Assembly (NCBI GenBank): GCA_009838735.1
Contig: VXQZ01000011.1
Location: forward strand, 17,601-81,600
Source of the DNA: Chloroflexota bacterium
GTDB lineage: Bacteria; Chloroflexota; Dehalococcoidia; Bin125
DNA: 64,000 nt
Direction of reading: 5' to 3'
Notes under the pieces: generated by a model
The model's input: the letters and a program-made list of their open reading frames with translations, nothing else
The model's database searches: none
Told to the model about the DNA's origin: nothing
Program-made: the position numbers and the translations under genes
In this document: one piece after another, positions 1 through 64,000 of the stretch
How positions within the stretch are numbered: position 1 is the stretch's first letter
Layout of the letters: each line of letters starts with the position of its first letter

Positions 1-705
1 ATCGCAATGGTCGCGCTCAACGTGTCGACGCTGCCTCATGCCTGGCAGGGTTTCTTCGGCGACATCTTCGAGCGCGCGGTTTCGGTAGCGGCCTCGCTGG
101 CCAGCGATTTTTCGCAGGACCGCGTACCGGTGGGGCTTCTGGCCAACTGCACCTGGCCGGGTCACGACACGGCGATCCGGGTTCCCCCATCGCGGGCTCC
201 CGGACAGATGACGCGCATTCTTGAAGCGCTGGCCATGGCCGATGTATTCACGCTGGTTCGGATCGAACGGATGTTGAGCGAGGAGCGTTTGACCTTCGGC
301 TCGACGCTCGCATTAGTGACAGCGGTGCTCACTCCGGCGTTGGAATCGTCGCTGATCCGCCTGAAACAACATGGCGCCCAGGTTGGCTTGATCTATGTCG
401 GTATCGAAGATCCACCGGCGACGTTCGCCGAGTCACCTGTTTACGACATTCGCAGGGCGCTGGAAGGACTGCACTACGAACGGGTCGGCGAGGCGGGCCC
501 CTGGGCCCGAACCGATCGGCTGTACGCGAGTCGCCGGCCGCCGGAACCGACTGAAGAAGTAAGTGTTCCGACCTTCGTTGGCGGCGACGATCCCATGCCG
601 CATGAAGTCGCCGGCAGTGATGGTCAGGTGGCGGTCGCCGAGGGCTCGTCGTCCGCGGTTAGCGAACCGCAGAGTCCCTGGTCGCGACCGGAGCGACCAG
701 GATGA
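1..705 (+). CDS. hypothetical protein, 5-prime partial (possibly DUF58-like C-terminal region)
   Basis: ORF in frame from window edge with no upstream stop; strong GC3 bias; stop overlaps next gene start (ATGA at 702-705); family guess only from operon context with downstream multi-TM protein. Confidence 0.4.
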   Translation: MAMVALNVSTLPHAWQGFFGDIFERAVSVAASLASDFSQDRVPVGLLANCTWPGHDTAIRVPPSRAPGQMTRILEALAMADVFTLVRIERMLSEERLTFGSTLALVTAVLTPALESSLIRLKQHGAQVGLIYVGIEDPPATFAESPVYDIRRALEGLHYERVGEAGPWARTDRLYASRRPPEPTEEVSVPTFVGGDDPMPHEVAGSDGQVAVAEGSSSAVSEPQSPWSRPERPG

Positions 706-2165
706 GCGTGGCTGACGCCGCCGTTGTGTCGGCGCCTCCGCGGAGACGGGTGGAACTGGTCTACACGGCTTCACTGCTCGCAGGCGAAGCGATCCTGCTG
801 ATCATCCTGGCCAAGTTGATCCCGCGTCTGGTGGCGTACGACGCCGGCGAAACACTCTCTGTCTGGGCGGTCGCCGGAACGCTGGGATTGGGTTTCCTGG
901 TCTCTCGCTGGCTTGGGCGACGCGAGTTGTCGATGAAGCAGCGCTTCTGGTGGGGTCTGCTGATCACACTGGTCGCCCTGCAGATCATCGGCTCGGCCGA
1001 CCTGTCGGAGAGCGCCCGGATCTGGAACATGTCCTGGTTGCTGGAACTGGGCCGGCCATCGAGTCCGGTCTGGCGGGAAGTGGTGTTGCTGGAGGACGGG
1101 ACGGCGATGCCCGGAGAAATCGACCAACTCTTTGCCGCCTTCATGTTGATCCCGATCTGGTTCCGCGGCGTTGCGCTGGGAAATGCCGATCTCGTCGAGC
1201 GGCCGTTCGCCGGGTACGCGCTGTCGGGACTGGTCATCCTGGCCTTCGCGCTGGCGGTGGCCAACAACGGCGGAGTGGTTGACCACGTCCGCGGACTTGG
1301 GATTCTATGGGTCGTGATGGGTCTGCTCACCGTGGCGCTAAAGACGGCGGCCAGCTCGGATCAGATCCAGGGTCTGGGAGCGGCGCAGACCGGCGCTTCG
1401 GTGGCGGCGACGCTGGTGGCGATGGTGATTGGCGTCGCGCTGTTCCTGTTGTTGGTCACGGGCATTGTGGGTCTGGTCGCCGGTTCCGGCGTCGTCGAGC
1501 CAGTGCTCAACGCGCTGGGGGTGGGTCTGCGAGCGATCATCACTGGGATCACCTACCTCCTCTGGCCACTGTTCTGGTTGGTCGAACAGGCCAAGGAATG
1601 GATCGGGGAGCCCGCTCCAGCGGAGAACCAGCAGCTAGGCGAGGGTATCGGGGGACCATTCGAGGTCGAGGAAGCTGAAGATGGTGACGCCGATCCAACG
1701 GCTGGCATCGTCATGGCGCGGGTCTTTGGCGGGATCGGCGCGGTGTTGGTATTCGCAGTGCTGGCCTTCTACCTCTTCCGCAGGTTCATACGTCGTGAAG
1801 CGCGGATCGAAGAGATTCGGGAGTCGCTCTGGGCAGATGCGGATGTGACCGGCGACCTGCTCGGCGCGCTGCGCGGATTTCGCGACCGGTTTCGTCGGGA
1901 ACAGACCGAACGCTACGCCGACGCGCCGATCGCCGAGTTGTATTTCGATGTGCTCAAGCACGCCGAGACGAAAGGGCAGGCGCGGGCCGTCCACCGGACA
2001 CCGCTGCAGTTCGCCGACGCGCTGGAACGCGCGTATCACAGTCCGACGCCGAAGCGGATCTCGAGGGCGTTCAGCAATTTCCGCTACGGCGGCCGGCAGC
2101 CAAGCGAAGCTGAGCTGAATTCAATGCGTCAGAGCTGGGACTCGCTGAAGGACGGGCCGTCCTGA
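702..2165 (+). CDS. multi-pass membrane protein with DUF4129-like C-terminal domain
   Basis: 487 aa; several hydrophobic helices in N-terminal two thirds, acidic linker, final TM then soluble C-terminal domain (ESLWADADVTGDLLGALRGFRDRFRRE...) resembling DUF4129 seen in transglutaminase/BatA-type operons; translationally coupled to upstream ORF. Confidence 0.45.
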   Translation: MSVADAAVVSAPPRRRVELVYTASLLAGEAILLIILAKLIPRLVAYDAGETLSVWAVAGTLGLGFLVSRWLGRRELSMKQRFWWGLLITLVALQIIGSADLSESARIWNMSWLLELGRPSSPVWREVVLLEDGTAMPGEIDQLFAAFMLIPIWFRGVALGNADLVERPFAGYALSGLVILAFALAVANNGGVVDHVRGLGILWVVMGLLTVALKTAASSDQIQGLGAAQTGASVAATLVAMVIGVALFLLLVTGIVGLVAGSGVVEPVLNALGVGLRAIITGITYLLWPLFWLVEQAKEWIGEPAPAENQQLGEGIGGPFEVEEAEDGDADPTAGIVMARVFGGIGAVLVFAVLAFYLFRRFIRREARIEEIRESLWADADVTGDLLGALRGFRDRFRREQTERYADAPIAELYFDVLKHAETKGQARAVHRTPLQFADALERAYHSPTPKRISRAFSNFRYGGRQPSEAELNSMRQSWDSLKDGPS

Positions 2166-2894
2166 TCGATCCACGGTCAGGGCGATGACTGTCGAATCGG
2201 CGTCGATGTCGCCGGCGTACGTGAAGTCGGCCTGGAATCCCAGGTTGCGCAGGTGGTCGCCGTGGGGTGAGTCGGCGAAGGCGCGGGATGGCGATCGCGC
2301 GTAGGCCTGGTACAGCTTGAGCGCGAGCCGCGCGCCTCCTCGGATTGCCGCGTTCGGCACGATGTGTTGAAGCCGAGCGACATACGCGCCCGCGGCGAAG
2401 GAGTCCTCGACGGACGGCGAGGTGCTGCCGTGATCGCCGCTACAGACGATGGCGATGCGCGACGGCGCACTGGCGAGCAGATGCTCGATCGAGGCGCTCA
2501 TGTTGCGCAAGCAGCCTGAGAGGGCGAGATCGGCGTCCTTGGCCTTGACCAGGGCCCGCGTGCCGTTGCTGGTGACGTGGACGACGGTCCAGCCGCGCAC
2601 GTCGAGCGACTCGAACTCGGTTGGTGAGTTGCCATAGTCGGCTTCGGGTGGAGGCAGGGCGCCGACCTCGCCGATCAACCGGCTGCCGGAGATGGCATCG
2701 CGCAGTGTCACACCGGTGGCGAAGTCGGCGACGGGATACACCGCACAGGCCTGGCCGGCAAACAGTGCGGCATGCACGGTCGTGGCGCGGAAGATATCCA
2801 GCACGACGGCGGCCGCGCCGTTGAGCACGGATGCGGGCGGAGGTTGGAGGTAGGCCTGGATTTCCAGTTCGCGAACAACTCGCTGATCTGACAT
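2121..2894 (-). CDS. 2-phosphosulfolactate phosphatase (ComB) family protein
   Basis: 257 aa; N-terminal VVLDIFRATTVHAAL motif typical of ComB/PF04029 (vvIDvlRATst); 45-nt convergent overlap with upstream gene end. Confidence 0.6.
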   Translation of the reverse strand: MSDQRVVRELEIQAYLQPPPASVLNGAAAVVLDIFRATTVHAALFAGQACAVYPVADFATGVTLRDAISGSRLIGEVGALPPPEADYGNSPTEFESLDVRGWTVVHVTSNGTRALVKAKDADLALSGCLRNMSASIEHLLASAPSRIAIVCSGDHGSTSPSVEDSFAAGAYVARLQHIVPNAAIRGGARLALKLYQAYARSPSRAFADSPHGDHLRNLGFQADFTYAGDIDADSTVIALTVDRSGRPVLQRVPALTH

Positions 2895-2896
2895 CC

Positions 2897-3760
2897 ATGC
2901 AGCCTACGACCGAACGGTTGCAGGGATACCCTTGGGGCATGGCTGCATCAGCGTTTCAAGATCGGCTGGCGGCAGCGATGGATGCCAGCCACTCGCTGAT
3001 TTGCGTGGGACTCGATCCGCAGCCCCAGCGCACGCCAGTTGACGAGATTCTCGATTTCAACACACGCGTCATCGAGGCGACGGCCGGTCTCGCCTGTGCT
3101 TACAAGCCGCAGTCGGCCTTCTATGAAGTCGCGGGTGATACCGGCTGGCAGGCGCTCAGGGAGACGATTGCCGCGGTCCGACGTCTCGCACCGGAGGCCG
3201 TGGTCATCCTCGATGCCAAGCGCAACGACATCGGCAATACGGCCGAGGCGTATGCGGCCAGCGCATTCGACTGGTTTGACGCCGACGCGATAACGATCAA
3301 CCCCTATCTGGGCGGAGACGCCGTCGCGCCGTTTCTGCAGCGACCTGACCGCGGCGCGTTTGCGCTCTGCCGCACGTCCAATCCGGGCGCGGCCGACTTG
3401 CAATCGTTGTCGATGGCCAATGGTGAACCGCTGTACCTGACAGTGGCAGAGCAAGCTCGCAAGTGGGGTGAGAGCCATCACGGCAATCTCGGTCTCGTCG
3501 TTGGTGCGACCTGGCCGGAGGAGCTGAAGCAAGTGCGTGCTATGTGTCCGGAGATGCCGATCCTGTTGCCCGGTATTGGCGCGCAGGGAGGCGATCTGGA
3601 GGCTTCGGTGGCAGTCGGTGTCGATGTCGACGGACGTGGACTACTGGTCTCGGCATCACGGTCGGTGATCTATGCAGGCGGTGCGGAGGAGATTCGCGCG
3701 GAGGCATCGAGGTTGCGCGCTGCCGCCAATGCGGCGATTCCGGCTCGCGAGCTGCCGTGA
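2897..3760 (+). CDS. pyrF: orotidine 5-prime-phosphate decarboxylase (type 2, long form)
   Basis: ILDAKRNDIGNTAEAY lysine/aspartate catalytic motif, ~290-310 aa actinobacterial-type PyrF; ORF track start at 2831 would overlap divergent ComB start, so ATG 2897 (MQPTT) or 2939 is preferred. Confidence 0.65.
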   Translation: MQPTTERLQGYPWGMAASAFQDRLAAAMDASHSLICVGLDPQPQRTPVDEILDFNTRVIEATAGLACAYKPQSAFYEVAGDTGWQALRETIAAVRRLAPEAVVILDAKRNDIGNTAEAYAASAFDWFDADAITINPYLGGDAVAPFLQRPDRGAFALCRTSNPGAADLQSLSMANGEPLYLTVAEQARKWGESHHGNLGLVVGATWPEELKQVRAMCPEMPILLPGIGAQGGDLEASVAVGVDVDGRGLLVSASRSVIYAGGAEEIRAEASRLRAAANAAIPARELP

Positions 3761-5091
3761 CCGCGGACCCCGAGCCCGAGGCGACGACGTCAACGGATCC
3801 TCCCGTTGGCGCGCTGTTTCGCAATCGTCCGTTCCTGGCGCTCTGGTCGGCGACCGGGATCCAGCTGACGATCAACTCCGCCATCCAGTTTGTGCTGCTG
3901 ATCTGGGTGCTGGAGCAGACCGGGTCGCCGTTTGCCTCGACGCTGTTGGTGATCTGCCTGGCCGCTCCACCGGTGGTTACCGGCGCGGTCGCCGGGGTGT
4001 TGCTGGACCGGCTCGACAAGCGGCGGGTGCTGATCGTCGCGGTCATCATTCGTGCCGGACTGACTGCGTTGTTACTCATCGCCGACAACGTGTCCGTCGG
4101 GACGGTCTACGCGGTGGCCTTCGGAACCGCGCTGGCCGGCCAGTTCGCCGTCCCGGCGGGAGCGGCCGCGCTACCCCGCTTTGTTTCTCGGCAGCAGCTG
4201 TTGTCGGCCAACTCGGCGTTTCAGTTCACGACCATGTCGACGCAGTTGATCGGGTTGGTGATTATCGCGCCAATCATGTTGAAGGTGATCGGCTACGACG
4301 CGTCGTACATCGTCAGTGCGGTCGCGCTGGCGTTCTCGGCAGTGCTACTCGCCTGCTTGCCCTCGCTTCCGCCGTTCGACCGCACGCCCCACCGCGTGTC
4401 CGAAGATGTCGGTCAGGTCAGGGCGGCCTTCGCCACGACTTTGCACGACATTCGATCTGCGGGGGATCTCGTCTGGCGCGACCGGTTAACGGCGCTGGCG
4501 CTTGTCCAGCTGATTTCCGGCGTGATGATGCTGTTCATGTTCGCCGTGCTGGTCCCGCAGTTCGTCCACGATGTGCTCGGTCGGGCTGAGGAAGATGCGG
4601 TCTTCGTCTTCTGGCCGACTGGCTTTGGCGCACTGCTGGCCCTGGTTTTCGTACCGCGCATCGGCCGGCGGATCCGGATGAACACCATGGCCTCGTTCGG
4701 TCTGGCGGTGATCACCGTCATCGTGACGGTGTTTGGCGTGCTCGACTTCCTCCGGTCGACTGGTTCCACCCAGGACTGGCTGCTGGCCGCCACGCTGATC
4801 ATGGCGTTCCCGCTCGGTCTTGCCTACGCGATGGTCAATGCCCCGGCGCAAACGCTGCTCCAGGAGCGCTCGCCGCCGGAGATGCGTGGGCGCCTGTTCT
4901 CGGCGCAGATGATGCTGGCCAATGCCGTCTCGATGCTGGCGCTGCTGTTGGTCGGTGGAGTGTCGGACGCCGCCGGGGTGAGGCAAGGACTGTTCCTGCT
5001 CGGCGGGGGGTTGTTCCTGATCACGCTGGGATCGCTCTGGTTGGGACGGGGAGGTCCTACGCGACCGCCACCCGAGCTGACCGGCGATTGA
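3757..5091 (+). CDS. MFS transporter
   Basis: ~12 predicted TM helices, MFS-like LDRLDKRRVL motif after TM2; probable GTG start overlapping pyrF stop (GTGA); ORF-track start 3544 lies inside pyrF and is rejected. Confidence 0.7.
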   Translation: MTADPEPEATTSTDPPVGALFRNRPFLALWSATGIQLTINSAIQFVLLIWVLEQTGSPFASTLLVICLAAPPVVTGAVAGVLLDRLDKRRVLIVAVIIRAGLTALLLIADNVSVGTVYAVAFGTALAGQFAVPAGAAALPRFVSRQQLLSANSAFQFTTMSTQLIGLVIIAPIMLKVIGYDASYIVSAVALAFSAVLLACLPSLPPFDRTPHRVSEDVGQVRAAFATTLHDIRSAGDLVWRDRLTALALVQLISGVMMLFMFAVLVPQFVHDVLGRAEEDAVFVFWPTGFGALLALVFVPRIGRRIRMNTMASFGLAVITVIVTVFGVLDFLRSTGSTQDWLLAATLIMAFPLGLAYAMVNAPAQTLLQERSPPEMRGRLFSAQMMLANAVSMLALLLVGGVSDAAGVRQGLFLLGGGLFLITLGSLWLGRGGPTRPPPELTGD

Positions 5092-5190
5092 GCCGATACT
5101 CTCTCCTGCCGTTCCTCGAGCCGACTCCCGGCCTACGCTAATCTGACACAGCAGACGCTGCGAGATAGCGATCGGGCAGAGATAGAAGGG

Positions 5191-5721
5191 ATGCGCGACA
5201 TGAAAGAAGTCACCATCGAAGCGCTGCGCGTCTCTCTGATGAACTACAACCGCGTCGTGGTCCTCAAGGAAAAGGACGCCGACCGCTACCTGACCATCTA
5301 CATCGGCGCGGCCGAGGCCGATGCGATTGCCATCCGGCTGCAGAACGTGTCAGTCCAGCGGCCGATGACGCACGATTTGATGACCAATGTGATGCAGGAA
5401 CTGGGCGCCAGCGTGACCCGGGTTGTCGTGACCGAGGTGCGCAACGACACCTATTACGCCCGCGTCTTCCTGGACGTGAACAATGAGCAAGTGGAGATTG
5501 ACTCCCGCCCGTCCGACGCGATAGCACTGGCGGTTCGGGCCGAGGCGCCGATCTTTGTCGAGGACGAAGTGATTGATCAGGCAGGGGTGTTGCTCGACGA
5601 CGAGGGCCTGGTGGCGACCGACGAAGAGGGTCGGCCGGAGCCGGTCAAGCCGGAGGAACTGGAAAAGATGTCGGCCTTCCGCGACTTCATCGAGTCGCTC
5701 GACATGGACGACTTCGAGTAA
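5191..5721 (+). CDS. bifunctional nuclease (BFN/DUF151) family protein
   Basis: 176 aa; RVVVLKEKDADRYLTIYIGAAEADAIA and RPSDAIALAVRAEAPIFV motifs typical of PF02577; acidic C-terminus. Confidence 0.7.
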   Translation: MRDMKEVTIEALRVSLMNYNRVVVLKEKDADRYLTIYIGAAEADAIAIRLQNVSVQRPMTHDLMTNVMQELGASVTRVVVTEVRNDTYYARVFLDVNNEQVEIDSRPSDAIALAVRAEAPIFVEDEVIDQAGVLLDDEGLVATDEEGRPEPVKPEELEKMSAFRDFIESLDMDDFE

Positions 5722-5855
5722 CCCGCACTACACAAGGATTGCCGGGTTTGGAATCGCCGTGGGCCGAGGCGGCGTTGCCTTGTCGCAAGTGGGGTCTGTG
5801 ATAGCCTTCACATTGCTCCGGAAACGGGGTGTGCCTCCAGCAGGGAGGAGTCCCC

Positions 5856-6145
5856 ATGAGACAGTGGCCGCCGGCCATGCAACTCATGGGCATCGGCTGG
5901 TACGTGGCTACGTGCATCGTGCTGGGCGTTGTCGGTGGAGTCCTGCTGGACGACGAGTTGGGCACGGGATTCGCGCTCACGCTCGTCGGACTCGCTCTCG
6001 GTTTGGCTACGGCCGGCTGGGGCGGGTATCGCATGTTGCAAGATCTATTCGCCGCTCAAGCGCGGCAACGACAAGACCAGGCAGAGCGGCGCCCTCCCTC
6101 CGAAGACGCGCCCGTGGACGATGAACAGGACGAGGAGGAGCGCGC

Positions 6146-6149
<4 letters not shown>
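5856..6149 (+). CDS. atpZ: AtpZ/AtpI-like small membrane protein of ATP synthase operon
   Basis: ~97 aa, two TM helices (GIGWYVATCIVLGVVGGVLL, GFALTLVGLALGLATAGWGGY), immediately upstream of atpB with overlapping stop/start; acidic tail. Confidence 0.6.
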
Positions 6150-8037
<1,888 letters not shown>

Positions 8038-8137
8038 CCTGACGCCGCCAGACCCCGCAGTGGAGCGCCGCCGGACGCTGGTCCAGCGGCGCAGCTGACG
8101 GGATTGGCAACCGGAACAGACTGATTGGCAGGATGGT

Positions 8138-8638
8138 ATGGACGCTCTCGGTCTCAACCTGGCCGGACTGATCACGCATTTCATCAGTTTCGGCATCCTG
8201 TTCGCGCTGCTGATCTTCCTGCTCTACAAGCCGCTCGGCCGGGTGCTCGATGAGCGGCGCAAGCGGATCGAAGAGGGTCTGACCGCGTCTGAACGCGCTC
8301 AGGAAGCGGCTGAGGAAGCGCGCGCCGAGGCGCGCGCCGAGATTCAGCAGGGCCGCGACGAGGCCCAGCGCCTGGTCGCACAGGCTCAGGAACTGGCGCA
8401 GCGGATCGAAGCCGAAGCGCGTGAAAACGCCGCGGGCCAGGCCGAACAGCTGATCGAACGCGCCCGCTCGGAAATCGAGCAGGAACGTGATCAGGCCGTG
8501 CAACAGCTGCGCAATGAGTTTGCCGGCATGGCGATCGCGGCCGCCGAACGGGTGATTGAACAGTCACTGGATGCGGACGACCACCAGCGGTTGATTAGCG
8601 ACGTGCTGGCCGAATCGTCCAGTGGACAGCAGAACTAG
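8138..8638 (+). CDS. atpF: F0F1 ATP synthase subunit b
   Basis: 166 aa, single N-terminal TM then long charged coiled-coil (EEARAEARAEIQQGRDEAQRL...), operon position. Confidence 0.85.
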   Translation: MDALGLNLAGLITHFISFGILFALLIFLLYKPLGRVLDERRKRIEEGLTASERAQEAAEEARAEARAEIQQGRDEAQRLVAQAQELAQRIEAEARENAAGQAEQLIERARSEIEQERDQAVQQLRNEFAGMAIAAAERVIEQSLDADDHQRLISDVLAESSSGQQN

Positions 8639-8647
8639 GAGCGACCT

Positions 8648-9187
8648 GTGGCGCTGAGTGATCCCGCTGCACGACGCTACGCCGACGCGGTGTTCGGCAT
8701 CGCGCACGACACCGCATCTCACGATCGCTGGTTATCCGATCTTGAGGACATCGCGGCCTTGTTCAGCGAGCCGACGGTCAACGGGTTCCTCGTCTCGACC
8801 CGCGTTGCGCAGGCTGAGAAGGAGCAAGTGCTCGACAACGCGCTGCCCGATGTTCAGCGCGCTGCCGCGAACTTCGCGAAACTGCTCGTCCGCAAGCGGA
8901 GGGCCAACCTGGCTCCGCAGATCATTGAAGCGTTCCGCGAGCGCCTGAACAGTGTGCGCGGCATCGCCGAAGCGACCGTGACGACCGCCGTCCCACTCTC
9001 TGACGACGCGCGTTCCGCCGTCGAAGAGGCGGTGCGGCGTTTCACCAACGCCGAGACCGTTTCGTTGAGCGAGACGGTTGATGGCCAGATCATCGGCGGC
9101 GCCGTGGTCAAAATCGGCGACCGGATCATTGACGGATCCGTCCGCACGCGCCTGTCCACCATGCGCCGCTCGTTGGCGCAGGGTTAA
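8648..9187 (+). CDS. atpH: F0F1 ATP synthase subunit delta
   Basis: 179 aa OSCP/delta-like, operon position between b and alpha. Confidence 0.8.
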
Positions 9188-9209
9188 TCACACCGAAGGA
9201 GTCAGCATT

Positions 9210-10736
9210 ATGGCTGTCCGACCAGAAGAAGTCGCCGCCCTGATTCGACAACAGATCGAAGGCTTCGAAAGCCAGGTCGTCTCTGCTGAGGTCGGGACCG
9301 TCGTCGAGGCGGGCGACGGTATCGCCCGGGTCTACGGCCTCGCTGGCGCGCTCTCGGGCGAACTGCTCGAGTTCCGCCCCAAGGACGGCTCCGACCCGGT
9401 GATGGGTATGGCGCTCAACCTGGAAGAGGAAATCGTCGGCTCCGTGATCATGGGCGACTACCGCGTGATCGAAGAGGGCGATGAAGTCCGCTCCACCGGC
9501 ACCGTGGCCGAGGTCCCGGTCGGCGAAGCGCTGATCGGCCGGGTTGTCAACGCGCTGGGCGAGCCAATCGACGGCAAGGGCCCAATCGCGGCCGCAGAAT
9601 CGCGCCCGGTCGAGCGGATCGCTCCCAACGTGGTGACCCGCGCATCGGTTGATACGCCGGTCCAGACGGGCATCCTGGCGATCGACTCGCAGATCCCGAT
9701 TGGCCGGGGCCAGCGCGAACTAATCATCGGCGACCGGCAGACCGGCAAGTCCTCGATCGCGATCGACACGATCATCAACCAGCAGGGGCAGGATCTGATC
9801 TGCATCTACGTCGCCATTGGCCAGAAGCAGGCCAAGGTGACCAACGTCGTGGCCACGCTCGAGGAGCACGGCGCGATGGGCCACACCATCGTGGTCAACG
9901 CCGCGTCGGCAGAGTCGGCGGCGCAGCAGTACCTCGCGCCATACTCCGGCGTCGCGATGGCCGAGTACTTCATGGAGCGCGGCCAGGACGCGCTGATCAT
10001 CTACGACGACCTCTCCAAGCACGCCTGGGCGTACCGCCAGATCTCTCTCCTCCTGCGCCGTCCTCCGGGTCGCGAAGCGTACCCTGGCGACGTCTTCTAC
10101 CTCCACTCTCGACTGCTCGAGCGGGCCGCCAAGCTCTCTGATGAATACGGCGGCGGCTCGATCACCGCGTTGCCGATTATCGAGACCCAGGCCGGCGACG
10201 TCTCGGCATACATCCCGACCAACGTCATCTCGATCACCGACGGACAGATTTTCCTCGAGTCCGACCTGTTCAACGCCGGGCAGCGGCCGGCCGTTAATGC
10301 CGGCATCTCGGTGTCGCGAGTGGGTGGTTCCGCTCAGCGGCGCGCGATGCGCTCGGTCGCCGGTCAGCTCCGGATCGACATGGCACAGTTCCGTGAACTC
10401 CAGGCGTTCGCACAGTTCGGTACGTCCGACCTCGACGCGGCGACACGCCGTCAGCTTGAGCGCGGTCAGCGGCTCTCGGCGCTGCTGGTTCAGCCCGAAC
10501 AGCAGCCGCTGGCGATGTCTACCCAGGTCGCGCTGCTCTATGCCGCCAACAGCGGCGTGCTCGACGACGTGCCGGTCAACAAGATCAACGATTTCGCCAT
10601 CGGGGCGAGCGATTACCTGAACACCTCACACCGCGACCTGCTTGGCGGCATCGCCGACAGCGGCCAGCTGTCTGACGACGACGAGGCGGCGCTCAGCTCC
10701 GCGCTGCAGACATTCAAGGACACGGTCCCCTTCTAG
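9210..10736 (+). CDS. atpA: F0F1 ATP synthase subunit alpha
   Basis: Walker A GDRQTGKS, typical alpha N-terminus [20 protein letters not shown]; ATG 9210 with GAAGGAG RBS; ORF-track start 9078 overlaps atpH and is rejected. Confidence 0.95.
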
Positions 10737-10780
10737 GCGGGCCGAGCATCCGAGAACGCAACTGAGAGCAGAAGGGGTCA

Positions 10781-11659
10781 ATGGCCAACACCCGCGAAAT
10801 CCGACGGCGCATCCGCTCGGTCGAGAACACGGCCAAGATCACGAACGCGATCCAGCTCGTGGCGGCGTCGAAGATGCGCCGCGCCCAGGATCGCGCGCTG
10901 CAGGCGCGGCCGTACGCCGAAAAGATGCAGGCCGTACTCGGTCACCTGTCCGGCGTCGCGGGCGATCCGGAGACCGCGCATCCCCTGCTCGAACGGCGCG
11001 ACGTCAACGAAACGACCGTCATTCTGATCACGCCCGACCGCGGGCTTTGCGGTGGTTTGATTGCCAACCTCGAACGGCACACGGGCGAGATCGTGCTCGG
11101 TCCCCAAGCCGGCGGCTCGGGTGACATCTCGATGATCCCGGTTGGCCGCAAGGGCGGCGATTACTTTCAGCGCTTCGGAATCGACTTCCGGGCCAGTTTC
11201 CAGGAGCTTGGCGACTATCCCGGACTGGCCGAGACCCAACCGATTTCACGAATCGCCATTGACGATTACACCGAAGGCAAGGTTGACCGCGTCCTGCTGG
11301 TCTACGCCTCGTTCGTCAATACCGTGAGTCAGGTTCCTGTGACCGTGCCGATCCTGCCGGTTGAACCACCCGCCAGTGATGAAGAGTCCTCGGGCGAGAC
11401 GCAGTACATCTTCGAACCCTCACCGCAGGAAGTGCTGGCAGACCTGCTCCCGCGCTATGTTGACCTGCTCGTCTACCAGGCCGTGCTCGAAGCGGCTGCC
11501 TCCGAACAGTCGGCGCGCATGGTCGCGATGCGCAACGCAACCGACGCGGCGAACGACATGATCGCCGACCTCACGCTCGTCTACAACAAGGCCCGCCAGG
11601 AGCAGATCACCTCCGAGCTGCTCGACATCACCGGCGGCGTCGAGGCGCTCAAGGGCTAA
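10781..11659 (+). CDS. atpG: F0F1 ATP synthase subunit gamma
   Basis: 292 aa, N-terminus MANTREIRRRIRSVENTAKITNAIQLVAASKMRRAQ and C-terminus ITSELLDITGGVEALKG are gamma signatures. Confidence 0.95.
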   Translation: MANTREIRRRIRSVENTAKITNAIQLVAASKMRRAQDRALQARPYAEKMQAVLGHLSGVAGDPETAHPLLERRDVNETTVILITPDRGLCGGLIANLERHTGEIVLGPQAGGSGDISMIPVGRKGGDYFQRFGIDFRASFQELGDYPGLAETQPISRIAIDDYTEGKVDRVLLVYASFVNTVSQVPVTVPILPVEPPASDEESSGETQYIFEPSPQEVLADLLPRYVDLLVYQAVLEAAASEQSARMVAMRNATDAANDMIADLTLVYNKARQEQITSELLDITGGVEALKG

Positions 11660-11662
11660 GTC

Positions 11663-12340
11663 ATGGCGTCACAGTCATCAGCGGTGATCTTCGACATGGA
11701 CGGCGTCCTGCTTGACTCCGAGCCGCTGCACTACGAGGCCGTCCGCCAGGCTCTGGCCGAGCAAGGCGTCGACTTTCCATTCGACGACTACGCCCGCTAC
11801 CTGGGCACAACGCTGACCAGCACCTGGGACGAACTCTGCGAGCGCTACCCGATTACGATGACGCTCGAGCAGTTCGAAGCGCGCTACAACGCCGACGTGC
11901 TCAAGCAGTATCAGGCTGGCGCCCCACTGATCCGCGGAGCACGGGAGCTTGTCGAGCAGCTTCGCGAAGCCGGCGTGCCAATCGCCGTCGCCAGCTCGTC
12001 ACACCGATTGTGGGTCAACGCGGCGCTCAGAGGCGCAGGATTGAGCCGCTACTTCGACCAGACCACCGCAGGCGACGAGGTCTCGATGGGCAAGCCTTCG
12101 CCCGAGATCTACCTCAAGGCCGCCAAGAAGCTGGGCATTGACCCCGCCCGCTGCATCGCCATTGAGGACGCACCCGCCGGCGTGGAATCCGCCAACGCCG
12201 CCGGGATGAAGGTCGTCCTCGTGCGCAGCGAACTCACGCAAGACCTCAATCTGACATCTGACTGGCAGGTCAATGACCTGACCGAATTCAAACTCACGTG
12301 GTTGTCCGAGCCCTCCGCCGACCTGGTCGGCGCGGCCTAG
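11663..12340 (+). CDS. HAD-IA family hydrolase (beta-phosphoglucomutase-like phosphatase) embedded in atp operon
   Basis: DMDGVLLDSEPLH motif I, ...AVASSS motif II, GKPSPEIY and IEDAPAGVESANAAGM motifs III/IV; starts 3 nt after atpG stop and ends 24 nt before atpD. Confidence 0.85.
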   Translation: MASQSSAVIFDMDGVLLDSEPLHYEAVRQALAEQGVDFPFDDYARYLGTTLTSTWDELCERYPITMTLEQFEARYNADVLKQYQAGAPLIRGARELVEQLREAGVPIAVASSSHRLWVNAALRGAGLSRYFDQTTAGDEVSMGKPSPEIYLKAAKKLGIDPARCIAIEDAPAGVESANAAGMKVVLVRSELTQDLNLTSDWQVNDLTEFKLTWLSEPSADLVGAA

Positions 12341-13774
<1,434 letters not shown>

Positions 13775-13807
13775 GCTTGCACCGACGACGTCTGAGGGGA
13801 CGCCACC

Positions 13808-14251
13808 ATGCCGCTCACGCTCGAGATCATCACCGGCGAACGCCGCCTGTTGCGGCAGGAAGACGTCGACGAGGTCATTGCTCCCGGCTCACTCGGAGAA
13901 CTTGGGATCCTGCCCAATCACGCTCCTCTCGTGACGTCGCTGGTCGCAGGCGAGCTGCGGGTCAAGACCGGCAACGAGGTTGAAGAGTTTTTCGTCAGCG
14001 GCGGATTCCTTGAGGTCCTGTCGGACGAGGTCACTGTTCTGGCCGACGCAGCCGAACATGGCTCGGAGATCGACGCCGAACGGGCGGAGGAAGCTCGGCA
14101 ACGGGCAGTTGAGCGCCTGGAGCAGGCCAGCGACGCCGATCGCGCGCGTGCGCAGGCTGCCCTCTCGCGATCGCTCCAGCGACTCCGGGTGCTTGAACAT
14201 CGCCGTCGGCGCGGCGCCGGCGGCCGGGACATGTCGCGACCCACGGGCTAA
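13808..14251 (+). CDS. atpC: F0F1 ATP synthase subunit epsilon (with short Arg-rich C-terminal extension)
   Basis: N-terminal beta-sandwich motif LEIITGERRLLRQEDVDEVIAPGSLGELGILPNHAPLVT, helical C-domain; follows atpD. Confidence 0.85.
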   Translation: MPLTLEIITGERRLLRQEDVDEVIAPGSLGELGILPNHAPLVTSLVAGELRVKTGNEVEEFFVSGGFLEVLSDEVTVLADAAEHGSEIDAERAEEARQRAVERLEQASDADRARAQAALSRSLQRLRVLEHRRRRGAGGRDMSRPTG

Positions 14252-14289
14252 CAGGATCGGCGGGTCGACTCGGCAGGTACAGTCTCTGT

Positions 14290-15585
14290 ATGAGCGCTGC
14301 CGCTGAGCCCTGTTTCCGGATCAACGGATTGCGACGCCTCGACGGCTTGTTGCGCGTCAATGGCGCCAAGAACGCCGCGTTGCCATGCCTGGCGGCTTCG
14401 CTGCTTTCCGATCAGCCATCCCGCTTGCGCCGCGTGCCCAACATCGAAGACGTGCGCCGTTTGCTGGAGATTCTCTCGTTCCTCGGCGTCGAGTCGGATT
14501 TCCATGACAATGAGGTCGTTGTGCGCCCGTCGGGCGTCTGCGGCGGCAGTCCGCCCGACGCGCTCGCCGCGGCGCTGCGGGCATCCTTCCTGGTCATGGG
14601 GCCGTTGCTGGTTCGGACCGGTCTGGCCAGTTGCGGCACGCCGGGCGGCGACGTGATCGGTGCGCGCCCTCTGGATGTCCATCTCGCCGGCTTTCGGGCG
14701 TTGGGCGCCGAAGTTGAGTCGGTAGGCGGACGGACGATTGCGCGCGCGCCGCATGGCTTGCGTGGCGCCACCTTCGTGCTCGACTACCCGAGCGTTCTGG
14801 GCACGGAGAACCTGCTACTCGCCGCAACACTCGCGCGCGGACGGACGCGCCTGGTCAACGCGGCGATGGAGCCGGAGATCATCTGTTTGGCCGAAATGTT
14901 GAACCGGATGGGCGCGAGCATTTCGGGAGCCGGTGGCCACACCATCACGATCGACGGCGTCGAGCGGCTAACCGGGGTCGAGCACGAGCTCATTCCTGAC
15001 AGGATTGAGACCGGCAGCCTGCTGATCGCCGCTGCGGTGACGCGCGGACAGGTCTGCCTGCAAGGCGTCAGGCCCGATCATCTTGAGTCGCTCCTGGGAA
15101 AGCTCAGCGAAATCGGGGTGGACGTCAGCCAAAAGCCAGGGCAACTGGATATCGCGGTCGAGGCCGACGCTCGTCTCACGGCTACCAACCTGCAGTCGCT
15201 GCCGTTTCCGGGGTTCGCCACCGATTTGCAGGCGCCGATGACGGCGCTACTCACTCAGGTCGAGGGCACGTCCGTCGTTCATGAGCGAGTCTTCGAAAAC
15301 CGGATGCAGCATCTCGATGAGCTTCGCAAGTTCGGCGCCAATATCATCGCCGGCGGCGCAGCGCCGGTTGTGATCGGGCCGACGCCGTTGACCGGCGCTG
15401 TGGTGCGCGGAACCGACATTCGTGCAACGGCGGCGTTGATTGTCGCGGCGCTCGCGGCCGACGGCGAAAGCCGCATCTACGGTGTTGATCATCTGTCTCG
15501 CGGTTACGCGGATCTGGCCGGACAACTGCAACATCTTGGCGCCGACATTGAGCTCGCCCGAAGCGCCGATACACTGACGAACTGA
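14290..15585 (+). CDS. murA: UDP-N-acetylglucosamine 1-carboxyvinyltransferase, Asp at the catalytic Cys115-equivalent position
   Basis: 431 aa EPSP-synthase fold; RINGLRRLDGLLRVNGAKNAALP N-terminus; active-site loop PGGDVIGARPLDVH (E. coli PGGCAIGARPVDLH). Confidence 0.9.
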   Translation: MSAAAEPCFRINGLRRLDGLLRVNGAKNAALPCLAASLLSDQPSRLRRVPNIEDVRRLLEILSFLGVESDFHDNEVVVRPSGVCGGSPPDALAAALRASFLVMGPLLVRTGLASCGTPGGDVIGARPLDVHLAGFRALGAEVESVGGRTIARAPHGLRGATFVLDYPSVLGTENLLLAATLARGRTRLVNAAMEPEIICLAEMLNRMGASISGAGGHTITIDGVERLTGVEHELIPDRIETGSLLIAAAVTRGQVCLQGVRPDHLESLLGKLSEIGVDVSQKPGQLDIAVEADARLTATNLQSLPFPGFATDLQAPMTALLTQVEGTSVVHERVFENRMQHLDELRKFGANIIAGGAAPVVIGPTPLTGAVVRGTDIRATAALIVAALAADGESRIYGVDHLSRGYADLAGQLQHLGADIELARSADTLTN

Positions 15586-15621
15586 CTACGCTGAATGCAC
15601 TGATCGGCCGAAGCGGAGATC

Positions 15622-16668
15622 ATGTTTCTCACCAAACGACTTGGTATCGATCTCGGTACCTCCCGACTCAGAATTGCCGTGCCTGGCCGCGGCGGACAGA
15701 TAGTGATCGACCAGCCGACGGTCGTCACGCTGTCGACCCAGGAAAACGCGGTCCTCGCCGCCGGTAATGACGCCGCCAACATGGTTGGTCGTGCACCCGA
15801 GTCGGTCAGTGTGATCAATCCCATGCGCGAAGGCGTCATCGACGACTACCGGATCGTCGAAGCACTGCTTCGCTACTACATGGGACTGGTCGTCGGGCGC
15901 TTCAACCTGGTACGTCCGGAAGTGATGATTGCGACCCCGGCCGGAGTGACCAACGTTGAGCAACGAGCTGTCCGAGACGCCGCCGAACAGGCCGGCGCGC
16001 GGCGGCCGGCTCACCTGATCGCCAACCCACTCGCCGCTGCGATCGGCGCCGGCGTGCCCATGGGAGACGCGCGCGGCGCGCTGATCGGCAATCTCGGCGC
16101 CGGCCGCTCGGAGGCGGCGGTGCTGTCGATGTACGGAGTCGTGGTCTGGGAGTCGGCGCGAGTCGGCGGAGAAGTCGTCACTGAAACCATCGCCGACCAC
16201 GTCAAACGACGACACAGCCTGTTGATCGGCGAACCGACGGCGGAGGAGCTCAAGTTCGCAGCCGGCTCGGCGATCCCGGTCGAGGATCCGGTACGGGCCG
16301 AAGTGCGAGGCCGTGATCAGTCGAGCGGCATGCCCCGTAGCGTGACGATTACGGCAAATGAACTCGTGCCCTCTGTGCAGCAGGTGTTGCAGACGTTCGT
16401 CGAGGTGACTCGCAGCACGCTCGAGCGCACGCCGCCCGAGTTGACCGCTGACATCATCGACCGCGGCATGCTGTTGACCGGCGCCGCGGCGCGCCTCCAG
16501 GGGATTGACGCCTATCTCGCCGAACAGGTCGGGATCCCGGTCACCATCGCCGACAACGCGGAGGACGCGGTGGCGCTGGGCGCGGCGGAAGCGCTTGACA
16601 ACCTCGACATCGTCGGGCCGAATCTGCTCGCCCAGGAAAGTGTGCTGGGAGCGGCCGAATCGCGCTGA
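15622..16668 (+). CDS. mreB: rod shape-determining protein MreB/Mbl
   Basis: Actin-fold phosphate-1 motif GIDLGTSRLRIAV, NPMREGVIDDY, 348 aa. Confidence 0.9.
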   Translation: MFLTKRLGIDLGTSRLRIAVPGRGGQIVIDQPTVVTLSTQENAVLAAGNDAANMVGRAPESVSVINPMREGVIDDYRIVEALLRYYMGLVVGRFNLVRPEVMIATPAGVTNVEQRAVRDAAEQAGARRPAHLIANPLAAAIGAGVPMGDARGALIGNLGAGRSEAAVLSMYGVVVWESARVGGEVVTETIADHVKRRHSLLIGEPTAEELKFAAGSAIPVEDPVRAEVRGRDQSSGMPRSVTITANELVPSVQQVLQTFVEVTRSTLERTPPELTADIIDRGMLLTGAAARLQGIDAYLAEQVGIPVTIADNAEDAVALGAAEALDNLDIVGPNLLAQESVLGAAESR

Positions 16669-16689
16669 CCGACGAACCGACGAGACCGA

Positions 16690-17364
16690 CTAGTTGGCCG
16701 TCACGTCAGCCTGGTGATCCTCGACATAACCGTCGAACGGCTCTTCGAGGTAGTAAGCCATGCTTTCGAGTTCCATGACGGGATCGATCTGGCGCAGACG
16801 CACGCCCTGGGGCACGCTCATCGTCACGGGAGCGTAGCTGAGAATCGCCCTGACGCCGCCGTCGACCAGGATGTCGATCACGGACGGGGCCGCTTCGGCC
16901 GGGACCGCCACGATGCCCATCGCGACGCGCGTTTTCTGCAGGTACTCGGACAACCTGGCGACATCGTCAACGCGATAGTTGTCGATCTTCCGGCCGATCT
17001 GACTCGGATCGGAGTCGAAGACGCGCACAACCTCGAAGCCGCCCAGCTGGAACCCGCGATAGCCCAGTACCGCGCGCCCCAGCTGCCCCACTCCGACGAG
17101 GACCATCTCTTTGACCCGCCCGTTCAGACCGAGGATGCTGCGCAGCCGATCCCTCAGGCTGAGGACCTCGTAGCCGCGCCCGCGTTTGCCGAAGCGGCCA
17201 AAGTACGACAGATCCTTGCGAATCTGGGCCGGCGTCACGCCAAGCCGACGGCCCAACTCCTGGGAGGAGATGAAGTCGCGGCCTTCGCTCGCGAGCAGCC
17301 CGAGCTCGCGCGCATAGAGCGGCAGGCGGCGAATGACGATATCCGGGATCTCGACCTCGCTCAC
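16690..17364 (-). CDS. rex: redox-sensing transcriptional repressor Rex
   Basis: N-terminal winged helix (RLPLYARELGLL...ISSQELGRRLGVTPAQIRKDLSYFG) plus Rossmann GVGQLGRAVL NADH-binding motif. Confidence 0.9.
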   Translation of the reverse strand: MSEVEIPDIVIRRLPLYARELGLLASEGRDFISSQELGRRLGVTPAQIRKDLSYFGRFGKRGRGYEVLSLRDRLRSILGLNGRVKEMVLVGVGQLGRAVLGYRGFQLGGFEVVRVFDSDPSQIGRKIDNYRVDDVARLSEYLQKTRVAMGIVAVPAEAAPSVIDILVDGGVRAILSYAPVTMSVPQGVRLRQIDPVMELESMAYYLEEPFDGYVEDHQADVTAN

Positions 17365-17464
17365 TCGAACACTCTCGTTGATGATTGCTTGCGGCTCAGA
17401 CTACAACCGACCGCCCAATTGTCGGCCCGGTATTGATTGCGAGGATGTTGCGGCTGTTTGATAT

Positions 17465-18469
17465 CTATAACACACGATCATCCGGCTGGCGCTCTCCGAA
17501 ATCGTCGGCTCTCAGTGCCTCCAGCTTGGCCAGGTCGGCGTGCGAGATGTCGTCCAGATCGACCGCGGCGATCTGATCCTCGAGTTCCGCTCGATTCTTG
17601 ACTCCCGGGACGACAGTTGAGACGGCAGCCTGCTGCAGCGCGTACCGTGCCGACCAGCGGGATAGCGGAACTCCGTCTCGCTCCAGGAATCGCAGAGTCC
17701 GCGCTCTCCTGTGATCAATGGCTACGAGCGAGTCGGGCGGCACGGCGCGATCGATGGAGTTGGACAGAGCTCCGGCCGCGAGGTTGCGAATGCCGATTAC
17801 GCCGATGCCCAGCTCCTCGGCCAGCGGCAGCAGCTGGCCATGGTTGTGCAGCGACGATCCTTCCGGCAAGGGTCTGGCGTTCGAGTCGTTGAGCAGGTTG
17901 TAGTAGCACTGCACGGTGTCCAGCGAGCCGTCGCGCAACACGGTTCGGACGGAGCCGGCGTCGCCCATTCCGGTGACGCCCACGTAACGAGTCAGGCCGT
18001 CCTGCTTGAGTCGATGCAGCGTGTCAACGGCGAGCATTGCGTCGGCCACCGAAACCGAGCGTCGATAGTGGCCCCGCGTCGGCGTGATCGTGTTGTGCAG
18101 CTGGAAAAGGTCGACTCGCTCACGCCGAAGGCGTTCCAGCGACTCGTGGATGCCGCGCTCCACTGCTGCCGGAATGTCCGCCAGATCGTCTTCGCTCAGT
18201 GAGACCTTCGTCGCCACCAGCATGTCGTGTCCGCGGCCTTGCGGAGCCTCGAGCAACGCGCGGCCCAGATTGCGCTCGGCCGCCCCGTCTCCATAGCTCG
18301 GAGCGACGTCGTAGAAGTTGATCCCTTCCGCCATCGCGAAGGTGATCGTCTCTGCGATCTCCTCGTCCGTGGTTTCGCCCCAGACGTGCCCGATCCCGCC
18401 GCCGCCCAGACCGATCTCGGAAACGACCAGCCCCGTACGTCCCAGCTTGCGGTATCGCATCATCGCCAA
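17465..18469 (-). CDS. aldo/keto reductase family oxidoreductase
   Basis: 334 aa; MRYRKLGRTGLVVSEIGLG N-terminus and IDTAPSYGDG-like motif (FYDVAPSYGDGAAE) typical of AKR. Confidence 0.85.
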   Translation of the reverse strand: MAMMRYRKLGRTGLVVSEIGLGGGGIGHVWGETTDEEIAETITFAMAEGINFYDVAPSYGDGAAERNLGRALLEAPQGRGHDMLVATKVSLSEDDLADIPAAVERGIHESLERLRRERVDLFQLHNTITPTRGHYRRSVSVADAMLAVDTLHRLKQDGLTRYVGVTGMGDAGSVRTVLRDGSLDTVQCYYNLLNDSNARPLPEGSSLHNHGQLLPLAEELGIGVIGIRNLAAGALSNSIDRAVPPDSLVAIDHRRARTLRFLERDGVPLSRWSARYALQQAAVSTVVPGVKNRAELEDQIAAVDLDDISHADLAKLEALRADDFGERQPDDRVL

Positions 18470-18557
18470 TCACTCCCTCTCGGCCTCTCCGTTCAGCCCG
18501 TCCAGGTGAGGCTACCCGCGCTTCGGACTACGGGCAGTCGCGAGGTAGAGTCTTGCC

Positions 18558-19241
18558 ATGCCCAGACCGTCGCACGTCGCCACCTGGCCAAGCCTGACCG
18601 AGCTGCCGTCGCTCTACCCCGACGCACGCAACCGCCCCAATCGCGGCCCCTACATGTATCGCGCTGGCAAGACGTGGCCGCTTCGCTCGCAGTTCGACAC
18701 GTCGAACCGAATAGCGGTCCTGGCGGTCGGCAGCAACGCGTACCCCCGACAATTGTCGGACAAGCTGTCGGGAACGCCGGCGGACCTGCAGGGAATCCCG
18801 ACCGTGCCAGCGATACTGTCCAATTTCGATGTGGCCTACTGTCCTGTCCGCTCGCGCAAGGGATACGTGCCGTTCACCCTGACCTCGCGACCGGGCGCGG
18901 TCTGCCTCACCTGGCTTCAATGGCTCACAATCGAACAGCTCAACCTCATCTCGTCGACCGAGGGGTCGCGATATGCACTCGTCGGAGGCTCGTCGCTGTC
19001 GCGGTCTGCCATCATTCCGGCTCAACTGCGCCGGCCGGCCGCGATCTACGCATGGTGGTTCGACTCCCTGCTGCGCCGCGACGGCTTCCCCGTCTGGTTG
19101 GATGTGTACCGACCACCGGTGGAGCCGCAACTTGACCCGTTGGAGTCGACGGAAAATGAGCTGCCGAGCGATTGGATCGAGGTACCCCGGACAGCCGAAC
19201 ATCACGCGATATCACAAGAAATTATGAGCGAAATCTGTTAG
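18558..19241 (+). CDS. hypothetical protein (weak resemblance to gamma-glutamyl cyclotransferase/AIG2-like fold)
   Basis: 227 aa, coding-type GC3 bias; AVLAVGSNAYPRQL resembles YxxYGSN motif of GGCT-like proteins; low certainty. Confidence 0.4.
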   Translation: MPRPSHVATWPSLTELPSLYPDARNRPNRGPYMYRAGKTWPLRSQFDTSNRIAVLAVGSNAYPRQLSDKLSGTPADLQGIPTVPAILSNFDVAYCPVRSRKGYVPFTLTSRPGAVCLTWLQWLTIEQLNLISSTEGSRYALVGGSSLSRSAIIPAQLRRPAAIYAWWFDSLLRRDGFPVWLDVYRPPVEPQLDPLESTENELPSDWIEVPRTAEHHAISQEIMSEIC

Positions 19242-19276
19242 CATAATGAGCACAACACCATCGCTGGAGCCCACGC

Positions 19277-21745
19277 TTGGTTACTGAACAGACGGCGCCG
19301 GAGCAGCCCATCCGTACCCTAGTCGAGGAGATGAGTTCCTCATATCTCGATTACGCGATGAGCGTGATCGTCTCGCGCGCCCTACCGGATGTACGTGACG
19401 GGCTGAAGCCGGTCCAGCGACGCATTCTCTACGCAATGGACGATCTCGGCATGCGGGCCAATCAACCGCATCGTAAGTCCGCTCGTATTGTTGGCGAAGT
19501 GCTTGGTAAGTATCATCCACACTCCGACCAACCCGTGTATGACGCAATGGTACGTATGGCCCAGGACTTCTCTTTGCGTCATACGTTAGTAGACGGTCAG
19601 GGAAATTTTGGATCAATTGATAACGATCCACCCGCCGCCATGCGTTATACCGAAGCGCGGCTCTCGCGGATCGCCGAAGAGCTACTTGCCGATCTGGACA
19701 AGAACACCGTCGACTTCGCGCCGAACTTTGACGAATCGCTCAACGAGCCGACCGTGCTGCCCGGCCGGGCGCCCAACCTGCTGCTCAACGGCGCCACCGG
19801 CATTGCCGTCGCGATGGCGTGCGACATTCCGCCGCACAATCTGGCCGAGCTCGGCGAGGCCGTCAAGACGCTGCTGACCAACGACAGCGCCACGCTGGAT
19901 GACGTGCTGCAGCACATCCAGGGTCCTGACTTCCCCACGGCCGGCAGCATCTTCGCCGGCGAAGACCGTGAGGACCTGCGGCGGCTGTACGGCACCGGTC
20001 GCGGCGGGTTTACCGTCCGTGCCCAGCAGCACCTCGAGGAAACGACCACCGGCAATCGCGTCCAGATCGTCTTTACCGAGATTCCCTACCAGACCAACAA
20101 GGTCAGGATCATCGAGCAGATCGCGGCGCAGGTCCGCGACAAGAAGATCGAAGGCATCCGCGACCTGCGCGACGAGTCCGACCGCCACGGCATGCGCCTG
20201 GTGGTCGAGCTGACCAGGGACGGCCACTACCAGACGATCCTCGCCCAGCTCTACAAGTCGACCGCCCTCCAGGCGCAGTACAGCGGCAACTTCGTCGCGC
20301 TCGTCGACGGCCGTCCGCGCACGCTGACGCTCTACCAGCTGCTGCGCGAGTTCATTCGCCACCGCCGACAGATCATCACCCGTCGCACCGAGTTCGACCT
20401 CGAGAAGGCCCGCGACCGGCATCACATCGTCGAAGGACTGCTCAAGGCGATCGACAGCATCGACGCCATCATCGCCGCGATTCGCGCCGCCGAGTCGGCC
20501 GAAGCGGCCCGCGATCGGCTGCAAGAGGATCCATTCGACCTGTCCCAGCGCCAGGCCCAGGCCGTGCTCGAGATGCAGCTCCGCCGCCTCGCCCAGCTTG
20601 AGCGGACCAAGCTCGAAGAAGAGTTCCAGGAGCTCACCGAGACGATCGAATACCTCGAGGGTCTGCTCGCCGATGAGAAGAAGATTGACGGACTGATCGC
20701 CGAGGACATGGACGAACTGGTCGAGACCTACGGCGAAGATCGCAAGTCGCGGGTGATCGAACGCTCGGTCGACAACTTCAGCCCCGCCGACCTCGTCCCG
20801 CACCAGTCCTCGGTCGTCACGCTCACCCGTCACGGTTACATCAAACGCCAGCCGGTCGACGCCTTCCGCTCGCAGCGACGCGGCGGCAAGGGCGTCAAGG
20901 GCATCGAGCGCAAGAACGGCACCACGTCAGTCGAGGCTCCGCACCGACTGATCGCCTGCGACACCCACGACCACCTGCTCATGTTCACCTCGAGAGGCCG
21001 CGTCTACGGTCTCCAGGCCCACGAGGTCGAAGCCCGCTCCCGAGAGTGGCGCGGCCTTCCCGTCCGCAACGTGGTCGAACTCCAACTCGACGAACAGGTC
21101 ACCACAATCATTCCGGTCGAGTCGTTCGAGGACGACTACATCATCCTCGGCACCAAGCATGGTGAAGTGAAGAAGACCCGGCTTTCAAACTTCAGGAAAG
21201 TACGGCGCAGCGGGCTGCTTGCATTCAATCTCCGGGACGACGATGAGCTGGTCGAAGCCGCCTTCGCCCATGCAGGCGACGATGTGATCGTCACGGCCAC
21301 CGACGGCCGCACGGTTCGCTTCGCCGTCAACGCCCTGCGCGAAGCCTCTCGGACCAGCGGCGGCGTTCGAGGCATCAACGTCGAGCAAGAGACCCTGATC
21401 GGCCTACAGACTGTCGAGCCGGCGTCAGAAATCCTCACAGTCACCGCCGTCGGCTTCGGCAAGCGCACCCCCGAGTCCGAATACCCAACCAAGGGGCGCG
21501 GCGGCAAAGGTATGATCGGCCACAAGGTCTCCGACGAAACGGGTCCGGTCGTCGGCATGGCGGTCGTCCGCGGTGACGAGGAGCTGGTTGTCATCTCAGC
21601 CGGAGGCAAGATCCTGCGCACCGAGATCCAGCAAATCCGCCAGGTCGGCCGCTCCTCCAAGGGAGTCAAGGTCATGTCCTCCGAAGAAGGAATCGCCGCC
21701 ATCGCCGTCGTCGACACCAGCCGAGAGTTCGGCCAACGCTCGTAA
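19277..21745 (+). CDS. gyrA: DNA gyrase subunit A
   Basis: [34 protein letters not shown], active-site Tyr region [11 protein letters not shown]-terminal beta-pinwheel repeats; probable TTG start; no gyrB adjacent. Confidence 0.95.
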
Positions 21746-21863
21746 GCGCCCGCCCTCAGCGTCCTGTCGCATGCCAGTCGCTGAGTTCTACGCTCCCACA
21801 CAGGAGAAGCTGCCCAGGGCCGAGGATCTCTCGTTCCACGTTCGCGCGGAGGTCCTTAGCTTG

Positions 21864-21883
21864 CCGTCATTCCATTGACGGCA
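21864..21883 (+). promoter_or_regulatory. perfect inverted repeat GCCGTCA-N6-TGACGGC overlapping putative promoter of TA operon (candidate antitoxin operator)
   Basis: Seen directly in sequence 13-32 nt upstream of toxin ATG; TTGACG hexamers nearby. Confidence 0.45.
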
Positions 21884-21895
21884 TACTCTTGACGC

Positions 21896-22255
21896 ATGGA
21901 ATGGGAGGTGGAGTACACCGATGAGTTCGAGGATTGGTGGCTGCAGCTCCTGGCTAGTCAGCAGAATGATGTCGGCATGCGTGTCGAAATGTTGCGGAGG
22001 CAAGGGCCAAACCTGCCGTTTCCGCACTCTTCGAGCATTCGGACATCGCGCCACAGGAGAATGCGCGAGCTGAGAATCCAAAGCGGCGGGAGGCCCATCA
22101 GGGTCTTCTACGCATTCGATCCCCGGAGGACCTCGATTCTGTTGATCGGCGGAGACAAAACGGGCAACGACCGGTTCTACGAAGAGTTTGTGCCGTTGGC
22201 CGACCGGCTCTATGACGACCACCTCCTAGAGCTGCGAAGGGAAGGACTGATCTGA
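21896..22255 (+). CDS. type II toxin, HigB-like (Gp49/PF05973 RelE-ParE superfamily)
   Basis: 119 aa; WEVEYTDEFEDWW...RELRIQSGGRPIRVFYAFDPRRTSILLIGGDKTGNDRFYEEFVPLADRLYDDHL matches Gp49-like toxin pattern; 1-nt overlap (TGATGG) with downstream HTH gene. Confidence 0.7.
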   Translation: MEWEVEYTDEFEDWWLQLLASQQNDVGMRVEMLRRQGPNLPFPHSSSIRTSRHRRMRELRIQSGGRPIRVFYAFDPRRTSILLIGGDKTGNDRFYEEFVPLADRLYDDHLLELRREGLI

Positions 22256-22593
22256 TGGCTGGTCACCGACCGTTCAGTGATTTGACTCGCGACTGGGAGC
22301 CCGAGCGGCTGCAGCGCGTGAAGGAGGGTGCCGATCAACTACTGCGCGAAATGCGGTTGCACGAGTTGCGCCGGGCGCGCGAACTCACTCAGCAGGACCT
22401 GGCCGAGAGGTTGCAAGTCAATCAGCCTGCCGTCGCCAAGATGGAACAGCGCGCCGATGTCTACGTCTCCAGCTTGCGCCACTACATCGAGGCCGTCGGG
22501 GGTCGACTGAAGGTCGTCGCCGAGTTTCCCGAAGGCGAGGTGGCGATCACCAACTTCTCTGAGGTCGGCCAGGACCCTCCGTCTCAGCCCTGA
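22255..22593 (+). CDS. XRE-family HTH antitoxin (HigA-like)
   Basis: 112 aa; helix-turn-helix LTQQDLAERLQVNQPAVAKMEQ; partner position downstream of Gp49-like toxin. Confidence 0.7.
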   Translation: MAGHRPFSDLTRDWEPERLQRVKEGADQLLREMRLHELRRARELTQQDLAERLQVNQPAVAKMEQRADVYVSSLRHYIEAVGGRLKVVAEFPEGEVAITNFSEVGQDPPSQP

Positions 22594-22787
22594 ACCGCCC
22601 GCTGTTTCTTCCGACACAACGCTCCGCGGACATCGTCAATACCGAATGTCTGTACGTATACGATCGGCTGCGCTCGACAACGTGCCGCTTGTCTGAAGGA
22701 ACCGATTATGACCGCACCTACGCCCTGGACACACCCAGAATGGCCTGGCAGGGCCCGGATCAACACTCACCAAATCGAGCCGCATCT

Positions 22788-22830
22788 GGCGAAATCTGGA
22801 CAAATCTGGACAAATCCAGACATAACTACG
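22788..22830. repeat. four tandem 10-bp repeats (TCTGGCGAAA/TCTGGACAAA/TCTGGACAAA/TCCAGACATA) containing palindrome TCTGGACAAATCCAGA
   Basis: Read directly; ~150 nt upstream of LLM oxidoreductase start in a 390-nt intergenic region. Confidence 0.6.
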
Positions 22831-22981
22831 TCGAATTTACCGCCCATAGCAGCATTTCCGCCCGATCGAGTCAGAATTCCCTCTCCAACGCGCTCCTCAA
22901 GCGTTGACAGACCGAAGTTCGGACGCTCAGACGCCGTCCGCTACCATCGCTCTTGAGCCAGCGCCTGACAGGACGGACGCC

Positions 22982-24124
22982 ATGAAATTCGGCATTTTCT
23001 ACGAAATCTCTGTTCCCCGACCCTGGGAGAACGACATCGAGCATGAGGTCTATCACCGCTGCCTTGAGCAGGTGCGGGTCGCCGATGAAATGGGATTCCA
23101 TTCGGTCTGGGCGGTCGAGCATCACTTCCTCGAGGAGTACTCGCATTGCTCCGCGCCCGAGCTGTTCCTGACCGCCTGCGCGATGCAGACCAAGCAGATC
23201 CGCGTCGGACATGGGATCGTCGTCTGCGTGCCCCAGTTCAACCACCCGATTCGCGCCGCCGAACGCGCCGCGGTGCTCGACATCCTCTCCGATGGCCGGC
23301 TCGAGTTCGGCACCGGACGCTCGGCCACCTGGACCGAGCTGGGCGGCATGGACGCCAACCCGGATGAGACCAAGGAAACCTGGGACGAGTACACGCGCAC
23401 GATCCCGCAGATGTGGACCAACGAGCGCTACGGCTACGAAGGCCGCGCCTTCCGCATGCCGACCCGCGCCGTGCTGCCCAAGCCCTACCAGAAGCCGCAT
23501 CCGCCGATGTGGGTCGCCGTTTCCTCGCCCGGCACCGAGATCGATGCCGCCGAGCGCGGCATGGGCTCGCTCGGCTTGACCTTCGGCGGCTTCGCCGAGC
23601 AGGAGGAGAAGGTCAATCGCTACCGCACCCGAATCCAGGACTGCGAGCCGGCCGGTCTGTTCGTCAACGAGCGGGTCGCCACGGTCAACTTCCTCTACTG
23701 CCACCCCGACAACGAGACCGGGATCAAGGTCGGCAGTCGTCTGACCGGCTCCTTCGGCTACCTCGCCGCGCAACTCCTGCCGGTCCGCGAAGTCCACCCG
23801 ACCCGCAGCTACCCGAACCCCGGTCTGCTCGCCGCGACACGTCAGCAGGCGGCGCAGAACCCCGGCGAGGGCGTCTCCGCGCCCGAGGGCGTCTGCATCG
23901 GCAACCCCGACCGGCTGGTCGAAGAGATCAAGAAGTGGGAGTCCTGCGGCGTCGATCAGATCAACTTCCTGCTCAACGCGCTGGAGACGATCCCGCAGGA
24001 GCAGGTGCTCGACAGTCTGCGCCTGTTTGGTGAGCAGGTCATGCCCCACTTCGTCGACGACAAGCCGGCGACCACCTCCGAACCGCGCGAGCTCGCCGCG
24101 ACGGCCGCCGCCGGCGGAGACTAG
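22982..24124 (+). CDS. LLM-class flavin/F420-dependent oxidoreductase (luciferase-like monooxygenase family)
   Basis: MKFGIFYEISVPRPWE...HSVWAVEHHF TIM-barrel LLM signature; ORF-track N-terminal extension from 22904 rejected in favour of MKFG start. Confidence 0.8.
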   Translation: MKFGIFYEISVPRPWENDIEHEVYHRCLEQVRVADEMGFHSVWAVEHHFLEEYSHCSAPELFLTACAMQTKQIRVGHGIVVCVPQFNHPIRAAERAAVLDILSDGRLEFGTGRSATWTELGGMDANPDETKETWDEYTRTIPQMWTNERYGYEGRAFRMPTRAVLPKPYQKPHPPMWVAVSSPGTEIDAAERGMGSLGLTFGGFAEQEEKVNRYRTRIQDCEPAGLFVNERVATVNFLYCHPDNETGIKVGSRLTGSFGYLAAQLLPVREVHPTRSYPNPGLLAATRQQAAQNPGEGVSAPEGVCIGNPDRLVEEIKKWESCGVDQINFLLNALETIPQEQVLDSLRLFGEQVMPHFVDDKPATTSEPRELAATAAAGGD

Positions 24125-24172
24125 TCGCGCCAACGCCGGCGAGGCACGACACGTCGCAATGAAAGGCTGCTG

Positions 24173-24922
24173 ATGCCAATCAACGGCAATGCCGACCCTG
24201 CTCTGCTGACCCGGTACGCGCCGACCATGTCGAGCCTCGACACCGAGTCGCTGACGCTGCCGGATGTCAAGGTGCTCCAGGTCATCTACGAGATCGACGA
24301 CTCGGTGATGGCCGAACTGCTGCCACCGGCCCTGCATCCGACGATTCCGCCCACGATCCACGTGATCGGCATGCGGGCCGAGGATGGTCCGCTTGGTCCG
24401 TTTACGATCGCCATCGTCCGCGTCGGCTGCCGCGCTGCGGTTCGACCACGCGGGTTGCCGACTCGCGCCGTCTGCACCGAGGGAGAGGCGGCAACGGCCC
24501 TGACCGAGCGCTGGGGATTCCCGATCACCGTCGGCGAGCCAGCCCTGCGCGAGCGCTATGACCGACAGTCGATCGAGGTCAACGACGGCAACGTGACCGT
24601 GCTCTCCGCCCAGCTCGTCGACCCGGTCCCGATTGGCAACGGCGACCTGCTCTACACGGCCGGAATGCACGTCGCCAACGTCGAGCGCGACGGGGAAACG
24701 AAGCCCTGGTTGGTGCAAGTCGACCCGGATTTCGAAGTCAGCCGCGCCGACCGCGGCAGCGCCCAGATCGACGCATTCGACAGCAACTTCTGGGACGCGC
24801 CCGACCTGCGTCCCGTGTATCCGATCGTCGCCAGCTACACCACGGCCAACATCACCTTGCCGAAGATCCGCTACATCTGCGACCCAATGCAGCCGGCGAT
24901 CAGCGGCACGGTTGCCCTGTAA
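24173..24922 (+). CDS. hypothetical protein (possibly acetoacetate decarboxylase-like fold)
   Basis: 249 aa, strong GC3 bias, compact spacing with neighbours; no confident motif. Confidence 0.5.
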   Translation: MPINGNADPALLTRYAPTMSSLDTESLTLPDVKVLQVIYEIDDSVMAELLPPALHPTIPPTIHVIGMRAEDGPLGPFTIAIVRVGCRAAVRPRGLPTRAVCTEGEAATALTERWGFPITVGEPALRERYDRQSIEVNDGNVTVLSAQLVDPVPIGNGDLLYTAGMHVANVERDGETKPWLVQVDPDFEVSRADRGSAQIDAFDSNFWDAPDLRPVYPIVASYTTANITLPKIRYICDPMQPAISGTVAL

Positions 24923-24933
24923 CGAGAGTTCCT

Positions 24934-24956
24934 CTCCCCCCGCGCAGCGGGGGGAG
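24934..24956 (+). terminator. GC-rich hairpin CTCCCCCCGC-GCA-GCGGGGGGAG (10-bp stem) after hypothetical gene
   Basis: Perfect inverted repeat read from sequence; no U-tract, so rho-independent termination uncertain. Confidence 0.4.
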
Positions 24957-24978
24957 ATGCCGAAGGCAGAGGGGGGCC

Positions 24979-25869
24979 ATGCCCGACACCGAGACCCTGT
25001 TCCCCGGCTTCCGCGAGCACAGGACGGGCCCAATCTTCGCCCGCGTTGGCGGCTCCGGCTCGCCGCTGTTGCTGCTCCATGGCTATCCGCAGACCGGCGC
25101 CATGTGGCACAAGATTGCGCCCGGACTGGCAGAGCAACACACCGTCGTCGTCGCCGACCTGCTCGGCTACGGCGCCAGCGACTCACCGCCGGGAGACGGC
25201 GGCGGAGAGGCCTACTCGAAGCGGGCCATGGCTGCCCACATGGTCGATCTGATGACCGACCTCGGCTTCGACACCTTCTCGCTCGCCGGGCACGATCGCG
25301 GTGGGCGCGTCTCGTATCGGCTGACCCTGGACCATCCGGAACGGGTCGAACGCCTCTCCCTGCTGGACATCATCCCCACCGCTGAACAGTTTGAGCAGAT
25401 GGGTATCGCCGGCGGCCTGGGCGGATTCCACTGGTACTTCCTCGCCCAGCCCGCGCCCTTGCCCGAGACACTGATCAACGGCGCGCCCGACTTCTTCCTC
25501 AAGCGAATGCTCGGCAGTTGGGCAGGCGAGGACGGCCAGACTGTCTTCACCGAGGCCGCGATGGCCGAGTACCTCGCCGCAGCCAATGACCAGGAAACGG
25601 TTCGCAGCTGGTGCGAGGACTATCGTTCCGGCGCGCGCTTCGACCTGAGCCTCGACAGGGCCGATCGCTCAGAGGGCAAGAAGATCACCTGTCCCCTCTT
25701 CGTGATCTGGGGCGCCGGACGCCAGCCCAGCCGGCGCGGCCGCTTCATGGCCACCTGGCATCGCTGGGCGACCAATGTCACCGGAGTCGGCCTCCCCTGC
25801 GGTCACTTCCTCCCCGAAGAACTTCCCGACGAAACCGAAGCCGCGCTCAAAGACTTCTTCGCCGACTGA
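24979..25869 (+). CDS. haloacetate/fluoroacetate dehalogenase-like alpha/beta hydrolase (epoxide hydrolase family)
   Basis: HGYPQTGAMWHKIAPGLAEQHTVVVADLLGYGASD and nucleophile motif GHDRGG, LDIIPT closely parallel haloacetate dehalogenase H-1/FAc-DEX. Confidence 0.7.
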   Translation: MPDTETLFPGFREHRTGPIFARVGGSGSPLLLLHGYPQTGAMWHKIAPGLAEQHTVVVADLLGYGASDSPPGDGGGEAYSKRAMAAHMVDLMTDLGFDTFSLAGHDRGGRVSYRLTLDHPERVERLSLLDIIPTAEQFEQMGIAGGLGGFHWYFLAQPAPLPETLINGAPDFFLKRMLGSWAGEDGQTVFTEAAMAEYLAAANDQETVRSWCEDYRSGARFDLSLDRADRSEGKKITCPLFVIWGAGRQPSRRGRFMATWHRWATNVTGVGLPCGHFLPEELPDETEAALKDFFAD

Positions 25870-25923
25870 TTGAGCGCTTGTACGCTCACAGCGAACCGAT
25901 CCAGGCCCTGCAAGGAGCAACAA

Positions 25924-26514
25924 ATGGATCCCGTCACGACATTCAGCGGTACCGGGTTGCCGCTTGACCGCGCCGATGTTGACACCGACCAAATCATCCC
26001 GGCCAAGTACTTGAAGCGGATTGAGCGCACGGGTTATGGTCCCTTCGCCTTTGAGGCCTGGGCCAAGGATCCGGACTTCGTCACGAACCAGCCTCAATAC
26101 GAAGGCGCCAGCGTGCTGCTCGCCGGACCGAACTTTGGCTGCGGCTCCTCTCGCGAGCATGCAGTCTGGGCGATCCAGGGGATGGGAGTCAAAGCGGTGA
26201 TCGCGCCCGGCTTCGCCGACATCTTCCGCAACAACTCGGCCAAAATGGGACTGCTCACGATCCAGTTGCCGCAACCGGATGTCGAGGAACTCATGCGCAT
26301 GGTCGAGTCGGAGTCAAACACGCCGATCACGGTCAGCCTCGAAGAGCAGACCGTCACCGCGCCGGGCGGCTGGGTGCGCTCCTTCGATATCGCTCCGTTC
26401 GTCAAGCACTGCCTGCTCAACGGCCTCGACGACATCTCCCTGACGCTGGAGCATGACGACCTGATTTCCGACTACGAGTCGAAGCGACCGACAACGAAAC
26501 CGGTCACTGCCTAG
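25924..26514 (+). CDS. leuD: 3-isopropylmalate dehydratase small subunit
   Basis: LPLDRADVDTDQIIPAKYLKRIERTGYG...GPNFGCGSSREHA aconitase swivel-domain motifs; RBS AGGAGCA before ATG 25924. Confidence 0.85.
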   Translation: MDPVTTFSGTGLPLDRADVDTDQIIPAKYLKRIERTGYGPFAFEAWAKDPDFVTNQPQYEGASVLLAGPNFGCGSSREHAVWAIQGMGVKAVIAPGFADIFRNNSAKMGLLTIQLPQPDVEELMRMVESESNTPITVSLEEQTVTAPGGWVRSFDIAPFVKHCLLNGLDDISLTLEHDDLISDYESKRPTTKPVTA

Positions 26515-26574
26515 GATCAACCCAGGCTCAGGCGCCTCCGACACCGAATCCCAGGACGCCCCGATTCTCCTAGC

Positions 26575-26607
26575 GTCGACGATCTGGCTGAGGACCTGAT
26601 CGTCGAC
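26575..26607 (+). promoter_or_regulatory. inverted repeat GTCGACGATC-N13-GATCGTCGAC downstream of leuD
   Basis: Perfect 10-bp arms; followed by TTGACG hexamer; hairpin or operator. Confidence 0.35.
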
Positions 26608-26680
26608 TTGACGAGAGTCTGCCGCTGGCTCCCTATCCTGTTTCCAATCAAGAACAAGGTCCATTGGACAGAAACTCCAC

Positions 26681-26839
26681 ATGCCCGAGCATCCACGGCC
26701 AACCATCGGCGACACCATCACCAACCTGCGCCGTTCGATCGGCCGGCGTCACGCCATCTATGGGTTCATCAAGAACAACCTGATCAAGTTGCGGAATGTT
26801 GACAACTGCTGCGGCAACTACGGTGATCCGGGCTGTTGA
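26681..26839 (+). CDS. small peptide (52 aa) ending CCGNYGDPGC; paralog of 27040..27201
   Basis: Found by eye (below ORF-track size cutoff): MPEHPRPTIGDTITNLRRSIGRRHAIYGFIKNNLIKLRNVDNCCGNYGDPGC; shares PxP[ST][IF]xD[TA]I[TA]NLR leader and CCGxYGxPGC end with second copy, plus conserved 30-nt 3-prime flank. Confidence 0.55.
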   Translation: MPEHPRPTIGDTITNLRRSIGRRHAIYGFIKNNLIKLRNVDNCCGNYGDPGC

Positions 26840-26869
26840 GTGTCCGGCGAGCGCGCTCGGGCCGAGCGC
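26840..26869 (+). promoter_or_regulatory. conserved GC stem-loop (GCGCTCGG-g-CCGAGCGC) within 30-nt element TGAGTGTCCGGCGAGCGCGCTCGGGCCGAGCGC immediately after peptide 1 stop
   Basis: Near-identical element follows peptide 2 (27202..27231); start codon of His-rich mini-ORF abuts it. Confidence 0.5.
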
Positions 26870-26935
26870 ATGGAGTCAGATGACCATGACCATCACCACG
26901 GCCACGATCATGGCCACGGACATGACCATCACTAG
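26870..26935 (+). CDS. His/Asp-rich mini-ORF (21 aa: MESDDHDHHHGHDHGHGHDHH)
   Basis: ATG directly after stem-loop; 11 His of 21 codons; could equally be non-coding; antisense 60-aa ORF 26876..27058 in track is the mirror image. Confidence 0.3.
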   Translation: MESDDHDHHHGHDHGHGHDHH

Positions 26936-27039
26936 TTCAGTAGTCGGCGCTACTGCGGTGAGTGCTGAAGATTGACCGCGATGAAGGCTCAGAATTCTCA
27001 GACTTCCGCGGTTGAGTAGAAGCGACTGAAAGAGATCCG

Positions 27040-27201
27040 ATGTGTAAGCCCCCGACACCCTCCTTCCGGGACGCGATTGCGAATCTGCGCGCCGATGGTC
27101 GTCAGGGCCTGGGCCTGGTCACCGGCGTGCTCGCCATTTGGTGGAATAGGCTGACGGAGCGACAGACTTGCTGCGGCGACTACGGAGCGCCGGGCTGTTG
27201 A
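27040..27201 (+). CDS. small peptide (53 aa) ending CCGDYGAPGC; paralog of 26681..26839
   Basis: MCKPPTPSFRDAIANLRADGRQGLGLVTGVLAIWWNRLTERQTCCGDYGAPGC; same leader and C-terminal motifs and same 3-prime stem-loop as first copy. Confidence 0.55.
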   Translation: MCKPPTPSFRDAIANLRADGRQGLGLVTGVLAIWWNRLTERQTCCGDYGAPGC

Positions 27202-27231
27202 GTCTCCCCCGAACGCGCTCCGGGTGAGCGC
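27202..27231 (+). promoter_or_regulatory. conserved GC stem-loop (GCGCTC-cgggt-GAGCGC) after peptide 2, 27 nt before leuB RBS/ATG
   Basis: Paralogous to element at 26840..26869. Confidence 0.5.
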
Positions 27232-27258
27232 CCAACCGACGATTAGGAACCGAGACGT

Positions 27259-28353
27259 ATGGCCCATTTCAGGATTGCGCTTCTGCCCGGTGACGGGATT
27301 GGCGGCGAAGTCATCGGGCAGGCGATCCGCGTGCTCGATGCCGTAGGCGGCCGATTCGATCACTCCTTTGAGTACAGCGAAGACCTGGTCGGCGGCGCAT
27401 CGATCGACGCCCATGGAGTCGCCTTGCGCGACGAAACGCTGGAGATGTGCCAGGCCCAGGACGCCGTGCTGTTCGGCGCCGTGGGCGGACCGAAGTGGGA
27501 CGATCCGAAAGCCACGGTCCGGCCGGAACAGGCAATCCTTGGCCTGCGCAAGGGACTCGGGCTGTTCGCGAACATCCGCCCGGTCAAGATGCTGCCGATT
27601 CTCGCCGACGCTACACCGCTCAAGCGGGAAACCGTGGAAGCCGTCGATATGGTCGTGCTGCGCGAACTGACCGGAGGCATCTACTTCGGCGAGCCGCAGC
27701 GCCGCTGGGAAGAAGATGGCCAGCGCAAGGCTGTCGACACACTTGCCTACTCGGAGGAGGAAGTCGAGCGGATTGTTCGCCTCGGGTTTGAGACCGCGCA
27801 AGGCCGCCGCAGGCTGCTGACTTCCGTCGACAAGGCCAACATCCTCGACACATCCCGCATGTGGCGCGAGATTGCCGACGAGGTCGCGAAGGACTACCCG
27901 GACGTCACGCTCGAGCATCGGCTCGTCGACGCCTGCGCGATGGACCTGATCCGGCACCCGTCCTACTTCGACGTGATTGTGACCGAGAACATGTTCGGCG
28001 ACATCCTCACGGATGAGGCATCCATGCTGGCCGGTTCGATGGGCATGTTGCCCTCCGCCTCTCTGGGCGCCTCGGAGGACGGCTCGACGCTGGGTCTCTA
28101 CGAGCCGATTCATGGCACCGCACCCGACATCGCCGGCCAGGGCATCGCCAATCCGATGGCCATGATTCTGAGCGCGGCGCTGATGCTGCGTTACTCGCTG
28201 GGTCTTGAACAGGAAGCAAGCGCCATCGAAGAGGCTGTCTCCAACACGCTCGCTGCTGGCCATCGTTCAGCCGATCTCGCCGCTGAAGGCGAGGAGCCAC
28301 TCGGTACCGAAGCGCTCGGAAATCTGATCACCCAAGCAGTCGCCGGCAGCTGA
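27259..28353 (+). CDS. leuB: 3-isopropylmalate dehydrogenase
   Basis: [19 protein letters not shown] N-terminus, [27 protein letters not shown] active-site motif; 364 aa. Confidence 0.9.
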   Translation: [364 protein letters not shown]

Positions 28354-28402
28354 GATCATCGCTCGCCGAATCCCGCAAGCACACAGTTCGTAGAGTTCGA
28401 CC

Positions 28403-31400
28403 ATGCCCATTCAACGCCTTCTCGTCGCCAACCGTGGTGAAATCGCCGTCCGCATCTTGCGCACCGCTACTGAGCTGGGAATTGTCACCGCCGCAGTGCA
28501 TTCCTCCGACGATGCCGCCTCTGACCACATTCAGCATGCAGAGACGGTCATTGAGCTCTCCGGAATCGGACCCGCAGCCTACCTCGACATAGACCAGATC
28601 GTTGATCGCGCCAAAGAGCACGACTGCGATGCGATCCATCCCGGCTACGGCTTCCTGGCCGAGAACGCCGACTTTGCCCGCGCCTGCGAAGAGGCAGGCA
28701 TCACCTTCGTTGGACCCTCGCCGGCTGCGCTGGCGCTGTTCGGGGACAAGGCGCGCGCACGCACACTGGCCGGCGCGCGCAGCGTCCCCGTCCTCACGGG
28801 TACGGACCACGCGGTCGACCTCGATGGAGCGCGCGCCTTCTTCGAGCAGCTCGACGGCCGGCCGATGGTGATCAAGGCAATCGGAGGCGGTGGCGGACGC
28901 GGGATGAGAGCGATCAGTGAGGCCGCCGAGATTGAGGATGCGTTCGAGCGCTGTACGCGGGAGGCTCAGGCGGCTTTCGGCAATGGCGCATTGTTCGTCG
29001 AGCGGTTTATTCCTCGAGCGCGACACATCGAGGTCCAGATCGTGGGTGACCAGCACGGCCATGTGACACACGTGGGCGAACGAGAATGCACAATTCAGCG
29101 TCGTTATCAAAAGCTGATCGAAATCGCGCCGTCGCCAACGCTCAGCGACAGTCTTCGCGAGCGAATCACGACCGCCGCGGTCGAGTTGGCGGAGGCCGGA
29201 GGCTACTCCAATCTCGGCACATTCGAGTTCCTGGTTGATGCCGATACGGGCGATGACTTCGCCTTCATCGAGGCCAACGCCCGTCTGCAGGTTGAACACA
29301 CCGTGACCGAAGAAGTGGCCGGACTCGACCTGGTCGAGTGCCAGCTGCGGATCGCCGAAGGTGCGACGCTCATCGATCTCGGCATGGAATCGCCGCCGCC
29401 ACTTCGAGGGTTTGCGATTCAGTCGCGGGTCAATCTCGAGCGGATGCGTGAGGACGGCGATGTCCGTCCAGCCGCCGGCGCGCTGCGCACCTTCCGTCCG
29501 CCGGCCGGGCCGGGCGTCCGTGTCGACACGTACGGCTATGCCGGATACGCGGCCAATCCCAACTTTGACTCGTTGATCGCCAAGGTCGTGACCCGACATC
29601 CCAGCAGCGAATTCAAGGACGCCGTGCGCCGGGCGCAACGCGCGCTGGACGAGTTCCAGCTCGAAGGCCCCGATTCGAACATTGGCTTCTTGCGCAACAT
29701 CCTGGGACACCCCGAGTTCGTCGCCGGCGATGTCCACACCCGCTGGATCGACGAGCGAATCGGCGAGTTGGCGGTCACCTCTGACAACGGCGCATCCGCC
29801 GGAGGTCAGTCGGCCTGGGCCGGCGCCCAGGTGGAGAACCAGGTCACCGATCCGCTCGCCGCACTTGACTTTTTCCGCCAGGGCGCCGGCGCCGCATCGC
29901 TCGATGTCAACCGTGGACTTGAGGAAGACCGCGCTGGCTTCCCCGCGCCCGAAATCATCGGCCCGCCGGGCACGGAACCGCTGCGCGCTCCGATCCAGGG
30001 CACGATCATCGAGATTCTTGTCGGCGAGGGCGACTCAGTCGTCGCCGGCCAGGATGTGATCATCATGAATGCGATGAAGATGGAGCACGTGCTCCAGGCA
30101 GACATCGGCGGCATCGCGCAGGAAATCACCGTATCGATCGGCGACATCATCTGGGAAGGCCACCCGCTCGTATTCATCGAGCCGGCCGACGTCGGCCCCG
30201 CTCTGGATGACGGCGCCGGTGAAATCGACCTTGACTACATCCGACCCGACCTGCAGCACAACATCGACCTGCACGAGGCCCTGCTCGACCACAATCGCGA
30301 GGGGCCGGTAGCCAGGCGTCACGCCAAGGGCAAGCGCACCGCCCGCGAGAACATTGCCCAGCTTGTCGAGGGCGGCGCCTGGACTGAGTACATGCCGCTC
30401 GGCGTGGCTGCGCAACGTCGCGTGCGATCGTGGGAAGAGTTGCGCCGTGTTTCACCGGCCGACGGCCTGATCTGCGGGATCGGAACAGTCAACGCCGATT
30501 TGTTTGACAACTCCACGGCCTCGACCGCGATCATCTCCTACGACGAGACCGTTTGGGCCGGGACGCAGGGCCTGCGCGGCCATGAGAAGACCGATCGCAT
30601 GGTCGAGACCGCGCACCGGCTGCTCACGCCGCTGGTATTCATCGCCGAAGGCGCCGGCGGGCGTTCGGGCGACACCGATGCGGCGTACACGCGCGTCGCG
30701 GCCCGCAACGTGCGCACCTTCGAGCGCCTGGCCGAGCTCTCGGGCCGCGTGCCGATGGTCTCGATCACCGCCGGACGCTGCTTTGCCGGTAATGCCTCAA
30801 TGCTGGGTATGTGCGACATCATCGTCGCGACCGAAGGTTCCAACATCGCCATGGGCGGACCCGCAGTCATCGAAGGCGGTGGCCTTGGCCTCTTCCTGCC
30901 AGAGGAACTCGGGCCGATGTCGCAACAGGTACCCAACGGCGTCGTCGACATCTTCGTCAAGGACGAAGATGAAGCGATGGCCGCAGTGAAGAAATACCTC
31001 TCCTACTTCCAGGGCCGGCTCACGGAATGGAGCGCCCCCGATCAACGCCAACTGCGCCACGTGATTCCTGAGAACCGGCTGCGCACCTACGACGTGCGCA
31101 AGGTCATCGACCTGCTGGCTGACCACGACTCGGTGTTGGAACTGCGACCCGAGTTCGGCATCGGCGTCGTGACGGCACTGATTCGCATCGAAGGCCGGTC
31201 GGTCGGCGTGATCGCCAACAACAACATGCACCTCGGCGGCGCGGTCGACAGCGATGGCTCGGACAAGCTGGCCCGCTTCGCCCAGATCTGCGACTGCTGG
31301 AACATCCCTCTCCTCACGCTGGTCGATACGCCGGGCATGATGGTCGGTCCCGAGGTCGAGAAGACGGCCCTGGTCCGCCACTGCCACCGGGTCTTCGTCT

Positions 31401-31801
31401 CGCTGGCCAACCTGACCACGCCGAAGATGACGATCACGCTGCGCAAGTGCTACGGGCTCGGCGGCCTGGCGATGCTCGCCGGCAGCACTGAAGCCGGCCT
31501 GTTCAACGTCGGCTGGCCGACCTCCGAGTACGGCGGCATGAATCTTGAAGCAGGCGTCAAGCTCGGCGCGCGGTCGCAGCTTGAGAAGATCGAGGATCTC
31601 GAAGAGCGCACCCGCGTCTACGAGGAGATGGTCGCCGACGCCTACGAACGCGGCAATGCCGTCAACGCCGCCACGGTGCTCGAGTCGGACGACGTGATCG
31701 ACCCGGCCGAGACGCGCCAGTGGATCCTGCGCCTGCTCGATGCCGTGCCCAACTCCGAACCGATCCGCGAGGGTCGGCGGCCGTACATCGACAGCTGGTA
31801 G
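28403..31801 (+). CDS. single-chain biotin-dependent acyl-CoA carboxylase (biotin carboxylase + biotinyl domain + carboxyltransferase; alpha-beta fusion of PCC/MCC type)
   Basis: N-terminal ATP-grasp BC domain (RILVANRGEIAVRI..., GGGGRGMR), biotin attachment AMKM at ~aa 560, C-terminal ~530-aa crotonase-fold CT domain resembling propionyl-CoA carboxylase beta. Confidence 0.85.
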   Translation: MPIQRLLVANRGEIAVRILRTATELGIVTAAVHSSDDAASDHIQHAETVIELSGIGPAAYLDIDQIVDRAKEHDCDAIHPGYGFLAENADFARACEEAGITFVGPSPAALALFGDKARARTLAGARSVPVLTGTDHAVDLDGARAFFEQLDGRPMVIKAIGGGGGRGMRAISEAAEIEDAFERCTREAQAAFGNGALFVERFIPRARHIEVQIVGDQHGHVTHVGERECTIQRRYQKLIEIAPSPTLSDSLRERITTAAVELAEAGGYSNLGTFEFLVDADTGDDFAFIEANARLQVEHTVTEEVAGLDLVECQLRIAEGATLIDLGMESPPPLRGFAIQSRVNLERMREDGDVRPAAGALRTFRPPAGPGVRVDTYGYAGYAANPNFDSLIAKVVTRHPSSEFKDAVRRAQRALDEFQLEGPDSNIGFLRNILGHPEFVAGDVHTRWIDERIGELAVTSDNGASAGGQSAWAGAQVENQVTDPLAALDFFRQGAGAASLDVNRGLEEDRAGFPAPEIIGPPGTEPLRAPIQGTIIEILVGEGDSVVAGQDVIIMNAMKMEHVLQADIGGIAQEITVSIGDIIWEGHPLVFIEPADVGPALDDGAGEIDLDYIRPDLQHNIDLHEALLDHNREGPVARRHAKGKRTARENIAQLVEGGAWTEYMPLGVAAQRRVRSWEELRRVSPADGLICGIGTVNADLFDNSTASTAIISYDETVWAGTQGLRGHEKTDRMVETAHRLLTPLVFIAEGAGGRSGDTDAAYTRVAARNVRTFERLAELSGRVPMVSITAGRCFAGNASMLGMCDIIVATEGSNIAMGGPAVIEGGGLGLFLPEELGPMSQQVPNGVVDIFVKDEDEAMAAVKKYLSYFQGRLTEWSAPDQRQLRHVIPENRLRTYDVRKVIDLLADHDSVLELRPEFGIGVVTALIRIEGRSVGVIANNNMHLGGAVDSDGSDKLARFAQICDCWNIPLLTLVDTPGMMVGPEVEKTALVRHCHRVFVSLANLTTPKMTITLRKCYGLGGLAMLAGSTEAGLFNVGWPTSEYGGMNLEAGVKLGARSQLEKIEDLEERTRVYEEMVADAYERGNAVNAATVLESDDVIDPAETRQWILRLLDAVPNSEPIREGRRPYIDSW

Positions 31802-31879
31802 GGCTGCACGTCGGGCCAACGTCTGGCTAGAATGCCGCGTACAGCGACGTTTGCAGAGTTGCGCGCCGTGGAGTGAACG

Positions 31880-32809
31880 ATGCAGTTTGCCAACCTGCTC
31901 TTGGTTCGACTGTTGCAGACGGTCGTTGTGATCTGGGTGGTTGTCAGCATTGTCTTCGTCGTCTCACGCTTGATTGGCAATCCGGAAACCTCGTTGATGC
32001 CCTGGGACGCGACCAACGAGGATTACGAGCGCATCAGGGAGAAACTCGGCCTGAACGATCCCTTGATCGTGCAGTACGGGAAGTTCCTCGGCGACGCAGT
32101 CCAGGGCGATCTGGGTTTCTCCTATCACCGCACCGGACCAGCGATCGACATTGTGGCCGACAAGGTGCTGGGCACGGTCAAACTGACCGCAGCCGGACTG
32201 ATCGTGGCGCTGGGACTGGGCTTACCACTGGGGGTGCTTGCCGCGTTGCGGCGCGGCTCGCCGATGGATTGGCTGGCGCGCCTCGTTGCGGTCTTCGGGC
32301 AGGCGACGCCCAGCTTCTGGCTGGGCCTGATGCTGATTTTTTTCCTGGCAACCAAGGTCTCCTGGTTCCCGACCGCCGGCGCCGAAGGCTTCAGATCTCT
32401 CGTGTTGCCGGCGTTCGCGCTGGGTTTGCTCTCCGCTGCCGGGTTCATGCGTCTGACCCGTTCGGGGATGATCGACGTGATGAACACCGACTTCATTCGC
32501 ACGGCGCGCGCGAAGGGCCTCAATGAGCGCACAGTGATCATGCGTCACGGTCTGCGCCACGCTCTGATCCCGGTGATGACCATCCTGGGCATCGAACTCG
32601 GCCGACTGATCGCCGGCTCGGTGATCATCGAGGTGGTCTTCTCCTGGCCCGGAATCGGACGCTTAATGATCGAATCGATCCTGCAGTCGGATTACCCCAC
32701 GGTGCAGGCGGGCCTGGTCGTGATCGCAGCTTCGATCACGCTCGGCAACCTGATCGTTGATATGACGTATCGGGTCATCGACCCGAGAATCCGAATGGCG
32801 GCCCTCTGA
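31880..32809 (+). CDS. ABC transporter permease (DppB/OppB-like)
   Basis: 6 TM, EAA-like loop, N-terminal MQFANLLLVRLLQTVVVIWVVVSIVFVVSRL typical of peptide/nickel permeases. Confidence 0.8.
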   Translation: MQFANLLLVRLLQTVVVIWVVVSIVFVVSRLIGNPETSLMPWDATNEDYERIREKLGLNDPLIVQYGKFLGDAVQGDLGFSYHRTGPAIDIVADKVLGTVKLTAAGLIVALGLGLPLGVLAALRRGSPMDWLARLVAVFGQATPSFWLGLMLIFFLATKVSWFPTAGAEGFRSLVLPAFALGLLSAAGFMRLTRSGMIDVMNTDFIRTARAKGLNERTVIMRHGLRHALIPVMTILGIELGRLIAGSVIIEVVFSWPGIGRLMIESILQSDYPTVQAGLVVIAASITLGNLIVDMTYRVIDPRIRMAAL

Positions 32810-33705
32810 TGGCCGCTCACGCTGAAGCTGCGATCGAAATTGAAGCCAGAAGGAGTTGGGGGCGTTCCTACTTTACACGGCGCTATCTATTGGTCCTACC
32901 GCCGATGGTGATCATGGTGTTGTTTCTGATCGGCGGAATTTTCGCCGACGTGATCGCGCCGGGCGATCCGGGCCAGACCCACTTGCTCTCCAGGCTCGAA
33001 GCGCCGGTGTTCTCGGGAGGAACCAGCGAGTTCCCGCTTGGCACTGACCATGTCGGGCGTGACATCTGGACGCGGATCGTGCATGGCGCTCGGGTATCGC
33101 TGATCGTCGTGGCGATTGTGGTGCCCGGCGCGGCGTTGTTTGGCACAGCCGTCGGCATGTTCGCAGGCTGGCGCGGTGGGATCGTTGGCCAATTGTTGAT
33201 GCGCTATGTCGATGTCCAGTTGGCGCTGCCCGCCATCCTGTTTGCCGTACTGCTGGGCGCCGTGCTCGGTGCGTCGCTGAGAAATGTGATCATCATCCTG
33301 TTGGTCTGGACCTGGACGGTCTATGCCCGTCTGATCCGCGCGGAGGTGCTCTCGCTGAAGGAGCGGGAGTTCGTCGTCGCGTCGTTGGCAGCCGGCGGCA
33401 GCAACTGGTGGATCATGCGCAAGCAGCTTCTGCCCAACGTGTTCAACACGATCGTCGTGGTCATGACGCTCGAAATCCCGATCGTGATCGTGGCCGAGGC
33501 CTCGCTCAGCTTCCTCGGGGTGGGCGCGCCGGTCGAACAGGCCACCTGGGGACGGATGATCACGGAGGCCCGAAACTACCTCACGCACGCCTGGTGGGTC
33601 ATGTGGATGCCGGGTCTGGCGTTGATGCTGGTTGCCTTGAGCGGCAACCTGGTCGGCGACTGGTTACGTGACCTGCTTGATCCACGCCTGCGAAATCTGG
33701 GTTGA
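32809..33705 (+). CDS. ABC transporter permease (DppC/OppC-like)
   Basis: Start overlaps previous stop (ATGA-type coupling); 6 TM permease of binding-protein-dependent family. Confidence 0.8.
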   Translation: MAAHAEAAIEIEARRSWGRSYFTRRYLLVLPPMVIMVLFLIGGIFADVIAPGDPGQTHLLSRLEAPVFSGGTSEFPLGTDHVGRDIWTRIVHGARVSLIVVAIVVPGAALFGTAVGMFAGWRGGIVGQLLMRYVDVQLALPAILFAVLLGAVLGASLRNVIIILLVWTWTVYARLIRAEVLSLKEREFVVASLAAGGSNWWIMRKQLLPNVFNTIVVVMTLEIPIVIVAEASLSFLGVGAPVEQATWGRMITEARNYLTHAWWVMWMPGLALMLVALSGNLVGDWLRDLLDPRLRNLG

Positions 33706-33805
33706 CATAGCAGTCGGCCGGCGGACCAGATTGATTCGGTCGCTCGAAATTCACTAACCTACGGAGAATCTGCGGTCGCACGTACCCAGAAACGAAGGAG
33801 CAATC

Positions 33806-35746
33806 ATGAGCACACGCAACTATTGGAAGCGCATGTCGCGTCAGCGGTTGTCGCGGCGAACGCTGCTGCGGGCCTCGGCCCGGGCCGGCGTTGGCGCGAC
33901 AGGTCTGGCGCTGGTTGGCTGTGGCGACGACGATGACGACGCGCAGCAGGCTGTCGTCCAGGCCCAGCCGCAGGAGCAGCAAGAGCAGCCGCAACCGGCG
34001 GAACAGCCCCAGCAGCAGCAACAGCAGCAGCAGGCCATGCAGCAGGAGCAGGCCGAGCAGCAGGCTGAACAACAGGCCCAGCAGGTTGAACAGCAGGAGC
34101 AGCAGGCCGAGCAGGGCACTGTCGAAGCGATTGAGCGTGAAGAAGCCCAGCAGGACGTTGAAGCCGCCGAGCCCGAGGTCGACCTGGACGCGCATGTGCG
34201 CGTCGCGATTGGCCGCTACACCGCCGGTCTCGACCCGCAGCGCTCAGGTTCGCAGACCAACTACGTCAACGGCGCCTGCACCTTCGACTCTGGAATGTCC
34301 AACCATCCCGAGACGGCTGCCCTGGAGCCCAACCTGGTGCAGCTGCCGGAAATCGTCGACCCCACCAACGTGATCTTCCACGTCACGTCAGGTGTCGTGT
34401 TCCACGACGGCTCGCCGTACACGGCGCACGATCTGGCGTTCAACTTCGAGCGGGTCTCCTCGGCTGCCGAGTACCACCAGGGCGGCGAAACCAGCGACCA
34501 CCCGAACGAGTGGGCATCGGCGCGACAGGCCTTCGGCACCGACAACTTCGCCAGCTACAGCGTCATTGACGACCTCACCATGGCCGTCGAAACGCCGGCG
34601 CCGAACGCGTCACTGGCCGGCTCGATCATGTCCGGCGCGGTTCGCCACGTGTCCAAGAATTTCGTGGAGGAACACGGAGACGCGTACGTCGATGCCGTCT
34701 TCGCGATGGGCACGGGACCGTTCCGCTTCGTCGATTCTGACCCGGATGTCGGCGCCAACTGGACACGCAACGACGATTACCACAAGCCGCGCGACGGCCT
34801 GACCAACCCGCGGCTGCCCTGGTACAAGGACTTCGAAGTCCAGATTCGGCCCGAGCCGCTGGCCCAGATCGCGGGTATTGAGGCCGGCGAGATCGACGCC
34901 ATCTACAACCTCCCGACCGACGTGGTCGAGCCGTATCGCGACAACCCCAACTTCAAGGTGCTCTACCAGCCGTCCGGTCAGCCGACCCACTACATCATGT
35001 TCAACACGCATGACTCAGTGGCCGAGGTTGACGGCGTGCCCAACCCGTTCCTCGACATTCGCGTTCGCGAGGCCGCCAATCTCGCCATCAACCGGCAAGA
35101 GATTATCGACGGATTGCTAACCGGCTCCGAAGGCCCGGCCTTCGGTCCCTACCGCGGCACGATCGGTTACCCCGGCGAAGCCCTCGAATCGCGATACCAC
35201 GGCTACGACCCCGAGCGGGCCAAAGCATTGCTCGAAGAGGCCGGTTATCCGGACGGACTCGATGTCGACCTGCACATCGTCACCGACTTCCAGCCAATCG
35301 TGCCGATCATGGCGCTGCCGGTCCAGGAGTACCTGGAGGCCGTCGGCATCCGCACCACGATCAAGGAGTACCTGAGCTCGGAGTACTTCCGCACGGTGCG
35401 CACATTCGAATTACCGGGCATGTTCTGGTTCTTCACGAACACCATTGCCGAGCCGGAAACGGTAATCGGTTCTGGCGTCACCGAGAGCGGCTTCTACGCC
35501 GTCAGCGTGTACCCGGAAACCGAGATCGAAGAACTGTACCAGGCCCAGAATCAGGCCCTCGATCCGGCCGAGCGCGCTCGCTTGCTCGCAGAGCTCTACA
35601 TCACGTTCTACGACAACTACTCCTGGTTGTTCCTGACCGAGGTGTCGGCGGCAACGATGACGGCCGCCAACGTCAACTGGCCGGTCGGCTCCGCCGAGCT
35701 GCGCGGCGAAGGAACGTTGTCCGCGATCCAGAAGCTCAAGACCTAA
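33806..35746 (+). CDS. ABC transporter substrate-binding protein, family 5 (peptide/nickel), Tat signal and Gln/Glu-rich linker
   Basis: SRRTLLRASARAGVGATGLALVGC twin-arginine signal with lipobox; 646 aa; low-complexity Q/E stretch aa ~44-128. Confidence 0.8.
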   Translation: MSTRNYWKRMSRQRLSRRTLLRASARAGVGATGLALVGCGDDDDDAQQAVVQAQPQEQQEQPQPAEQPQQQQQQQQAMQQEQAEQQAEQQAQQVEQQEQQAEQGTVEAIEREEAQQDVEAAEPEVDLDAHVRVAIGRYTAGLDPQRSGSQTNYVNGACTFDSGMSNHPETAALEPNLVQLPEIVDPTNVIFHVTSGVVFHDGSPYTAHDLAFNFERVSSAAEYHQGGETSDHPNEWASARQAFGTDNFASYSVIDDLTMAVETPAPNASLAGSIMSGAVRHVSKNFVEEHGDAYVDAVFAMGTGPFRFVDSDPDVGANWTRNDDYHKPRDGLTNPRLPWYKDFEVQIRPEPLAQIAGIEAGEIDAIYNLPTDVVEPYRDNPNFKVLYQPSGQPTHYIMFNTHDSVAEVDGVPNPFLDIRVREAANLAINRQEIIDGLLTGSEGPAFGPYRGTIGYPGEALESRYHGYDPERAKALLEEAGYPDGLDVDLHIVTDFQPIVPIMALPVQEYLEAVGIRTTIKEYLSSEYFRTVRTFELPGMFWFFTNTIAEPETVIGSGVTESGFYAVSVYPETEIEELYQAQNQALDPAERARLLAELYITFYDNYSWLFLTEVSAATMTAANVNWPVGSAELRGEGTLSAIQKLKT

Positions 35747-35771
35747 GACGTCCCCAGGGACGAGAACGACT

Positions 35772-35809
35772 CCGAGCGGGGCCGGACAGTTGTCCGCCAC
35801 CCCGCTCGG
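35772..35809 (+). terminator. long nested GC hairpin (CCGAGCGGGG...CCCCGCTCGG) after ABC SBP gene
   Basis: 10-bp outer stem plus inner CGGACA/TGTCCG stem; no U-tract. Confidence 0.4.
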
Positions 35810-35862
35810 AGCCGTTAACCTTCGAACAAAGCCGAACAGCAGCGAACGCCACGAGAGCGCCC

Positions 35863-36834
35863 ATGCCGACCCTGACCGCCGAACAGCTTGACCACTTCGA
35901 AACATTCGGATTCCTCGCGGTCGACGAGGTCTTCGACCCCGCCGAAGTGATCAATCCCGTGATGGACGAGTATGCGGACGTGCTGGATGTGCTCGCCAAC
36001 GATCTCCACGCACAGGGCGCAATCTTGGACACCTACGCCGGGCTGCCGTTTGGTGAGCGAGTCTCGAAGGTATACGTCGAGTCTCAGAAGGTGCATGCGC
36101 AGTACTTCGATTTCTCCCTGCCGCAGAAGGGGATCAAGGCAGACACCCCGTTCTGGGCAGGGCCGGCCGTGTTCGACGCGCTGACCAATCCCAGTCTGCT
36201 CGACACGGTTGAGTGTTTCGTCGGGCCTGAGATCTACTCGAATCCGGTGCAGCACGTGCGGGTCAAGGTGCCCGAGTCGATCGCGCCGCGCGACGCCGAC
36301 GGCAACGTAATCTACGGCGCCACTCCCTGGCACCAGGACTCCGGCGTGATCAATGCCTCGGCCGACGACACCGACATGCTCACGGTCTGGTTCCCGCTGA
36401 TGGACACCGACGTCGAGAACGGCTGCTTGCAGGTGATTCCCGGCTCGCACCGGGGCGAGGTGCTGACCCACTGCGGCGGCGTGCAGGGACTGAACATTCC
36501 GTCCACGATCCTGCCCGGCGAAGACAGCGCCCGAGCCGTCCCGCTGCCGGCCGGCGGTTGCTTGTTCCTGCATCGCAAGACGATCCACGCCGCGCTGCCC
36601 AACCTCAGCGACCGCATCCGCTGGAGCTTCGACCTTCGCTACCACCCGCCCGGCCAGCCGACCGGTCGTGAAGCCTTCCCTGGCTTCGTTGCCCGAAGTC
36701 AGCAAGACCCCGACGCGGTCCTCGCCGACGCCGCGAAGTGGCGTCAGATGTGGCTCGACGCTCGAACCGCCCTCGCCGAGGAACCTGACCCGCAGTACAA
36801 CCGCTGGGACCTCGACGACGAGGCCTGCGCCTAG
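35863..36834 (+). CDS. phytanoyl-CoA dioxygenase (PhyH) family Fe(II)/2-oxoglutarate oxygenase
   Basis: N-terminal LTAEQLDHFETFGFLAV and HQDSG...H iron-binding pattern typical of PhyH family. Confidence 0.7.
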   Translation: MPTLTAEQLDHFETFGFLAVDEVFDPAEVINPVMDEYADVLDVLANDLHAQGAILDTYAGLPFGERVSKVYVESQKVHAQYFDFSLPQKGIKADTPFWAGPAVFDALTNPSLLDTVECFVGPEIYSNPVQHVRVKVPESIAPRDADGNVIYGATPWHQDSGVINASADDTDMLTVWFPLMDTDVENGCLQVIPGSHRGEVLTHCGGVQGLNIPSTILPGEDSARAVPLPAGGCLFLHRKTIHAALPNLSDRIRWSFDLRYHPPGQPTGREAFPGFVARSQQDPDAVLADAAKWRQMWLDARTALAEEPDPQYNRWDLDDEACA

Positions 36835-36855
36835 CGCTTCCGGTCTGACGGAGTC

Positions 36856-38151
36856 GTGAAGTCCGAAGTGGAACTGCTCGAATCCGCCCGTCGATTCTCG
36901 TTCGGCGGCCGCATGGACAAGTCTGGTTCCGGCCCGATTTTCGTACGCGGCTCAGGCTCAGAGGTCGAGGACGTCAACGGCAAGACGTACCTCGATTTCA
37001 ATTCCGGCCAGATGTGCGCCTGGTTAGGTCACAACCACCCGGCCATCGTCGAGGCCGTCGCCGATGCCTGCGACACGCTGATTCATGCGCATAGCAGCTA
37101 CTACAACGACAAGGAGATCGAACTCGCCGAACGGCTTGGCAAGCTCCTACCCGACCCGTTGCAGATGAGCATGTTCTTGCAGTCGGGCGCCGACGCCAAC
37201 GAGGCGGCCATCAACATCGCCAGGAAGTACACCGGCGGCATCGAGATTGTCAGTCCCCACACTTCGTTCCACGGCATGTCGGATACCACTAGATCATTGA
37301 CATTCGCTGGTTGGCATCGAGGCTATGGTCCGCCGCAGCCCGGGCTGATGGCGATGCTCGCGCCCTATTGCTACCGCTGTCCGATCAACCTTGAGCCCGA
37401 GACTTGCGAGTTGGCCTGCCTCGACGCATCGTTTGAGCTGATTGACGCCCAGACAACGTCACGTCCGGCCGCTGTGCTGACCGAGCCGATTTTCTCGGCG
37501 GGCGGCGTAATCGAGCCGCCAATCGGTTGGCTGCCAGAGCTCAAGCGCCGCTGCGAGGAACGCGGCATGCTGCTCATCCTCGACGAGGAGCAGACCGGCC
37601 TGGGCAAGACCGGCGACACATTTGCCTTCGAGCATGAAGGCGTCGTCCCCGACATCATCACCCTGGCCAAACACTTCGGCGGCGGCATTTGCATCTCCTC
37701 GGTCACAACCTCCGCCGAGATCGAGCAGCGGGTCGTGGCGGATGAATTCATCGTCACGCATTCGCACTCGAACGACCCTCTCGCCTGCGCCGCTGGTAGC
37801 GCGACGCTCGATGTGCTCGAAGAGGAGGATCTCGCGGCTCAGGCGCGGGGTTTGGGCAGCTACCTGAAGTCGAAGCTCCACGAGCTGGCGGAACGATTCG
37901 AGATCATCGGTGACATCCGTGGCCGCGGCCTGTTGCAGGGCATCGAACTCGTTCGGGACCGCCAGACCAGGGAACCAGCGACGACCGAAGGCAAGGCAAT
38001 CACCGAGCGTTGCCTGCAGAACGGGCTCATCTTCAGCGTCCGACGAGAAGGCTCAGTCCTTCGCTTTGTCCCACCGGCGAGCACGACTGAGGATCAGATT
38101 GACCAAGCGTTGGATATCCTCGCGGATGCGCTCGAGGAGGCGTCCCGTTAA
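36856..38151 (+). CDS. class III pyridoxal-phosphate aminotransferase
   Basis: GKTYLDFNSGQMCAWLGHNHP, PLP-lysine region EEQTGLGKTGDTFAFEHEGVVPDIITLAKHFGGG; GTG start. Confidence 0.85.
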   Translation: MKSEVELLESARRFSFGGRMDKSGSGPIFVRGSGSEVEDVNGKTYLDFNSGQMCAWLGHNHPAIVEAVADACDTLIHAHSSYYNDKEIELAERLGKLLPDPLQMSMFLQSGADANEAAINIARKYTGGIEIVSPHTSFHGMSDTTRSLTFAGWHRGYGPPQPGLMAMLAPYCYRCPINLEPETCELACLDASFELIDAQTTSRPAAVLTEPIFSAGGVIEPPIGWLPELKRRCEERGMLLILDEEQTGLGKTGDTFAFEHEGVVPDIITLAKHFGGGICISSVTTSAEIEQRVVADEFIVTHSHSNDPLACAAGSATLDVLEEEDLAAQARGLGSYLKSKLHELAERFEIIGDIRGRGLLQGIELVRDRQTREPATTEGKAITERCLQNGLIFSVRREGSVLRFVPPASTTEDQIDQALDILADALEEASR

Positions 38152-39197
38152 CCATTCGGCGCGCAGGCGCGCATGACCGCTCTGACTGCGTCCAACCCCG
38201 GCCGCGCTGCAACGACCCGCACAATCGCAGTGTCCAGACCTTCGGCCAATGCCTCAAACGCGGCCTTCGCCGCCGAGGCGTTGCCGTAGTAGCCGACTCT
38301 GGTGAGCAGCTCCTCCGACGCCGCTGCTGCGACATCATCAGCTGAGGCCCCGCTGCGGCGCATGTCGTCGAGGGAGGCCAACTCGTCGGTAAAACCCATC
38401 CGCTCGAAGTGGGCGCGGTACGCGAACTTGCGCAAACGCGCCGATGCCACGTCCTGTCCCAGCGCGTAGCCGAGCATCGACCTGGCATATGACATTCGCG
38501 CGGTCTCAACGTCGTCATCGACGCAGATGCGGATGTATTCAACGAGCTGGACGTCCTCGGGTCGCTTGCCGGCTTTGGCCGCGCCTTCGTTCAACCGGTC
38601 GCGGCTCCAGCTGACGCGCTCGGGGTCACACCAATTGAGTACCGCGCCGTCTCCGACCTCCGCGCCCAGCTGGATCATCTGCGGTCCCAGGGCGCCGACC
38701 AGTACCGGCGTCGGCGGCGGACGGAAGCCGAGTTGTACACCGTCGTATTGCACGGCCTCGCCCTGGATCGTGACCGATTCGCCGGACAAGAGGCCCTTCA
38801 CTGCCGCCGTGTACTCGCGCATTACGCCGAGAGTCGAGCGGCGCGGCAACCCGAGTTGCCGGCGCGCATCCGCCCGGTAGATTCCGCCCGAGCCGATCCC
38901 CAGTGAAAACTTGCCGCCGCTCATCGCAGACACCGTCCCAGCCGACATCGCAAACGCGACTGGCGAGCGGTAGGCGATCGGGCAGACGCCGATCCCGGTG
39001 GCTAGTCCGCTGGCCTGGTCGCGCATCGCGCACAGGTGGAACGAATCGAGCCCAGCGCCTTCGGGCGTCCAGAGCGACTGGTAACCCAGATCCGCCGCCT
39101 CACGCGCGAGCGTCTGCTGATCCTCGAATGTCATCCCCAGTGAGAAGTCCAGTCCCAGCCCGATCTGCCCGATTGCCATCGCGAGCCGCCTTATCAT
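38148..39197 (-). CDS. LLM-class F420-dependent oxidoreductase
   Basis: 349 aa TIM-barrel LLM family (GLDFSLGMTFEDQQTLAREAADLGYQSLWTPE); stop overlaps aminotransferase stop region. Confidence 0.75.
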   Translation of the reverse strand: MIRRLAMAIGQIGLGLDFSLGMTFEDQQTLAREAADLGYQSLWTPEGAGLDSFHLCAMRDQASGLATGIGVCPIAYRSPVAFAMSAGTVSAMSGGKFSLGIGSGGIYRADARRQLGLPRRSTLGVMREYTAAVKGLLSGESVTIQGEAVQYDGVQLGFRPPPTPVLVGALGPQMIQLGAEVGDGAVLNWCDPERVSWSRDRLNEGAAKAGKRPEDVQLVEYIRICVDDDVETARMSYARSMLGYALGQDVASARLRKFAYRAHFERMGFTDELASLDDMRRSGASADDVAAAASEELLTRVGYYGNASAAKAAFEALAEGLDTAIVRVVAARPGLDAVRAVMRACAPNG

Positions 39198-39268
39198 GAC
39201 TGCCAGTCTGCCAGCGCAGGCTATCGCTCACACCGACGAATCAGAAATCGTCCGGAAAGGACGAAGCA

Positions 39269-40807
39269 ATGCCACCTATCGTCACTACCAAGTACGGCCG
39301 GCTCCAGGGACAGACCGAGGACGACCTACACGTTTTCCGCGGCATCCCCTTCGCCGCACCGCCGGTCGGCGAACTGCGGTTCCGCGCGCCGCGACCTCCC
39401 GAGCCCTGGGACGGCGTCAAGGAAGCGAACGAGGTCGGGCCCGGCTCAATGCAGACGTTCATGTCCGGGCTCGAGCTGCTCGGCGCCTGGGAGATGCCGG
39501 TCGACGAAGACTGCCTCTCGCTCAATATCTGGACGCCCGGTCTGGACGACGCCAACCGTCCGGTCATGTTCTGGATCCACGGCGGCGGATTCTCCGGCGG
39601 TTCGGGCGCGACGCCGATCTATGACGGGCAGCACCTGGCCCGCCGCGGCGACGTGGTCGTGGTCACGATCAACTACCGACTCGGAGCATTGGGTTACCTC
39701 TACAACCAGGCCCTGACCGACGGCGACGATCCGCAGTCCGGAAACTATGGCATGCGTGACCAGGTCGCGGCGCTGCAGTGGGTGCGCGACCACATCAGCG
39801 AGTTCGGCGGCGACCCCAACAACGTCACGATCTTTGGTGAGTCGGCCGGCGGCATGAGCGTCGGCGTGCTGATGGGCGCTGCCGAAGCGGAGGGACTGTT
39901 TCACCGGGCCATCCCGCAGTCGGGCGCCGGACATCACTCGCTGCCGACCGACATCGCTGAGGAAGTCTGCCGCCGCTATTGCGCCGTCCTTGAGGTCAGT
40001 CCCGACGACGCCGATTCCCTGCGCAGCATTCCGGCGCAGGACATGCTCGACGCGCAAAACGCACTGATGGCCGACCCTGCAACCAATGCGCTGACCGGCC
40101 GATACCTGATGGCCTTCTCGCCGGTCGTCGAAGGCGGATTCCTCGAGACCCTGCCCATCGAGGCCGTCCGCAATGGTCGAAGCAGGGATGTCGATCTGCT
40201 CTGTGGAACGATCGAGGACGAGTGGACACTGCTGGCGGCGCTCCAGGGCGTCAACGAGATGGATGAAGCCAGCGCCAGGGGCGCTCTGACTGTGACGGCG
40301 GGCGACGCCGATGTTGCGAACGATCTCTACGATCACTATCGAGACGCCCGAGCTGCTCGCGGGGACGGTTCGGACCCGCTGACGGTGTACGACTCGGTGA
40401 TGACCGACTACGTCTTCCGCATTCCTTCGGATCGTCTGCTGGACGCGCACAGCGCACTCGAGGGCTCGGGCAAAACGTTTGCCTACATGTTCAACCAGCA
40501 GTCGCCGGCGATGGACGGTCGACTGCGCGCGCCGCATGCGATCGACATTCCGTTCGTCTGGGGCACCGGCGACCAGATGCGACCCTTCATTGGCGACGAT
40601 CCACAAACTGATCAGCTCTCGGGCTTCGCCATGGACGCCTGGATCAGCTTCGCTCGCAGCGGAAATCCAACCACGAACGCGCTCCCCGGCTGGCCTCAGT
40701 ACCGAGCCGACCAGCGCTACACGATGGCCCTCGGCCCCGACGTCAAGACTGTCCGCGAAGACCGAGAGGTTGAGCGGGAGATCTGGAGTTCAGACCTGCT
40801 CGAGTAG
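39269..40807 (+). CDS. carboxylesterase type B (para-nitrobenzyl esterase-like), copy 1
   Basis: GESAGG nucleophile elbow (FGESAGGMSV), EDCLSLNIWTP, 512 aa. Confidence 0.85.
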   Translation: MPPIVTTKYGRLQGQTEDDLHVFRGIPFAAPPVGELRFRAPRPPEPWDGVKEANEVGPGSMQTFMSGLELLGAWEMPVDEDCLSLNIWTPGLDDANRPVMFWIHGGGFSGGSGATPIYDGQHLARRGDVVVVTINYRLGALGYLYNQALTDGDDPQSGNYGMRDQVAALQWVRDHISEFGGDPNNVTIFGESAGGMSVGVLMGAAEAEGLFHRAIPQSGAGHHSLPTDIAEEVCRRYCAVLEVSPDDADSLRSIPAQDMLDAQNALMADPATNALTGRYLMAFSPVVEGGFLETLPIEAVRNGRSRDVDLLCGTIEDEWTLLAALQGVNEMDEASARGALTVTAGDADVANDLYDHYRDARAARGDGSDPLTVYDSVMTDYVFRIPSDRLLDAHSALEGSGKTFAYMFNQQSPAMDGRLRAPHAIDIPFVWGTGDQMRPFIGDDPQTDQLSGFAMDAWISFARSGNPTTNALPGWPQYRADQRYTMALGPDVKTVREDREVEREIWSSDLLE

Positions 40808-40816
40808 GAGCATCTC

Positions 40817-42352
40817 ATGCCCGGGAATCCGACAACCGTCCAGACGCAACGGGGACAACTGCGTGGGCAAGCCGAAGGCGGTGTACACGTGTTCCGCGGT
40901 GTGCCCTACTCGCAGCCGCCGGTGGGCGAACTTCGCTGGCGTCGGCCGCAGCCGCTCGAGCCGTGGGATGGCGTCCGCGATGCTCTGGAGTTCGGGCCGG
41001 TCTCGATCCAGCCGCCCCGTCCGGCGGCCGGGCCATTCGCGGGAATCATGGGACACAGCCAGGAGCGGACCTCGGAAGACTGCCTCTACCTCAACGTCTG
41101 GACGCCCGGGCTCGACGATCGCCGGCGGCCCGTCATGGTCTGGATCCACGGAGGCGGACTGAGCAGCGGATCGGGGTCGTCACCGGCCTACGACGGCGCG
41201 CCGCTTGCCGCTCGTGGCGACGTGGTGATCGCGACGATCAACTACCGCCTGGGAGCGCTTGGCTTCCTACCCGATCCGGTGCTTGCCGACGGGGAAGAGA
41301 CCGAGGGAAACTTCGGTTTCCACGACATGCTCGCCGCGCTCCGCTGGGTTCAAGACGAAATCGCCGGATTCGGCGGAGACCCCTCCAATGTCACGATCTT
41401 CGGCGAGTCGGCGGGCGGCATCGCCGTCGGAATTCTGCTCGCATCGCCGCTTGCAGGAGGCCTCTTTCACCACGCGATCATCCAGAGCGGCGCAGCCGAC
41501 CGGCTCCACTCGCGCGACTCGGTCCGCGAGATGCTGCCCTTCTACTACCGCGAACTCGGGCTCGAGCAACCGTCGGCCGAGGACTTGCGCAGCTTGTCGG
41601 TCGAGGAGATTCTGACTGCACAGACTGTGCTGGCGGCGGCCGACCCGGCGATCAATCCCGCTGCTGGTCTGCATGGGCTGTTCAATGCCGTGATCGAGGA
41701 CGATTTCCTCGACGCCATGCCGATCGACGCTGTGAACGAGGGTCGCGGTGGCAACGTTGATCTGCTCGCCGGGACGATGCGCAATGAGTTCACGTTGCTG
41801 TCGGCCATGTCCGGGCTAGACGACATGAACGAGGAACGGGCACTGGAGTTGTTGGCGCCGCTGGTCGGCGGGAGCGAACGCGCCGGCGAATGCTACGAGA
41901 CATACCAGTTGCTTCGCATCCAGCGCGGAGAGACGACCGACCCCCTGGCGATCTACAACGCGGTGATGACCGATCGCCAGTACCGAGGCTCAACTCGACG
42001 ACTGCTCGATGCGCGGGAGCGCGCCTCGGGTGGCACGTATTCGTATCTGGTGGAACAGCAGTCGCCCATGTTCGAGGGACGACTGGAGTCGCCGCACGCA
42101 CTCGATGTGCCCTTGATCTGGGGAACGAACGAATTGATGCGCGACTTCGTCGGCGACGATCCACAGGTCGACCAGCTCAGCGGCTTCATGATGGACGCCT
42201 GGATCAACTTCGCTCGCAGCGGAAATCCGACCACGAACGCCCTGCCTGGCTGGCCCCAGTACCGAGCCGACCGGCCCTACACGATGGTCTTCGGCCCCGA
42301 TGTGCGAACCGTCACCGAGGAACGAGACGAAGAACTCGCCCTCTGGCGCTGA
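40817..42352 (+). CDS. carboxylesterase type B, copy 2 (tandem paralog)
   Basis: FGESAGGIAV, EDCLYLNVWTP; collinear with copy 1 throughout. Confidence 0.85.
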   Translation: MPGNPTTVQTQRGQLRGQAEGGVHVFRGVPYSQPPVGELRWRRPQPLEPWDGVRDALEFGPVSIQPPRPAAGPFAGIMGHSQERTSEDCLYLNVWTPGLDDRRRPVMVWIHGGGLSSGSGSSPAYDGAPLAARGDVVIATINYRLGALGFLPDPVLADGEETEGNFGFHDMLAALRWVQDEIAGFGGDPSNVTIFGESAGGIAVGILLASPLAGGLFHHAIIQSGAADRLHSRDSVREMLPFYYRELGLEQPSAEDLRSLSVEEILTAQTVLAAADPAINPAAGLHGLFNAVIEDDFLDAMPIDAVNEGRGGNVDLLAGTMRNEFTLLSAMSGLDDMNEERALELLAPLVGGSERAGECYETYQLLRIQRGETTDPLAIYNAVMTDRQYRGSTRRLLDARERASGGTYSYLVEQQSPMFEGRLESPHALDVPLIWGTNELMRDFVGDDPQVDQLSGFMMDAWINFARSGNPTTNALPGWPQYRADRPYTMVFGPDVRTVTEERDEELALWR

Positions 42353-42361
42353 TACTCGTGA

Positions 42362-43762
42362 CTAAAGGCTGCGCACGTCGACGAAGTGGCCGGCGACCGC
42401 GGCGGCGGCGGCCATCGCCGGGCTGACCAGGTGAGTCCGGCCTCCGGGGCCCTGTCGGCCCTCGAAGTTTCGGTTGCTGGTTGAAGCGCAGCGCTCTTGA
42501 GGGCTGAGGATGTCGGGGTTCATACCCAGGCACATCGAGCAGCCTGCGTCCCGCCATTCGAAGCCGGCGTCGCGGAAGATATCCGCGAGACCTTCTTCTT
42601 CGGCCTGCACCTTCACCAGCCCCGAGCCCGGCACGACCATCGCGTTGACGCCGTCTGCGACGTGTCCACCACTGATCGCAGCGGCGGCCGCGCGCAGATC
42701 TTCAATCCGGCCGTTGGTGCAAGAACCGATGAACACGCGGTCGATGGCGATGTCGCTGATTGGCGTGCCGGCGGTCAGGCCCTGGTAGGCCAGTGCCCGC
42801 TCCGCCGACTCTTGCGCCGACGCAGTGGCTAGGCTGGCCGGGTCTGGTATCGAGCCCGTGACCGGCGCACTCTGTGCTGGATTGGTACCCCAGGTGACGA
42901 ATGGCGCAATCTCAGCGCCGTCAATCACCACTTCCTTGTCGAAGTTGGCGTCCTCATCGGTGACCAGTTCACTCCAGCGCTCGACCGCATCGTCCCAGGC
43001 GTCGCCGGTCGGAGCGTGCGGACGCCCCTTGACGTAGCGGATCGTCGTCTCGTCCGGCGCGACCAGTCCGGCGCGGGCGCCGCCTTCGATGGTCATGTTG
43101 CAGACCGTCATCCGGCCGTCCATCGAGAGGTTGCGAATCACGTCGCCGCGGTATTCGATCACGTGCCCGACACCGCCGCCGGTGCCGATCGTGTTGAGGA
43201 TCGTCAGGATCACATCCTTGGCCGAGCAACCATCGGGCAGTTCGCCCGTGACCTCAACCGACATCTGCTTGAGCGGCGCCTGCGGCAATGTCTGCGTCGC
43301 GAGCACGTGCTCGACCTCCGAGGTACCGATGCCGAAGGCCAGTGCACCCAGGGCTCCGTGAGTTGAGGTGTGGCTGTCGCCGCAGACGATCGTCAGGCCG
43401 GGCTGGGTCAGGCCCTGTTCCGGCCCGATGATGTGAACGATCCCCTGGCGCGGGTCGAGCGTGTCGTAGAGCGGCACGCCGAACTCTTCGCAGTTGGCGC
43501 GCAGCGATTCGACCTGCTGTTGCGAGAGTGGGTCGGCATACGGTTCGATCCGCGTGTCGGTCGGGACGTTGTGATCCTGGGTCGCGAGCGTCAAGTCAGG
43601 GCGCCGCACGCTCCGACCGCTCAGCCGGAGACCTTCAAACGCCTGCGGCGACGTGACTTCATGCACGAGGTGCAGGTCGATGTAGAGCAGGTCGGGCTGG
43701 CCCTCCACGCTGCGGATCAGGTGCTCGTCCCAGATTTTCTGAGCAACAGTACGTCCGGCCAT
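42362..43762 (-). CDS. leuC: 3-isopropylmalate dehydratase large subunit
   Basis: Aconitase family; Cys ligand motifs ...GSCTNGR..., N-terminus [15 protein letters not shown]; 466 aa. Confidence 0.9.
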
Positions 43763-43806
43763 GGGTCACTCCTCAGCGGTCGATTCTGCGGTCGGATGTT
43801 TGAGAG

Positions 43807-45360
43807 CTACGGCGTCCGCTCCTGCGTCGCGGCGGCGGTCGCGCCGGTCTGTCCGCTGACGTGACGGTTGATCGCGTTGATGTAAGCCCGAGCCGAGGCG
43901 ACCAGGATGTCCTGGTCTGCGGCCCGGCCGGTGTGCGTGGCGCCATCGATGAGGATGCGAATCGTGACGTCGCCCTGGGCGTCGAGTCCCTCGGTGATGC
44001 TCGTGACGCTGTACTCCTCAAGCTCGTCTTCGACGCCGGTCAGTTCGCGGATCGTCTGGTAGATCGCATCGACCGGACCGGTACCGGTCTTGGCGCCGGA
44101 GCACTCTTCGTCGTCCGGCGATCGCAGCGTGACCGTCGCCGACGGCGTGGCCGTCGTGCCCGCGGAGATGTCGATCGATACGAGCTGCCAGCCTTCGGTC
44201 GGTTGGCCGAGCCGGTCCATGACGATCGCCTCGAGGTCGCGGTCGTCAACCACCGTCTTGCGGTCGGCGAGCTGCTGGAAGCGATCGAACGCCGCCTTCA
44301 ACTCGTCGGCGTCCAGTTCATAGCCCAGGTCCTCCAGTCGCGAGCGGAATCCCGCCCGTCCGGAGAGCTTTGAGAGCACGAACTGCGAGCCCTCGACCCA
44401 GCCGACCTCCTTGGGGTCCATGATCTCGTAGGTCTCGCGCATCTTGACCACGCCGTCCTGGTGAATCCCGGACTGATGGCGGAACGCATTGAGTCCGACG
44501 ATCGCCTTGTTCGGCTGCACGTGCATGCCGGCGAAGTCCTGGACCATGCGCGAGGCCGGGACCAGGTACTGAGGGTCGACGCCGATTTCGACGCCGAGGT
44601 GGTCGGCGCGGGTGCGGATTGCCATCACGGTCTCCTCGAGCGAGGTGTTGCCCGCTCGTTCGCCGAGACCGTTGATCGTGCATTCCACCTGCCGAGCGCC
44701 GGCGCCGACGGCGGCCAGCGAGTTGGCCGTCGAGAGGCCGAGGTCGTTGTGGCAATGCACTGAAACGACGACGTTATCCGCTCCCGGCACATCCTCGAGG
44801 ATGCCGGTGATGAAGCGGGCGAACTCGTCGGGGATGGCGTAGCCGACGGTATCGGGAATATTGATCGTCGTCGCGCCCGCCTCGATCACCTCGCGCAGCA
44901 TGCGGCGGACGAAGTCGACATCCGAGCGGGTCGCGTCCATCGGCGAGAACTCGACGTCGCTGGTGTACTGCTTGGCCCGCGCGACCATTTCGCGGGCCTG
45001 TTGCAGCACCGATTCACGGTCCTTGCGCAGCTGGTGCGCGATATGGATGTCGGAGGAGGAGAGGAAGACGTGGATGCGAGGATTCTCGGCGTCGCGGATC
45101 GCCTCCCAGCCCTGGTCGACATCGTTGGGCACGGCGCGGCAGAGGGTGGCGATCTGTGTCCCGCGGACCTCGCGGGCGATGCGGTTGACGGCGTCGAAGT
45201 CGGCCGGCGAGGCGGCGGCGAAGCCGGCCTCGATGCAGTCGACGCCCATGCGCTCGAGCAGCTTGGCGATCTGCAGCTTCTCCTCGGCGGAGAAGGAGAC
45301 GCCGGCGGCCTGTTCGCCGTCGCGCAGGGTGGTATCAAAGATTCGGACTCGGTCAGCCAT
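43807..45360 (-). CDS. leuA: 2-isopropylmalate synthase
   Basis: MADRVRIFDTTLRDGEQAAGVSF, HCHNDLGLSTANSLAAV, C-terminal LeuA dimerisation/regulatory domain; 517 aa. Confidence 0.9.
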   Translation of the reverse strand: MADRVRIFDTTLRDGEQAAGVSFSAEEKLQIAKLLERMGVDCIEAGFAAASPADFDAVNRIAREVRGTQIATLCRAVPNDVDQGWEAIRDAENPRIHVFLSSSDIHIAHQLRKDRESVLQQAREMVARAKQYTSDVEFSPMDATRSDVDFVRRMLREVIEAGATTINIPDTVGYAIPDEFARFITGILEDVPGADNVVVSVHCHNDLGLSTANSLAAVGAGARQVECTINGLGERAGNTSLEETVMAIRTRADHLGVEIGVDPQYLVPASRMVQDFAGMHVQPNKAIVGLNAFRHQSGIHQDGVVKMRETYEIMDPKEVGWVEGSQFVLSKLSGRAGFRSRLEDLGYELDADELKAAFDRFQQLADRKTVVDDRDLEAIVMDRLGQPTEGWQLVSIDISAGTTATPSATVTLRSPDDEECSGAKTGTGPVDAIYQTIRELTGVEDELEEYSVTSITEGLDAQGDVTIRILIDGATHTGRAADQDILVASARAYINAINRHVSGQTGATAAATQERTP

Positions 45361-45469
45361 AACGGGAAACTCCAGTGGTCAGAGCAGGGATTGAACGGGT
45401 GCGTTGACGTGGCCGCTATTGCTCACCAGCACGATCTGGGAGGCGGCCGCCGATCAGGCCACGAGCACT

Positions 45470-45489
45470 CCGCGGGCAACAGCCCGCGG
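45470..45489 (-). promoter_or_regulatory. 8-bp perfect stem-loop (CCGCGGGC-UGUU-GCCCGCGG) in ~380-nt leuA leader
   Basis: Read from sequence in 5-prime UTR upstream of leuA on minus strand; possible attenuator/riboregulatory element, unverified. Confidence 0.3.
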
Positions 45490-45739
45490 TTCAGCTCCTC
45501 CAAGCACACACTGCTTCATGCTGAGTACTATAGGGGACGCTCGTAGCAGAGGCCTGCCGAGGCGCCAGCATTCGACTTAGCCTCCACACGCTAACTCTCC
45601 ACCGAACTCACATTCCGTCACTCCAGCGCAAGCGGGAATGGCGGATTTCGTTTGACGACGACGGCGATCTGATTTCCTTATCCTCCGAGCAACCGTGGGT
45701 TGCGCGTATGCGCGATGTCTGGATCGCTTGGAGATTCTG

Positions 45740-47470
45740 ATGGCGAAGTTTGATGTTCTGATTCGGGGTGGGACGGTTGTTGATGGGACCAGTGTCCCCC
45801 GGTTTGTCGCCGATGTTGGGATCAAGGACGGTGTGGTTGCCCAGATTGGCGGCAAGATGGACGCCATCGACGCCGAGCAGGTGCTCGACGCCGACGGCCT
45901 GATCGTGGCGCCTGGCTTCGTTGACCTGCACACGCACTACGACGCTCAGATCCAGTGGGATCCGTACTGCACGATTTCCGGCTGGCATGGGGTGACGTCG
46001 GTCGTGCTGGGAAACTGTGGCTTCGGTTTTGCTCCGGTGCGGGTCGAGGAACGCGACCGCGCGATGCTGACCATGTCGCGCACCGAGGCGATTCCGTTTG
46101 ACTCAATGAAGGAAGGGATGATTTGGGACTGGGTCACATTCCCCGAGTTCCTCGACACGCTCGATCGGATCCCCAAGGGCGTCAACTGCCTGTCCTACAT
46201 GCCGCTCGCGCCGCTGATGACCTGGGTCATGGGCCTCGAAGCGGCTAAGTCGCGGCGCGCCAACGATGACGAAATCGCCGAGATGAAGCGTCTGCTCAAC
46301 GAGGCGATGGACGCCGGTGCCTGCGGTTGGTCGACGCAGCGGCTGGGAGAGAATTCGGTCCAGGCCGATTACGACGGCACGCCGATGGTGACCGACATCA
46401 TGTCGGACAGCGAGTGCCTTGCGCTGGCAGAGGTCCTGGCAGAACGCGACGAGGGCTTCATCCAGATCACCCAGTTCACAGGCGACCTGGACAAGGATCT
46501 GGAGTTCCAATCGGAGCTGGCGGCGGCAGCGAAGCGGCCTATCTTGCACAACCTGATCGCCGTCAACCCGAAGAATCCCGACCTGCATCGCAACCGGATG
46601 AAGTGGCTGGAGGAGTGCAACGCCCGCGGCGAGCGGATCTTCGGGCAGGCCGCCACGATCCGCGCCGCCTTCACCTTCACGCTGGAGGACTGGAATCTGT
46701 ACGACTCCTCGCCGGCCTGGAACTACGCCACCACAGGAACGCGTGATGAGCGCAAGGCCAAGATGGCGGATCCTGAAGTGCGGGAGCGAATCATCGCCGA
46801 GATCGATGAGGCAATCAAGAAGCTTGGCCAGACCCAGGCGCTCGGCGGGCCGATCGAGGAACTGTTGATCCAGGATCTGGCTCACCAGGACGAGCTGGAA
46901 GAGTTGGTCGGGATGACGGTGGGCCAAGTCGCTGAGATTCGCGGATATCACCCCGTCCACGCGATGCTCGACCTCGCGCTGGAGACCGACCTGCAGGCGG
47001 AGTTCCTGACGCCGATGCGCGAACAAAACGATGAGTGGACGGCCGAGATGATCACCTCGCCGTACTGCATCCCCGGCGTGTCCGACGGCGGCGCGCACAC
47101 CAAGTTCCTCACGGCCGGTTCATATCCGACCGACTTCCTCATGTGGCTGGTCCGCGACACCGGCCAACTCACATTGGAAGAGGCGCACTACCGGTTGAGC
47201 AATCTGCCCGCCCGCGCGGCCGGATTCCGGGATCGCGGCACGCTGGTCGAAGGCGCGCCGGCCGATGTGGTCGTCTACGACCTCGACGCACTCAACATCA
47301 CGCCGGAGTGGACCGGCGAGATTGTCTACGACTTCCCCGGCGGCGAATGGCGTCGGGTGCAACGACCAGACGGCTACCGCTGGATCCTGGTCAACGGCGA
47401 AGTCACGTTCGAAGACGGAGAATCGACCGGCAGCACACCAGGCAAGTTGCTGCGACACGGTCGCGGCTGA
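45740..47470 (+). CDS. N-acyl-D-amino-acid deacylase (D-aminoacylase) family amidohydrolase, copy 1
   Basis: MAKFDVLIRGGTVVDGT...PGFVDLHTHYD metal-binding HxH; 576 aa; ORF-track GTG 45695 possible alternative. Confidence 0.75.
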   Translation: MAKFDVLIRGGTVVDGTSVPRFVADVGIKDGVVAQIGGKMDAIDAEQVLDADGLIVAPGFVDLHTHYDAQIQWDPYCTISGWHGVTSVVLGNCGFGFAPVRVEERDRAMLTMSRTEAIPFDSMKEGMIWDWVTFPEFLDTLDRIPKGVNCLSYMPLAPLMTWVMGLEAAKSRRANDDEIAEMKRLLNEAMDAGACGWSTQRLGENSVQADYDGTPMVTDIMSDSECLALAEVLAERDEGFIQITQFTGDLDKDLEFQSELAAAAKRPILHNLIAVNPKNPDLHRNRMKWLEECNARGERIFGQAATIRAAFTFTLEDWNLYDSSPAWNYATTGTRDERKAKMADPEVRERIIAEIDEAIKKLGQTQALGGPIEELLIQDLAHQDELEELVGMTVGQVAEIRGYHPVHAMLDLALETDLQAEFLTPMREQNDEWTAEMITSPYCIPGVSDGGAHTKFLTAGSYPTDFLMWLVRDTGQLTLEEAHYRLSNLPARAAGFRDRGTLVEGAPADVVVYDLDALNITPEWTGEIVYDFPGGEWRRVQRPDGYRWILVNGEVTFEDGESTGSTPGKLLRHGRG

Positions 47471-47518
47471 TCGCTCATACTCACCTGAAACGGGAACCAG
47501 CAGCACAAGGAGACTGAG

Positions 47519-49249
47519 ATGGCGAAGTTTGACGTTCTGATTCGCGGCGGCACGGTCGTCGACGGGACCCGTGTCCCACGATTTGTGGCGGACGTCGGGA
47601 TCAAGAATGGGGTCGTCACCCAGATCGGCGGCAAGATGGACCCCGCAGACGCCGATCAACTCCTCGAAGCCGATGGCATGATCGTCGCGCCCGGGTTTGT
47701 CGACCTGCATACGCACTACGACGCGCAAATCCAGTGGGATCCATACTGCACGATCTCAGGCTGGCACGGTGTCACATCAGTGGTGCTCGGCAACTGCGGC
47801 TTCGGCTTCGCGCCGGTGCGTGCAGAGGAGCGCGACCGTGCCATGCTGACCATGTCGCGCACAGAGGCGATTCCCTTCGACTCGATGAAGGAAGGCATGC
47901 TCTGGGACTGGATCTCCTTCCCCGAGTGGCTCGACACCCTCGACCGCATCCCCAAGGGCGTGAACTGCCTCTCGTACATGCCGATCGCCCCGTTGATGAT
48001 CTGGGTGATGGGTCTGGAAGCGGCCAAGAGTCGACGCGCAACCGACGACGAAATCGCCGAGATGCAGCGTCTGCTGCACGAAGCGATGGACGCCGGCGCC
48101 TGCGGCTGGTCGACCCAGCGACTGGGTGAGAACTCGGTCCAGGCCGACTACGACGGCACGCCGATGGTGACCGACATCATGTCGGACAACGAGTGTCTGG
48201 CCCTGGCCGAAGTCCTGCGCGACCGCGACGAAGGCTTCATCCAGATCACCCAGGCGACGGGCGACATCAAGTCCGACCTCGCCTTTGAGGCGAAGCTGGC
48301 CGAGGTCTCGGGACGGCCGATCCTGCACAACGTGATCGCGCCGAGCATGCAGCGGCCGGACGCTCACACCAAGTCGCTCAAGTGGCTGCATGAGTGCAAC
48401 GACCGCGGCGAGCGCATCTTCGGTCAGGCCTTTACGATCCGCTCGGCCTTCGCCTACACGCTTGAGGATTGGAACCTCTACGACTCGTCACCGGCCTGGA
48501 ACTACGCCACGACCGGCACGATCGAAGAGAAGATGTCCAAGTTCGCCGATCCGGATGTGCGGCAGCGGCTTAAGGATGAGATGGACGATGCGATCGAGAA
48601 GCTGGGGCAGACGCAGGCCATCGGCGGCTCGATCGAGCGGGTCATGATCCAGCACCTCGAGGCCAAGCCCGAGCTGGAAGAGTATGTCGGACTGACGCTC
48701 GCCCAGGTCGGCGAGAAGATGGGCAAGCACCCGATCGACGCGATGCTCGACCTCGCGCTGGCCACGGACCTCAAGGCCGAGTTCCTGACCGAGGTGACGA
48801 ACGCCAACGAAGAGCACATGGCCGAGATCATGGAATCGCCATACACGATTCCGGGCGTCTCCGATGGCGGTGCGCACACCAAGTTCCTCACCGCAGGCTC
48901 ATACCCAACCGACTTCCTCATGTGGATGGTGCGCGACACGGGCAAGATCACCCTCGAGGAAGCTCACTACCGGCTCTCCTACTTGCCGGCACGCGCGGGA
49001 GGGTTCACGAACCGTGGCTCATTGGTCGAAGGCGCCCCGGCCGACGTGGTCGTCTACAACCTCGACGAACTGAAGCTCGATCCTGAATTCCAGGGCGAGA
49101 TCGTCTTCGACTTCCCCGGAGGCGAATGGCGCCGAGTCCAGAAGCCGCACGGCTACAAGTGGATCCTCGTCAACGGAGAGGTCACCATGCAGGACGGCCA
49201 GGAAACCGGAGCCACCCCGGGCAAGCTCCTAAGGCACGGTCGGGGATGA
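47519..49249 (+). CDS. N-acyl-D-amino-acid deacylase family amidohydrolase, copy 2 (tandem paralog, ~80% identical)
   Basis: Same motifs; collinear identity with copy 1. Confidence 0.75.
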   Translation: MAKFDVLIRGGTVVDGTRVPRFVADVGIKNGVVTQIGGKMDPADADQLLEADGMIVAPGFVDLHTHYDAQIQWDPYCTISGWHGVTSVVLGNCGFGFAPVRAEERDRAMLTMSRTEAIPFDSMKEGMLWDWISFPEWLDTLDRIPKGVNCLSYMPIAPLMIWVMGLEAAKSRRATDDEIAEMQRLLHEAMDAGACGWSTQRLGENSVQADYDGTPMVTDIMSDNECLALAEVLRDRDEGFIQITQATGDIKSDLAFEAKLAEVSGRPILHNVIAPSMQRPDAHTKSLKWLHECNDRGERIFGQAFTIRSAFAYTLEDWNLYDSSPAWNYATTGTIEEKMSKFADPDVRQRLKDEMDDAIEKLGQTQAIGGSIERVMIQHLEAKPELEEYVGLTLAQVGEKMGKHPIDAMLDLALATDLKAEFLTEVTNANEEHMAEIMESPYTIPGVSDGGAHTKFLTAGSYPTDFLMWMVRDTGKITLEEAHYRLSYLPARAGGFTNRGSLVEGAPADVVVYNLDELKLDPEFQGEIVFDFPGGEWRRVQKPHGYKWILVNGEVTMQDGQETGATPGKLLRHGRG

Positions 49250-49339
49250 TTCAGCTCTAGTCACCCGCTTGGCGTCCCCGGCCCAACAGCCGGGGACGTT
49301 GCGTTTATCGACTCACCGAAGCCGCCGCAGGCGAATCTA

Positions 49340-51655
49340 TCAGCCGGCCTCCGACGCCTCCTCAAGCGTCATCGTCCTTGGCAGTTTGACCTTCGGCTCG
49401 ATTTTGACATCTACGACGTGGATCGTTCCGGTGAACTCGAAGGGGGCTGCGTAGGTGTCTGAGACGGGGGAGTAGTTGTCAGCTCCGACGTCGGCGCCGC
49501 CTCTCACGCCGATTCCTGTGATGTCTGCGATCTCCACCTGCCCCGCGTCTCGGCCATTGACCGTGAAGTTCACAACACCTTCCCTGGCCTCGTTCGAGGT
49601 CATCCTGGCCGACAGGGTCGACTTGCCGATCGGCAGTTCGGCGTCGGATCGGCCGATGGTGTGATTCTCACGCGAGTTGTAGTCGAGGCAGAGGCGGTTG
49701 TCCTGCACGTAGAGCGAGACGCCGCCGGCCATGCTGCCCGAGGCGTAGAGCACGCCCTCCTGGTCGCTGCTGGTGCGATCAATCTCGGCGGTGATTTGCC
49801 AGTCGCCGATGTGGATGACCGGCGCAACGCGGCCATGCAAGTGAGAGACGGGCGGGTAGAAGCGGTAGTGCAGACCCTCGTGCGGTCCGCCGGGCTTCGG
49901 GCTGGGGAGGCCCAGCGTGGGTAGTCGGTCGTCGAGCGGGAGCACGTTGTAGCGGCCCGCTTCGATCCACCAGCGGTCGATCATGCGCTGCAGGCGATCG
50001 GGCTCTTCGCCGGACAGGTCGTGGAGCTCGGAAAAGTCCTCCTCGAGGTTGAACAGCTCCCACTGGTCTTCCCCGAAGGGGGTGCCGCGGAAATGTCGGG
50101 TGACGGCTTTCCAGCCGTCCATCCAGATCGCGCGGTGGCCCCACATCTCGAAGTACTGAACGCCCTTGTTCGACGGCGCGTCGGGGTCCGCAAACGTGTA
50201 GGCCAGGCTCTTGCCGTGGATCGGCATCTGCGCGAGCCCTTGGTGTGCTTTCGGAGCTTCCTCGTCGAGTACATCGAGCACGGTCGGTACCAGGTCGGTC
50301 ACGTGATGGAACTGGTTCCTGATTTGCCCCTGAGGCACGCGTTCCGGCCAGCGAACGATCAGCGGTACGCGGATCCCGCCGCCGTACGCGTCGCTCTTGT
50401 ACCAGCGCAGCGGTGTGTTGGCGACCTGGGCCCAGCCCCAGGGGACGTCGGTCCAGCTGCGCGCCGTGCCGACGTCATCGAGTCGCGCTTGCAGGGCGGC
50501 CAGGCGTTCGTCGTGCATCGATCCCTGGTCGCCCATCGGAATGTTCAGCAAGCCGCCCTCGTTGGAGGAAATGCCATGGCCGCCCTGGGCCAGGCTGAAC
50601 ATGCCCATCGGCCCGCCCATGCCGGAGGCGCCGTTGTCCGACGTGAGCATGACGATGGTGTTGTCGAGCTGTCCCGAGTCTTCCAGGTACTCAAAGAGGC
50701 GGCCGAGCTGCGCGTCGGTGTGGTCGAGGAACGCTCCGAACGCTTCGAAGAGCCGTGCGGCGAATCGCCTGGCGTCTTCGGAGAGGTCGTCCCAGCGCTC
50801 GACGCCCGGGTTTCGGTCGGCCAGCTTCGTGTCGGGCGGGATGATTCCGCTGGCGAGTTGACGCTCGTACCACTCCTGGCGGATCTCGTCCCAGCCGGCG
50901 TCGAAGCGACCTCGGTACTTCTCGACGTACTCGCGCGGGGATTGGTGCGGCTCGTGCACGGCGCCGAGAGCGAGATAGGTGAAGAACGGCTGCTCAGGCC
51001 GGTGCGACTGCTTGTCCCTGATGAACTGAATCGCATGGTCGACCAGATCCTCCGTGATGTGATAGCCGTCCTCGGGACGGCTGGGCGGAGTGATGTGTCG
51101 GTTGTCCTCGGTCAGTTCGGGATAGAACTGATCGGTCGCGCCGGCGAGGAAGCCGTAGTAGCGGTCGAATCCTCGCTGCAGCGGCCAGTGATCGTAGGGA
51201 CCGGCTGCGCCGTTCTCCTCGGCCGGGCTGAGGTGCCACTTGCCGACCATGTAGGTCGCATAGCCGCGCGGCCGCAGCATCTCCGCCAGGGTCGCCGAGT
51301 GCTTCGAGACCGCGGATCGCATGTTGGTGAACCCGGTGTCGTGAAAGCTGATCGTGCGCATGCCCACGGCGTGGTGATTGCGGCCCGTGAGTAGCGAGGC
51401 CCGGGTCGGCGAGCAGAGCGGCGTCACATGGAAGTTGGAGTAGCGCAGGCCCTCGTCGGCCAGTTTGTCGATGTTGGGGGTATCGATCGTCGAGCCGTAA
51501 CAGCCGAGATGGGCGAAGCCCATGTCGTCAAAGAGGATGATCAGCACATTCGGCCGAGGGCCATGCTCATCTTCGGGCAGCAACGGCCACCAGGGTTCCG
51601 ACTCCTCGAAGGTGACACCTACCTGGCCTCTGAAATCTTCAAACTGTTCTGACAT
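49340..51655 (-). CDS. arylsulfatase (Cys-type, formylglycine-dependent), copy 1
   Basis: LCSPTRASLLTGRNHH C-x-P-x-R formylglycine motif, GKWHLS; 771 aa. Confidence 0.85.
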   Translation of the reverse strand: MSEQFEDFRGQVGVTFEESEPWWPLLPEDEHGPRPNVLIILFDDMGFAHLGCYGSTIDTPNIDKLADEGLRYSNFHVTPLCSPTRASLLTGRNHHAVGMRTISFHDTGFTNMRSAVSKHSATLAEMLRPRGYATYMVGKWHLSPAEENGAAGPYDHWPLQRGFDRYYGFLAGATDQFYPELTEDNRHITPPSRPEDGYHITEDLVDHAIQFIRDKQSHRPEQPFFTYLALGAVHEPHQSPREYVEKYRGRFDAGWDEIRQEWYERQLASGIIPPDTKLADRNPGVERWDDLSEDARRFAARLFEAFGAFLDHTDAQLGRLFEYLEDSGQLDNTIVMLTSDNGASGMGGPMGMFSLAQGGHGISSNEGGLLNIPMGDQGSMHDERLAALQARLDDVGTARSWTDVPWGWAQVANTPLRWYKSDAYGGGIRVPLIVRWPERVPQGQIRNQFHHVTDLVPTVLDVLDEEAPKAHQGLAQMPIHGKSLAYTFADPDAPSNKGVQYFEMWGHRAIWMDGWKAVTRHFRGTPFGEDQWELFNLEEDFSELHDLSGEEPDRLQRMIDRWWIEAGRYNVLPLDDRLPTLGLPSPKPGGPHEGLHYRFYPPVSHLHGRVAPVIHIGDWQITAEIDRTSSDQEGVLYASGSMAGGVSLYVQDNRLCLDYNSRENHTIGRSDAELPIGKSTLSARMTSNEAREGVVNFTVNGRDAGQVEIADITGIGVRGGADVGADNYSPVSDTYAAPFEFTGTIHVVDVKIEPKVKLPRTMTLEEASEAG

Positions 51656-51757
51656 CTCATTCGCCTGTCGCTTCGAATCGAATCGAGGCGCAAGATAGGC
51701 GATCAGGCTCGGCGAAGTGCGTGTCAGGCGCGGCCACGACGGAGTTCAGAATCCGCT

Positions 51758-54085
51758 TCAGCCCGATTCGCTTGCCTCTCTGGGGGTCTGTGGTCGTGGC
51801 AATGTGCCCCTGGGCGTTACCCGGACATCGAGGACGTGGATGGTGCCCGCGAACTCGAACGGCGCCTCGTAGCTGCCGGTAGTGGGCGAGTAATGATCGG
51901 CGCCGATGTCGGCGCCGCCGCGCACGGCGATACCGCTGGTGTCGGGAATCGCGATCGTTCCTGATTCTTCGCCGTCTACGAAGAGTGTCACGACGCCGGA
52001 CTTGTCGGCGCTCGAGGCAAGCGTTGCCGACACAGTTGTCATTCCAGCCGGAAGCTCAGAATCGCTCCGACCAACGGTGACGTCTTCCCGCGAGTTGAAG
52101 TCCAGGCAGAGCCGATTGCCCTGGATGTAGAACGAGACACCGCCGGCCATGCTGCCGTGCGCGAACAGCACTCCCTCTTGGTCCGTGCTCTCTCGTTCGA
52201 CATCCGCCGTGATCGTCCAGTCGCCGAGCTGGAGCATTGGCGAGACCCGACCGTGCAGGTGGGCGGTCGGCGGGTAGTAGCGATAGTGCAGACCGTCGTG
52301 CGGATTGCCGGGGCGTTGGCTCGGCCCTCCGGCCAGCGTCCGGTCGTCCAGTGGCAAGACGTTGTAGCGGCCGGCTTCGATCCACCAGCGGTGGATCATC
52401 CGCTGGAGGCGTTCCGGTTCCTGGTCTGCGAGGTTGTTGGTCTCGGAGAAGTCCTCGGCGAGATTGAACAGCTCCCACTCATCCTCGTCGTAGGGCCTGC
52501 CGCGGAAGTGTCGGGTGACCGCTTTCCAGCCATCCATCCAGATCGCGCGGTGGCCCCACATTTCGAAATACTGCACGCCCTTGTTCGATTCGGCGTCGGG
52601 ATCCTCGAAGGTGTAGGCCATGCTTTTGCCGTGGACCGGCATCTGGGCGAGCCCCTTGTAGCTGTCTGGCGCCGACTCTCCCAGTACGTCCAGAACCGTC
52701 GGCACGATGTCGGTCACATAGTGGAACTGATCGCGGATCTGGCCTTGCGGCACCCGTTCCGGCCAGCGAACGATCAGCGGCACGCGCACGCCGCCGCCGT
52801 GGGCGTCGCTTTTGTACCAGCGCAGCGGCGTGTTGGCGACCTGCGCCCAGCCCCAGGGAATGTCGGTCCAGCTCCGCGGCCCGCCGATGTCGTCGAGTCT
52901 CGACTGCCAGGCCTCCAGCCGCTCCGCCTCCTCAGTCGCGGGAGGGCGACCGGGCCCCCGTTGCATCAGTTCGCCATCGTTCGTCGAGATGCCGTTGCCG
53001 CCCGCGACGATGCTGAGCATGCCCATCGGTCCGCCCATGCCCGAGGCTCCGTTGTCCGAGGTCAGGACGACGATGGTGTTGTCGAGCTGTCCCGAGTCCT
53101 CCAGGTGTTGAAGCAGTCGCCCGAGCTGCGCATCGGTGTGATCGAGAAAGCCGGCGAATGCTTCGAACAGCCTCGCCGCGAAGCGCTTGCCGTTGTCGGA
53201 CAGGTCTTCCCAGCGCTTGACTCCTGGATTCCGGTCAGCCAGTTCGGTGTCCGGAGGAATGATTCCGCTGGCCAGTTGCCGTTCGTACCACTCCCGGCGT
53301 ACCTCGTCCCAGCCGGCGTCGAAGCGGCCGCGGTACTTCTCGACGTACTCGGGCGGCGACTGGTGCGGCTCGTGGACGGCGCCCAGGGCGAAGTACATGA
53401 AGAAGGGTTGATCGGGTCGGTGCGACTGCTTGTCGCGCAGGAAGGAGATGCCGTTGTCGACCAGGTCTTCGGTGACGTGATAGCCCTCTTCCGGTGATTT
53501 GGGCGGAAGGATGTGGTGATTGTCGTGCGTCAGTTCGGGATAGAACTGGTCGGTCGCGCCGGAGAGGAAGCCGTAGTAGCGATCGAATCCGCGCTGTAGC
53601 GGCCAGTTCTCGTAGGGTCCGGCGGGACCGTTCTCCTCGGCCGGGCTGAGGTGCCACTTGCCGACCATGTAGGTGGCGTAGCCGCGCGCCTGCAGCATCT
53701 CGGCAAGCGTCGCCGAGTGCTTCGACACGGACGCGCGCATGTTGGTGAACCCGGTGTCGTGGAAGTTGGCGATCGTCCGCATCCCCACCGCGTGGTGGTT
53801 GCGCCCGGTCATCAACGACGCCCGAGTGGGCGAGCACAGTGGAGTCACGTGGAAGTTGGAGTAGCGCAAACCCTCTTCGGCCAACCGATTGATGTTGGGC
53901 GTGTCGATGGTTGAGCCGTAGCAATTCAGATGGGCGAATCCCATGTCGTCGAAGAGGATGATCAGCACGTTTGGGCGAGGCCCATGTTCATGCTCCGGCA
54001 GCAGCGGCCACCACGGTTCGGACTCGTCAATCGTCACACCAACGTGGCCCTGGAAGTCCTCGAACTGTTCTGACATTGCGTTCAC
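51758..54085 (-). CDS. arylsulfatase (Cys-type), copy 2 (tandem paralog)
   Basis: Same CSPTRASLMTGRNHH motif; alternative start at MSEQFEDF (54076). Confidence 0.85.
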   Translation of the reverse strand: MNAMSEQFEDFQGHVGVTIDESEPWWPLLPEHEHGPRPNVLIILFDDMGFAHLNCYGSTIDTPNINRLAEEGLRYSNFHVTPLCSPTRASLMTGRNHHAVGMRTIANFHDTGFTNMRASVSKHSATLAEMLQARGYATYMVGKWHLSPAEENGPAGPYENWPLQRGFDRYYGFLSGATDQFYPELTHDNHHILPPKSPEEGYHVTEDLVDNGISFLRDKQSHRPDQPFFMYFALGAVHEPHQSPPEYVEKYRGRFDAGWDEVRREWYERQLASGIIPPDTELADRNPGVKRWEDLSDNGKRFAARLFEAFAGFLDHTDAQLGRLLQHLEDSGQLDNTIVVLTSDNGASGMGGPMGMLSIVAGGNGISTNDGELMQRGPGRPPATEEAERLEAWQSRLDDIGGPRSWTDIPWGWAQVANTPLRWYKSDAHGGGVRVPLIVRWPERVPQGQIRDQFHYVTDIVPTVLDVLGESAPDSYKGLAQMPVHGKSMAYTFEDPDAESNKGVQYFEMWGHRAIWMDGWKAVTRHFRGRPYDEDEWELFNLAEDFSETNNLADQEPERLQRMIHRWWIEAGRYNVLPLDDRTLAGGPSQRPGNPHDGLHYRYYPPTAHLHGRVSPMLQLGDWTITADVERESTDQEGVLFAHGSMAGGVSFYIQGNRLCLDFNSREDVTVGRSDSELPAGMTTVSATLASSADKSGVVTLFVDGEESGTIAIPDTSGIAVRGGADIGADHYSPTTGSYEAPFEFAGTIHVLDVRVTPRGTLPRPQTPREASESG

Positions 54086-54114
54086 CGCTTTCGTTGAGCT
54101 AGGAGGTTGGCTGC

Positions 54115-54645
54115 TTAAGTCTTGGAATCAATGCTCTTGAGCAGATCGCGGATTTCGACGAGCAACTCGTTTTCGCTCGCGGCGACCGTCGGCGCCGCAG
54201 ACGGTGGTCCGCCCTCCTGGAGGATCTCCCGCTGACGCAGGACGGCGTCGCGGAAGGCTGGGGCGTCAACGACGCCGATCAGGTTGCCCTCGGCTCCGGT
54301 CGTGCCGGATTGGCCGGCGGTCTCGACCTTGAGCCCTTGAATCCCGCAGAAGCGCATCAGTGGACCATCGTGCAGCCGAACGTCGGTGATCCGGTCCAGC
54401 GGAATCGTGCTGTCGCTGCGGAAGTAGACGCCGCGAGTCAGTTCCAGCGAAGTCGGCGTCAGGCGGGCGCTGAAGCGGTCATAGGCCCTGGGCAGATAGG
54501 ACACGCTCCAGATCAGCCAGAACGGAATCAGAGGGATGCCCGCCAGGGTGATGAACAGCAACAGGCTGACGGCGAGCCGTCCATAGCCCATCACCCGCCG
54601 ATCGAACTCCGCTTGCAGCAGTACTTCGTCTCGCGACGACGTCAT
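54115..54645 (-). CDS. membrane protein with bacterial PH domain (bPH_2/YdbS-like, DUF304)
   Basis: Two N-terminal TM helices then YFRSDSTIPLDRITDVRLHDGPLMRFCGIQGLKVETAG pattern typical of bPH_2; start at MTSSRD chosen to avoid overlap with divergent LLM gene. Confidence 0.65.
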   Translation of the reverse strand: MTSSRDEVLLQAEFDRRVMGYGRLAVSLLLFITLAGIPLIPFWLIWSVSYLPRAYDRFSARLTPTSLELTRGVYFRSDSTIPLDRITDVRLHDGPLMRFCGIQGLKVETAGQSGTTGAEGNLIGVVDAPAFRDAVLRQREILQEGGPPSAAPTVAASENELLVEIRDLLKSIDSKT

Positions 54646-54731
54646 GTTGTCTCTCCAATATGAGGTCTTCGTGCTCGCTGCAACCATAGGTGAAACCCGA
54701 CTCAAGCCGGGTTGGCGGAGGGCAAAGCGAC

Positions 54732-55667
54732 ATGGAATTCGGTATCCACCTGGTGCAGCAGAACACGACAATCGGGGAGTGCCGCCAGCTCTGGCGTTGG
54801 GCGGACACGGCTGGATTCACCTGGGTTGACGTTTCCGACCATTTCTACGAATCGCCGATGACCGAGAAGCGCGGGCCGTACCTGGAATGCCTGGCCAGCC
54901 TGACCGCCCTCGCGATCGACACCGAGCATGTCCGTGTGGGCACCTGCGTCCTGGCAATGGACTACCGCCATCCGGCCGTCCTCGCCAATGCACTGGCCAC
55001 GATTGACCATCTCGCCGATGGCCGCCTCGACGTCGGACTCGGCGCGGGCTGGAACGTTCAGGAGTACGAGGCCTACGGCATCCGGTTCGATCGCATCGGT
55101 CAGCGCATGGATCGTCTGGAGGAAGGCATTCACGTGCTTCGCGCCCTCTGGGAGGAGCCCGTAGCCAACTACGCCGGTGAGTACTTCCAACTCGATGATG
55201 CTCTTTGTGAGCCCAAGCCCTTGCAGGATCGGGTACCAATCTGGATCGGCGGCGTCGGCGAGCGGCGAACGCTGCAGCTGGTGGCTCGCTATGCCGGCGG
55301 CTGGAATGCGCCGTACCTCACGGTCGCTGACTGGCAGAGACTCTCGGGCGTACTCGATGAGTGGTGCGAACGGGTCGGTCGCGATCCGTCGCAGATCCAG
55401 CGCGACGTCAACCTTTCGTTCCACTTGGCCGCCGACGAGTCGGACCGTCCGAGGGCGCAGGCGCACTTTGAGGAAGTCTTCGGCCCGGCGGGCGACGCAT
55501 TCCGCCAGCGCGGCGCAATCGTCGGCACTCCTGCTGAGGCAATCGACATGCTGGCGGACTACGCAGATGCCGGCGTCGATCGTGTGAACATCACGCTTCG
55601 TCCTCCATGGGACTGGGACGCACTGCATGCGTTCAGCAGCGAGGTGATTCCGGAGCTATCGCGTTAG
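54732..55667 (+). CDS. LLM-class F420-dependent oxidoreductase
   Basis: MEFGIHLVQQN...VGLGAGWNVQEYEAYGI TIM-barrel LLM motifs; 311 aa. Confidence 0.75.
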   Translation: MEFGIHLVQQNTTIGECRQLWRWADTAGFTWVDVSDHFYESPMTEKRGPYLECLASLTALAIDTEHVRVGTCVLAMDYRHPAVLANALATIDHLADGRLDVGLGAGWNVQEYEAYGIRFDRIGQRMDRLEEGIHVLRALWEEPVANYAGEYFQLDDALCEPKPLQDRVPIWIGGVGERRTLQLVARYAGGWNAPYLTVADWQRLSGVLDEWCERVGRDPSQIQRDVNLSFHLAADESDRPRAQAHFEEVFGPAGDAFRQRGAIVGTPAEAIDMLADYADAGVDRVNITLRPPWDWDALHAFSSEVIPELSR

Positions 55668-55679
55668 GTTGGGCGTTCC

Positions 55680-57344
55680 ATGCTTCGCGTTCTGCTACTG
55701 CTGCTGGGATTGGGGCTCGCCGCCATATTTTCGGCAGCGTGCGTCGACGAGATTCCGACTGCCACTCAAGAGTCACGAGCGCTGGAGACACCAGAGGAGT
55801 CAACTCCGCACCCGGATCAAGCGCAACAGGCTGCTGAGGAAGCAACCGCGCCTGACGACGGCTCGGAGGACGATCAGCCAATCAGAACGGACATCTACAG
55901 CTATCGCTCAGTGCGTCGCTTCGCCGACCGGATGCTCGAAGTCCTTGCGGCCGAACGCGTCTGGTGCGACGAGCAAGTCGAGGTCGATGCTCTCCGCGCG
56001 ATGCTCGACGACCACGACAAAGAGCACATCTGGCGCAGCCTGTTAGTTCCTGCGGCAGGCGAAGATCTGCGAGCGGTCCGGATCATCGCAGAGGCGACCG
56101 CCCAGGTGCGCGGCATCCCCATGCAGGAGCTGCCGCCGGTGTTTCTGATCAGCCGGACCAGTCTGCGCCATCACGCCTGTCTGTTCGAAGAGATCTGGGA
56201 AGACCCGACGGACGAGGATCGGGATTGGACGGTGGGCCGTCCGGCGAGCCGGCTGGCAATTCTGCTTGGCCAGGATGTCGAGGACTACAGCGACCTGGAA
56301 CAGAGCTGGCTCAGCGCGACGCTGGCCTGGGGCTGGTACGGGGAGATCCCCGACGCGGACGAGCTCGAACCGGGCGCAGACGGCGTGGGTGAGGTGATCA
56401 TCGTCTCAAGACCCTCAATGCCGGCGGTCTTTGTTGATGTCATCTCCCATGAGCTGGTTCACTTTCTGCAGGATCAGTGGACCGGCTGGCGGCTGCACGA
56501 CTGGTATCGGGATGTCGAAACCACCGATCAGCTCCAGGCGCTCCGCTGGGTCGTCGAGGGCGACGCCTCGTTGAACGAGTTGTACCTGCTGAATGCGCCG
56601 CTGTCGGATCGATTGGCCGACTTTGAGTGGGGACCGGAACGGAATGCCGAATTGGCCCTTTGGTATCGGGCTTACCACGCGCTGACGCCTCAGGACTCGG
56701 AGAATCTCTTCGCCGCATACGACCAGGGCAGGAGCGTCCTCGCCGCGCTTCGCGAGGACCGCGGTCAGGAAGCCATCGATGCGCTGCTGCTCGATCCGCC
56801 CGAGTCGACCGAACAACTGCTTCATCCGGAGAAGCTTCGGCTCGACGAACAACCTGTGGAACTCGTCGATCTTGAGCGGTTGCGCACAGAGATATTTCCA
56901 GAGGCAGATTGGAGTGAACCGATCGTCGATCGGATGGGCGAGCAGTGGCTGAACACCTTGATCCTGACGACAACCAGGTTCACAACGTTGGCTCGGGCTG
57001 TTGCAACCGGTTGGGGTTCGGATCAGATGGCTCTGTGGCAATCTCAAGACGGATCAGCGGAGGTCGTGACCTGGCAAGTGGTGTTTGACCACGATGCGCA
57101 TCACAGGGAGGCGGTCAACGGACTCAGAGGCTGGTTCTATAGCCACTCCGCTCTCGAGGCCGTGCCCGACCAGGACGATCCGGCGAACTTGCACAAATGG
57201 GACGGCCCGAACGGAGCCGCGCGTCTTGTAATCCGGCCGCATAGTGTCTGGGTTGTGGCTGCAGACAGTCCAGCGCTTGCCGATCGGGTCGCGGAAGGAA
57301 TCCGCAGCCGGGCCTGGACCAACTACTGGCCGCCTGACTCCTAG
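55680..57344 (+). CDS. putative secreted lipoprotein with HExxH zinc-metallopeptidase motif
   Basis: Signal peptide plus lipobox (LAAIFSAAC), acidic low-complexity linker, VISHELVHFLQD HExxH; family unknown. Confidence 0.5.
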   Translation: MLRVLLLLLGLGLAAIFSAACVDEIPTATQESRALETPEESTPHPDQAQQAAEEATAPDDGSEDDQPIRTDIYSYRSVRRFADRMLEVLAAERVWCDEQVEVDALRAMLDDHDKEHIWRSLLVPAAGEDLRAVRIIAEATAQVRGIPMQELPPVFLISRTSLRHHACLFEEIWEDPTDEDRDWTVGRPASRLAILLGQDVEDYSDLEQSWLSATLAWGWYGEIPDADELEPGADGVGEVIIVSRPSMPAVFVDVISHELVHFLQDQWTGWRLHDWYRDVETTDQLQALRWVVEGDASLNELYLLNAPLSDRLADFEWGPERNAELALWYRAYHALTPQDSENLFAAYDQGRSVLAALREDRGQEAIDALLLDPPESTEQLLHPEKLRLDEQPVELVDLERLRTEIFPEADWSEPIVDRMGEQWLNTLILTTTRFTTLARAVATGWGSDQMALWQSQDGSAEVVTWQVVFDHDAHHREAVNGLRGWFYSHSALEAVPDQDDPANLHKWDGPNGAARLVIRPHSVWVVAADSPALADRVAEGIRSRAWTNYWPPDS

Positions 57345-57401
57345 ACGCACCGAACCTGGCGGTAAACTGCCTGCGAACCTTGACCAGTGGGGAGGCTGAA
57401 C

Positions 57402-59003
57402 ATGCCCGTTGACCAGACACGCGAATCGTGGAAGCCGGGACAGGACTGGCAAGGCGCGATCGACGAAATCAACTACATCAAGGAACTCGGCCGCGAGATG
57501 GGCGGAGAGTACGGCGTCGCGCGACAACACCGCGGCGGCCGCTACACAATCCGGGAGCGGATTGACAAGTTCCTCGATCGGGACTCATTCTTCGAGGCCG
57601 GCCCGCTGGTCGGCGGCTATGAGTACGACGAGAACGGCGACCTGCGCGAGTTCACGCCGGGCGCGTTCGTCATGGGCATGGGCCAGATCGACGGCCGCAA
57701 CATTGTCATCGGCGGCGACGACTTCACGATCTCGGGCGGCTCGCCGCACAACGTGTCCAAGGGCGCCTCACAGTTCGCAACTCCGCTCGCGTCGCAGTAC
57801 GGCCTGCCATACGTGCAACTGATCGAAGGCGTCGGGCACAGCGCCAAGCGCGACGAGGAAGAGGGCCGCATGGCCCTGCCCGGCGGCCAGACCTGGTGGC
57901 GGCACATCAACCTGCTGAACAAGGTGCCCGTCGCCTCGGGGATCATGGGCTCGGTCGCCGGCGCACCGGCGGCCTTCGCGCTGCTCTCGCACTTCACGGT
58001 GATGATCAAGGGTCAGTCACAGATCTTCCCCTCAGGGCCACCGGTGGTGCGCCGCGCGATCGGCGAGACCTTCAACAAGGAAGAGCTTGGCGGTTCGAGG
58101 GTCCATGTCTATCAGAGCGGCCAGGTCGACAACGAAGCCGAGGACGAAGAGGACGCATTCGACCAGATCAAGAAGTTCCTCTCCTACTTGCCCGACACCA
58201 CCAGTGACGTCACTGAACGGGTCGACAACGGCGACGATCCCAACCGCCGTGTCGAGGAACTCCTGCGGATCATCCCCGAGAACCGCAAGCGGGGGTACAA
58301 CCCGCGCAAGCTGCTCAAACTGGTCTTCGACAACGGGGAATTCTTCGAGATGCGACCTCACTGGGGCGGCGCGATCATCACTGGCTTCGCTCGGATCGGC
58401 GGCTACGCGGTCGGCGTCGTCGCCAGCGATCCCTACGTGATGGCCGGCGCGATGAACGGCGACGCCGCCGACAAGTTCGCCCACTTCGTCGACCTCTGCG
58501 ACGGATTCAACCTGCCGATGGTGATCTTCCTCGACATGCCAGGATTCATGCTGGGCTCGCAGGCCGAGCTCAACCAGACCATGCGACGGGGCACCCGCGC
58601 CCTGATCGCCGCCTACGAGGCCGACGTGCCCAAGGTCGAGTTCAACATTCGCAAGAGCTACGGCGTCGCCGCCGACGCGCCCAACAGCATGGGCGAGCCG
58701 AACGGCGTGAACATGCGCTTCGGCTGGCCAGCCGGCGAGTGGGGCGGCATCCCGATCGAGGGCGGCGTCGCGGCCGCCTATCGGCGAGAAATCGAGGCAG
58801 CCGAGAATCCCGAGGCTCATCGCGAGATGATCGAGAATCGGCTGCTCAAGCTGAGAAGCCCCTTGAAGGCAGCCCACAACTTCGACGTGATCGACCTAAT
58901 CGATCCCCGGGATACGCGCCGGATCGCCTTCCGCTTCATCGAGGCCGCCCAGCCCATGCTCAAGCGCCTGGCCCAACGTCCAAAGCGGATTATCCGACCA
59001 TAA
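57402..59003 (+). CDS. acyl-CoA carboxylase carboxyltransferase subunit (propionyl-CoA carboxylase beta-like)
   Basis: Two crotonase-fold CT subdomains, 534 aa; GGAGG RBS 7 nt upstream of ATG 57402. Confidence 0.85.
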   Translation: MPVDQTRESWKPGQDWQGAIDEINYIKELGREMGGEYGVARQHRGGRYTIRERIDKFLDRDSFFEAGPLVGGYEYDENGDLREFTPGAFVMGMGQIDGRNIVIGGDDFTISGGSPHNVSKGASQFATPLASQYGLPYVQLIEGVGHSAKRDEEEGRMALPGGQTWWRHINLLNKVPVASGIMGSVAGAPAAFALLSHFTVMIKGQSQIFPSGPPVVRRAIGETFNKEELGGSRVHVYQSGQVDNEAEDEEDAFDQIKKFLSYLPDTTSDVTERVDNGDDPNRRVEELLRIIPENRKRGYNPRKLLKLVFDNGEFFEMRPHWGGAIITGFARIGGYAVGVVASDPYVMAGAMNGDAADKFAHFVDLCDGFNLPMVIFLDMPGFMLGSQAELNQTMRRGTRALIAAYEADVPKVEFNIRKSYGVAADAPNSMGEPNGVNMRFGWPAGEWGGIPIEGGVAAAYRREIEAAENPEAHREMIENRLLKLRSPLKAAHNFDVIDLIDPRDTRRIAFRFIEAAQPMLKRLAQRPKRIIRP

Positions 59004-59210
59004 GGCAGAACGAGAAGAGTTACCGTGCTGACTTCTTGGCGGTGATGATCACTAACAGAGCTTTGTCGAAGTGCCCATATCCAAGACAATCTAAACTGCG
59101 GGCCTTGTGGTCAGATGGTGTCCTACTGGAAAAAGCGGTGTTCGAGGATTTCCTACAGACCTGCCAACCTCGTTCTGCGCTTCAGGAGGAGCGTCGGCAT
59201 CGGCGAGCAA

Positions 59211-60083
59211 CTAGCGTTGTTCTGGATCTGCTTTGCGAGCCCAAGCGTCAAACCTTGCCTCATCCCCAACTTCGATCTCGAAGTGTGGGAACGTGAGTTC
59301 CTTCGGGCAATCGCAATCTTGGAAGCTCTTGCTTGAACCACAGGGACACGGTTGGGTCGGAGTAATACCATCATCGGAACCAAACTTCCTCTTCCGTTCT
59401 TCTTTCTCGTAGGACCATGCCGTCCAAGGTGACTCGAGGATTTCTGCCACGCGCTGCAGATGCGATAGCCGGGAATCGTTGTCCCCATTCGGAAAGATGA
59501 CTGAGTACTTTTGATTAGGGTTGTCGACCAGCGAGATCTCGAGGATATCAACATCCGTGATTGCTCTCGCGCACATTTCGCCGTCATATATTTCACCGAC
59601 CACGTGGTCGCAGGTGTTGCGGAGATAGATTCTCGCGTCGCAAACGGAGCACCTCATCTCACGAAACAGATAAGCTGGGCTAACACCCAGTGTAAACGGG
59701 TACAAATCCTGAAACTTGGGGATGTGACTACGCATGTGGCGAATGCCGAATCGATCATTAACTTCGGTGAAATGCGGTTTCAGGTGGACTAAGACGATCT
59801 CGCACTGTTCCAATTTGTCCCACGCGCTCTTGAACTTTCCCGCCGATAGGTCGGTGAATGCCTCGGTAAAGAGGTCTTGGGAGCGACCAATAGACTCAAG
59901 GCACCAAATCGCCTTAGCAAGTGATTGATTTCCAGTGGAGACAGCGACAAGCTTCTTTGCTTTCAGCGTTTCGGCGAACTGGGGTGGCAGTGATTCAAGG
60001 CGGCGTTCGTTGTAGCTCTGTAGAACACGCCGCTCAAGACGGAGGTCAGGATGATGGATTGTCTTGCGAACACTTGCCGTCAT
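59211..60083 (-). CDS. hypothetical protein with C-terminal SEC-C-like motif (PCPCGSSKSFQDCDC) and CxxC...CxH...C cluster; low-GC island gene B
   Basis: 290 aa; ~50% GC versus ~66% genome; start overlaps upstream gene A by 38 nt (translational coupling). Confidence 0.6.
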   Translation of the reverse strand: MTASVRKTIHHPDLRLERRVLQSYNERRLESLPPQFAETLKAKKLVAVSTGNQSLAKAIWCLESIGRSQDLFTEAFTDLSAGKFKSAWDKLEQCEIVLVHLKPHFTEVNDRFGIRHMRSHIPKFQDLYPFTLGVSPAYLFREMRCSVCDARIYLRNTCDHVVGEIYDGEMCARAITDVDILEISLVDNPNQKYSVIFPNGDNDSRLSHLQRVAEILESPWTAWSYEKEERKRKFGSDDGITPTQPCPCGSSKSFQDCDCPKELTFPHFEIEVGDEARFDAWARKADPEQR

Positions 60084-60639
60084 TGTCGTCCTCGTCTGTC
60101 GAAGTCGCAGCCGTCAGTGCAGTCAGAAGGGTACGTTCGTACGTGTCTGCAGGTCCATCAAATGCGTAGAGAATTAAGTCGCCGGTTGGACTCTTTACAT
60201 GTATGCGACTGTTTACGGTGCTGCCCTTTTGAGTTCCAAATCTGTCCACTAGCCGACGCTTCACGAATGATGCTACAATTGGGATCAAGATCTGTGCAAC
60301 TGATATGCTGAAAGTGACCATCTCTGGTATGATCAGAGTTTCGGAGTTGTACGAAACCTCTATGTACTCTTCATCGCGTACTAAAGCTTCTACTTTGATG
60401 GCAGGGTCAGCGCATGTCTCGATGAATTGTAGGACGTCACGTGTGAGTTCGGGGAAAGCGAGTTCCGTCTGTTCGGGACCCTCCTCCGTTGGAACAACGA
60501 CCTCTGTTGGTGCAACAAGCACCGAAGCAGTTTGCAAGTTCACTATCTGCTCGGTCGAGGACGCGGAGTTGGATATAGCTGCCTCAACGTTGAGGGGCGA
60601 TCGAAGAACATGCAGTGGCTCAGATTCGCTGGGAGGCAT
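60046..60639 (-). CDS. hypothetical protein, low-GC island gene A
   Basis: 197 aa, acidic C-terminus; ~48% GC; first gene of overlapping two-gene cassette. Confidence 0.55.
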   Translation of the reverse strand: MPPSESEPLHVLRSPLNVEAAISNSASSTEQIVNLQTASVLVAPTEVVVPTEEGPEQTELAFPELTRDVLQFIETCADPAIKVEALVRDEEYIEVSYNSETLIIPEMVTFSISVAQILIPIVASFVKRRLVDRFGTQKGSTVNSRIHVKSPTGDLILYAFDGPADTYERTLLTALTAATSTDEDDNDGKCSQDNPSS

Positions 60640-60670
60640 GGCCGACCATTCCCTTCTTACTCCAGCCTAG

Positions 60671-62206
60671 TTACTTCGCAAGGCCCAGTTTCTTCGCCAG
60701 CCCGATGCGCTGAATCTTGCCCGTGGTGCCCTTTGGAATCTCGTCGAGGATCACGACTCGTCTCGGCGTCTTGAAGTCCGCGACCCGTTCGCCGACGAAG
60801 CGGCGGATCGCCCGTTCGTCCGACTCTTCGCCGTCGCGCAGGACAACCGCCGCTGCTACTTCCTCGCCCAGGCGATCGTGCGGCATCGCAAAGGTGACTG
60901 CCTGTGCCACCGCAGGATGCTGGAGCAGCGCTTCATCAATTTCGCGCGGCGAGATCTTCTCTCCGCCTCGATTGATGATCTCCTTGAGCCGGCCGGTGAT
61001 CGTCAGGTAGCCGTCATCATCGAGCACGCCCTGGTCGCCGGTGCGGAACCAGCCTCGCGTGTAGGCGGTGGCGTTGGCCTCGGGATTGTTGCGGTAGCCG
61101 TCGGTGACGTTGGCGCCGCGAATCACGACCTCGCCGCGCTGACCCATGGCCAGCAGTGCGCCGTCCTCGTCCATGATCGCGATCTCCGGACCGGCGGGCA
61201 GGCCGACGCTGCCCGGCTTGCGCTCGAGCGGCGGCATGGGATTCGAGCTCATCTGGTGGGCCGCCTCGGTCATGCCGTAGGACTCGATCACGGGAGCGTC
61301 GAACGTCTCCTCCAGTTCCGCCATCACGGTCGGTGGCAGCGAGGAGGAGGAAGACCTGATCAGGCGCAAGCTGGTCTCGGCAAGCACGTCGGCATTGCGT
61401 GATGCGCGCGTGAGAATCAGCTGGTGCATGGTTGGGACGGCCGTGTACCAGGACGGCTTCGCCTCGCGCAGCCAGCCGAAGACCTGCATCGCGTTGAAGC
61501 CCGGCGAGCACCAGGTGCAGCCGCCCGCGCCGATGCTCGCCAGGATGCCGGCCATCACACCGTGGATGTGAAACAGCGGCATGATGTTGAGGCAGCGGTC
61601 CTCTGAGGTCAGATTCAGCGTGTTGCGGATGTTGTGAGCCGTCGCAGTCAGATTGCGCTGGCGCAGCGGCACGATCTTGGGCCGCGAGGTGGTACCCGAG
61701 GTGTGCAACACGAGGCCGACATCATCCGGCCCCGATGCGCCCGGTCGAGCCGGGGCGCCGCTGATATCGGCCGAGAGGCTGAAGGTTCCGGCCGGCCCGT
61801 CAGAACTCGGGTGAAGCTCCACCAACGGAGTGCCCAGTCGCTGCGCGACCTCACGAACGGGCGAGTCCACCCCGTCCTGAACCACGACGGCCTTCGCATC
61901 CAGATCCTGCAGATAAAACTCGAACTCGTCGGCGCGGTAACCGGGATTGAGCGGCGCAGCCGTCGCGGCGTTGGCGACGCCGAGGAAGGCGGCCGCCATC
62001 TCGGCGCCGTTGGGCAGCACGATCGCGATGCCGTCCTCACGTCCGAGGCCGAAACTGTTGAGCTGCTCCGCGGTCTGTGTGATCTGGTCGCGCAGACCAC
62101 CAAAGGTCAGATCGGGCCGTCCCGGCGAGCCGAGCGCGGAGCGGTCGCCGCCCAACGGAGCGAGCAACTCGGAGATGGTCCTGGCGTCAGAGTTTGGCTG
62201 GGTCAC
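60671..62206 (-). CDS. AMP-dependent synthetase/ligase (acyl-CoA synthetase family)
   Basis: AMP-binding motif LHTSGTTSRPKIV, 511 aa, typical high GC. Confidence 0.8.
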   Translation of the reverse strand: MTQPNSDARTISELLAPLGGDRSALGSPGRPDLTFGGLRDQITQTAEQLNSFGLGREDGIAIVLPNGAEMAAAFLGVANAATAAPLNPGYRADEFEFYLQDLDAKAVVVQDGVDSPVREVAQRLGTPLVELHPSSDGPAGTFSLSADISGAPARPGASGPDDVGLVLHTSGTTSRPKIVPLRQRNLTATAHNIRNTLNLTSEDRCLNIMPLFHIHGVMAGILASIGAGGCTWCSPGFNAMQVFGWLREAKPSWYTAVPTMHQLILTRASRNADVLAETSLRLIRSSSSSLPPTVMAELEETFDAPVIESYGMTEAAHQMSSNPMPPLERKPGSVGLPAGPEIAIMDEDGALLAMGQRGEVVIRGANVTDGYRNNPEANATAYTRGWFRTGDQGVLDDDGYLTITGRLKEIINRGGEKISPREIDEALLQHPAVAQAVTFAMPHDRLGEEVAAAVVLRDGEESDERAIRRFVGERVADFKTPRRVVILDEIPKGTTGKIQRIGLAKKLGLAK

Positions 62207-62322
62207 TGGATCTCCCGACGAGGCGACGGCGGTACGAACGGCCGGTCAAATGCGCCACACGGGATACAGCCTATTGTCAGACTCCCGACGGTATTGATAA
62301 GGCCGCTGCGTATACTCAAATT

Positions 62323-62414
62323 GGAGAGGTGTCCGAGTGGCCGAAGGAGCCGATCTCGAAAATCGGTAGGTGCGGCGACGTGCCTCGTGGGTTCGAATCC
62401 CACCCTCTCCGCCA
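62323..62414 (+). tRNA. tRNA-Ser (anticodon CGA), long variable arm, CCA encoded
   Basis: Manual fold: acceptor GGAGAGG/CCTCTCC, anticodon stem CCGAT/ATCGG with loop CTCGAAA, T-arm GTGGGTTCGAATCCCAC. Confidence 0.8.
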
Positions 62415-62438
62415 GTTTGCATATCGGCCACCGTCTCC

Positions 62439-62528
62439 GGAGAGGTGCTGGAGTGGACGATCAGGCACGCCTGGAAAGCGTGTAGGGCTGCAAGGCCCTC
62501 GTGGGTTCGAATCCCACCCTCTCCGCCA
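62439..62528 (+). tRNA. tRNA-Ser (anticodon GGA), long variable arm, CCA encoded
   Basis: Same acceptor and T-arm as first copy; anticodon stem CACGC/GCGTG with loop CTGGAAA. Confidence 0.8.
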
Positions 62529-62575
62529 GTTCACTTCCTACCCACATCCCTCATACCCGCGACAAGCACTCCGTC

Positions 62576-62598
62576 ATACCCGCGCTTGCCGCGGGTAT
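62576..62598. terminator. hairpin ATACCCGCG-CTTGC-CGCGGGTAT between tRNA pair and convergent hydrolase gene (possible bidirectional terminator)
   Basis: Perfect 9-bp inverted repeat; also 11-bp direct repeat TCATACCCGCG at 62561 and 62574. Confidence 0.4.
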
Positions 62599-62729
62599 CT
62601 CGCGGTCAGGAGCGCAGCGCTCGCGCAACCGGAGCCCGTGCCGATGCGATGGGCGCCTCCAGAACGAGGCGCAGCGCCCGGTTGATCGAGATTGCCGCGG
62701 CGGAGCGCGGCAATGACGAGCTTCATTGC

Positions 62730-63632
62730 TCAGGTCAGCCGCAGAAACTGACTGATCAGCGGCACAATGATCTCCGGCGCGTCTTCCTGGCAGAAGTGGC
62801 CCGCATTCGGTAGAACCGTAACGGGCGCGTCCGGATACAGCGCCTGGAACCCTCCGATGGCGCGCTCCGGATCGATCGCGTGGTCCTGCATCCCCTCAAC
62901 CATCATCGCCGGCATTGAGGCAAGTTCCTGGACAGCCGCAATCTCTTCGAAGATGAAGTCCCGTGTGCGGCCCAGATATGCGTCGAGCGGAAATTCAATC
63001 GCGCCGATGCAGGACTCCTTGTCGGGGAACGGCGCCGAGTACGCGCGAATCCAGGTGTCGTCGACCGCTTCGGAGTTCTCGAACCCGATGATCTTCATCA
63101 CGCTGAGCACATGGCTGCCTAGATGGCCGAGCGTCTCGTGCAGCGTGCCGGCCTCGTGATGCTTGCCGATCCACTGGAACCACGGCGATACCGGCGCGTT
63201 CGGCGGCTCTCGTCGAGAGCCGGGAATGATTGTATTGAGGACGCACATGCGCTTGACCCGATCGAGGTGGCGCACGGCATACTGCGATCCCATCGGACCG
63301 CCCCAGTCCTGCATGACGAATGTGATGTCGCGCAGGTCGAGTTCCTCGATCAATGCCGCAAGATTGCCGACGTGTGTGCGGAGCGTGTACTCCCGATCCT
63401 GAGGCGTCTCGCTCTTGCCGAACCCCATGTGGTCGGGCACGATCACGCGATTGGTCTCCGATAGGCCGGGAATGAAGTTGCGATACAGGTAGCCCCAGGT
63501 CGGCTCACCGTGGAGCAGGACCACCGGCTCGCCCTCGCCTTCGTCGACGTAGTGCATACGAAAACCGGGCGCGTCGCTGAAGTGCGGCTCGAACGGGAAC
63601 GTGCCGTCGAAGGTCTCGTCAGCAGGAATCAT
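62730..63632 (-). CDS. haloalkane dehalogenase-like alpha/beta hydrolase, copy 1
   Basis: HGEPTWGYLYRNFIPGL...PDHMGFGKSE...QDWGG nucleophile-Asp motif parallels DhaA/DhlA; start at MIPADETF (ORF-track extension to 63926 overlaps paralog and is rejected). Confidence 0.8.
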   Translation of the reverse strand: MIPADETFDGTFPFEPHFSDAPGFRMHYVDEGEGEPVVLLHGEPTWGYLYRNFIPGLSETNRVIVPDHMGFGKSETPQDREYTLRTHVGNLAALIEELDLRDITFVMQDWGGPMGSQYAVRHLDRVKRMCVLNTIIPGSRREPPNAPVSPWFQWIGKHHEAGTLHETLGHLGSHVLSVMKIIGFENSEAVDDTWIRAYSAPFPDKESCIGAIEFPLDAYLGRTRDFIFEEIAAVQELASMPAMMVEGMQDHAIDPERAIGGFQALYPDAPVTVLPNAGHFCQEDAPEIIVPLISQFLRLT

Positions 63633-63643
63633 GGTCGGTCCTC

Positions 63644-64000
63644 TCAGGTCAGCTTGAGGAACTGTTGTATCAGTGGAACGATGATTTCCGGCGCGTCCTC
63701 CTGACAGTAGTGTCCGGCCTTGGGCAGGATCGTGATCGGCGCGTCGGGATACATCTCGCGGAAGACGCCAATCGCGAACTCGGGTACGCCGGCGTGATCC
63801 TTCATGCCTTCGACCATCATCGCGGGCTTGGAGGACAGCTCCGGGATCAGGTGCGCCGTCTCCATGACATAGTCGCGGGTTCGACGGAGGTAGATATCGA
63901 GCGGAAAGTTGATCGCGCCAATGCATGAGGCCTGGTCGGGGAACGGCGCGGAGTAGGCGCGAATCCAGGTGTCGTCGACCACGCTCATGTTCTCGAAACC
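63644..64000 (-). CDS. haloalkane dehalogenase-like alpha/beta hydrolase, copy 2 (tandem paralog, 5-prime end beyond window)
   Basis: C-terminal 114 aa collinear with copy 1 (…AGHYCQEDAPEIIVPLIQQFLKLT); truncated by window edge. Confidence 0.75.
   Translation of the reverse strand, partial: GFENMSVVDDTWIRAYSAPFPDQASCIGAINFPLDIYLRRTRDYVMETAHLIPELSSKPAMMVEGMKDHAGVPEFAIGVFREMYPDAPITILPKAGHYCQEDAPEIIVPLIQQFLKLT

Follow-up and report, generated by a model that had tools for sequence, protein, structure and literature searches.

Why does a gene for a HAD-family hydrolase lie between atpG and atpD, in the midst of the genes for an F-type ATP synthase, and does its product work with this enzyme or serve a metabolism of its own? 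The question was raised by a first-pass annotation of a 64,000-nucleotide stretch of Chloroflexota DNA, the whole of which is called the window here. It had also been considered at that stage that the arrangement might be widespread and already annotated as incidental. Only the first part of this held. The arrangement is indeed widespread within its lineage, but its annotation is merely generic and the literature is silent. NCBI holds an identical protein (P0001) under the name 'HAD family phosphatase [Chloroflexi bacterium]', and the databases name the gene generically 'HAD family phosphatase'. A literature search for HAD genes in atp operons and for the ATP synthase of Tepidiforma yielded no description of the arrangement, which is new to the searchable literature.

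The atp operon of the window and its additional gene

The window harbors a complete F-type atp operon at positions 5829-14251, all genes of which are contiguous and co-directional on the + strand. The operon begins with the gene for an atpZ/atpI-like small membrane protein (5829-6149; Pfam ATPase_gene1, 38.9 bits), which also occurs upstream of atpB in the related loci L081-L083. It is followed by atpB encoding the F0 subunit a (6146-7699, 517 aa), in which Pfam ATP-synt_A was detected in two separate stretches, and by atpE for the c subunit (7789-8037, 82 aa), atpF for the b subunit (8138-8638, 166 aa) and atpH for the delta subunit (8648-9187, 179 aa). The latter three were assigned as open reading frames, whose equivalent positions are occupied by ATP-synt_C in L081-L083, by ATP-synt_B in L081 and by OSCP in L081 and L083, respectively. 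The gene atpA for the alpha subunit (9210-10736, 508 aa; Pfam ATP-synt_ab_N, ATP-synt_ab and ATP-synt_ab_C) starts with an ATG at position 9210 with GAAGGAG upstream. The product of atpG, the gamma subunit (10781-11659, 292 aa), scored 318.7 bits with PF00231 over residues 3-290 and 309.5 bits with TIGR01146, the cut-off of which is 194.45.

The next gene is not one of the canonical subunit genes. It encodes a HAD-IA variant 3, beta-PGM-like hydrolase of 225 aa (11663-12340), starts with ATG and ends with TAG. Only then do atpD for the beta subunit (12365-13774, 469 aa; TIGR01039, 776.9 bits with a cut-off of 462.85) and atpC for the epsilon subunit (13808-14251, 147 aa; Pfam ATP-synt_DE_N and ATP-synt_DE) follow. 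The interruption of the atp operon between atpG and atpD by a HAD-IA hydrolase gene, as claimed in the first-pass annotation, was thus borne out by the open reading frame and by the Pfam and NCBIfam matches, and the gaps were as claimed, 3 nt (GTC) on the 5′ side and 24 nt on the 3′ side. Outside the ATP synthase, murA (14290-15585) and an mreB-like gene (15622-16668) lie downstream on the + strand; they were assigned by tblastn and by the Pfam families EPSP_synthase and MreB_Mbl, respectively, in related loci.

The coding composition of the HAD gene is native, with a GC3 of 0.82 and a GC2 of 0.44 as in the neighbouring genes, and the GC content around the gene (0.64-0.65) matches the flanks. 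A recent horizontal acquisition was therefore ruled out, all the more as the gene is common to two deep lineages (see below).

Family, catalytic motifs and predicted fold of the HAD protein

The HAD protein scored far above the cut-offs of the general family models, namely Pfam HAD_2 (126.3 bits, cut-off 23.8), Pfam Hydrolase (128.7 bits, cut-off 26.4) and NCBIfam TIGR01509 HAD-SF-IA-v3 (94 bits, cut-off 29.4). It remained under the curated cut-offs of the beta-PGM subfamily and of every specific NCBIfam equivalog: bPGM TIGR01990 (113.8 bits, cut-off 189.4), the PGMB-YQAB subfamily TIGR02009 (133.7 bits, cut-off 153.35), the hexitol phosphatase HxpB NF008087 (124.1 bits, cut-off 191), the BT2127-type pyrophosphatase NF053653 (92.9 bits, cut-off 245), the PpaX pyrophosphatase NF009804 (60 bits, cut-off 218) and the phosphoglycolate phosphatase TIGR01449 (77.1 bits, cut-off 180). 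The protein is a HAD-IA variant 3 hydrolase that belongs to no named equivalog.

The motifs that had been quoted earlier, among them GK144P, were recovered in the open reading frame. Motif I reads F10-D11-M12-D13-G14-V15, with D11 as the nucleophile and D13 as the acid/base, motif II A110-S111-S112-S113, motif III G143-K144-P145 and motif IV E168-D169-A-P-A-G. Motif I was unvaried among 11 orthologs and again among 31 orthologs, and all four catalytic motifs were unvaried among orthologs down to 44-47% identity. Since these motifs do not vary, HAD is an enzyme.

The AF2 model of the protein (pLDDT 90.6) shows a Rossmannoid core and a four-helix C1 cap, the helices of which (residues 20-32, 40-46, 51-61 and 68-85) are placed between strand 1 and the core. 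By help of Foldseek, TM-scores of 0.77-0.84 to C1-cap enzymes were obtained. The superposition on beta-PGM-like HAD-IA proteins covered ~220 columns and left only the disordered residues 1-3 and 218-225 unmatched. Neither the model nor the Foldseek search disclosed an additional domain; the fold is that of a plain HAD-IA protein with a disordered and non-conserved C-terminal tail. The nearest solved relatives by sequence are TM_1254, the phosphatase domain of MtlD, YniC and human HDHD1A/PUDP, the substrates of which are a phosphorylated carbohydrate, mannitol-1-phosphate, 2-deoxyglucose-6-P and pseudouridine-5'-phosphate, respectively. Judged by this family resemblance only, our best guess is that HAD acts on small phosphorylated metabolites, e.g., sugar or polyol phosphates.

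Spread and descent of the atpG-HAD-atpD arrangement

The order atpG-HAD-(ECH)-atpD, in which ECH denotes an enoyl-CoA hydratase gene, was encountered in every genome or population inspected, 15 independent ones in total (the window, L001, L002, L003, L004, L081/82, L083, L084, L085, L164/165, L166, L167/168, L169, L170 and L171). They belong to two deep lineages, the 'Dehalococcoidia' MAG clade of the window and the Tepidiformaceae, to which the count is confined. A genome scan with HAD as the query revealed the arrangement on two 'Dehalococcoidia' MAG chromosomes (L001 and L002, HAD 75-80% identical) and also gave L003 and Candidatus Amarobacillus elongatus (L004, HAD 46-47% identical), while L084 and L085 were contributed by a metagenome scan. 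The homologs P0113 and P0119 (53-56% identity) are likewise placed between atpG and atpD, within a conserved block comprising BFN, atpZ, atpB (510-515 aa), E, F, H, A, G, HAD, D, C, murA and mreB. When genomes were picked via atpG, blind to HAD, the gene was found directly 3′ of atpG in six out of six. In the other 153 HAD loci that were retrieved, atpG and atpD never flanked the gene, and L041 alone among them has an atp gene nearby, an atpD at a distance of ~5 kb.

In a simple neighbor-joining tree of 168 HAD sequences, the atp-linked HADs (15 sequences, which stem from 12 of the genomes or populations above) formed an exclusive clade with a bootstrap value of 55/100. This exclusive clade suggests that HAD was inserted once, long ago, in an ancestor shared by both lineages, which is the simplest history. 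Between the two lineages, the identities amount to 75% for atpD, 65% for atpA, 55-59% for atpG and ~46% for HAD. The insertion is not phylum-wide, since it is missing in Chloroflexus aurantiacus, whose ATP synthase is encoded by eight consecutive genes (Caur_3040-3047) and was purified with eight subunits (PMC12002316).

A spread across Anaerolineae was considered and rejected. Candidatus Amarobacillus (L004) is a member of the Tepidiformaceae, and its atpG product shares ~80% identity with proteins that bear the labels Tepidiforma, Tepidiformaceae or Dehalococcoidia. The loci L003 and L166 carry the labels 'Anaerolineaceae' and 'Anaerolinea sp.', and their atpG and HAD sequences are nearest to those of the Tepidiformaceae. 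Species of Tepidiforma exist in culture.

The contexts of the nearest HADs that are not atp-linked (L086, L010 and L087) gave no functional hint, as they are mutually unrelated: an AFG1 ATPase gene with a gene for a pentapeptide-repeat protein, an M1 peptidase gene, and an aminotransferase gene together with a glycosyltransferase gene.

The boundary between the gamma and beta genes

In many relatives the HAD gene is not the only insert. An unrelated gene for an enoyl-CoA hydratase (Pfam ECH_1, 3.5e-43) shares the junction with it in L003, L084/85, L166-L169 and L171, its presence in L084/85 being deduced from a gap of ~780 nt; in many Tepidiformaceae-type genomes it overlaps the HAD stop codon by 4 nt. 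The site therefore admits unrelated housekeeping genes. It is also at the gamma/beta boundary that atp operons are most commonly split in nature, and in Bacteroidetes and Cyanobacteria the atp transcription units are split there in 88-90% of cases (PMC5709465). The order of the genes is frozen in general, as murA and mreB, too, are conserved directly downstream in the related loci. To our knowledge, neither of the two has a link to energy conversion.

Junctions and probable expression of the HAD gene

The junction of atpG and HAD (11651-11665, + strand) comprises AAGGG in the last atpG codons, the stop codon TAA (11657-11659), the spacer of 3 nt and the ATG of HAD, and is proposed to be a termination-reinitiation site. 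In every locus examined, the HAD start lies 1-5 nt behind the atpG stop. The spacer between HAD and atpD (12341-12364, + strand) contains atpD's own Shine-Dalgarno sequence GGGAG at 12354-12358. The motif CAGATGGGAG of this spacer is kept in L001 and L002; elsewhere, the HAD-atpD gap varies from 10 to 134 nt or contains an extra gene. As a criterion for coupling we used a stop-to-start distance of about -8 to +10 nt, a range taken as predicting translational coupling (PMC10666635), into which the +1 to +5 nt of HAD fit. Experiments with E. coli and Haloferax demonstrated that coupling by termination-reinitiation requires very short gaps; it drops steeply with gap size and is nearly nil at about 20-40 nt (PMC10666635). 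The spacing of 1-5 nt, the variable HAD-atpD gap and the Shine-Dalgarno sequence of atpD together indicate that HAD is probably translated by ribosomes finishing gamma, whereas beta would be initiated independently. A coupling to the single-copy gamma gene would in any case limit the output of HAD to at most that of gamma.

A consensus scan of positions 5000-17500 gave neither a promoter of the sigma-70 consensus, from which Chloroflexota promoters may deviate, nor an intrinsic-terminator-like site flanking HAD. A GC-rich hairpin in the last HAD codons (~12316-12332) was rejected as a terminator, as it is not followed by a T-run. A fusion of gamma and HAD by stop-codon readthrough or frameshifting was ruled out too, because the frame offset is 0, +1 or +2 depending on the locus. 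With no promoter- or terminator-like sites at its flanks, gaps of 3 and 24 nt and conservation in 15 out of 15 cases, the natural reading of the locus is that HAD is co-transcribed with the atp genes, as had been claimed. The further claim, that the gene reaches a stoichiometry similar to that of the F1 subunits, is doubtful in view of the start codons in Tepidiformaceae-type loci.

In all ten of these loci, HAD starts with CTG (nine loci) or TTG (L166), which is the sole conserved in-frame start in front of the catalytic aspartate. It lies 1-2 nt past the atpG stop and is preceded in most of these loci by GGAGG within the last atpG codons. The codons from CTG/TTG to DMDG appear to be translated, because they are conserved with synonymous changes. 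CTG is said to have been found a very weak bacterial start codon by Hecht et al. in 2017. The weak start argues for HAD amounts below those of gamma and not for F1 stoichiometry. There is also a lesson for annotation: gene callers often report for Tepidiformaceae-type genomes a HAD of 207 aa starting at the Met inside DMDG, and a missed CTG/TTG start thus leads to a product without the catalytic aspartate.

Evolutionary rate of HAD and possible partners in the ATP synthase

Across seven genome pairs, dN/dS ratios of 0.14-0.31 were determined for HAD and of 0.15-0.43 for murA. For atpA, atpG and atpD the values ranged from 0.02 to 0.25 and did not exceed 0.16 in six of the seven pairs (atpD reached 0.25 in one). 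In six pairs, the dN of HAD was two to nine times that of the alpha, beta and gamma genes, and it was near the rate of murA. HAD is under purifying selection and is evolving like an ordinary enzyme.

Among gene pairs with very short intergenic distances, the subunits of heteromeric complexes are ~4.5-fold enriched; in E. coli, they account for 30% of these pairs and for 7% of those with longer gaps (PMC10666635). In gamma, beta and epsilon, which have standard lengths, Pfam left no additional domain unexplained to which HAD could dock. The a subunit is enlarged (434-522 aa) in the HAD-bearing lineages. In the window, atpB has a lineage-specific insertion of ~240 aa (about residues 135-372), and the best PDB match of its product, 9itj_T, was aligned to residues 3-137 and 372-511, on either side of this region. 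A search for homologs of the insertion gave frameshifted fragments only, and no fold could be assigned to it, the single-sequence AF2 model having a pLDDT of 40.5.

Origin and role of the HAD gene

The explanation that we favor, and hold to be probable, is that of a trapped housekeeping phosphatase, presumably for a sugar or polyol phosphate, which was inserted once at the gamma/beta boundary and has been kept for its own metabolic function. The protein is predicted to be a catalytically competent, Mg2+-dependent HAD-IA phosphohydrolase (variant 3, beta-phosphoglucomutase-like). Its gene would have been inserted long ago in the ancestor of the Dehalococcoidia-type lineage and the Tepidiformaceae and would have been trapped since. 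Carried on the atp mRNA, it would be translated by termination-reinitiation from the ribosomes that finish atpG, as the conserved short spacing suggests, with atpD restarting at its own ribosome-binding site. The atp operon would supply the enzyme with steady housekeeping expression, and HAD would be retained for its own metabolic role and not for work with the ATP synthase, in which it probably has no role. A neutral passenger is another matter: not one loss was observed in 15 diverged genomes, and the position is thus kept more firmly than such a gene would lead one to expect, which shows that HAD matters, though not for what reason. Should the passenger explanation be true, the locus would be a natural example of an essential, tight operon capturing an unrelated gene and freezing it for a very long time, at precisely the module boundary where the atp operons of other phyla split.

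A metabolic or regulatory coupling, in which the phosphatase is co-expressed so that its activity tracks the capacity for oxidative phosphorylation, with no physical association with F1, seems unlikely. HAD might in that case liberate Pi from a pool of phosphorylated metabolites or clear a phosphometabolite that acts as an inhibitor. The strict position and the tight coupling to atpG, seen in every one of the 15 genomes of both deep lineages, would agree with such a function, as would the purifying selection on the gene and its intact catalytic residues. However, nothing in the HAD sequence points to a substrate related to Pi, nucleotides or the ATP synthase, and sugar, polyol or pseudouridine phosphates are the substrates of its closest characterised relatives. 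Moreover, the site takes unrelated housekeeping genes, cf. the enoyl-CoA hydratase gene of many relatives, and the neighbours murA and mreB are equally conserved without a known energetic link.

The passenger might also have another chemistry and be a phosphoglycolate phosphatase, an inorganic pyrophosphatase of the HAD type or a beta-phosphoglucomutase; this modifies the passenger explanation and is not a separate, exclusive case. We regard this as distinctly unlikely. Each of the respective models remained below its curated cut-off, and the closest solved relatives by sequence are phosphatases and not mutases, even though the beta-PGM/YqaB subfamily gave the best NCBIfam match (133.7 bits), the E-values for the beta-PGM, BT2127-type pyrophosphatase, PpaX and Gph models were significant, and the top Foldseek match was the beta-PGM homolog 4g9b.

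It is very unlikely that HAD is a functional partner of the atypical F-ATP synthase of Chloroflexota, which is produced by the ribosomes that also make gamma, binds F1 or enzymatically controls a phosphorylated effector and has co-evolved with the enlarged a subunit. That all 15 genomes have kept the gene counts in favor of a role in the ATP synthase. Were it so, a rotary ATP synthase would gain an enzymatic accessory, and this in Chloroflexota, whose enzyme has already turned out to be unusual in its architecture. The suggestion of a structural accessory or assembly factor, i.e., a lineage-specific subunit or chaperone binding gamma or F1, possibly co-translationally, proved unsupported and is highly improbable: the enrichment of complex subunits among tightly spaced gene pairs (PMC10666635), the aberrant a subunit of 434-522 aa in the same lineages and the already unprecedented architecture of the Chloroflexus ATP synthase (PMC12002316) would speak for it, but a scaffold would not need invariant catalytic motifs, the plain fold of HAD has neither an extra domain nor a conserved surface extension and ends in a disordered, non-conserved tail, gamma, beta and epsilon with their standard lengths offer no docking domain, the evolution of HAD outpaces that of the subunits several-fold, an enoyl-CoA hydratase gene occupies the same junction, the weak CTG/TTG start in Tepidiformaceae-type loci points to sub-stoichiometric amounts, and the purified C. 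aurantiacus enzyme consists of the eight canonical subunits only (PMC12002316).

Comparison with known systems

Among the solved proteins, Thermotoga maritima TM_1254 (PDB 3kbb) and E. coli YniC/HxpB (1te2) are the best matches by sequence, with E-values of 3.9e-28 and 1.5e-23, respectively. They share with HAD the HAD-IA C1-cap fold and the motif I FDMDGVLxDSEPL, but are only about 30-33% identical over the Foldseek structural alignments. Neither TM_1254 nor YniC is known to sit in an atp operon. The best superposition with HAD was obtained for the beta-phosphoglucomutase family (Lactococcus lactis PgmB, 1lvh; E. coli 4g9b) with a TM-score of 0.84. Here, however, the identity is 24-27%, the scores are below both cut-offs, and a mutase activity is not indicated.

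The operon itself resembles the canonical atpIBEFHAGDC of E. coli and Bacillus subtilis, which represents the common atp gene order (PMC5709465), in that the eight subunit genes of the window are arranged identically behind an atpI/Z-like leader. It differs from the canonical operon by HAD, or by HAD and ECH in some relatives, between atpG and atpD, and by an a subunit of about twice the normal length. Where atp operons are split in Cyanobacteria and Bacteroidetes, the break parts atp...AG from atpDC and thus lies at the identical gamma/beta boundary (PMC5709465). In contrast to these operons, the two modules are adjacent here and probably co-transcribed, the boundary being filled with passenger genes instead of the modules being dispersed.

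The F1Fo ATP synthase of Chloroflexus aurantiacus (PDB 9itj; PMC12002316) originates from the same phylum. Its gene cluster Caur_3040-3047 is, unlike that of the window, devoid of HAD, but among solved structures its a subunit comes closest to that of the window and carries an insertion at the same aH3-aH4 linker, which comprises 31 aa in C. aurantiacus as against ~240 aa in the window.

Start codon of the HAD gene

In the related loci of the Tepidiformaceae type, the gene of the HAD-IA hydrolase located between atpG and atpD starts with a conserved non-canonical CTG, which is replaced by TTG in locus L166. This codon lies 1-2 nt past the atpG stop (positions 1517 in L003, 5989 in L004, 204 in L084, 3807 in L085, 4882 in L164, 4881 in L166 and 4884 in L167), and in L169-L171 it begins at the first nucleotide after that stop. 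Upstream of the CTG/TTG, most loci contain the sequence GGAGG within the final atpG codons. Automatic annotation has handled the gene unevenly. Some calls were cut to 207 aa and thereby lost the catalytic Asp; others begin at an upstream TTG or GTG that is present in some loci only.

A second gene at the junction

Many genomes of the Tepidiformaceae type harbor a second passenger between the HAD gene and atpD, an enoyl-CoA hydratase (crotonase) gene identified by the Pfam family ECH_1 (3.5e-43). This gene and the HAD stop overlap by 4 nt. Its positions are 2167-2913 in L003, 5531-6280 in L166, 5534-6277 in L167/L168, 5034-5777 in L169 and 5031-5771 in L171. In L084 and L085 a gap of ~780 nt between HAD and atpD probably holds the same gene. 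No enoyl-CoA hydratase gene was present between HAD and atpD in the clade of the window, in Candidatus Amarobacillus elongatus (L004), L164 and L170.

Public labels and gene calls

L003 (CAYYYI010000056.1) and L166 (GCA_013822275.1) are publicly labelled 'uncultured Anaerolineaceae bacterium' and 'Anaerolinea sp.', respectively. On both contigs, the sequences nearest to atpG and HAD come from Tepidiformaceae, and the two are probably mislabelled MAGs. The atpG relative P0189 carries the label 'Hyphomicrobiales bacterium'. Furthermore, atpB, atpA or atpD calls are split by frameshifts in several public assemblies of these organisms (retrieved proteins P0241-P0248; L167, 2420-3923 and 6558-7718). 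Given that the genes are intact in sibling contigs (for example L168), the split calls look like assembly errors rather than pseudogenes.

Gene neighborhood

From the clade of the window to the Tepidiformaceae, the atp operon is kept in a block with the order bifunctional-nuclease-domain gene, atp operon, murA and mreB-like gene (flanks in the window at 5191-5721 and, together with the ORF that follows, 14290-17364). This next ORF, at 16690-17364 on the opposite strand, looks Rex-like when its sequence is judged by eye. In Bacillus subtilis, too, atp, murA and mbl lie near one another. Another small-molecule phosphatase, a ComB-family 2-phosphosulfolactate phosphatase (2121-2894, minus strand; Pfam 2-ph_phosp, 2e-48), is encoded upstream, at a distance of ~9 kb from the HAD gene, and has no evident link to the atp region.

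An enlarged a subunit

With 517 aa, the F0 a subunit encoded by atpB of the window (6146-7699) is roughly double the usual length. Its insert of ~240 aa (window about 6548-7261) lies between residues 137 and 372, the inner edges of the stretches aligning to the Chloroflexus aurantiacus a subunit (9itj_T), is rich in His, Asp and Glu and includes a conserved CLIEC motif. Single-sequence AF2 gave no fold for it (pLDDT 40.5). When 1.84 billion representative proteins were searched exhaustively, the insert was found in only 13 clusters; the full-length hits have the size of an a subunit (520-547 aa) and carry the match at the corresponding position. The a subunits of the Tepidiformaceae type comprise 434-440 aa with a shorter and different insert. 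The C. aurantiacus a subunit, of which the enzyme contains two copies, has its own insertion in the aH3-aH4 linker (PMC12002316), but this measures 31 aa compared to ~240 aa in the window.

Follow-up and report, generated by a model that had tools for sequence, protein, structure and literature searches.

What is encoded between leuD and leuB in this Chloroflexota genome? The intergenic stretch holds two short open reading frames, each ending in TGA and each followed by a GC-rich hairpin. An earlier note on the 64-kb stretch of DNA analyzed here (the window) took them for genes of 52- and 53-residue peptides, with a small His-rich open reading frame between them, and considered RiPP precursors, metal-binding peptides, or a leader system controlling leuB as possible roles. 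Comparison with related loci upholds the conserved paralogous coding genes, the Cys-rich C-terminal motif, and the structured stem-loop of that reading. What it missed is that the TGA in both genes is very probably read as selenocysteine (Sec) and not as a stop codon.

Two short reading frames with an open frame beyond TGA

The upstream neighbor, leuD (25924–26514; all features given here are on the forward strand), encodes the 196-residue small subunit of 3-isopropylmalate dehydratase, and the downstream neighbor, leuB (27259–28353), the 364-residue 3-isopropylmalate dehydrogenase. The identity of both flanking genes, as already proposed in the earlier note, is given by Pfam matches on syntenic contigs, to Aconitase_C and LeuD for the former and to Iso_dh for the latter. 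The two short reading frames between them, at 26681–26839 and 27040–27201, encode 52 and 53 residues and are clear paralogs, with 37% sequence identity and a pairwise E-value of 1e-9. As had been noticed, they share the motifs PxPS..D.I.NLR and CCGxYGxPGC, the latter directly before the TGA. In the products, a conserved N-terminal PxPS...NLR motif is followed by a predicted long basic helix and then by CCGxxGxPGC and the TGA codon.

Both reading frames terminate in TGA, and in both the frame stays open past the hairpin that follows; the reading frames at 26681–26839 and 26840–26935 are in fact one frame, in which the TGA is the sole separation. Read through its TGA (26837–26839), gene 1 would extend over 26681–26935 and comprise 84 codons including Sec, followed by TAG, with the product MPEHPRPTIGDTITNLRR...NCCGNYGDPGC-U-VSGERARAERMESDDHDHHHGHDHGHGHDHH. 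Likewise, gene 2 would extend over 27040–27246 with its TGA at 27199–27201 and comprise 68 codons including Sec, again followed by TAG, with the product MCKPPTPSFRDAIANLR...TCCGDYGAPGC-U-VSPERAPGERPTDD. We consider it very likely, from comparative sequence analysis, that the products of these two tandem paralogous genes are small selenoproteins, 84 and 68 residues in length. Their boundaries follow from the invariance of the TGA, the existence of Cys homologs, the selection acting on the tails, and the conserved position of the hairpin.

The TGA codon is invariant and aligns with cysteine

The codon after ...PGC is TGA in all 123 family genes from genome loci and in all 79 from metagenome loci, and TGA is found at this position in Acidimicrobiales and other distant loci as well. 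A conserved in-frame UGA is one criterion for a bacterial selenoprotein gene, and this family has it in more than 200 genes. The real stops downstream, by comparison, are 78 TAG, 17 TGA, and 14 TAA among 109 unique genes.

A second criterion is the presence of Cys homologs that align to the UGA with both flanks conserved. Such Cys-forms, in which PGC is followed by Cys and then by the tail, are represented by 14 proteins in six clusters; Cys (TGC) occupies the TGA position in the homologs P0031, P0023, P0076, and P0087. P0031 aligns to a UGA-form without gaps across the UGA (E-value 3e-20), with its Cys opposite the UGA and the pattern VT.E.AI.EGWL conserved C-terminal to this position. Its gene is found directly after leuD, as X in the arrangement ilvBN-ilvC-leuA-leuC-leuD-X-(APH-family gene)-leuB. 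In the usual pattern of selenoprotein families, Cys-forms outnumber Sec-forms; here the Cys-forms make up about 5% of the family proteins, and Sec-forms are far commoner. If the Sec assignment is right, the use of Sec rather than Cys in nearly all members suggests that selenium is essential to the chemistry of the family.

These data bear directly on the simplest alternative, namely that translation truly ends at the TGA, giving products of 52 and 53 residues with ...PGC as their C-terminus, that the hairpin acts as a terminator, processing, or mRNA-stability element, and that the His-rich reading frame is separate. It is in this truncated form, as hypothetical proteins ending at the TGA, that gene callers and every source database annotate the family members. 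Moreover, Sec insertion in bacteria is inefficient, and some truncated product is therefore to be expected anyway. A true stop is, however, difficult to reconcile with a TGA that never varies among over 200 genes whose real stops are mostly TAG, and with Cys homologs that continue through the position.

A conserved hairpin downstream of each TGA

The GC hairpins that the earlier note had placed after each reading frame begin 13 nt after the TGA in both genes. Hairpin 1 (26853–26869; GCGCUCG-GGC-CGAGCGC) has a stem of 7 bp, the loop GGC, and a ΔG of −12.2 kcal/mol. Hairpin 2 (27215–27231; GCGCUC-CGGGU-GAGCGC) has a stem of 6 bp, the loop CGGGU, and a ΔG of −9.9 kcal/mol; 27 nt separate its end from the leuB ATG, as previously described. 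Their apical loops start 20 and 19 nt after the UGA, respectively. Both hairpins are within the limits of the published bSECIS model, which specifies an apical loop of 3–9 nt with a G within its first two positions, a stem of 4–16 bp, a spacing of 16–37 nt after the UGA, and a ΔG of at most −7.5 kcal/mol. In the family as a whole, 95 of the 107 unique sites pass this model, versus 363 of 3000 random TGA triplets (12%) from the same loci.

Single hairpins are not unusually stable for such G+C-rich DNA: single-sequence folding z-scores are −0.35 and +0.36 when 46 nt are folded, those of the 23-nt cores lie around −1.7, and copy 2 has another possible fold whose stability slightly exceeds that of the conserved hairpin. 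The significance of the hairpin thus comes from the comparison between genomes and not from its folding energy. This comparison shows a conserved structured RNA, with 95% of the cells in the hairpin alignment paired and compensatory changes in three of seven pairs. Between clades, the sequence of the hairpin differs while its position is unchanged. In family members with a tail of only 1–4 codons, the hairpin is retained and is located in the 3' UTR; in the Cys-form L081, it is lost. Within the Dehalococcoidia, the core hardly varies and hence shows modest covariation; this core also encodes a conserved E-R-A..E-R, so that the constraints on RNA and protein are entangled in this clade.

An Rfam scan of 25500–28500 at E ≤ 10 returned no relevant match. 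Between 25800 and 27400, we found no terminator-like site and no U-tract, and a promoter scan was likewise empty; the lack of a U-tract after the hairpin argues against the terminator that would accompany a true stop.

When a bacterial ribosome pauses at a Sec UGA, the SECIS element recruits SelB-GTP-Sec-tRNA(Sec) to it. On comparative grounds, the stem-loop after each TGA is predicted to be such an element. It would bring SelB-GTP-Sec-tRNA(Sec) to the UGA, the TGA after ...PGC would be decoded as Sec instead of stop in both genes, and the ribosome would then move on across the hairpin to translate a short acidic tail.

The tail after the TGA is under selection

Of 109 genes, 107 have no stop in frame 0 within the first 13 codons past the TGA. 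The pN/pS ratio is 0.21–0.49 for the tails and 0.17–0.48 for the region before the UGA; for the codons beyond the hairpin it is 0.32–0.52. The tails of gene 1 and gene 2 have values of 0.49 and 0.40, respectively. As judged from these ratios, the tails are under purifying selection.

In the two proteins of the window, 14–31 residues would follow the Sec. The tail of protein 1 (26870–26932) is acidic and His-rich and continues the upstream reading frame in frame 0. It corresponds to the 21-residue His-rich "mini-ORF" of the earlier note, a reading frame starting with MESDDHDHHH... at 26871 and in frame with peptide 1. Because this reading frame (listed as 26840–26935) shares its frame with peptide 1, and because the stop of peptide 1 is the TGA, it is not a separate gene; we assign it as the predicted C-terminal tail of protein 1. 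Orthologs of gene 1 retain both the TGA and the in-frame tail, and of 22 sequences with a His-rich run after the UGA, drawn from at least six lineages, 20 have it in frame 0. Other orthologs have no internal ATG (for example, those with ...ERIQEDDR tails) and leave no start for a separate reading frame. The selection on the tail, the in-frame His-rich tracts, and these orthologs all argue against the TGA as a true stop, an explanation we regard as very improbable.

A widespread family annotated as hypothetical proteins

The arrangement of peptide and hairpin recurs at 66 loci from genomes and 80 from metagenomes, far above chance. The family comprises at least 1,778 sequence clusters from Chloroflexota, Dormibacterota, Acidimicrobiia, and other groups. 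Neither Pfam nor NCBIfam contains a family for the truncated proteins or for the full-length ones (with U written as C). In an hmmscan of 17 representatives (U written as C) at E ≤ 10, the sole profile matches were low-complexity ones of the His-tracts to ZrgA and RcnA, and the HMMs of curated families with a CU motif (SaoC NF040734, KCU-star NF033934, MbdU NF045648, and others) did not match the family. Among the 119 selenoprotein families listed in a 2026 review, we found no counterpart for the CCGxxGxPGC-U family, and a search of the literature gave no match for the motif strings or for a selenoprotein in combination with isopropylmalate. The earlier note, which did not recognize the motif from any described family, is thus upheld as regards curated families.

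The genes that encode the Sec machinery were sought in several ways. We found none of selA, selB, selC, and selD, whether in the 64 kb of the window or in the related loci, which total about 1 Mb; ARAGORN detects no tRNA-Sec in the window and 60 loci, and Pfam annotation of the window over approximately 2.3–59 kb reveals no Sec-machinery proteins. A tblastn search with E. coli SelD and SelA gave no match in the DNA of the window and the related loci. Published tables list SelA = 1 and SelB = 1 for the sponge Chloroflexi bin125, a related genome that corresponds to our locus L023 and has three gene copies between leuD and leuB; a 2026 database paper reports Dehalococcoidia MAGs with 46–49 selenoprotein genes. 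The output of a scan of the window for further TGA-interrupted genes was dominated by noise.

A leader-like architecture, a short Cys-rich core, and tandem paralogous copies are also what one would see in RiPP precursors tailored by enzymes encoded elsewhere, as the earlier note had suggested. Such precursors could even include a Sec-containing one, since Sec-containing ribosomal peptides are known (Selenobacteriocin, TIGR04081), and in one distant subclade a gene for a PEMT/ICMT-like membrane methyltransferase is located 17 nt downstream of the family gene. Yet Pfam annotation of the window and the syntenic loci reveals no radical SAM, YcaO, LanB/C, or peptidase/exporter gene within about 10 kb, in line with the note's own observation that no modifying enzyme is nearby. 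The conserved neighbors, across the whole class, are the housekeeping genes leuD and leuB, and conservation spans the entire protein, including the tail. In addition, the CCGxxGxPGC-U genes are chromosomal and vertically conserved, unlike the patchy biosynthetic gene clusters. We therefore give RiPP precursors hardly any chance and favor selenoproteins.

The leu operon and possible coupling to leuB

In the Dehalococcoidia, leuD and leuB enclose the family genes, which are part of the leu operon; leuB is directly downstream in 52 of the 66 genome loci. The true stop precedes the leuB ATG by 2–13 nt in 29 of 38 distinct junctions. A spacing of 12 nt is shared by 20 distinct stop-to-ATG junctions, nearly all of them TAGGAA; in other lineages, the spacing is 2–6 nt. 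In the window, the TAGGAA at 27244–27249, 12 nt before the leuB ATG, combines the true stop of gene 2 with an overlapping Shine-Dalgarno-like AGGA. Since the true stop adjoins the leuB start, translation of leuB may be tied to synthesis of the complete selenoprotein, and it is a possibility that Sec read-through gates leuB translation via this stop/start overlap.

The same junctions, with their frequent combination of stop and Shine-Dalgarno sequence immediately 5' of leuB, could be taken to indicate that the small reading frames are mainly regulatory: cis-acting leaders that control leuB, possibly by selenium-dependent read-through, with the peptide being secondary. Against this, the peptide is strongly conserved, as its pN/pS ratios before the UGA show, and many members of the at least 1,778 clusters occur outside any leu context. 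The locus has neither a Leu-codon run nor competing terminator and antiterminator folds, and where copies are in tandem, two or three in number, leuB adjoins only the last. We consider a mainly regulatory role improbable. Of the leader system for leuB envisaged in the earlier note, the classical leader or attenuator form finds no support, the locus having neither a terminator-like site nor a Leu-codon run, whereas leuB may well be translationally coupled given the adjoining true stop.

Possible function

If the Sec assignment is right, both products carry a Cys-Sec pair, and the CCGxxGxPGC-U center is a compact arrangement of two vicinal chalcogen pairs. From its four S/Se ligands, the frequent N-terminal Met-Cys, and the His-rich tracts found at either end in many lineages, we infer that the CC...CU center may bind a soft metal or metalloid or cycle through a selenenylsulfide; that Cys and His residues bind a metal, as the earlier note had suggested, is still a reasonable guess. 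The sole similarity found in sequence searches of the PDB was a marginal one to the C-terminus of ArsR (E-value 0.04, inflated by a crystallization His-tag). An AlphaFold2 model of the 52-residue part, which is of low confidence (pLDDT 61.5), consists of a single long helix and a disordered Cys-rich end.

Isopropylmalate isomerase and TudS/DUF523 each hold a solvent-exposed [4Fe-4S] cluster by only three Cys residues, and isopropylmalate isomerase is a main target of copper toxicity. In unrelated lineages, the family gene adjoins a DUF523 (2-thiouracil desulfurase)-DUF1722 gene. This neighbor, in combination with the location in the leuCD-leuB operon across the Dehalococcoidia, hints at a small selenoprotein that would guard or service enzymes with such clusters, either as a scavenger of Cu(I) or other soft metals or through reduction or repair of the [4Fe-4S] cluster. 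We put this forward tentatively, as a rather unlikely proposal.

If the family is read correctly, at least 1,778 clusters over several phyla are mis-annotated as 50-residue hypothetical proteins and are really selenoproteins. The prokaryotic selenoproteome would thereby gain a family, and the mis-annotation would touch the abundant marine and sponge-associated Dehalococcoidia. The CC-x7-CU motif would be a compact target for metal-binding and redox studies, and the location between leuD and leuB would offer a handle on the role of a small selenoprotein in a housekeeping pathway as well as on Sec-gated downstream translation. The pattern of a short reading frame, a TGA, a hairpin, and an in-frame mini-ORF would also be useful in genome-annotation screens.

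Comparison with known systems

The motif resembles Cys-rich As(III), Hg(II), and Cu(I) sites in which a vicinal Cys pair is joined by a nearby Cys, as in A. ferrooxidans ArsR (Cys95/96/102; PDB 6J05) and the C-terminal Cys-Cys of MerA. It has the NCC-x(n)-C pattern and a flexible C-terminal segment in common with them, and the His-rich tracts resemble those of metal chaperones and transporters, which is mirrored in their weak low-complexity matches to ZrgA and RcnA. However, the family has no ArsR DNA-binding domain, the surroundings contain no ars, mer, or cop genes, and we do not take the likeness as evidence of membership.

In gene structure, the family is similar to bacterial genes with a SECIS element in the coding region, such as E. 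coli fdhF and those of the families collected in PMC13188914. These likewise have an in-frame UGA, Cys homologs with both flanks conserved, and a G-containing apical loop, which is here 19–20 nt downstream of the UGA. It differs from genes such as fdhF in that it has no Pfam or NCBIfam model and in that its Sec-forms greatly outnumber the Cys-forms.

Finally, an adjacent Cys-Sec pair with a Gly before it is also found in proteins with Sec at or near the C-terminus, namely thioredoxin reductase (Gly-Cys-Sec-Gly), KCU-star/DUF466 (NF033934), SaoC (Cys-Cys-COOH; NF040734), and UXX-star. In the "star" families the SECIS element is in the 3' UTR, as it must be in the many members of the present family that have only 1–4 residues after the Sec. 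The family has no sequence homology to these proteins (hmmscan, E ≤ 10) and no flavoprotein domain; it has a second vicinal Cys-Cys pair 7 residues upstream, and in the window longer tails. Its chemistry is probably like that of the C-terminal-Sec proteins, involving formation of a selenenylsulfide or ligation of a metal.

Gene models and the in-frame TGA

Two short reading frames lie between leuD and leuB, which were identified via Pfam annotation of syntenic contigs. The first encodes 52 aa (26681-26839) and ends in a TGA at 26837-26839; the second encodes 53 aa (27040-27201) and also ends in TGA. GC hairpins follow at 26853-26869 and 27215-27231, respectively. Towards the N-terminus both peptides contain PxPS..D.I.NLR, both finish with CCGxYGxPGC, and with 37% identity (pairwise E 1e-9) they are the paralogs that the earlier note took them to be; its description of the reading frames, shared motifs, and hairpins likewise holds. 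That note had also seen a separate His-rich mini-ORF of 21 aa. The His-rich stretch is indeed present, but it is no separate ORF: the open frame at 26840-26935 begins immediately 3' of the first TGA and thus continues the frame of peptide 1. In our models, gene 1 spans 26681-26935 (84 aa, Sec at codon 53, tail VSGERARAERMESDDHDHHHGHDHGHGHDHH) and gene 2 spans 27040-27246 (68 aa, Sec at codon 54, tail VSPERAPGERPTDD). Judged from sequence, the pair very probably represents two overlooked selenoprotein genes of a large, uncharacterised family.

Close homologues came up in Chloroflexota MAGs by word-indexed search. Profile searches matched 86 clusters among 1.84 billion representatives, nearly all terminating exactly at ...PGC, and at least 1,778 clusters among 5.8 billion proteins, all named ones being "hypothetical protein". 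The motif family for which the earlier note had proposed a homologue search recurs, often beside leuD/leuB. We fetched 66 genome loci (Dehalococcoidia, Tepidiformaceae, Dormibacterota, and other Chloroflexota) and, in addition, 80 metagenome loci. All 123 genes from the genome loci and all 79 from the metagenome loci have TGA as the codon 3' of the motif; TGA also stands at the motif end in Acidimicrobiales loci and in more distant loci of unassigned taxonomy. The true stops, which end the extended frame, are TAG in 78, TGA in 17, and TAA in 14 of 109 unique genes, so these genomes do not favour TGA as terminator.

Past the TGA, frame 0 runs on for 13 codons or more without a stop in 107 of the 109 unique genes, and closure within 10 codons is common in the other two frames. 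In four orthologue groups, the tail (the in-frame codons past the TGA) has a Nei-Gojobori pN/pS of 0.21-0.49, similar to the 0.17-0.48 of the 25 codons 5' of the TGA; codons past the hairpin give 0.32-0.52. His-rich runs 3' of the TGA fall in frame 0, ahead of the true stop, in 20 of 22 sequences. At least six separate lineages are represented, among them the window's clade, L047/48, L050/51, Acidimicrobiales L087, L105, L162, and L168 (L numbers denote fetched loci). These patterns of constraint indicate that the tail is translated.

The hairpin as a SECIS

The bSECIS model specifies an apical loop of 3-9 nt whose first or second nucleotide is G, a stem of 4-16 bp, a UGA-to-loop distance of 16-37 nt, and a dG of at most -7.5 kcal/mol (PMC13188914). 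The hairpins of copy 1 (loop GGC, 7 bp, spacing 20, -12.2 kcal/mol) and copy 2 (loop CGGGU, 6 bp, spacing 19, -9.9 kcal/mol) both agree with it. A strict test allowing perfect stems only was passed by 95 of 107 unique family sites, compared with 363 of 3000 TGA triplets drawn at random from these loci, and 78 of the 95 passing sites have a UGA-to-loop spacing of 19-20 nt.

The stability of single sequences is ordinary for DNA of 64% G+C (z about 0 for 46 nt, about -1.7 for cores), and an alternative fold of copy 2 marginally exceeds the conserved hairpin in stability; the case is therefore comparative. Base pairing across genomes bears it out: in a gap-free alignment from the TGA of 58 Dehalococcoidia sequences, 95% of cells are paired, and three of seven pairs have compensatory changes (G-C/A-U at 17-33; A-U/G-C/C-G at 23-27), whereas slid controls all drop to 23-53%. 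Between clades, the hairpin sequence is swapped while its position remains constant (GCCAUCC-AGGAG-GGAUGGC, CCGUCCG-GUG-CGGACGG, GGCC-CGUGC-GGCC, CCGCCC-CGUGA-GGGCGG). Where tails have only 1-4 codons, it falls in the 3' UTR. No terminator-like or promoter-like sites were found in 25800-27400. By this comparative record, the hairpin is a SECIS.

Cys homologues and Sec machinery

Fourteen proteins in six clusters read PGC-C followed by 12-24 further residues. Among family proteins, the residue at the Sec position is only ever Cys, save for Ser in the partial P0171 (Deltaproteobacteria bacterium RBG_13_53_10; ...PGC-S-QGEEKS), which may be genuine variation or a sequencing error that turned TGA into TCA. 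No gaps are needed to align the Cys-form P0031 with a UGA-form (E 3e-20); Cys falls opposite UGA, and VT.E.AI.EGWL is kept after this position. Its operon reads ilvB-ilvN-ilvC-leuA-leuC-leuD-P0031-(APH-family gene)-leuB; P0031 begins 12 nt after leuD and so occupies the genomic position of the UGA-forms. In the Chloroflexota Cys-form (L079 6163-6200), a SECIS-like hairpin, GCCAUCC-GGGAG-GGAUGGC, is retained after the TGC codon, which suggests a recent Sec to Cys change. Other Cys-forms come from sponge Acidimicrobiia; one of these (L081 6157-6210) has no hairpin. Sec-forms outnumber Cys-forms, the reverse of the usual selenoprotein pattern. The L079 operon also has a called 51-aa ORF between ilvN and ilvC (982-1137), which is hydrophobic, rich in Ala/Val/Gly, and outside the family.

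We found no tRNA-Sec, SelA, SelB, or SelD in the window or in the fetched loci, a result of little weight because the window covers only 64 kb of the genome. Slaby et al. (2017) report SelA together with SelB in most bins of sponge symbionts, and their Table S4 gives one of each for bin125; at locus L023 (MPNM01000004.1), from bin125, leuD and leuB flank three family genes. The BSepDB paper reports Dehalococcoidia MAGs with 46-49 selenoprotein genes. An ARAGORN tRNA-Ser(gga) call at 27409-27487 (+), repeated in the identical L008 region, falls within the coding sequence of leuB and can almost certainly be dismissed as a false positive.

Genomic context and copy number

Among the 66 genome loci, leuB lies directly 3' in 52 and leuD 5' in 42; more distant lineages have the order leuC-leuD-X-leuB. 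The true stop of the last copy lies 12 nt ahead of the leuB ATG in 20 distinct junction sequences, nearly all with TAGGAA as stop plus Shine-Dalgarno, and 2-6 nt away in other lineages. Such packing is typical of translationally coupled genes, making coupling to leuB plausible, and is further evidence that ribosomes reach the true stop. In the window, leuC (Aconitase, 466 aa) and leuA (HMGL-like/LeuA_dimer, 517 aa) lie at 42362-45360 (-), about 15 kb off on the other strand, which leaves the leu genes of this genome split; L079 and L047 keep the two contiguous with leuD-X-leuB. Tandem pairs of COesterase, Amidohydro_3, and sulfatase (~770 aa) genes at about 39269-54085 in the window, together with several Bac_luciferase-family genes along its length, were read from a contig sharing an identical protein with it.

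Dormibacterota neighbours include genes that resemble, by sequence motifs only, those for branched-chain aminotransferase, HisA, and YajQ. The family gene stands alone in Acidimicrobiales and in another lineage, of unassigned taxonomy. At 14 metagenome loci spanning three or more sublineages (including L115, L118, L131, L145, L156, L169, L094, L108, L119, L125, L142, and L159), it adjoins a DUF523 (2-thiouracil desulfurase)-DUF1722 fusion gene; in eight of the 14 (L115, L118, L131, L145, L156, L169, L104, and L135), a PEMT/ICMT-like membrane methyltransferase gene follows at a median of 17 nt 3'. A putative photolyase-like gene is close by in five loci.

Genomes vary from one to three family copies between leuD and leuB. 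A third paralogue type, MCEERPE...CCGRYGDPGC-U-TGPPDAQDERPTDE (L001 6373-6574; also L016, L022-L028, L037, and L054), has its own hairpin variant, ACGCUCA-GGA-UGAGCGU, and in many genomes separates copy 1 from copy 2; it is missing from the window. One such copy (L030 5567-5612) has a run of ~17 C right after the TGA, with a hairpin spacing of 28 nt and an altered tail frame; probably the homopolymer was misassembled or the copy is decaying. A Uma2-family gene (PF05685) lies between leuD and gene 1 in the closely related L076 (9295-9936), L001 (5296-5937), and L005 and is absent at this junction in the window (26515-26680), L074, and L075; it is a presence/absence polymorphism.

Novelty and possible function

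The earlier note recognised no described family, and this agrees with our searches: Pfam/NCBIfam (June 2026 release) hold no model, the searchable literature contains none of the motif strings, and we found no counterpart in a May 2026 review table of 119 families, almost all with Pfam, NCBIfam, or similar InterPro-type identifiers. Recoding here follows the standard bacterial mechanism; what seems undescribed is the protein family.

Pfam, NCBIfam, PDB, and literature searches yielded no function from curated families, structures, or papers; a weak PDB match to ArsR (6J05, E 0.04) arises in part from its His-tag and is only a lead. A low-confidence AlphaFold model (pLDDT 61.5) places residues 9-42 in a single long helix and leaves the Cys-rich end unstructured. 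C-C-G-x-x-[G/D]-x-P-G-C-[U/C] is invariant family-wide, 44 of 117 family proteins among the matches listed start with Met-Cys, and His-rich tracts, N-terminal or in the tail, occur in many lineages. A metal-binding or redox function is plausible, and our best inference is that the protein would bind soft metals or metalloids or be thiol/selenol redox-active, with two vicinal chalcogen pairs making up its centre. The neighbouring Cys and Sec are similar to the Gly-Cys-Sec-Gly end of thioredoxin reductase, and NCC...C resembles the arrangement of the As(III) site in A. ferrooxidans ArsR.

Follow-up and report, generated by a model that had tools for sequence, protein, structure and literature searches.

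A mobile two-gene cassette pairing a predicted membrane protein with a zinc-site protein whose core is related to part of phage prohead proteases

The phage prohead (capsid-maturation) serine proteases of the HK97 gp4 type (MEROPS S78, clan SH) include a zinc-ribbon clade, to which phrog_16951, gp123 of Bacillus phage 0305phi8-36, the protease of Flavonifractor phage Cormatin and gp19 of Bacillus phage G belong. HK97 gp4 keeps the same order of motifs without the zinc ribbon (MS114VGF ... GRIF ... REISVCTFPAN). SEC-C (PF02810) is the C-terminal zinc finger of SecA and also occurs in YchJ and YecA; the SecA knuckle is a binding site for SecB, ribosomes and lipids. RexAB of phage lambda and KwaAB of Kiwa are two-gene abortive-infection systems, each made up of a membrane component and a sensor in the cytosol, and their membrane components, RexB and KwaA, are multi-pass proteins. 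Type II toxin-antitoxin pairs share with the locus described here two small overlapping genes, an acidic upstream product and a presence on mobile elements. Rugutis, a lactococcal plasmid protein with an otherwise novel fold, carries a SEC-C motif, and its antiphage activity has been demonstrated, so proteins bearing SEC-C can act in defence (PMC11381338).

We analysed a two-gene cassette in a 64-kb stretch of DNA, hereafter called the window. The cassette occupies a 1.68-kb segment with two intact minus-strand genes inside, designated gene A and gene B (Table 1). The GC content over positions 59004–60670 was 0.518, against 0.641 ± 0.014 in same-size windows elsewhere in the 64 kb (z = −8.9), where the minimum was 0.600. 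GC3 was 0.51 in gene A and 0.58 in gene B; it was 0.86 in the flanking carboxyltransferase gene and 0.83 in the flanking acyl-CoA synthetase gene, which Pfam assigned to Carboxyl_trans and AMP-binding. Nucleotide homology to the closest relative, L078, ended at 59002 and picked up again at 60684, which set the borders of the island. The drop in GC described in an earlier note on this DNA was thus borne out (51.8% versus 64.1%), and so were its two minus-strand genes, with products of 197 and 290 aa and a 38-nt overlap in different frames. The GC, ORF, motif, flank and tRNA observations all lie far beyond chance. A search for a promoter, a terminator or an RNA element at the segment found none, and the 207-nt tail downstream of gene B contained no terminator, Rfam match or repeats.

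Table 1. Positions in the window of the inserted segment, the two genes and their parts.
Feature	Coordinates	Strand	Basis
Low-GC inserted segment: cassette and short non-coding ends	59003..60683	.	GC; homology break versus L078
Low-GC non-coding tail, 207 nt, downstream of gene B	59004..59210	−	Within inserted segment
Gene B, 290-aa soluble protein, two predicted zinc sites	59211..60083	−	ORF, homologues, AlphaFold model
Gene B SEC-C zinc knuckle, variant C-x-C-x8-C-D-C, aa 244–259, QPCPCGSSKSFQDCDC	59307..59354	−	Pfam, family profile
Gene B core module, aa 132–200	59484..59690	−	Homology to zinc-ribbon prohead proteases
Zinc ribbon in core module, C145-x2-C148-x9-C158-x-H160-x10-C171, with GEIYDGE motif	59571..59651	−	Conservation
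Gene B N-terminal five-helix domain, aa 12–126	59706..60050	−	AlphaFold model, conservation
A/B junction: 38-nt overlap (60046–60083) and GAGGA Shine-Dalgarno motif (60089–60093)	60046..60093	−	
Gene A, 197-aa acidic protein, predicted single-pass membrane protein	60046..60639	−	ORF, family, synteny
Gene A C-terminal domain, aa 127–197, invariant G162 (YEGPA-type motif), acidic tail	60049..60261	−	Conservation
Gene A central hydrophobic transmembrane-type helix, aa 102–126, LIIPEMVTFSISVAQILIPIVASFV	60262..60336	−	Hydropathy
Gene A N-terminal acidic domain, aa 1–101	60337..60639	−	Charge, conserved motifs

The cassette was missing in L078, where its site coincides with an inversion breakpoint. 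An exact-sequence look-up of the flanking carboxyltransferase gave no record. As an empty-site test, we scanned metagenomes for related carboxyltransferase loci, and all 80 lacked it. The foreign composition and these absences agreed with the horizontal acquisition proposed earlier. A pair of tRNA genes, tRNA-Ser(cga) at 62323–62414 and tRNA-Ser(gga) at 62439–62528, does lie nearby, beyond the acyl-CoA synthetase gene; its distance to the edge of the island is about 1.65 kb and not the 1.8 kb first given. A tRNA-targeted genomic island was rejected: the segment had no integrase and no flanking direct repeats or att sites, and the tRNA pair adjoins the acyl-CoA synthetase gene in the cassette-free L078 too. 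The proximity of the tRNAs, which had been offered as a clue to function, was consequently uninformative.

To place gene B, we aligned it with the viral zinc-ribbon clade using hhalign and obtained a probability of 98.9% (E = 3.9e-17) over 66 columns. The gene B HMM matched gp123 of phage 0305phi8-36, a protease/scaffold protein, at 2e-12. Among the PHROG families, gene B had a sole match, phrog_16951 (E = 5e-7), which is labelled 'unknown function'. The name 'protease' therefore reaches the gene B core transitively, through its viral relatives. The shared part is a collinear 66-residue module that retains every invariant position, in the order S135, CxxC...CxH...GEIYDGE.C and E-x-S-x-V-x-x-P; in gene B, it spans from the strand of the catalytic Ser to the strand of the last motif (S135, E182, S184, V186, P189). 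S135 lines up with S137, which never varies in the viral clade, and with the MS114VGF motif of HK97 gp4. Among 173 gene B homologues, S135 was 100% conserved, as were C145, C148, C158 and H160, with C171 at 94%; the viral family likewise keeps the zinc-ribbon positions without exception. The C-terminal strand, E182-I-S184-L-V186-D-N-P189, was present in gene B, with V186 conserved at 97% and P189 at 99%. By these profile comparisons, the gene B core is homologous to part of the zinc-ribbon prohead serine proteases. The second Cys cluster, CxxC-x9-CxH-x10-C, which the earlier note had reported, is present and lies within this homologous core; the statement that gene B belongs to no recognisable enzymatic family did not hold.

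More distant comparisons of gene B gave less. Pfam models Peptidase_S78, S78_2 and U35 did not match it, and a direct comparison with HK97 gp4 was not significant. In fold searches with the whole model, the helical domain dominated, and no PDB or BFVD entry, prohead proteases and assemblins included, was matched at E ≤ 1e-3; the weak BFVD matches included proteins named 'Prohead protease' and gp19 of phage G.

Gene B differs from the prohead proteases in several respects. The catalytic-His half of the viral enzymes (KPILxHHD..DPIGR; general pattern ...H-[HD]...P-[IV]-G) was not found in gene B, where homology begins at aa 132. In its place, the AlphaFold model put the five-helix domain with high confidence, and the conserved H104 of gene B did not align with the protease His. 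Catalysis by gene B is thus doubtful, since the His-bearing N-terminal half is undetectable and a helical domain stands there instead. We also considered whether H160 could be the third catalytic His of an assemblin-like site. This was weakened by HK97 gp4, which has no His at that position, and H160 is for the same reason more likely a zinc ligand. Gene B has, in addition, gained a SEC-C knuckle, and in intact loci it is almost always paired with a predicted membrane protein; it never occurs between portal and capsid genes.

The AlphaFold model of gene B as a whole had a pLDDT of 88 and a pTM of 0.84. At least 146 homologues were found, at 33–63% identity, and 39 columns were kept at ≥85% identity across the 173 homologues. 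In the N-terminal domain, K44, W60, W88, H104 and Q125 were conserved, and fold searches returned generic helical-bundle matches only for this domain. Near the C terminus, gene B carries a knuckle of the C-x-C-x8-C-[CH] type. The Pfam SEC-C model gave 17.8 bits on the window copy, under its cutoff of 20.4, because this copy has the C-D-C variant with a shifted fourth ligand. At the family level, the SEC-C assignment made earlier stood: PF02810 was precomputed in most gene B homologues, and the family profile matched the zinc fingers of YchJ (1.5e-6) and SecA (6e-6), the structures matched being YchJ 9l6b and SecA 1sx0 and 1ozb (1e-6 to 1e-5). Both Cys clusters were 94–100% conserved in the 173 homologues. 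These results indicated that the knuckle is genuine as a family feature, and metal binding is predicted for it. Gene B has about 20 residues in common with SecA, YchJ and YecA, and the rest is unrelated. Rugutis (PMC11381338) differs in build: it is the product of a single gene, 359 aa long, with an N-terminal SEC-C and no membrane partner. In the two-gene cassette, the motif is C-terminal. Homology to Rugutis beyond the motif was not evident, because no Lactococcus plasmid was among the 211 plasmids matched by tblastn.

Gene A had no match in Pfam, PHROG, PADLOC, NCBIfam or PDB. Its product has a pI of 4.3 and an acidic tail, ...TSTDEDDNDGKCSQDNPSS. The N-terminal domain carries a net charge of −16 in the window copy (family mean −8.7) and the conserved motifs VLIVP, FPxGT and DEDYxE. 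The central helix has acidic residues before it and basic residues after it, with the stretch KRRLVDR directly behind the helix, and its best 19-residue Kyte-Doolittle window scored 2.08 in the window copy. A window of at least 1.6 was found in 97% of 155 gene A representatives versus 0% of the gene B homologues. The AlphaFold model of gene A was unreliable (pLDDT 38, from a 5-sequence alignment), so that its predicted topology, and any putative effector role, were taken from hydropathy. Gene A is predicted to be an acidic protein with a single membrane-spanning helix. The family alignment showed no conserved polar residues of catalytic type. A 'split protease', in which gene A would supply the His-bearing half, was rejected (hhalign probability 0.15%).

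The two genes are strictly linked and co-evolving. In about 65 of 67 intact loci, the gene immediately upstream of gene B, and co-directional with it, was a gene A homologue, and intact pairs occurred in more than 10 bacterial phyla and in archaea, with methanogenic archaea among the hosts. The Shine-Dalgarno motif of gene B lies within gene A, 5 nt upstream of the ATG; at 9 other loci, independent gene calls gave an A/B overlap of 4–38 nt or a gap of at most 7 nt. The identity matrices of A and B were correlated with a Mantel r of 0.90, which none of 999 permutations reached. The functional linkage that had been proposed from the local overlap is therefore upheld well beyond it, by near-universal synteny, overlap and co-evolution. 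No conserved third gene was found, with no neighbour family in more than 3 of 63 loci; TPR and FRG genes accompanied the cassette in Enterobacteriaceae only.

The family as a whole is mobile. Cassette GC was below that of the flanks in 32 of 41 genomes, by a mean difference of 7 points. By tblastn, the cassette was found on 211 plasmids, 183 of them conjugative, including IncHI2 and IncF conjugative plasmids in Enterobacter, Citrobacter, Klebsiella, Salmonella and E. coli. Among complete E. coli genomes, 24 of 5426 (0.4%) carried it, with copies at ≥99% identity on chromosomes and plasmids alike. An E. coli version lies on plasmid pMyNCGM586 (LC744500.1, 181239–182502). One E. coli copy was within an integrative element, and in a prophage one copy sat before the terminase gene, in a moron slot. 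Acquisition by transfer is thus seen at the family level as well, in an AT-rich composition relative to the hosts and in carriage on plasmids, integrative elements and a prophage. The segment is a foreign, horizontally mobile two-gene cassette.

We then compared the neighbourhoods of the copies. Clear defence islands surrounded the copies in L001 (type I restriction HsdR, GmrSD), L002 (AIPR, DUF4420, Dcm methylase), L170 (type IIG restriction-modification, HEPN/DndB, AbiJ, KAP NTPase, integrases) and L074 (ABC-three-component system, integrase); L004 (AAA_15, DUF4276) and L070 were partial cases. Clear islands made up about 3–5 of 11 Pfam-annotated metagenomic contexts, as a raw count. Families that recurred among the 133 nearest neighbours were integrases, PifA/KAP NTPases, Uma2, methylases and QatA-like proteins. 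The E. coli chromosomal copy had hipBA nearby. Many copies, including that in the window, stood alone among housekeeping genes.

Of the readings considered, a mobile conflict or defence module, and so a candidate anti-phage or abortive-infection system, is the best supported, and we hold it tentatively. The defence or addiction function suggested in the earlier note is plausible as a hypothesis. In favour of a conflict module are the linkage, the mobility, the conflict genes around some copies and the features of the two proteins; on the other side stand the lack of PADLOC matches, the modest share of clear islands, the copies alone among housekeeping genes, the missing His-bearing half of the protease and the outcome of the fold searches. 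The cassette has the general layout of RexAB and KwaAB, a compact mobile operon with one membrane and one soluble component. It has no sequence or fold relation to them, its gene order and domains differ, and gene A has a single helix, unlike the multi-pass RexB and KwaA. No PADLOC model matched the cassette; in PADLOC-DB v2.0.0, gene A had no match and gene B had a weak one only, of its SEC-C region to 'E2' (E = 0.01).

Under the defence reading, A and B would be made in fixed proportion from the overlapping operon, and we infer that they would form a membrane-associated complex in which A is the obligate partner of the cytosolic B. The protease-derived core of B would recognise, and perhaps cleave, a head-assembly protein of an infecting virus with an HK97-fold capsid, by analogy with the engagement of scaffold or capsid proteins by a prohead protease. 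Either capsid maturation would be sabotaged directly, or A would be triggered to damage the membrane, acting as a putative effector. In its most specific form, gene B would be a piece of a capsid-maturation protease that cells have domesticated from phages. A would keep it at the membrane, and it would be turned against phages with HK97-fold capsids; this form we consider unlikely.

The architecture of the pair also recalls an addiction module, a toxin-antitoxin system that would stabilise its host plasmids and islands, one partner being toxic and the other neutralising it; the toxin may be B, through proteolysis, or A, by poisoning the membrane. Two small, overlapping, co-evolving genes, an acidic upstream product (family median pI 5.0) and a neutral to basic downstream one (7.2), frequent carriage on conjugative plasmids and integrative elements, and rare N-terminal fusions to a CopG-antitoxin or Xre-type HTH domain (3 of 149 gene A homologues) would all suit it. 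However, disrupted copies occurred both ways: L017, L060 and L062 had an intact gene A next to a broken gene B, and L009 and the isolate genome L019 had an intact gene B with gene A frameshifted or missing. These copies are small in number and some are in metagenome-assembled genomes. A-only and B-only copies are not expected if the intact partner is a constitutive toxin, which argues against a classical toxin-antitoxin pair. In addition, more than 97% of gene A members lack a DNA-binding domain, a length of about 180 aa and a membrane helix would make gene A an atypical antitoxin, and neither protein has a known toxin fold or matched a toxin or antitoxin family in Pfam or NCBIfam. We regard an addiction module as decidedly unlikely. 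An accessory physiological role outside conflict, for instance in metal stress or, as a protease or adaptor tethered to the membrane, in quality control of the envelope or of secretion, has a low probability as well. The family profile matches to the SecA and YchJ zinc fingers, a knuckle that could contact SecB, ribosomes or lipids, and the apparent membrane anchor of gene A are consistent with such a role, and so are the copies among housekeeping genes and those that adjoin metal-resistance genes (CsoR, Cu-ATPase and YHS in L003; mer and ars operons near plasmid copies). Against it, plasmid accessory regions carry metal operons as generic cargo, none of the functional neighbours is conserved, the cassette is compositionally foreign to most of its hosts and the gene B core stems from phage; the spread is also very patchy, as the E. 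coli frequency and the absence from the closest relative illustrate.

The same homology of the core to prohead proteases, in a segment of foreign DNA, could instead mean that what is left here is a prophage head module in decay, with gene B as a degenerate prohead protease that has no function of its own. This reading is strongly disfavoured and, in our estimate, very improbable. Both ORFs are intact, and the 39 strongly conserved columns of gene B speak against decay. Gene B stays paired across phyla with gene A, which is not viral, and no other phage genes are near, and the helical N-terminal domain and SEC-C knuckle are additions specific to the family. Among 2.9 million viral contigs (IMG/VR), 3 had the cassette, none of them in a head module, and it was essentially absent from the INPHARED phages.

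The linked gene pair is a family across Bacteria and Archaea that is uncharacterised so far. Pfam has no model covering gene A or the greater part of gene B, no structure has been solved, no defence database has an entry for it, and we found no description of the pair in the literature, nor one that ties it to defence. The homology of the gene B core to prohead proteases offers a concrete and falsifiable handle, and the carriage of the cassette on enterobacterial conjugative plasmids puts a natural E. coli version at hand for direct tests. If the cassette is defensive, it would exemplify host immunity built from a viral morphogenesis enzyme; if gene B is indeed a domesticated protease fragment turned against phages, this would represent a new immune strategy, common to Bacteria and Archaea and present on clinically important conjugative plasmids. 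Gene A also carries a lesson for searches, namely that word indexing can pass a large family off as an orphan. A word-indexed search recovered gene A itself only; synteny-guided jackhmmer followed by exhaustive HMMER yielded a family of at least 752 clusters at 50% identity, and we rejected the idea that gene A is an orphan or a spurious ORF.

The segment 59004-60670 had a GC content of 51.8%, compared with a mean of 64.1 ± 1.4% for same-size windows across the rest of the 64 kb (z = -8.9); the lowest of those windows was at 60.0%. The flanking genes, which Pfam identifies as a carboxyltransferase (Carboxyl_trans, 3e-94) and an acyl-CoA synthetase (AMP-binding), have GC3 values of 0.86 and 0.83; gene A has 0.51 and gene B 0.58. 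The compositional island described in the earlier note is real and sharply bounded, and the two overlapping minus-strand genes proposed there were recovered as ORFs that share 38 nt and together fill it. Gene A starts 31 nt past the stop codon of the synthetase gene, and a GAGGA Shine-Dalgarno motif lies within gene A, 5 nt 5' of the gene B ATG. No sigma-70-like promoter, terminator, flanking repeat or Rfam element was found.

Coordinates of the cassette, its surroundings and the compared loci
Feature	Locus	Coordinates	Strand	Remark
Gene A	window	60046-60639	-	197 aa, intact ORF
Gene B	window	59211-60083	-	290 aa, intact ORF
SEC-C motif of gene B	window	59307-59354
tRNA-Ser pair	window	62323-62528
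Inverted block	window	54115-59002		relative to L078
ORF with HELVH motif	window	55680-57344	+	554 aa
Sulfatase gene	window	49340-51655	-
Sulfatase gene	window	51758-54085	-
A, B, TPR, FRG	L072	4067-7732
A, B, TPR, FRG	L073	4132-7726
A, B, TPR, FRG	L077	9676-13270
A-B-B	L028	6241-8738		Verrucomicrobiota metagenome-assembled genome
Solo gene B	L009	1270-2235		Peptococcaceae metagenome-assembled genome
Extended gene A homolog	L048	7147-7893		P0123, cyanobacterial
Prophage copy	L158	9469-10813
phrog_16951 clade	L168	4857-6326
phrog_16951 clade	L169	3947-4639
Copper genes	L003	7332-10342
mer	L072	12832-14654
ars	L073	9457-12341

The closest relative found, the 538-kb metagenome contig L078 (protein identity 95% for the carboxyltransferase and 90% for the synthetase), lacks the cassette. 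A neighbouring block is inverted in the window relative to L078, and the island, at 59003-60683 by this comparison, sits exactly at the 59002|60684 inversion breakpoint; the matching junctions span 200 and 288 nt in L078. Neither gene occurred in any of 80 related carboxyltransferase loci. The empty sites and the foreign composition support acquisition of the cassette in this lineage, in line with the horizontal transfer suggested earlier. Proximity to the tRNA-Ser pair had been counted there among the marks of a defence- or addiction-type accessory system; the tRNA genes still adjoin the synthetase gene in L078, and they are therefore not the integration target. Another indel may lie elsewhere in the region: an ORF with an HExxH-type motif, a somewhat low GC3 (0.72) and no Pfam match has no counterpart in L078, where 718 nt stand in its place. 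The window further contains two sulfatase paralogs in tandem, each of ~773 aa with Pfam Sulfatase and SGSH_C domains.

Gene A had no match in scans of profile libraries including Pfam, PADLOC and PHROG. A word-indexed protein search returned only gene A itself (five matches with a profile), whereas exhaustive HMMER searching gave 752 clusters at 50% identity (E ≤ 1e-10 for 541), ruling out an orphan gene. For small proteins that evolve fast, word-indexed searches can wrongly suggest an orphan, as with gene A (1 versus 752). For gene B, the word-indexed search gave at least 146 homologs with 33-63% identity. An unannotated gene of ~185 aa, plainly homologous to gene A, overlaps the start of gene B homologs in their genomic contexts. 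In 65 loci from species-representative genomes, iterated searching placed a same-strand gene A homolog directly 5' of gene B in essentially all intact loci, and 13 more loci (metagenomes, plasmids, E. coli, prophages) had the same arrangement. The identity matrices of the two proteins were strongly correlated over 55 loci (Mantel r = 0.90, 0 of 999 permutations as high). Other neighbour families recurred in at most 3 of 63 loci, indicating that the unit consists of exactly two genes. Gene A thus belongs to a large family strictly coupled to gene B, a point new relative to the earlier note, and the functional linkage inferred there is supported by synteny and the matrix correlation. At one locus gene A precedes a tandem pair of gene B copies, both full-length. 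Gene B seemed to stand alone at a single locus, where it was intact and gene A was undetected in 1.3 kb upstream.

The structure model of gene B was confident (pLDDT 88) and predicts a five-helix N-domain, a beta-rich region with a zinc ribbon and a C-terminal SEC-C knuckle; the whole fold had no significant counterpart in PDB or BFVD. Both Cys motifs noted earlier are present. The SEC-C match was below threshold in the library scans; the assignment holds at the profile level, where the gene B family matches YchJ and SecA at ~1e-6. The window copy and its nearest homolog, in L001, carry a variant, C-x-C-x8-C-[DE]-C instead of the usual C-x-C-x8-C-C; this displaces the fourth ligand by one position, which accounts for the low Pfam score.

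The sole meaningful library match of gene B was phrog_16951 (labelled 'unknown function'; aa 145-199, 5e-7). Proteins of 300-730 aa that matched gene B weakly in genomes and viral contigs had the same region, and profile-profile comparison of gene B with them gave 98.9% probability (E = 3.9e-17, 66 columns, aa 132-200). Each invariant viral position coincided with a conserved gene B position (S135, C145, C148, C158, H160, G163, Y166, G168, E169, C171, E182, S184, V186 and P189). Several lines of evidence mark the viral relatives as capsid-maturation proteases. They have an N-terminal KPILxHHD..DPIGR motif and match head-maturation-protease PHROGs (2e-6, 7e-5) and, faintly, Peptidase_S78_2. Their cultured-phage homologs are annotated 'prohead protease', 'protease/scaffold' or 'major head and protease protein' and their genes are flanked by the portal and major head genes; the gene B HMM also aligns with gp123 of phage 0305phi8-36 over the module. 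HK97 gp4, a prohead protease, has the same motif order (MS114VGF ... GRIF ... REISVCTFPAN) but lacks the zinc ribbon. By these comparisons, phrog_16951 represents a zinc-ribbon clade of prohead proteases encoded between those two genes (L161-L167, L064-L069, L168 and L169). The long forms also have a linker of acidic character and, at the C-terminus, a conserved domain (FCGPxRSFP..AH..AARRLI, phrog_16160) that presumably serves in scaffolding or targeting.

Prohead proteases use a conserved His and Ser, plus a third residue downstream of the Ser (PMC7411985). In gene B the catalytic-Ser position is 100% conserved and the strands after it are kept, but the His-bearing N-terminal half of the proteases is missing. 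On this basis gene B is predicted to hold part of a phage prohead protease in domesticated form, and it may act catalytically or serve only for binding. This core is new, and it corrects the earlier statement that gene B belongs to no recognisable enzymatic family.

Gene A is acidic (pI 4.3 in the window copy, family median 5.0), with a strongly negative charge over its N-terminal ~100 aa. A central hydrophobic stretch, preceded by acidic and followed by basic residues, reached a best 19-residue hydropathy window of at least 1.6 in 97% of 155 representatives and in 0% of gene B homologs, which suggests that gene A encodes a membrane protein. A C-terminal domain of ~70 aa has an invariant Gly. 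None of the residues conserved across the family is polar and of catalytic type, and searches of PDB and Pfam gave no relatives. Profile comparison ruled out gene A as the supplier of the His-bearing protease half. Some homologs are extended at the N-terminus, a cyanobacterial copy carrying DUF6887 (1.6e-14), and single homologs in the gene A alignment have a CopG-antitoxin, Xre-type HTH or DUF2442 domain.

The cassette is widespread and mobile. Its hosts include Chloroflexota, Bacillota, Bacteroidota, Cyanobacteria, Gamma- and Betaproteobacteria, Myxococcota, Planctomycetota, Verrucomicrobiota, Deinococcota, Abditibacteriota, and methanogenic and uncultured archaea. Its GC was below that of the flanks in 32 of 41 genomes (mean deficit 7.1 points), indicating that low GC is a family trait. 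In PLSDB, 211 plasmids carry gene B homologs and 183 of these are conjugative; the majority belong to IncHI2 or IncF and come from Enterobacter, Citrobacter, Klebsiella, E. coli and Salmonella, with a 146-aa gene A homolog (E ~1e-16) upstream of gene B. Of 5426 complete E. coli genomes, 24 carried the enterobacterial cassette, its copies on chromosomes and plasmids alike being ≥99% identical, so that this uncharacterised, widespread unit is testable in E. coli. One chromosomal copy adjoins hipBA and lies inside an element that encodes two integrases as well as an ISNCY transposase. In Enterobacteriaceae the pair is always accompanied by genes for TPR and FRG-domain proteins, beside an ISNCY-family transposase; this four-gene arrangement was not seen in the other phyla.

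Cassette copies had mixed neighbourhoods. Some lie in clear defence islands, with type I restriction HsdR and GmrSD (L001), AIPR, DUF4420 and Dcm methylase (L002), type IIG restriction-modification, HEPN/DndB, AbiJ and KAP NTPase (L170), or an ABC-three-component system (L074). Others are lone insertions amid housekeeping genes. Integrases, PifA/KAP NTPases, Uma2 and methylases recurred among the 133 nearest neighbours. A CsoR-type repressor, Cu P-type ATPase and YHS gene accompany one copy, and mer and ars operons two others. These genes probably belong to the cargo that accessory regions have in common, and a metal link may exist. We consider an accessory membrane, secretion or metal function unlikely. 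That the cassette is a prophage remnant is very improbable: it was essentially absent from the phage genomes searched and occurred on 3 of 2.9 million IMG/VR contigs. One of the three is a true prophage, in which it occupies a typical moron position between the early region (antirepressor gene) and the downstream large terminase gene.

The earlier note had considered defence or addiction, and its interpretation is supported in part. Gene B was broken beside an intact gene A in three loci, and gene A was broken or absent beside an intact gene B in two. Disruption of either partner argues against classical toxin-antitoxin dependency, and an addiction module is distinctly unlikely. We therefore favour, tentatively, a mobile module of conflict or defence, with a cytosolic gene B protein of protease descent that would work with its membrane partner gene A. 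The remaining probability falls to functions beyond those conceived here. PADLOC matched neither gene, and no description of the pair was found in the literature. The only SEC-C-bearing antiphage protein found, Rugutis, differs from the pair in architecture.
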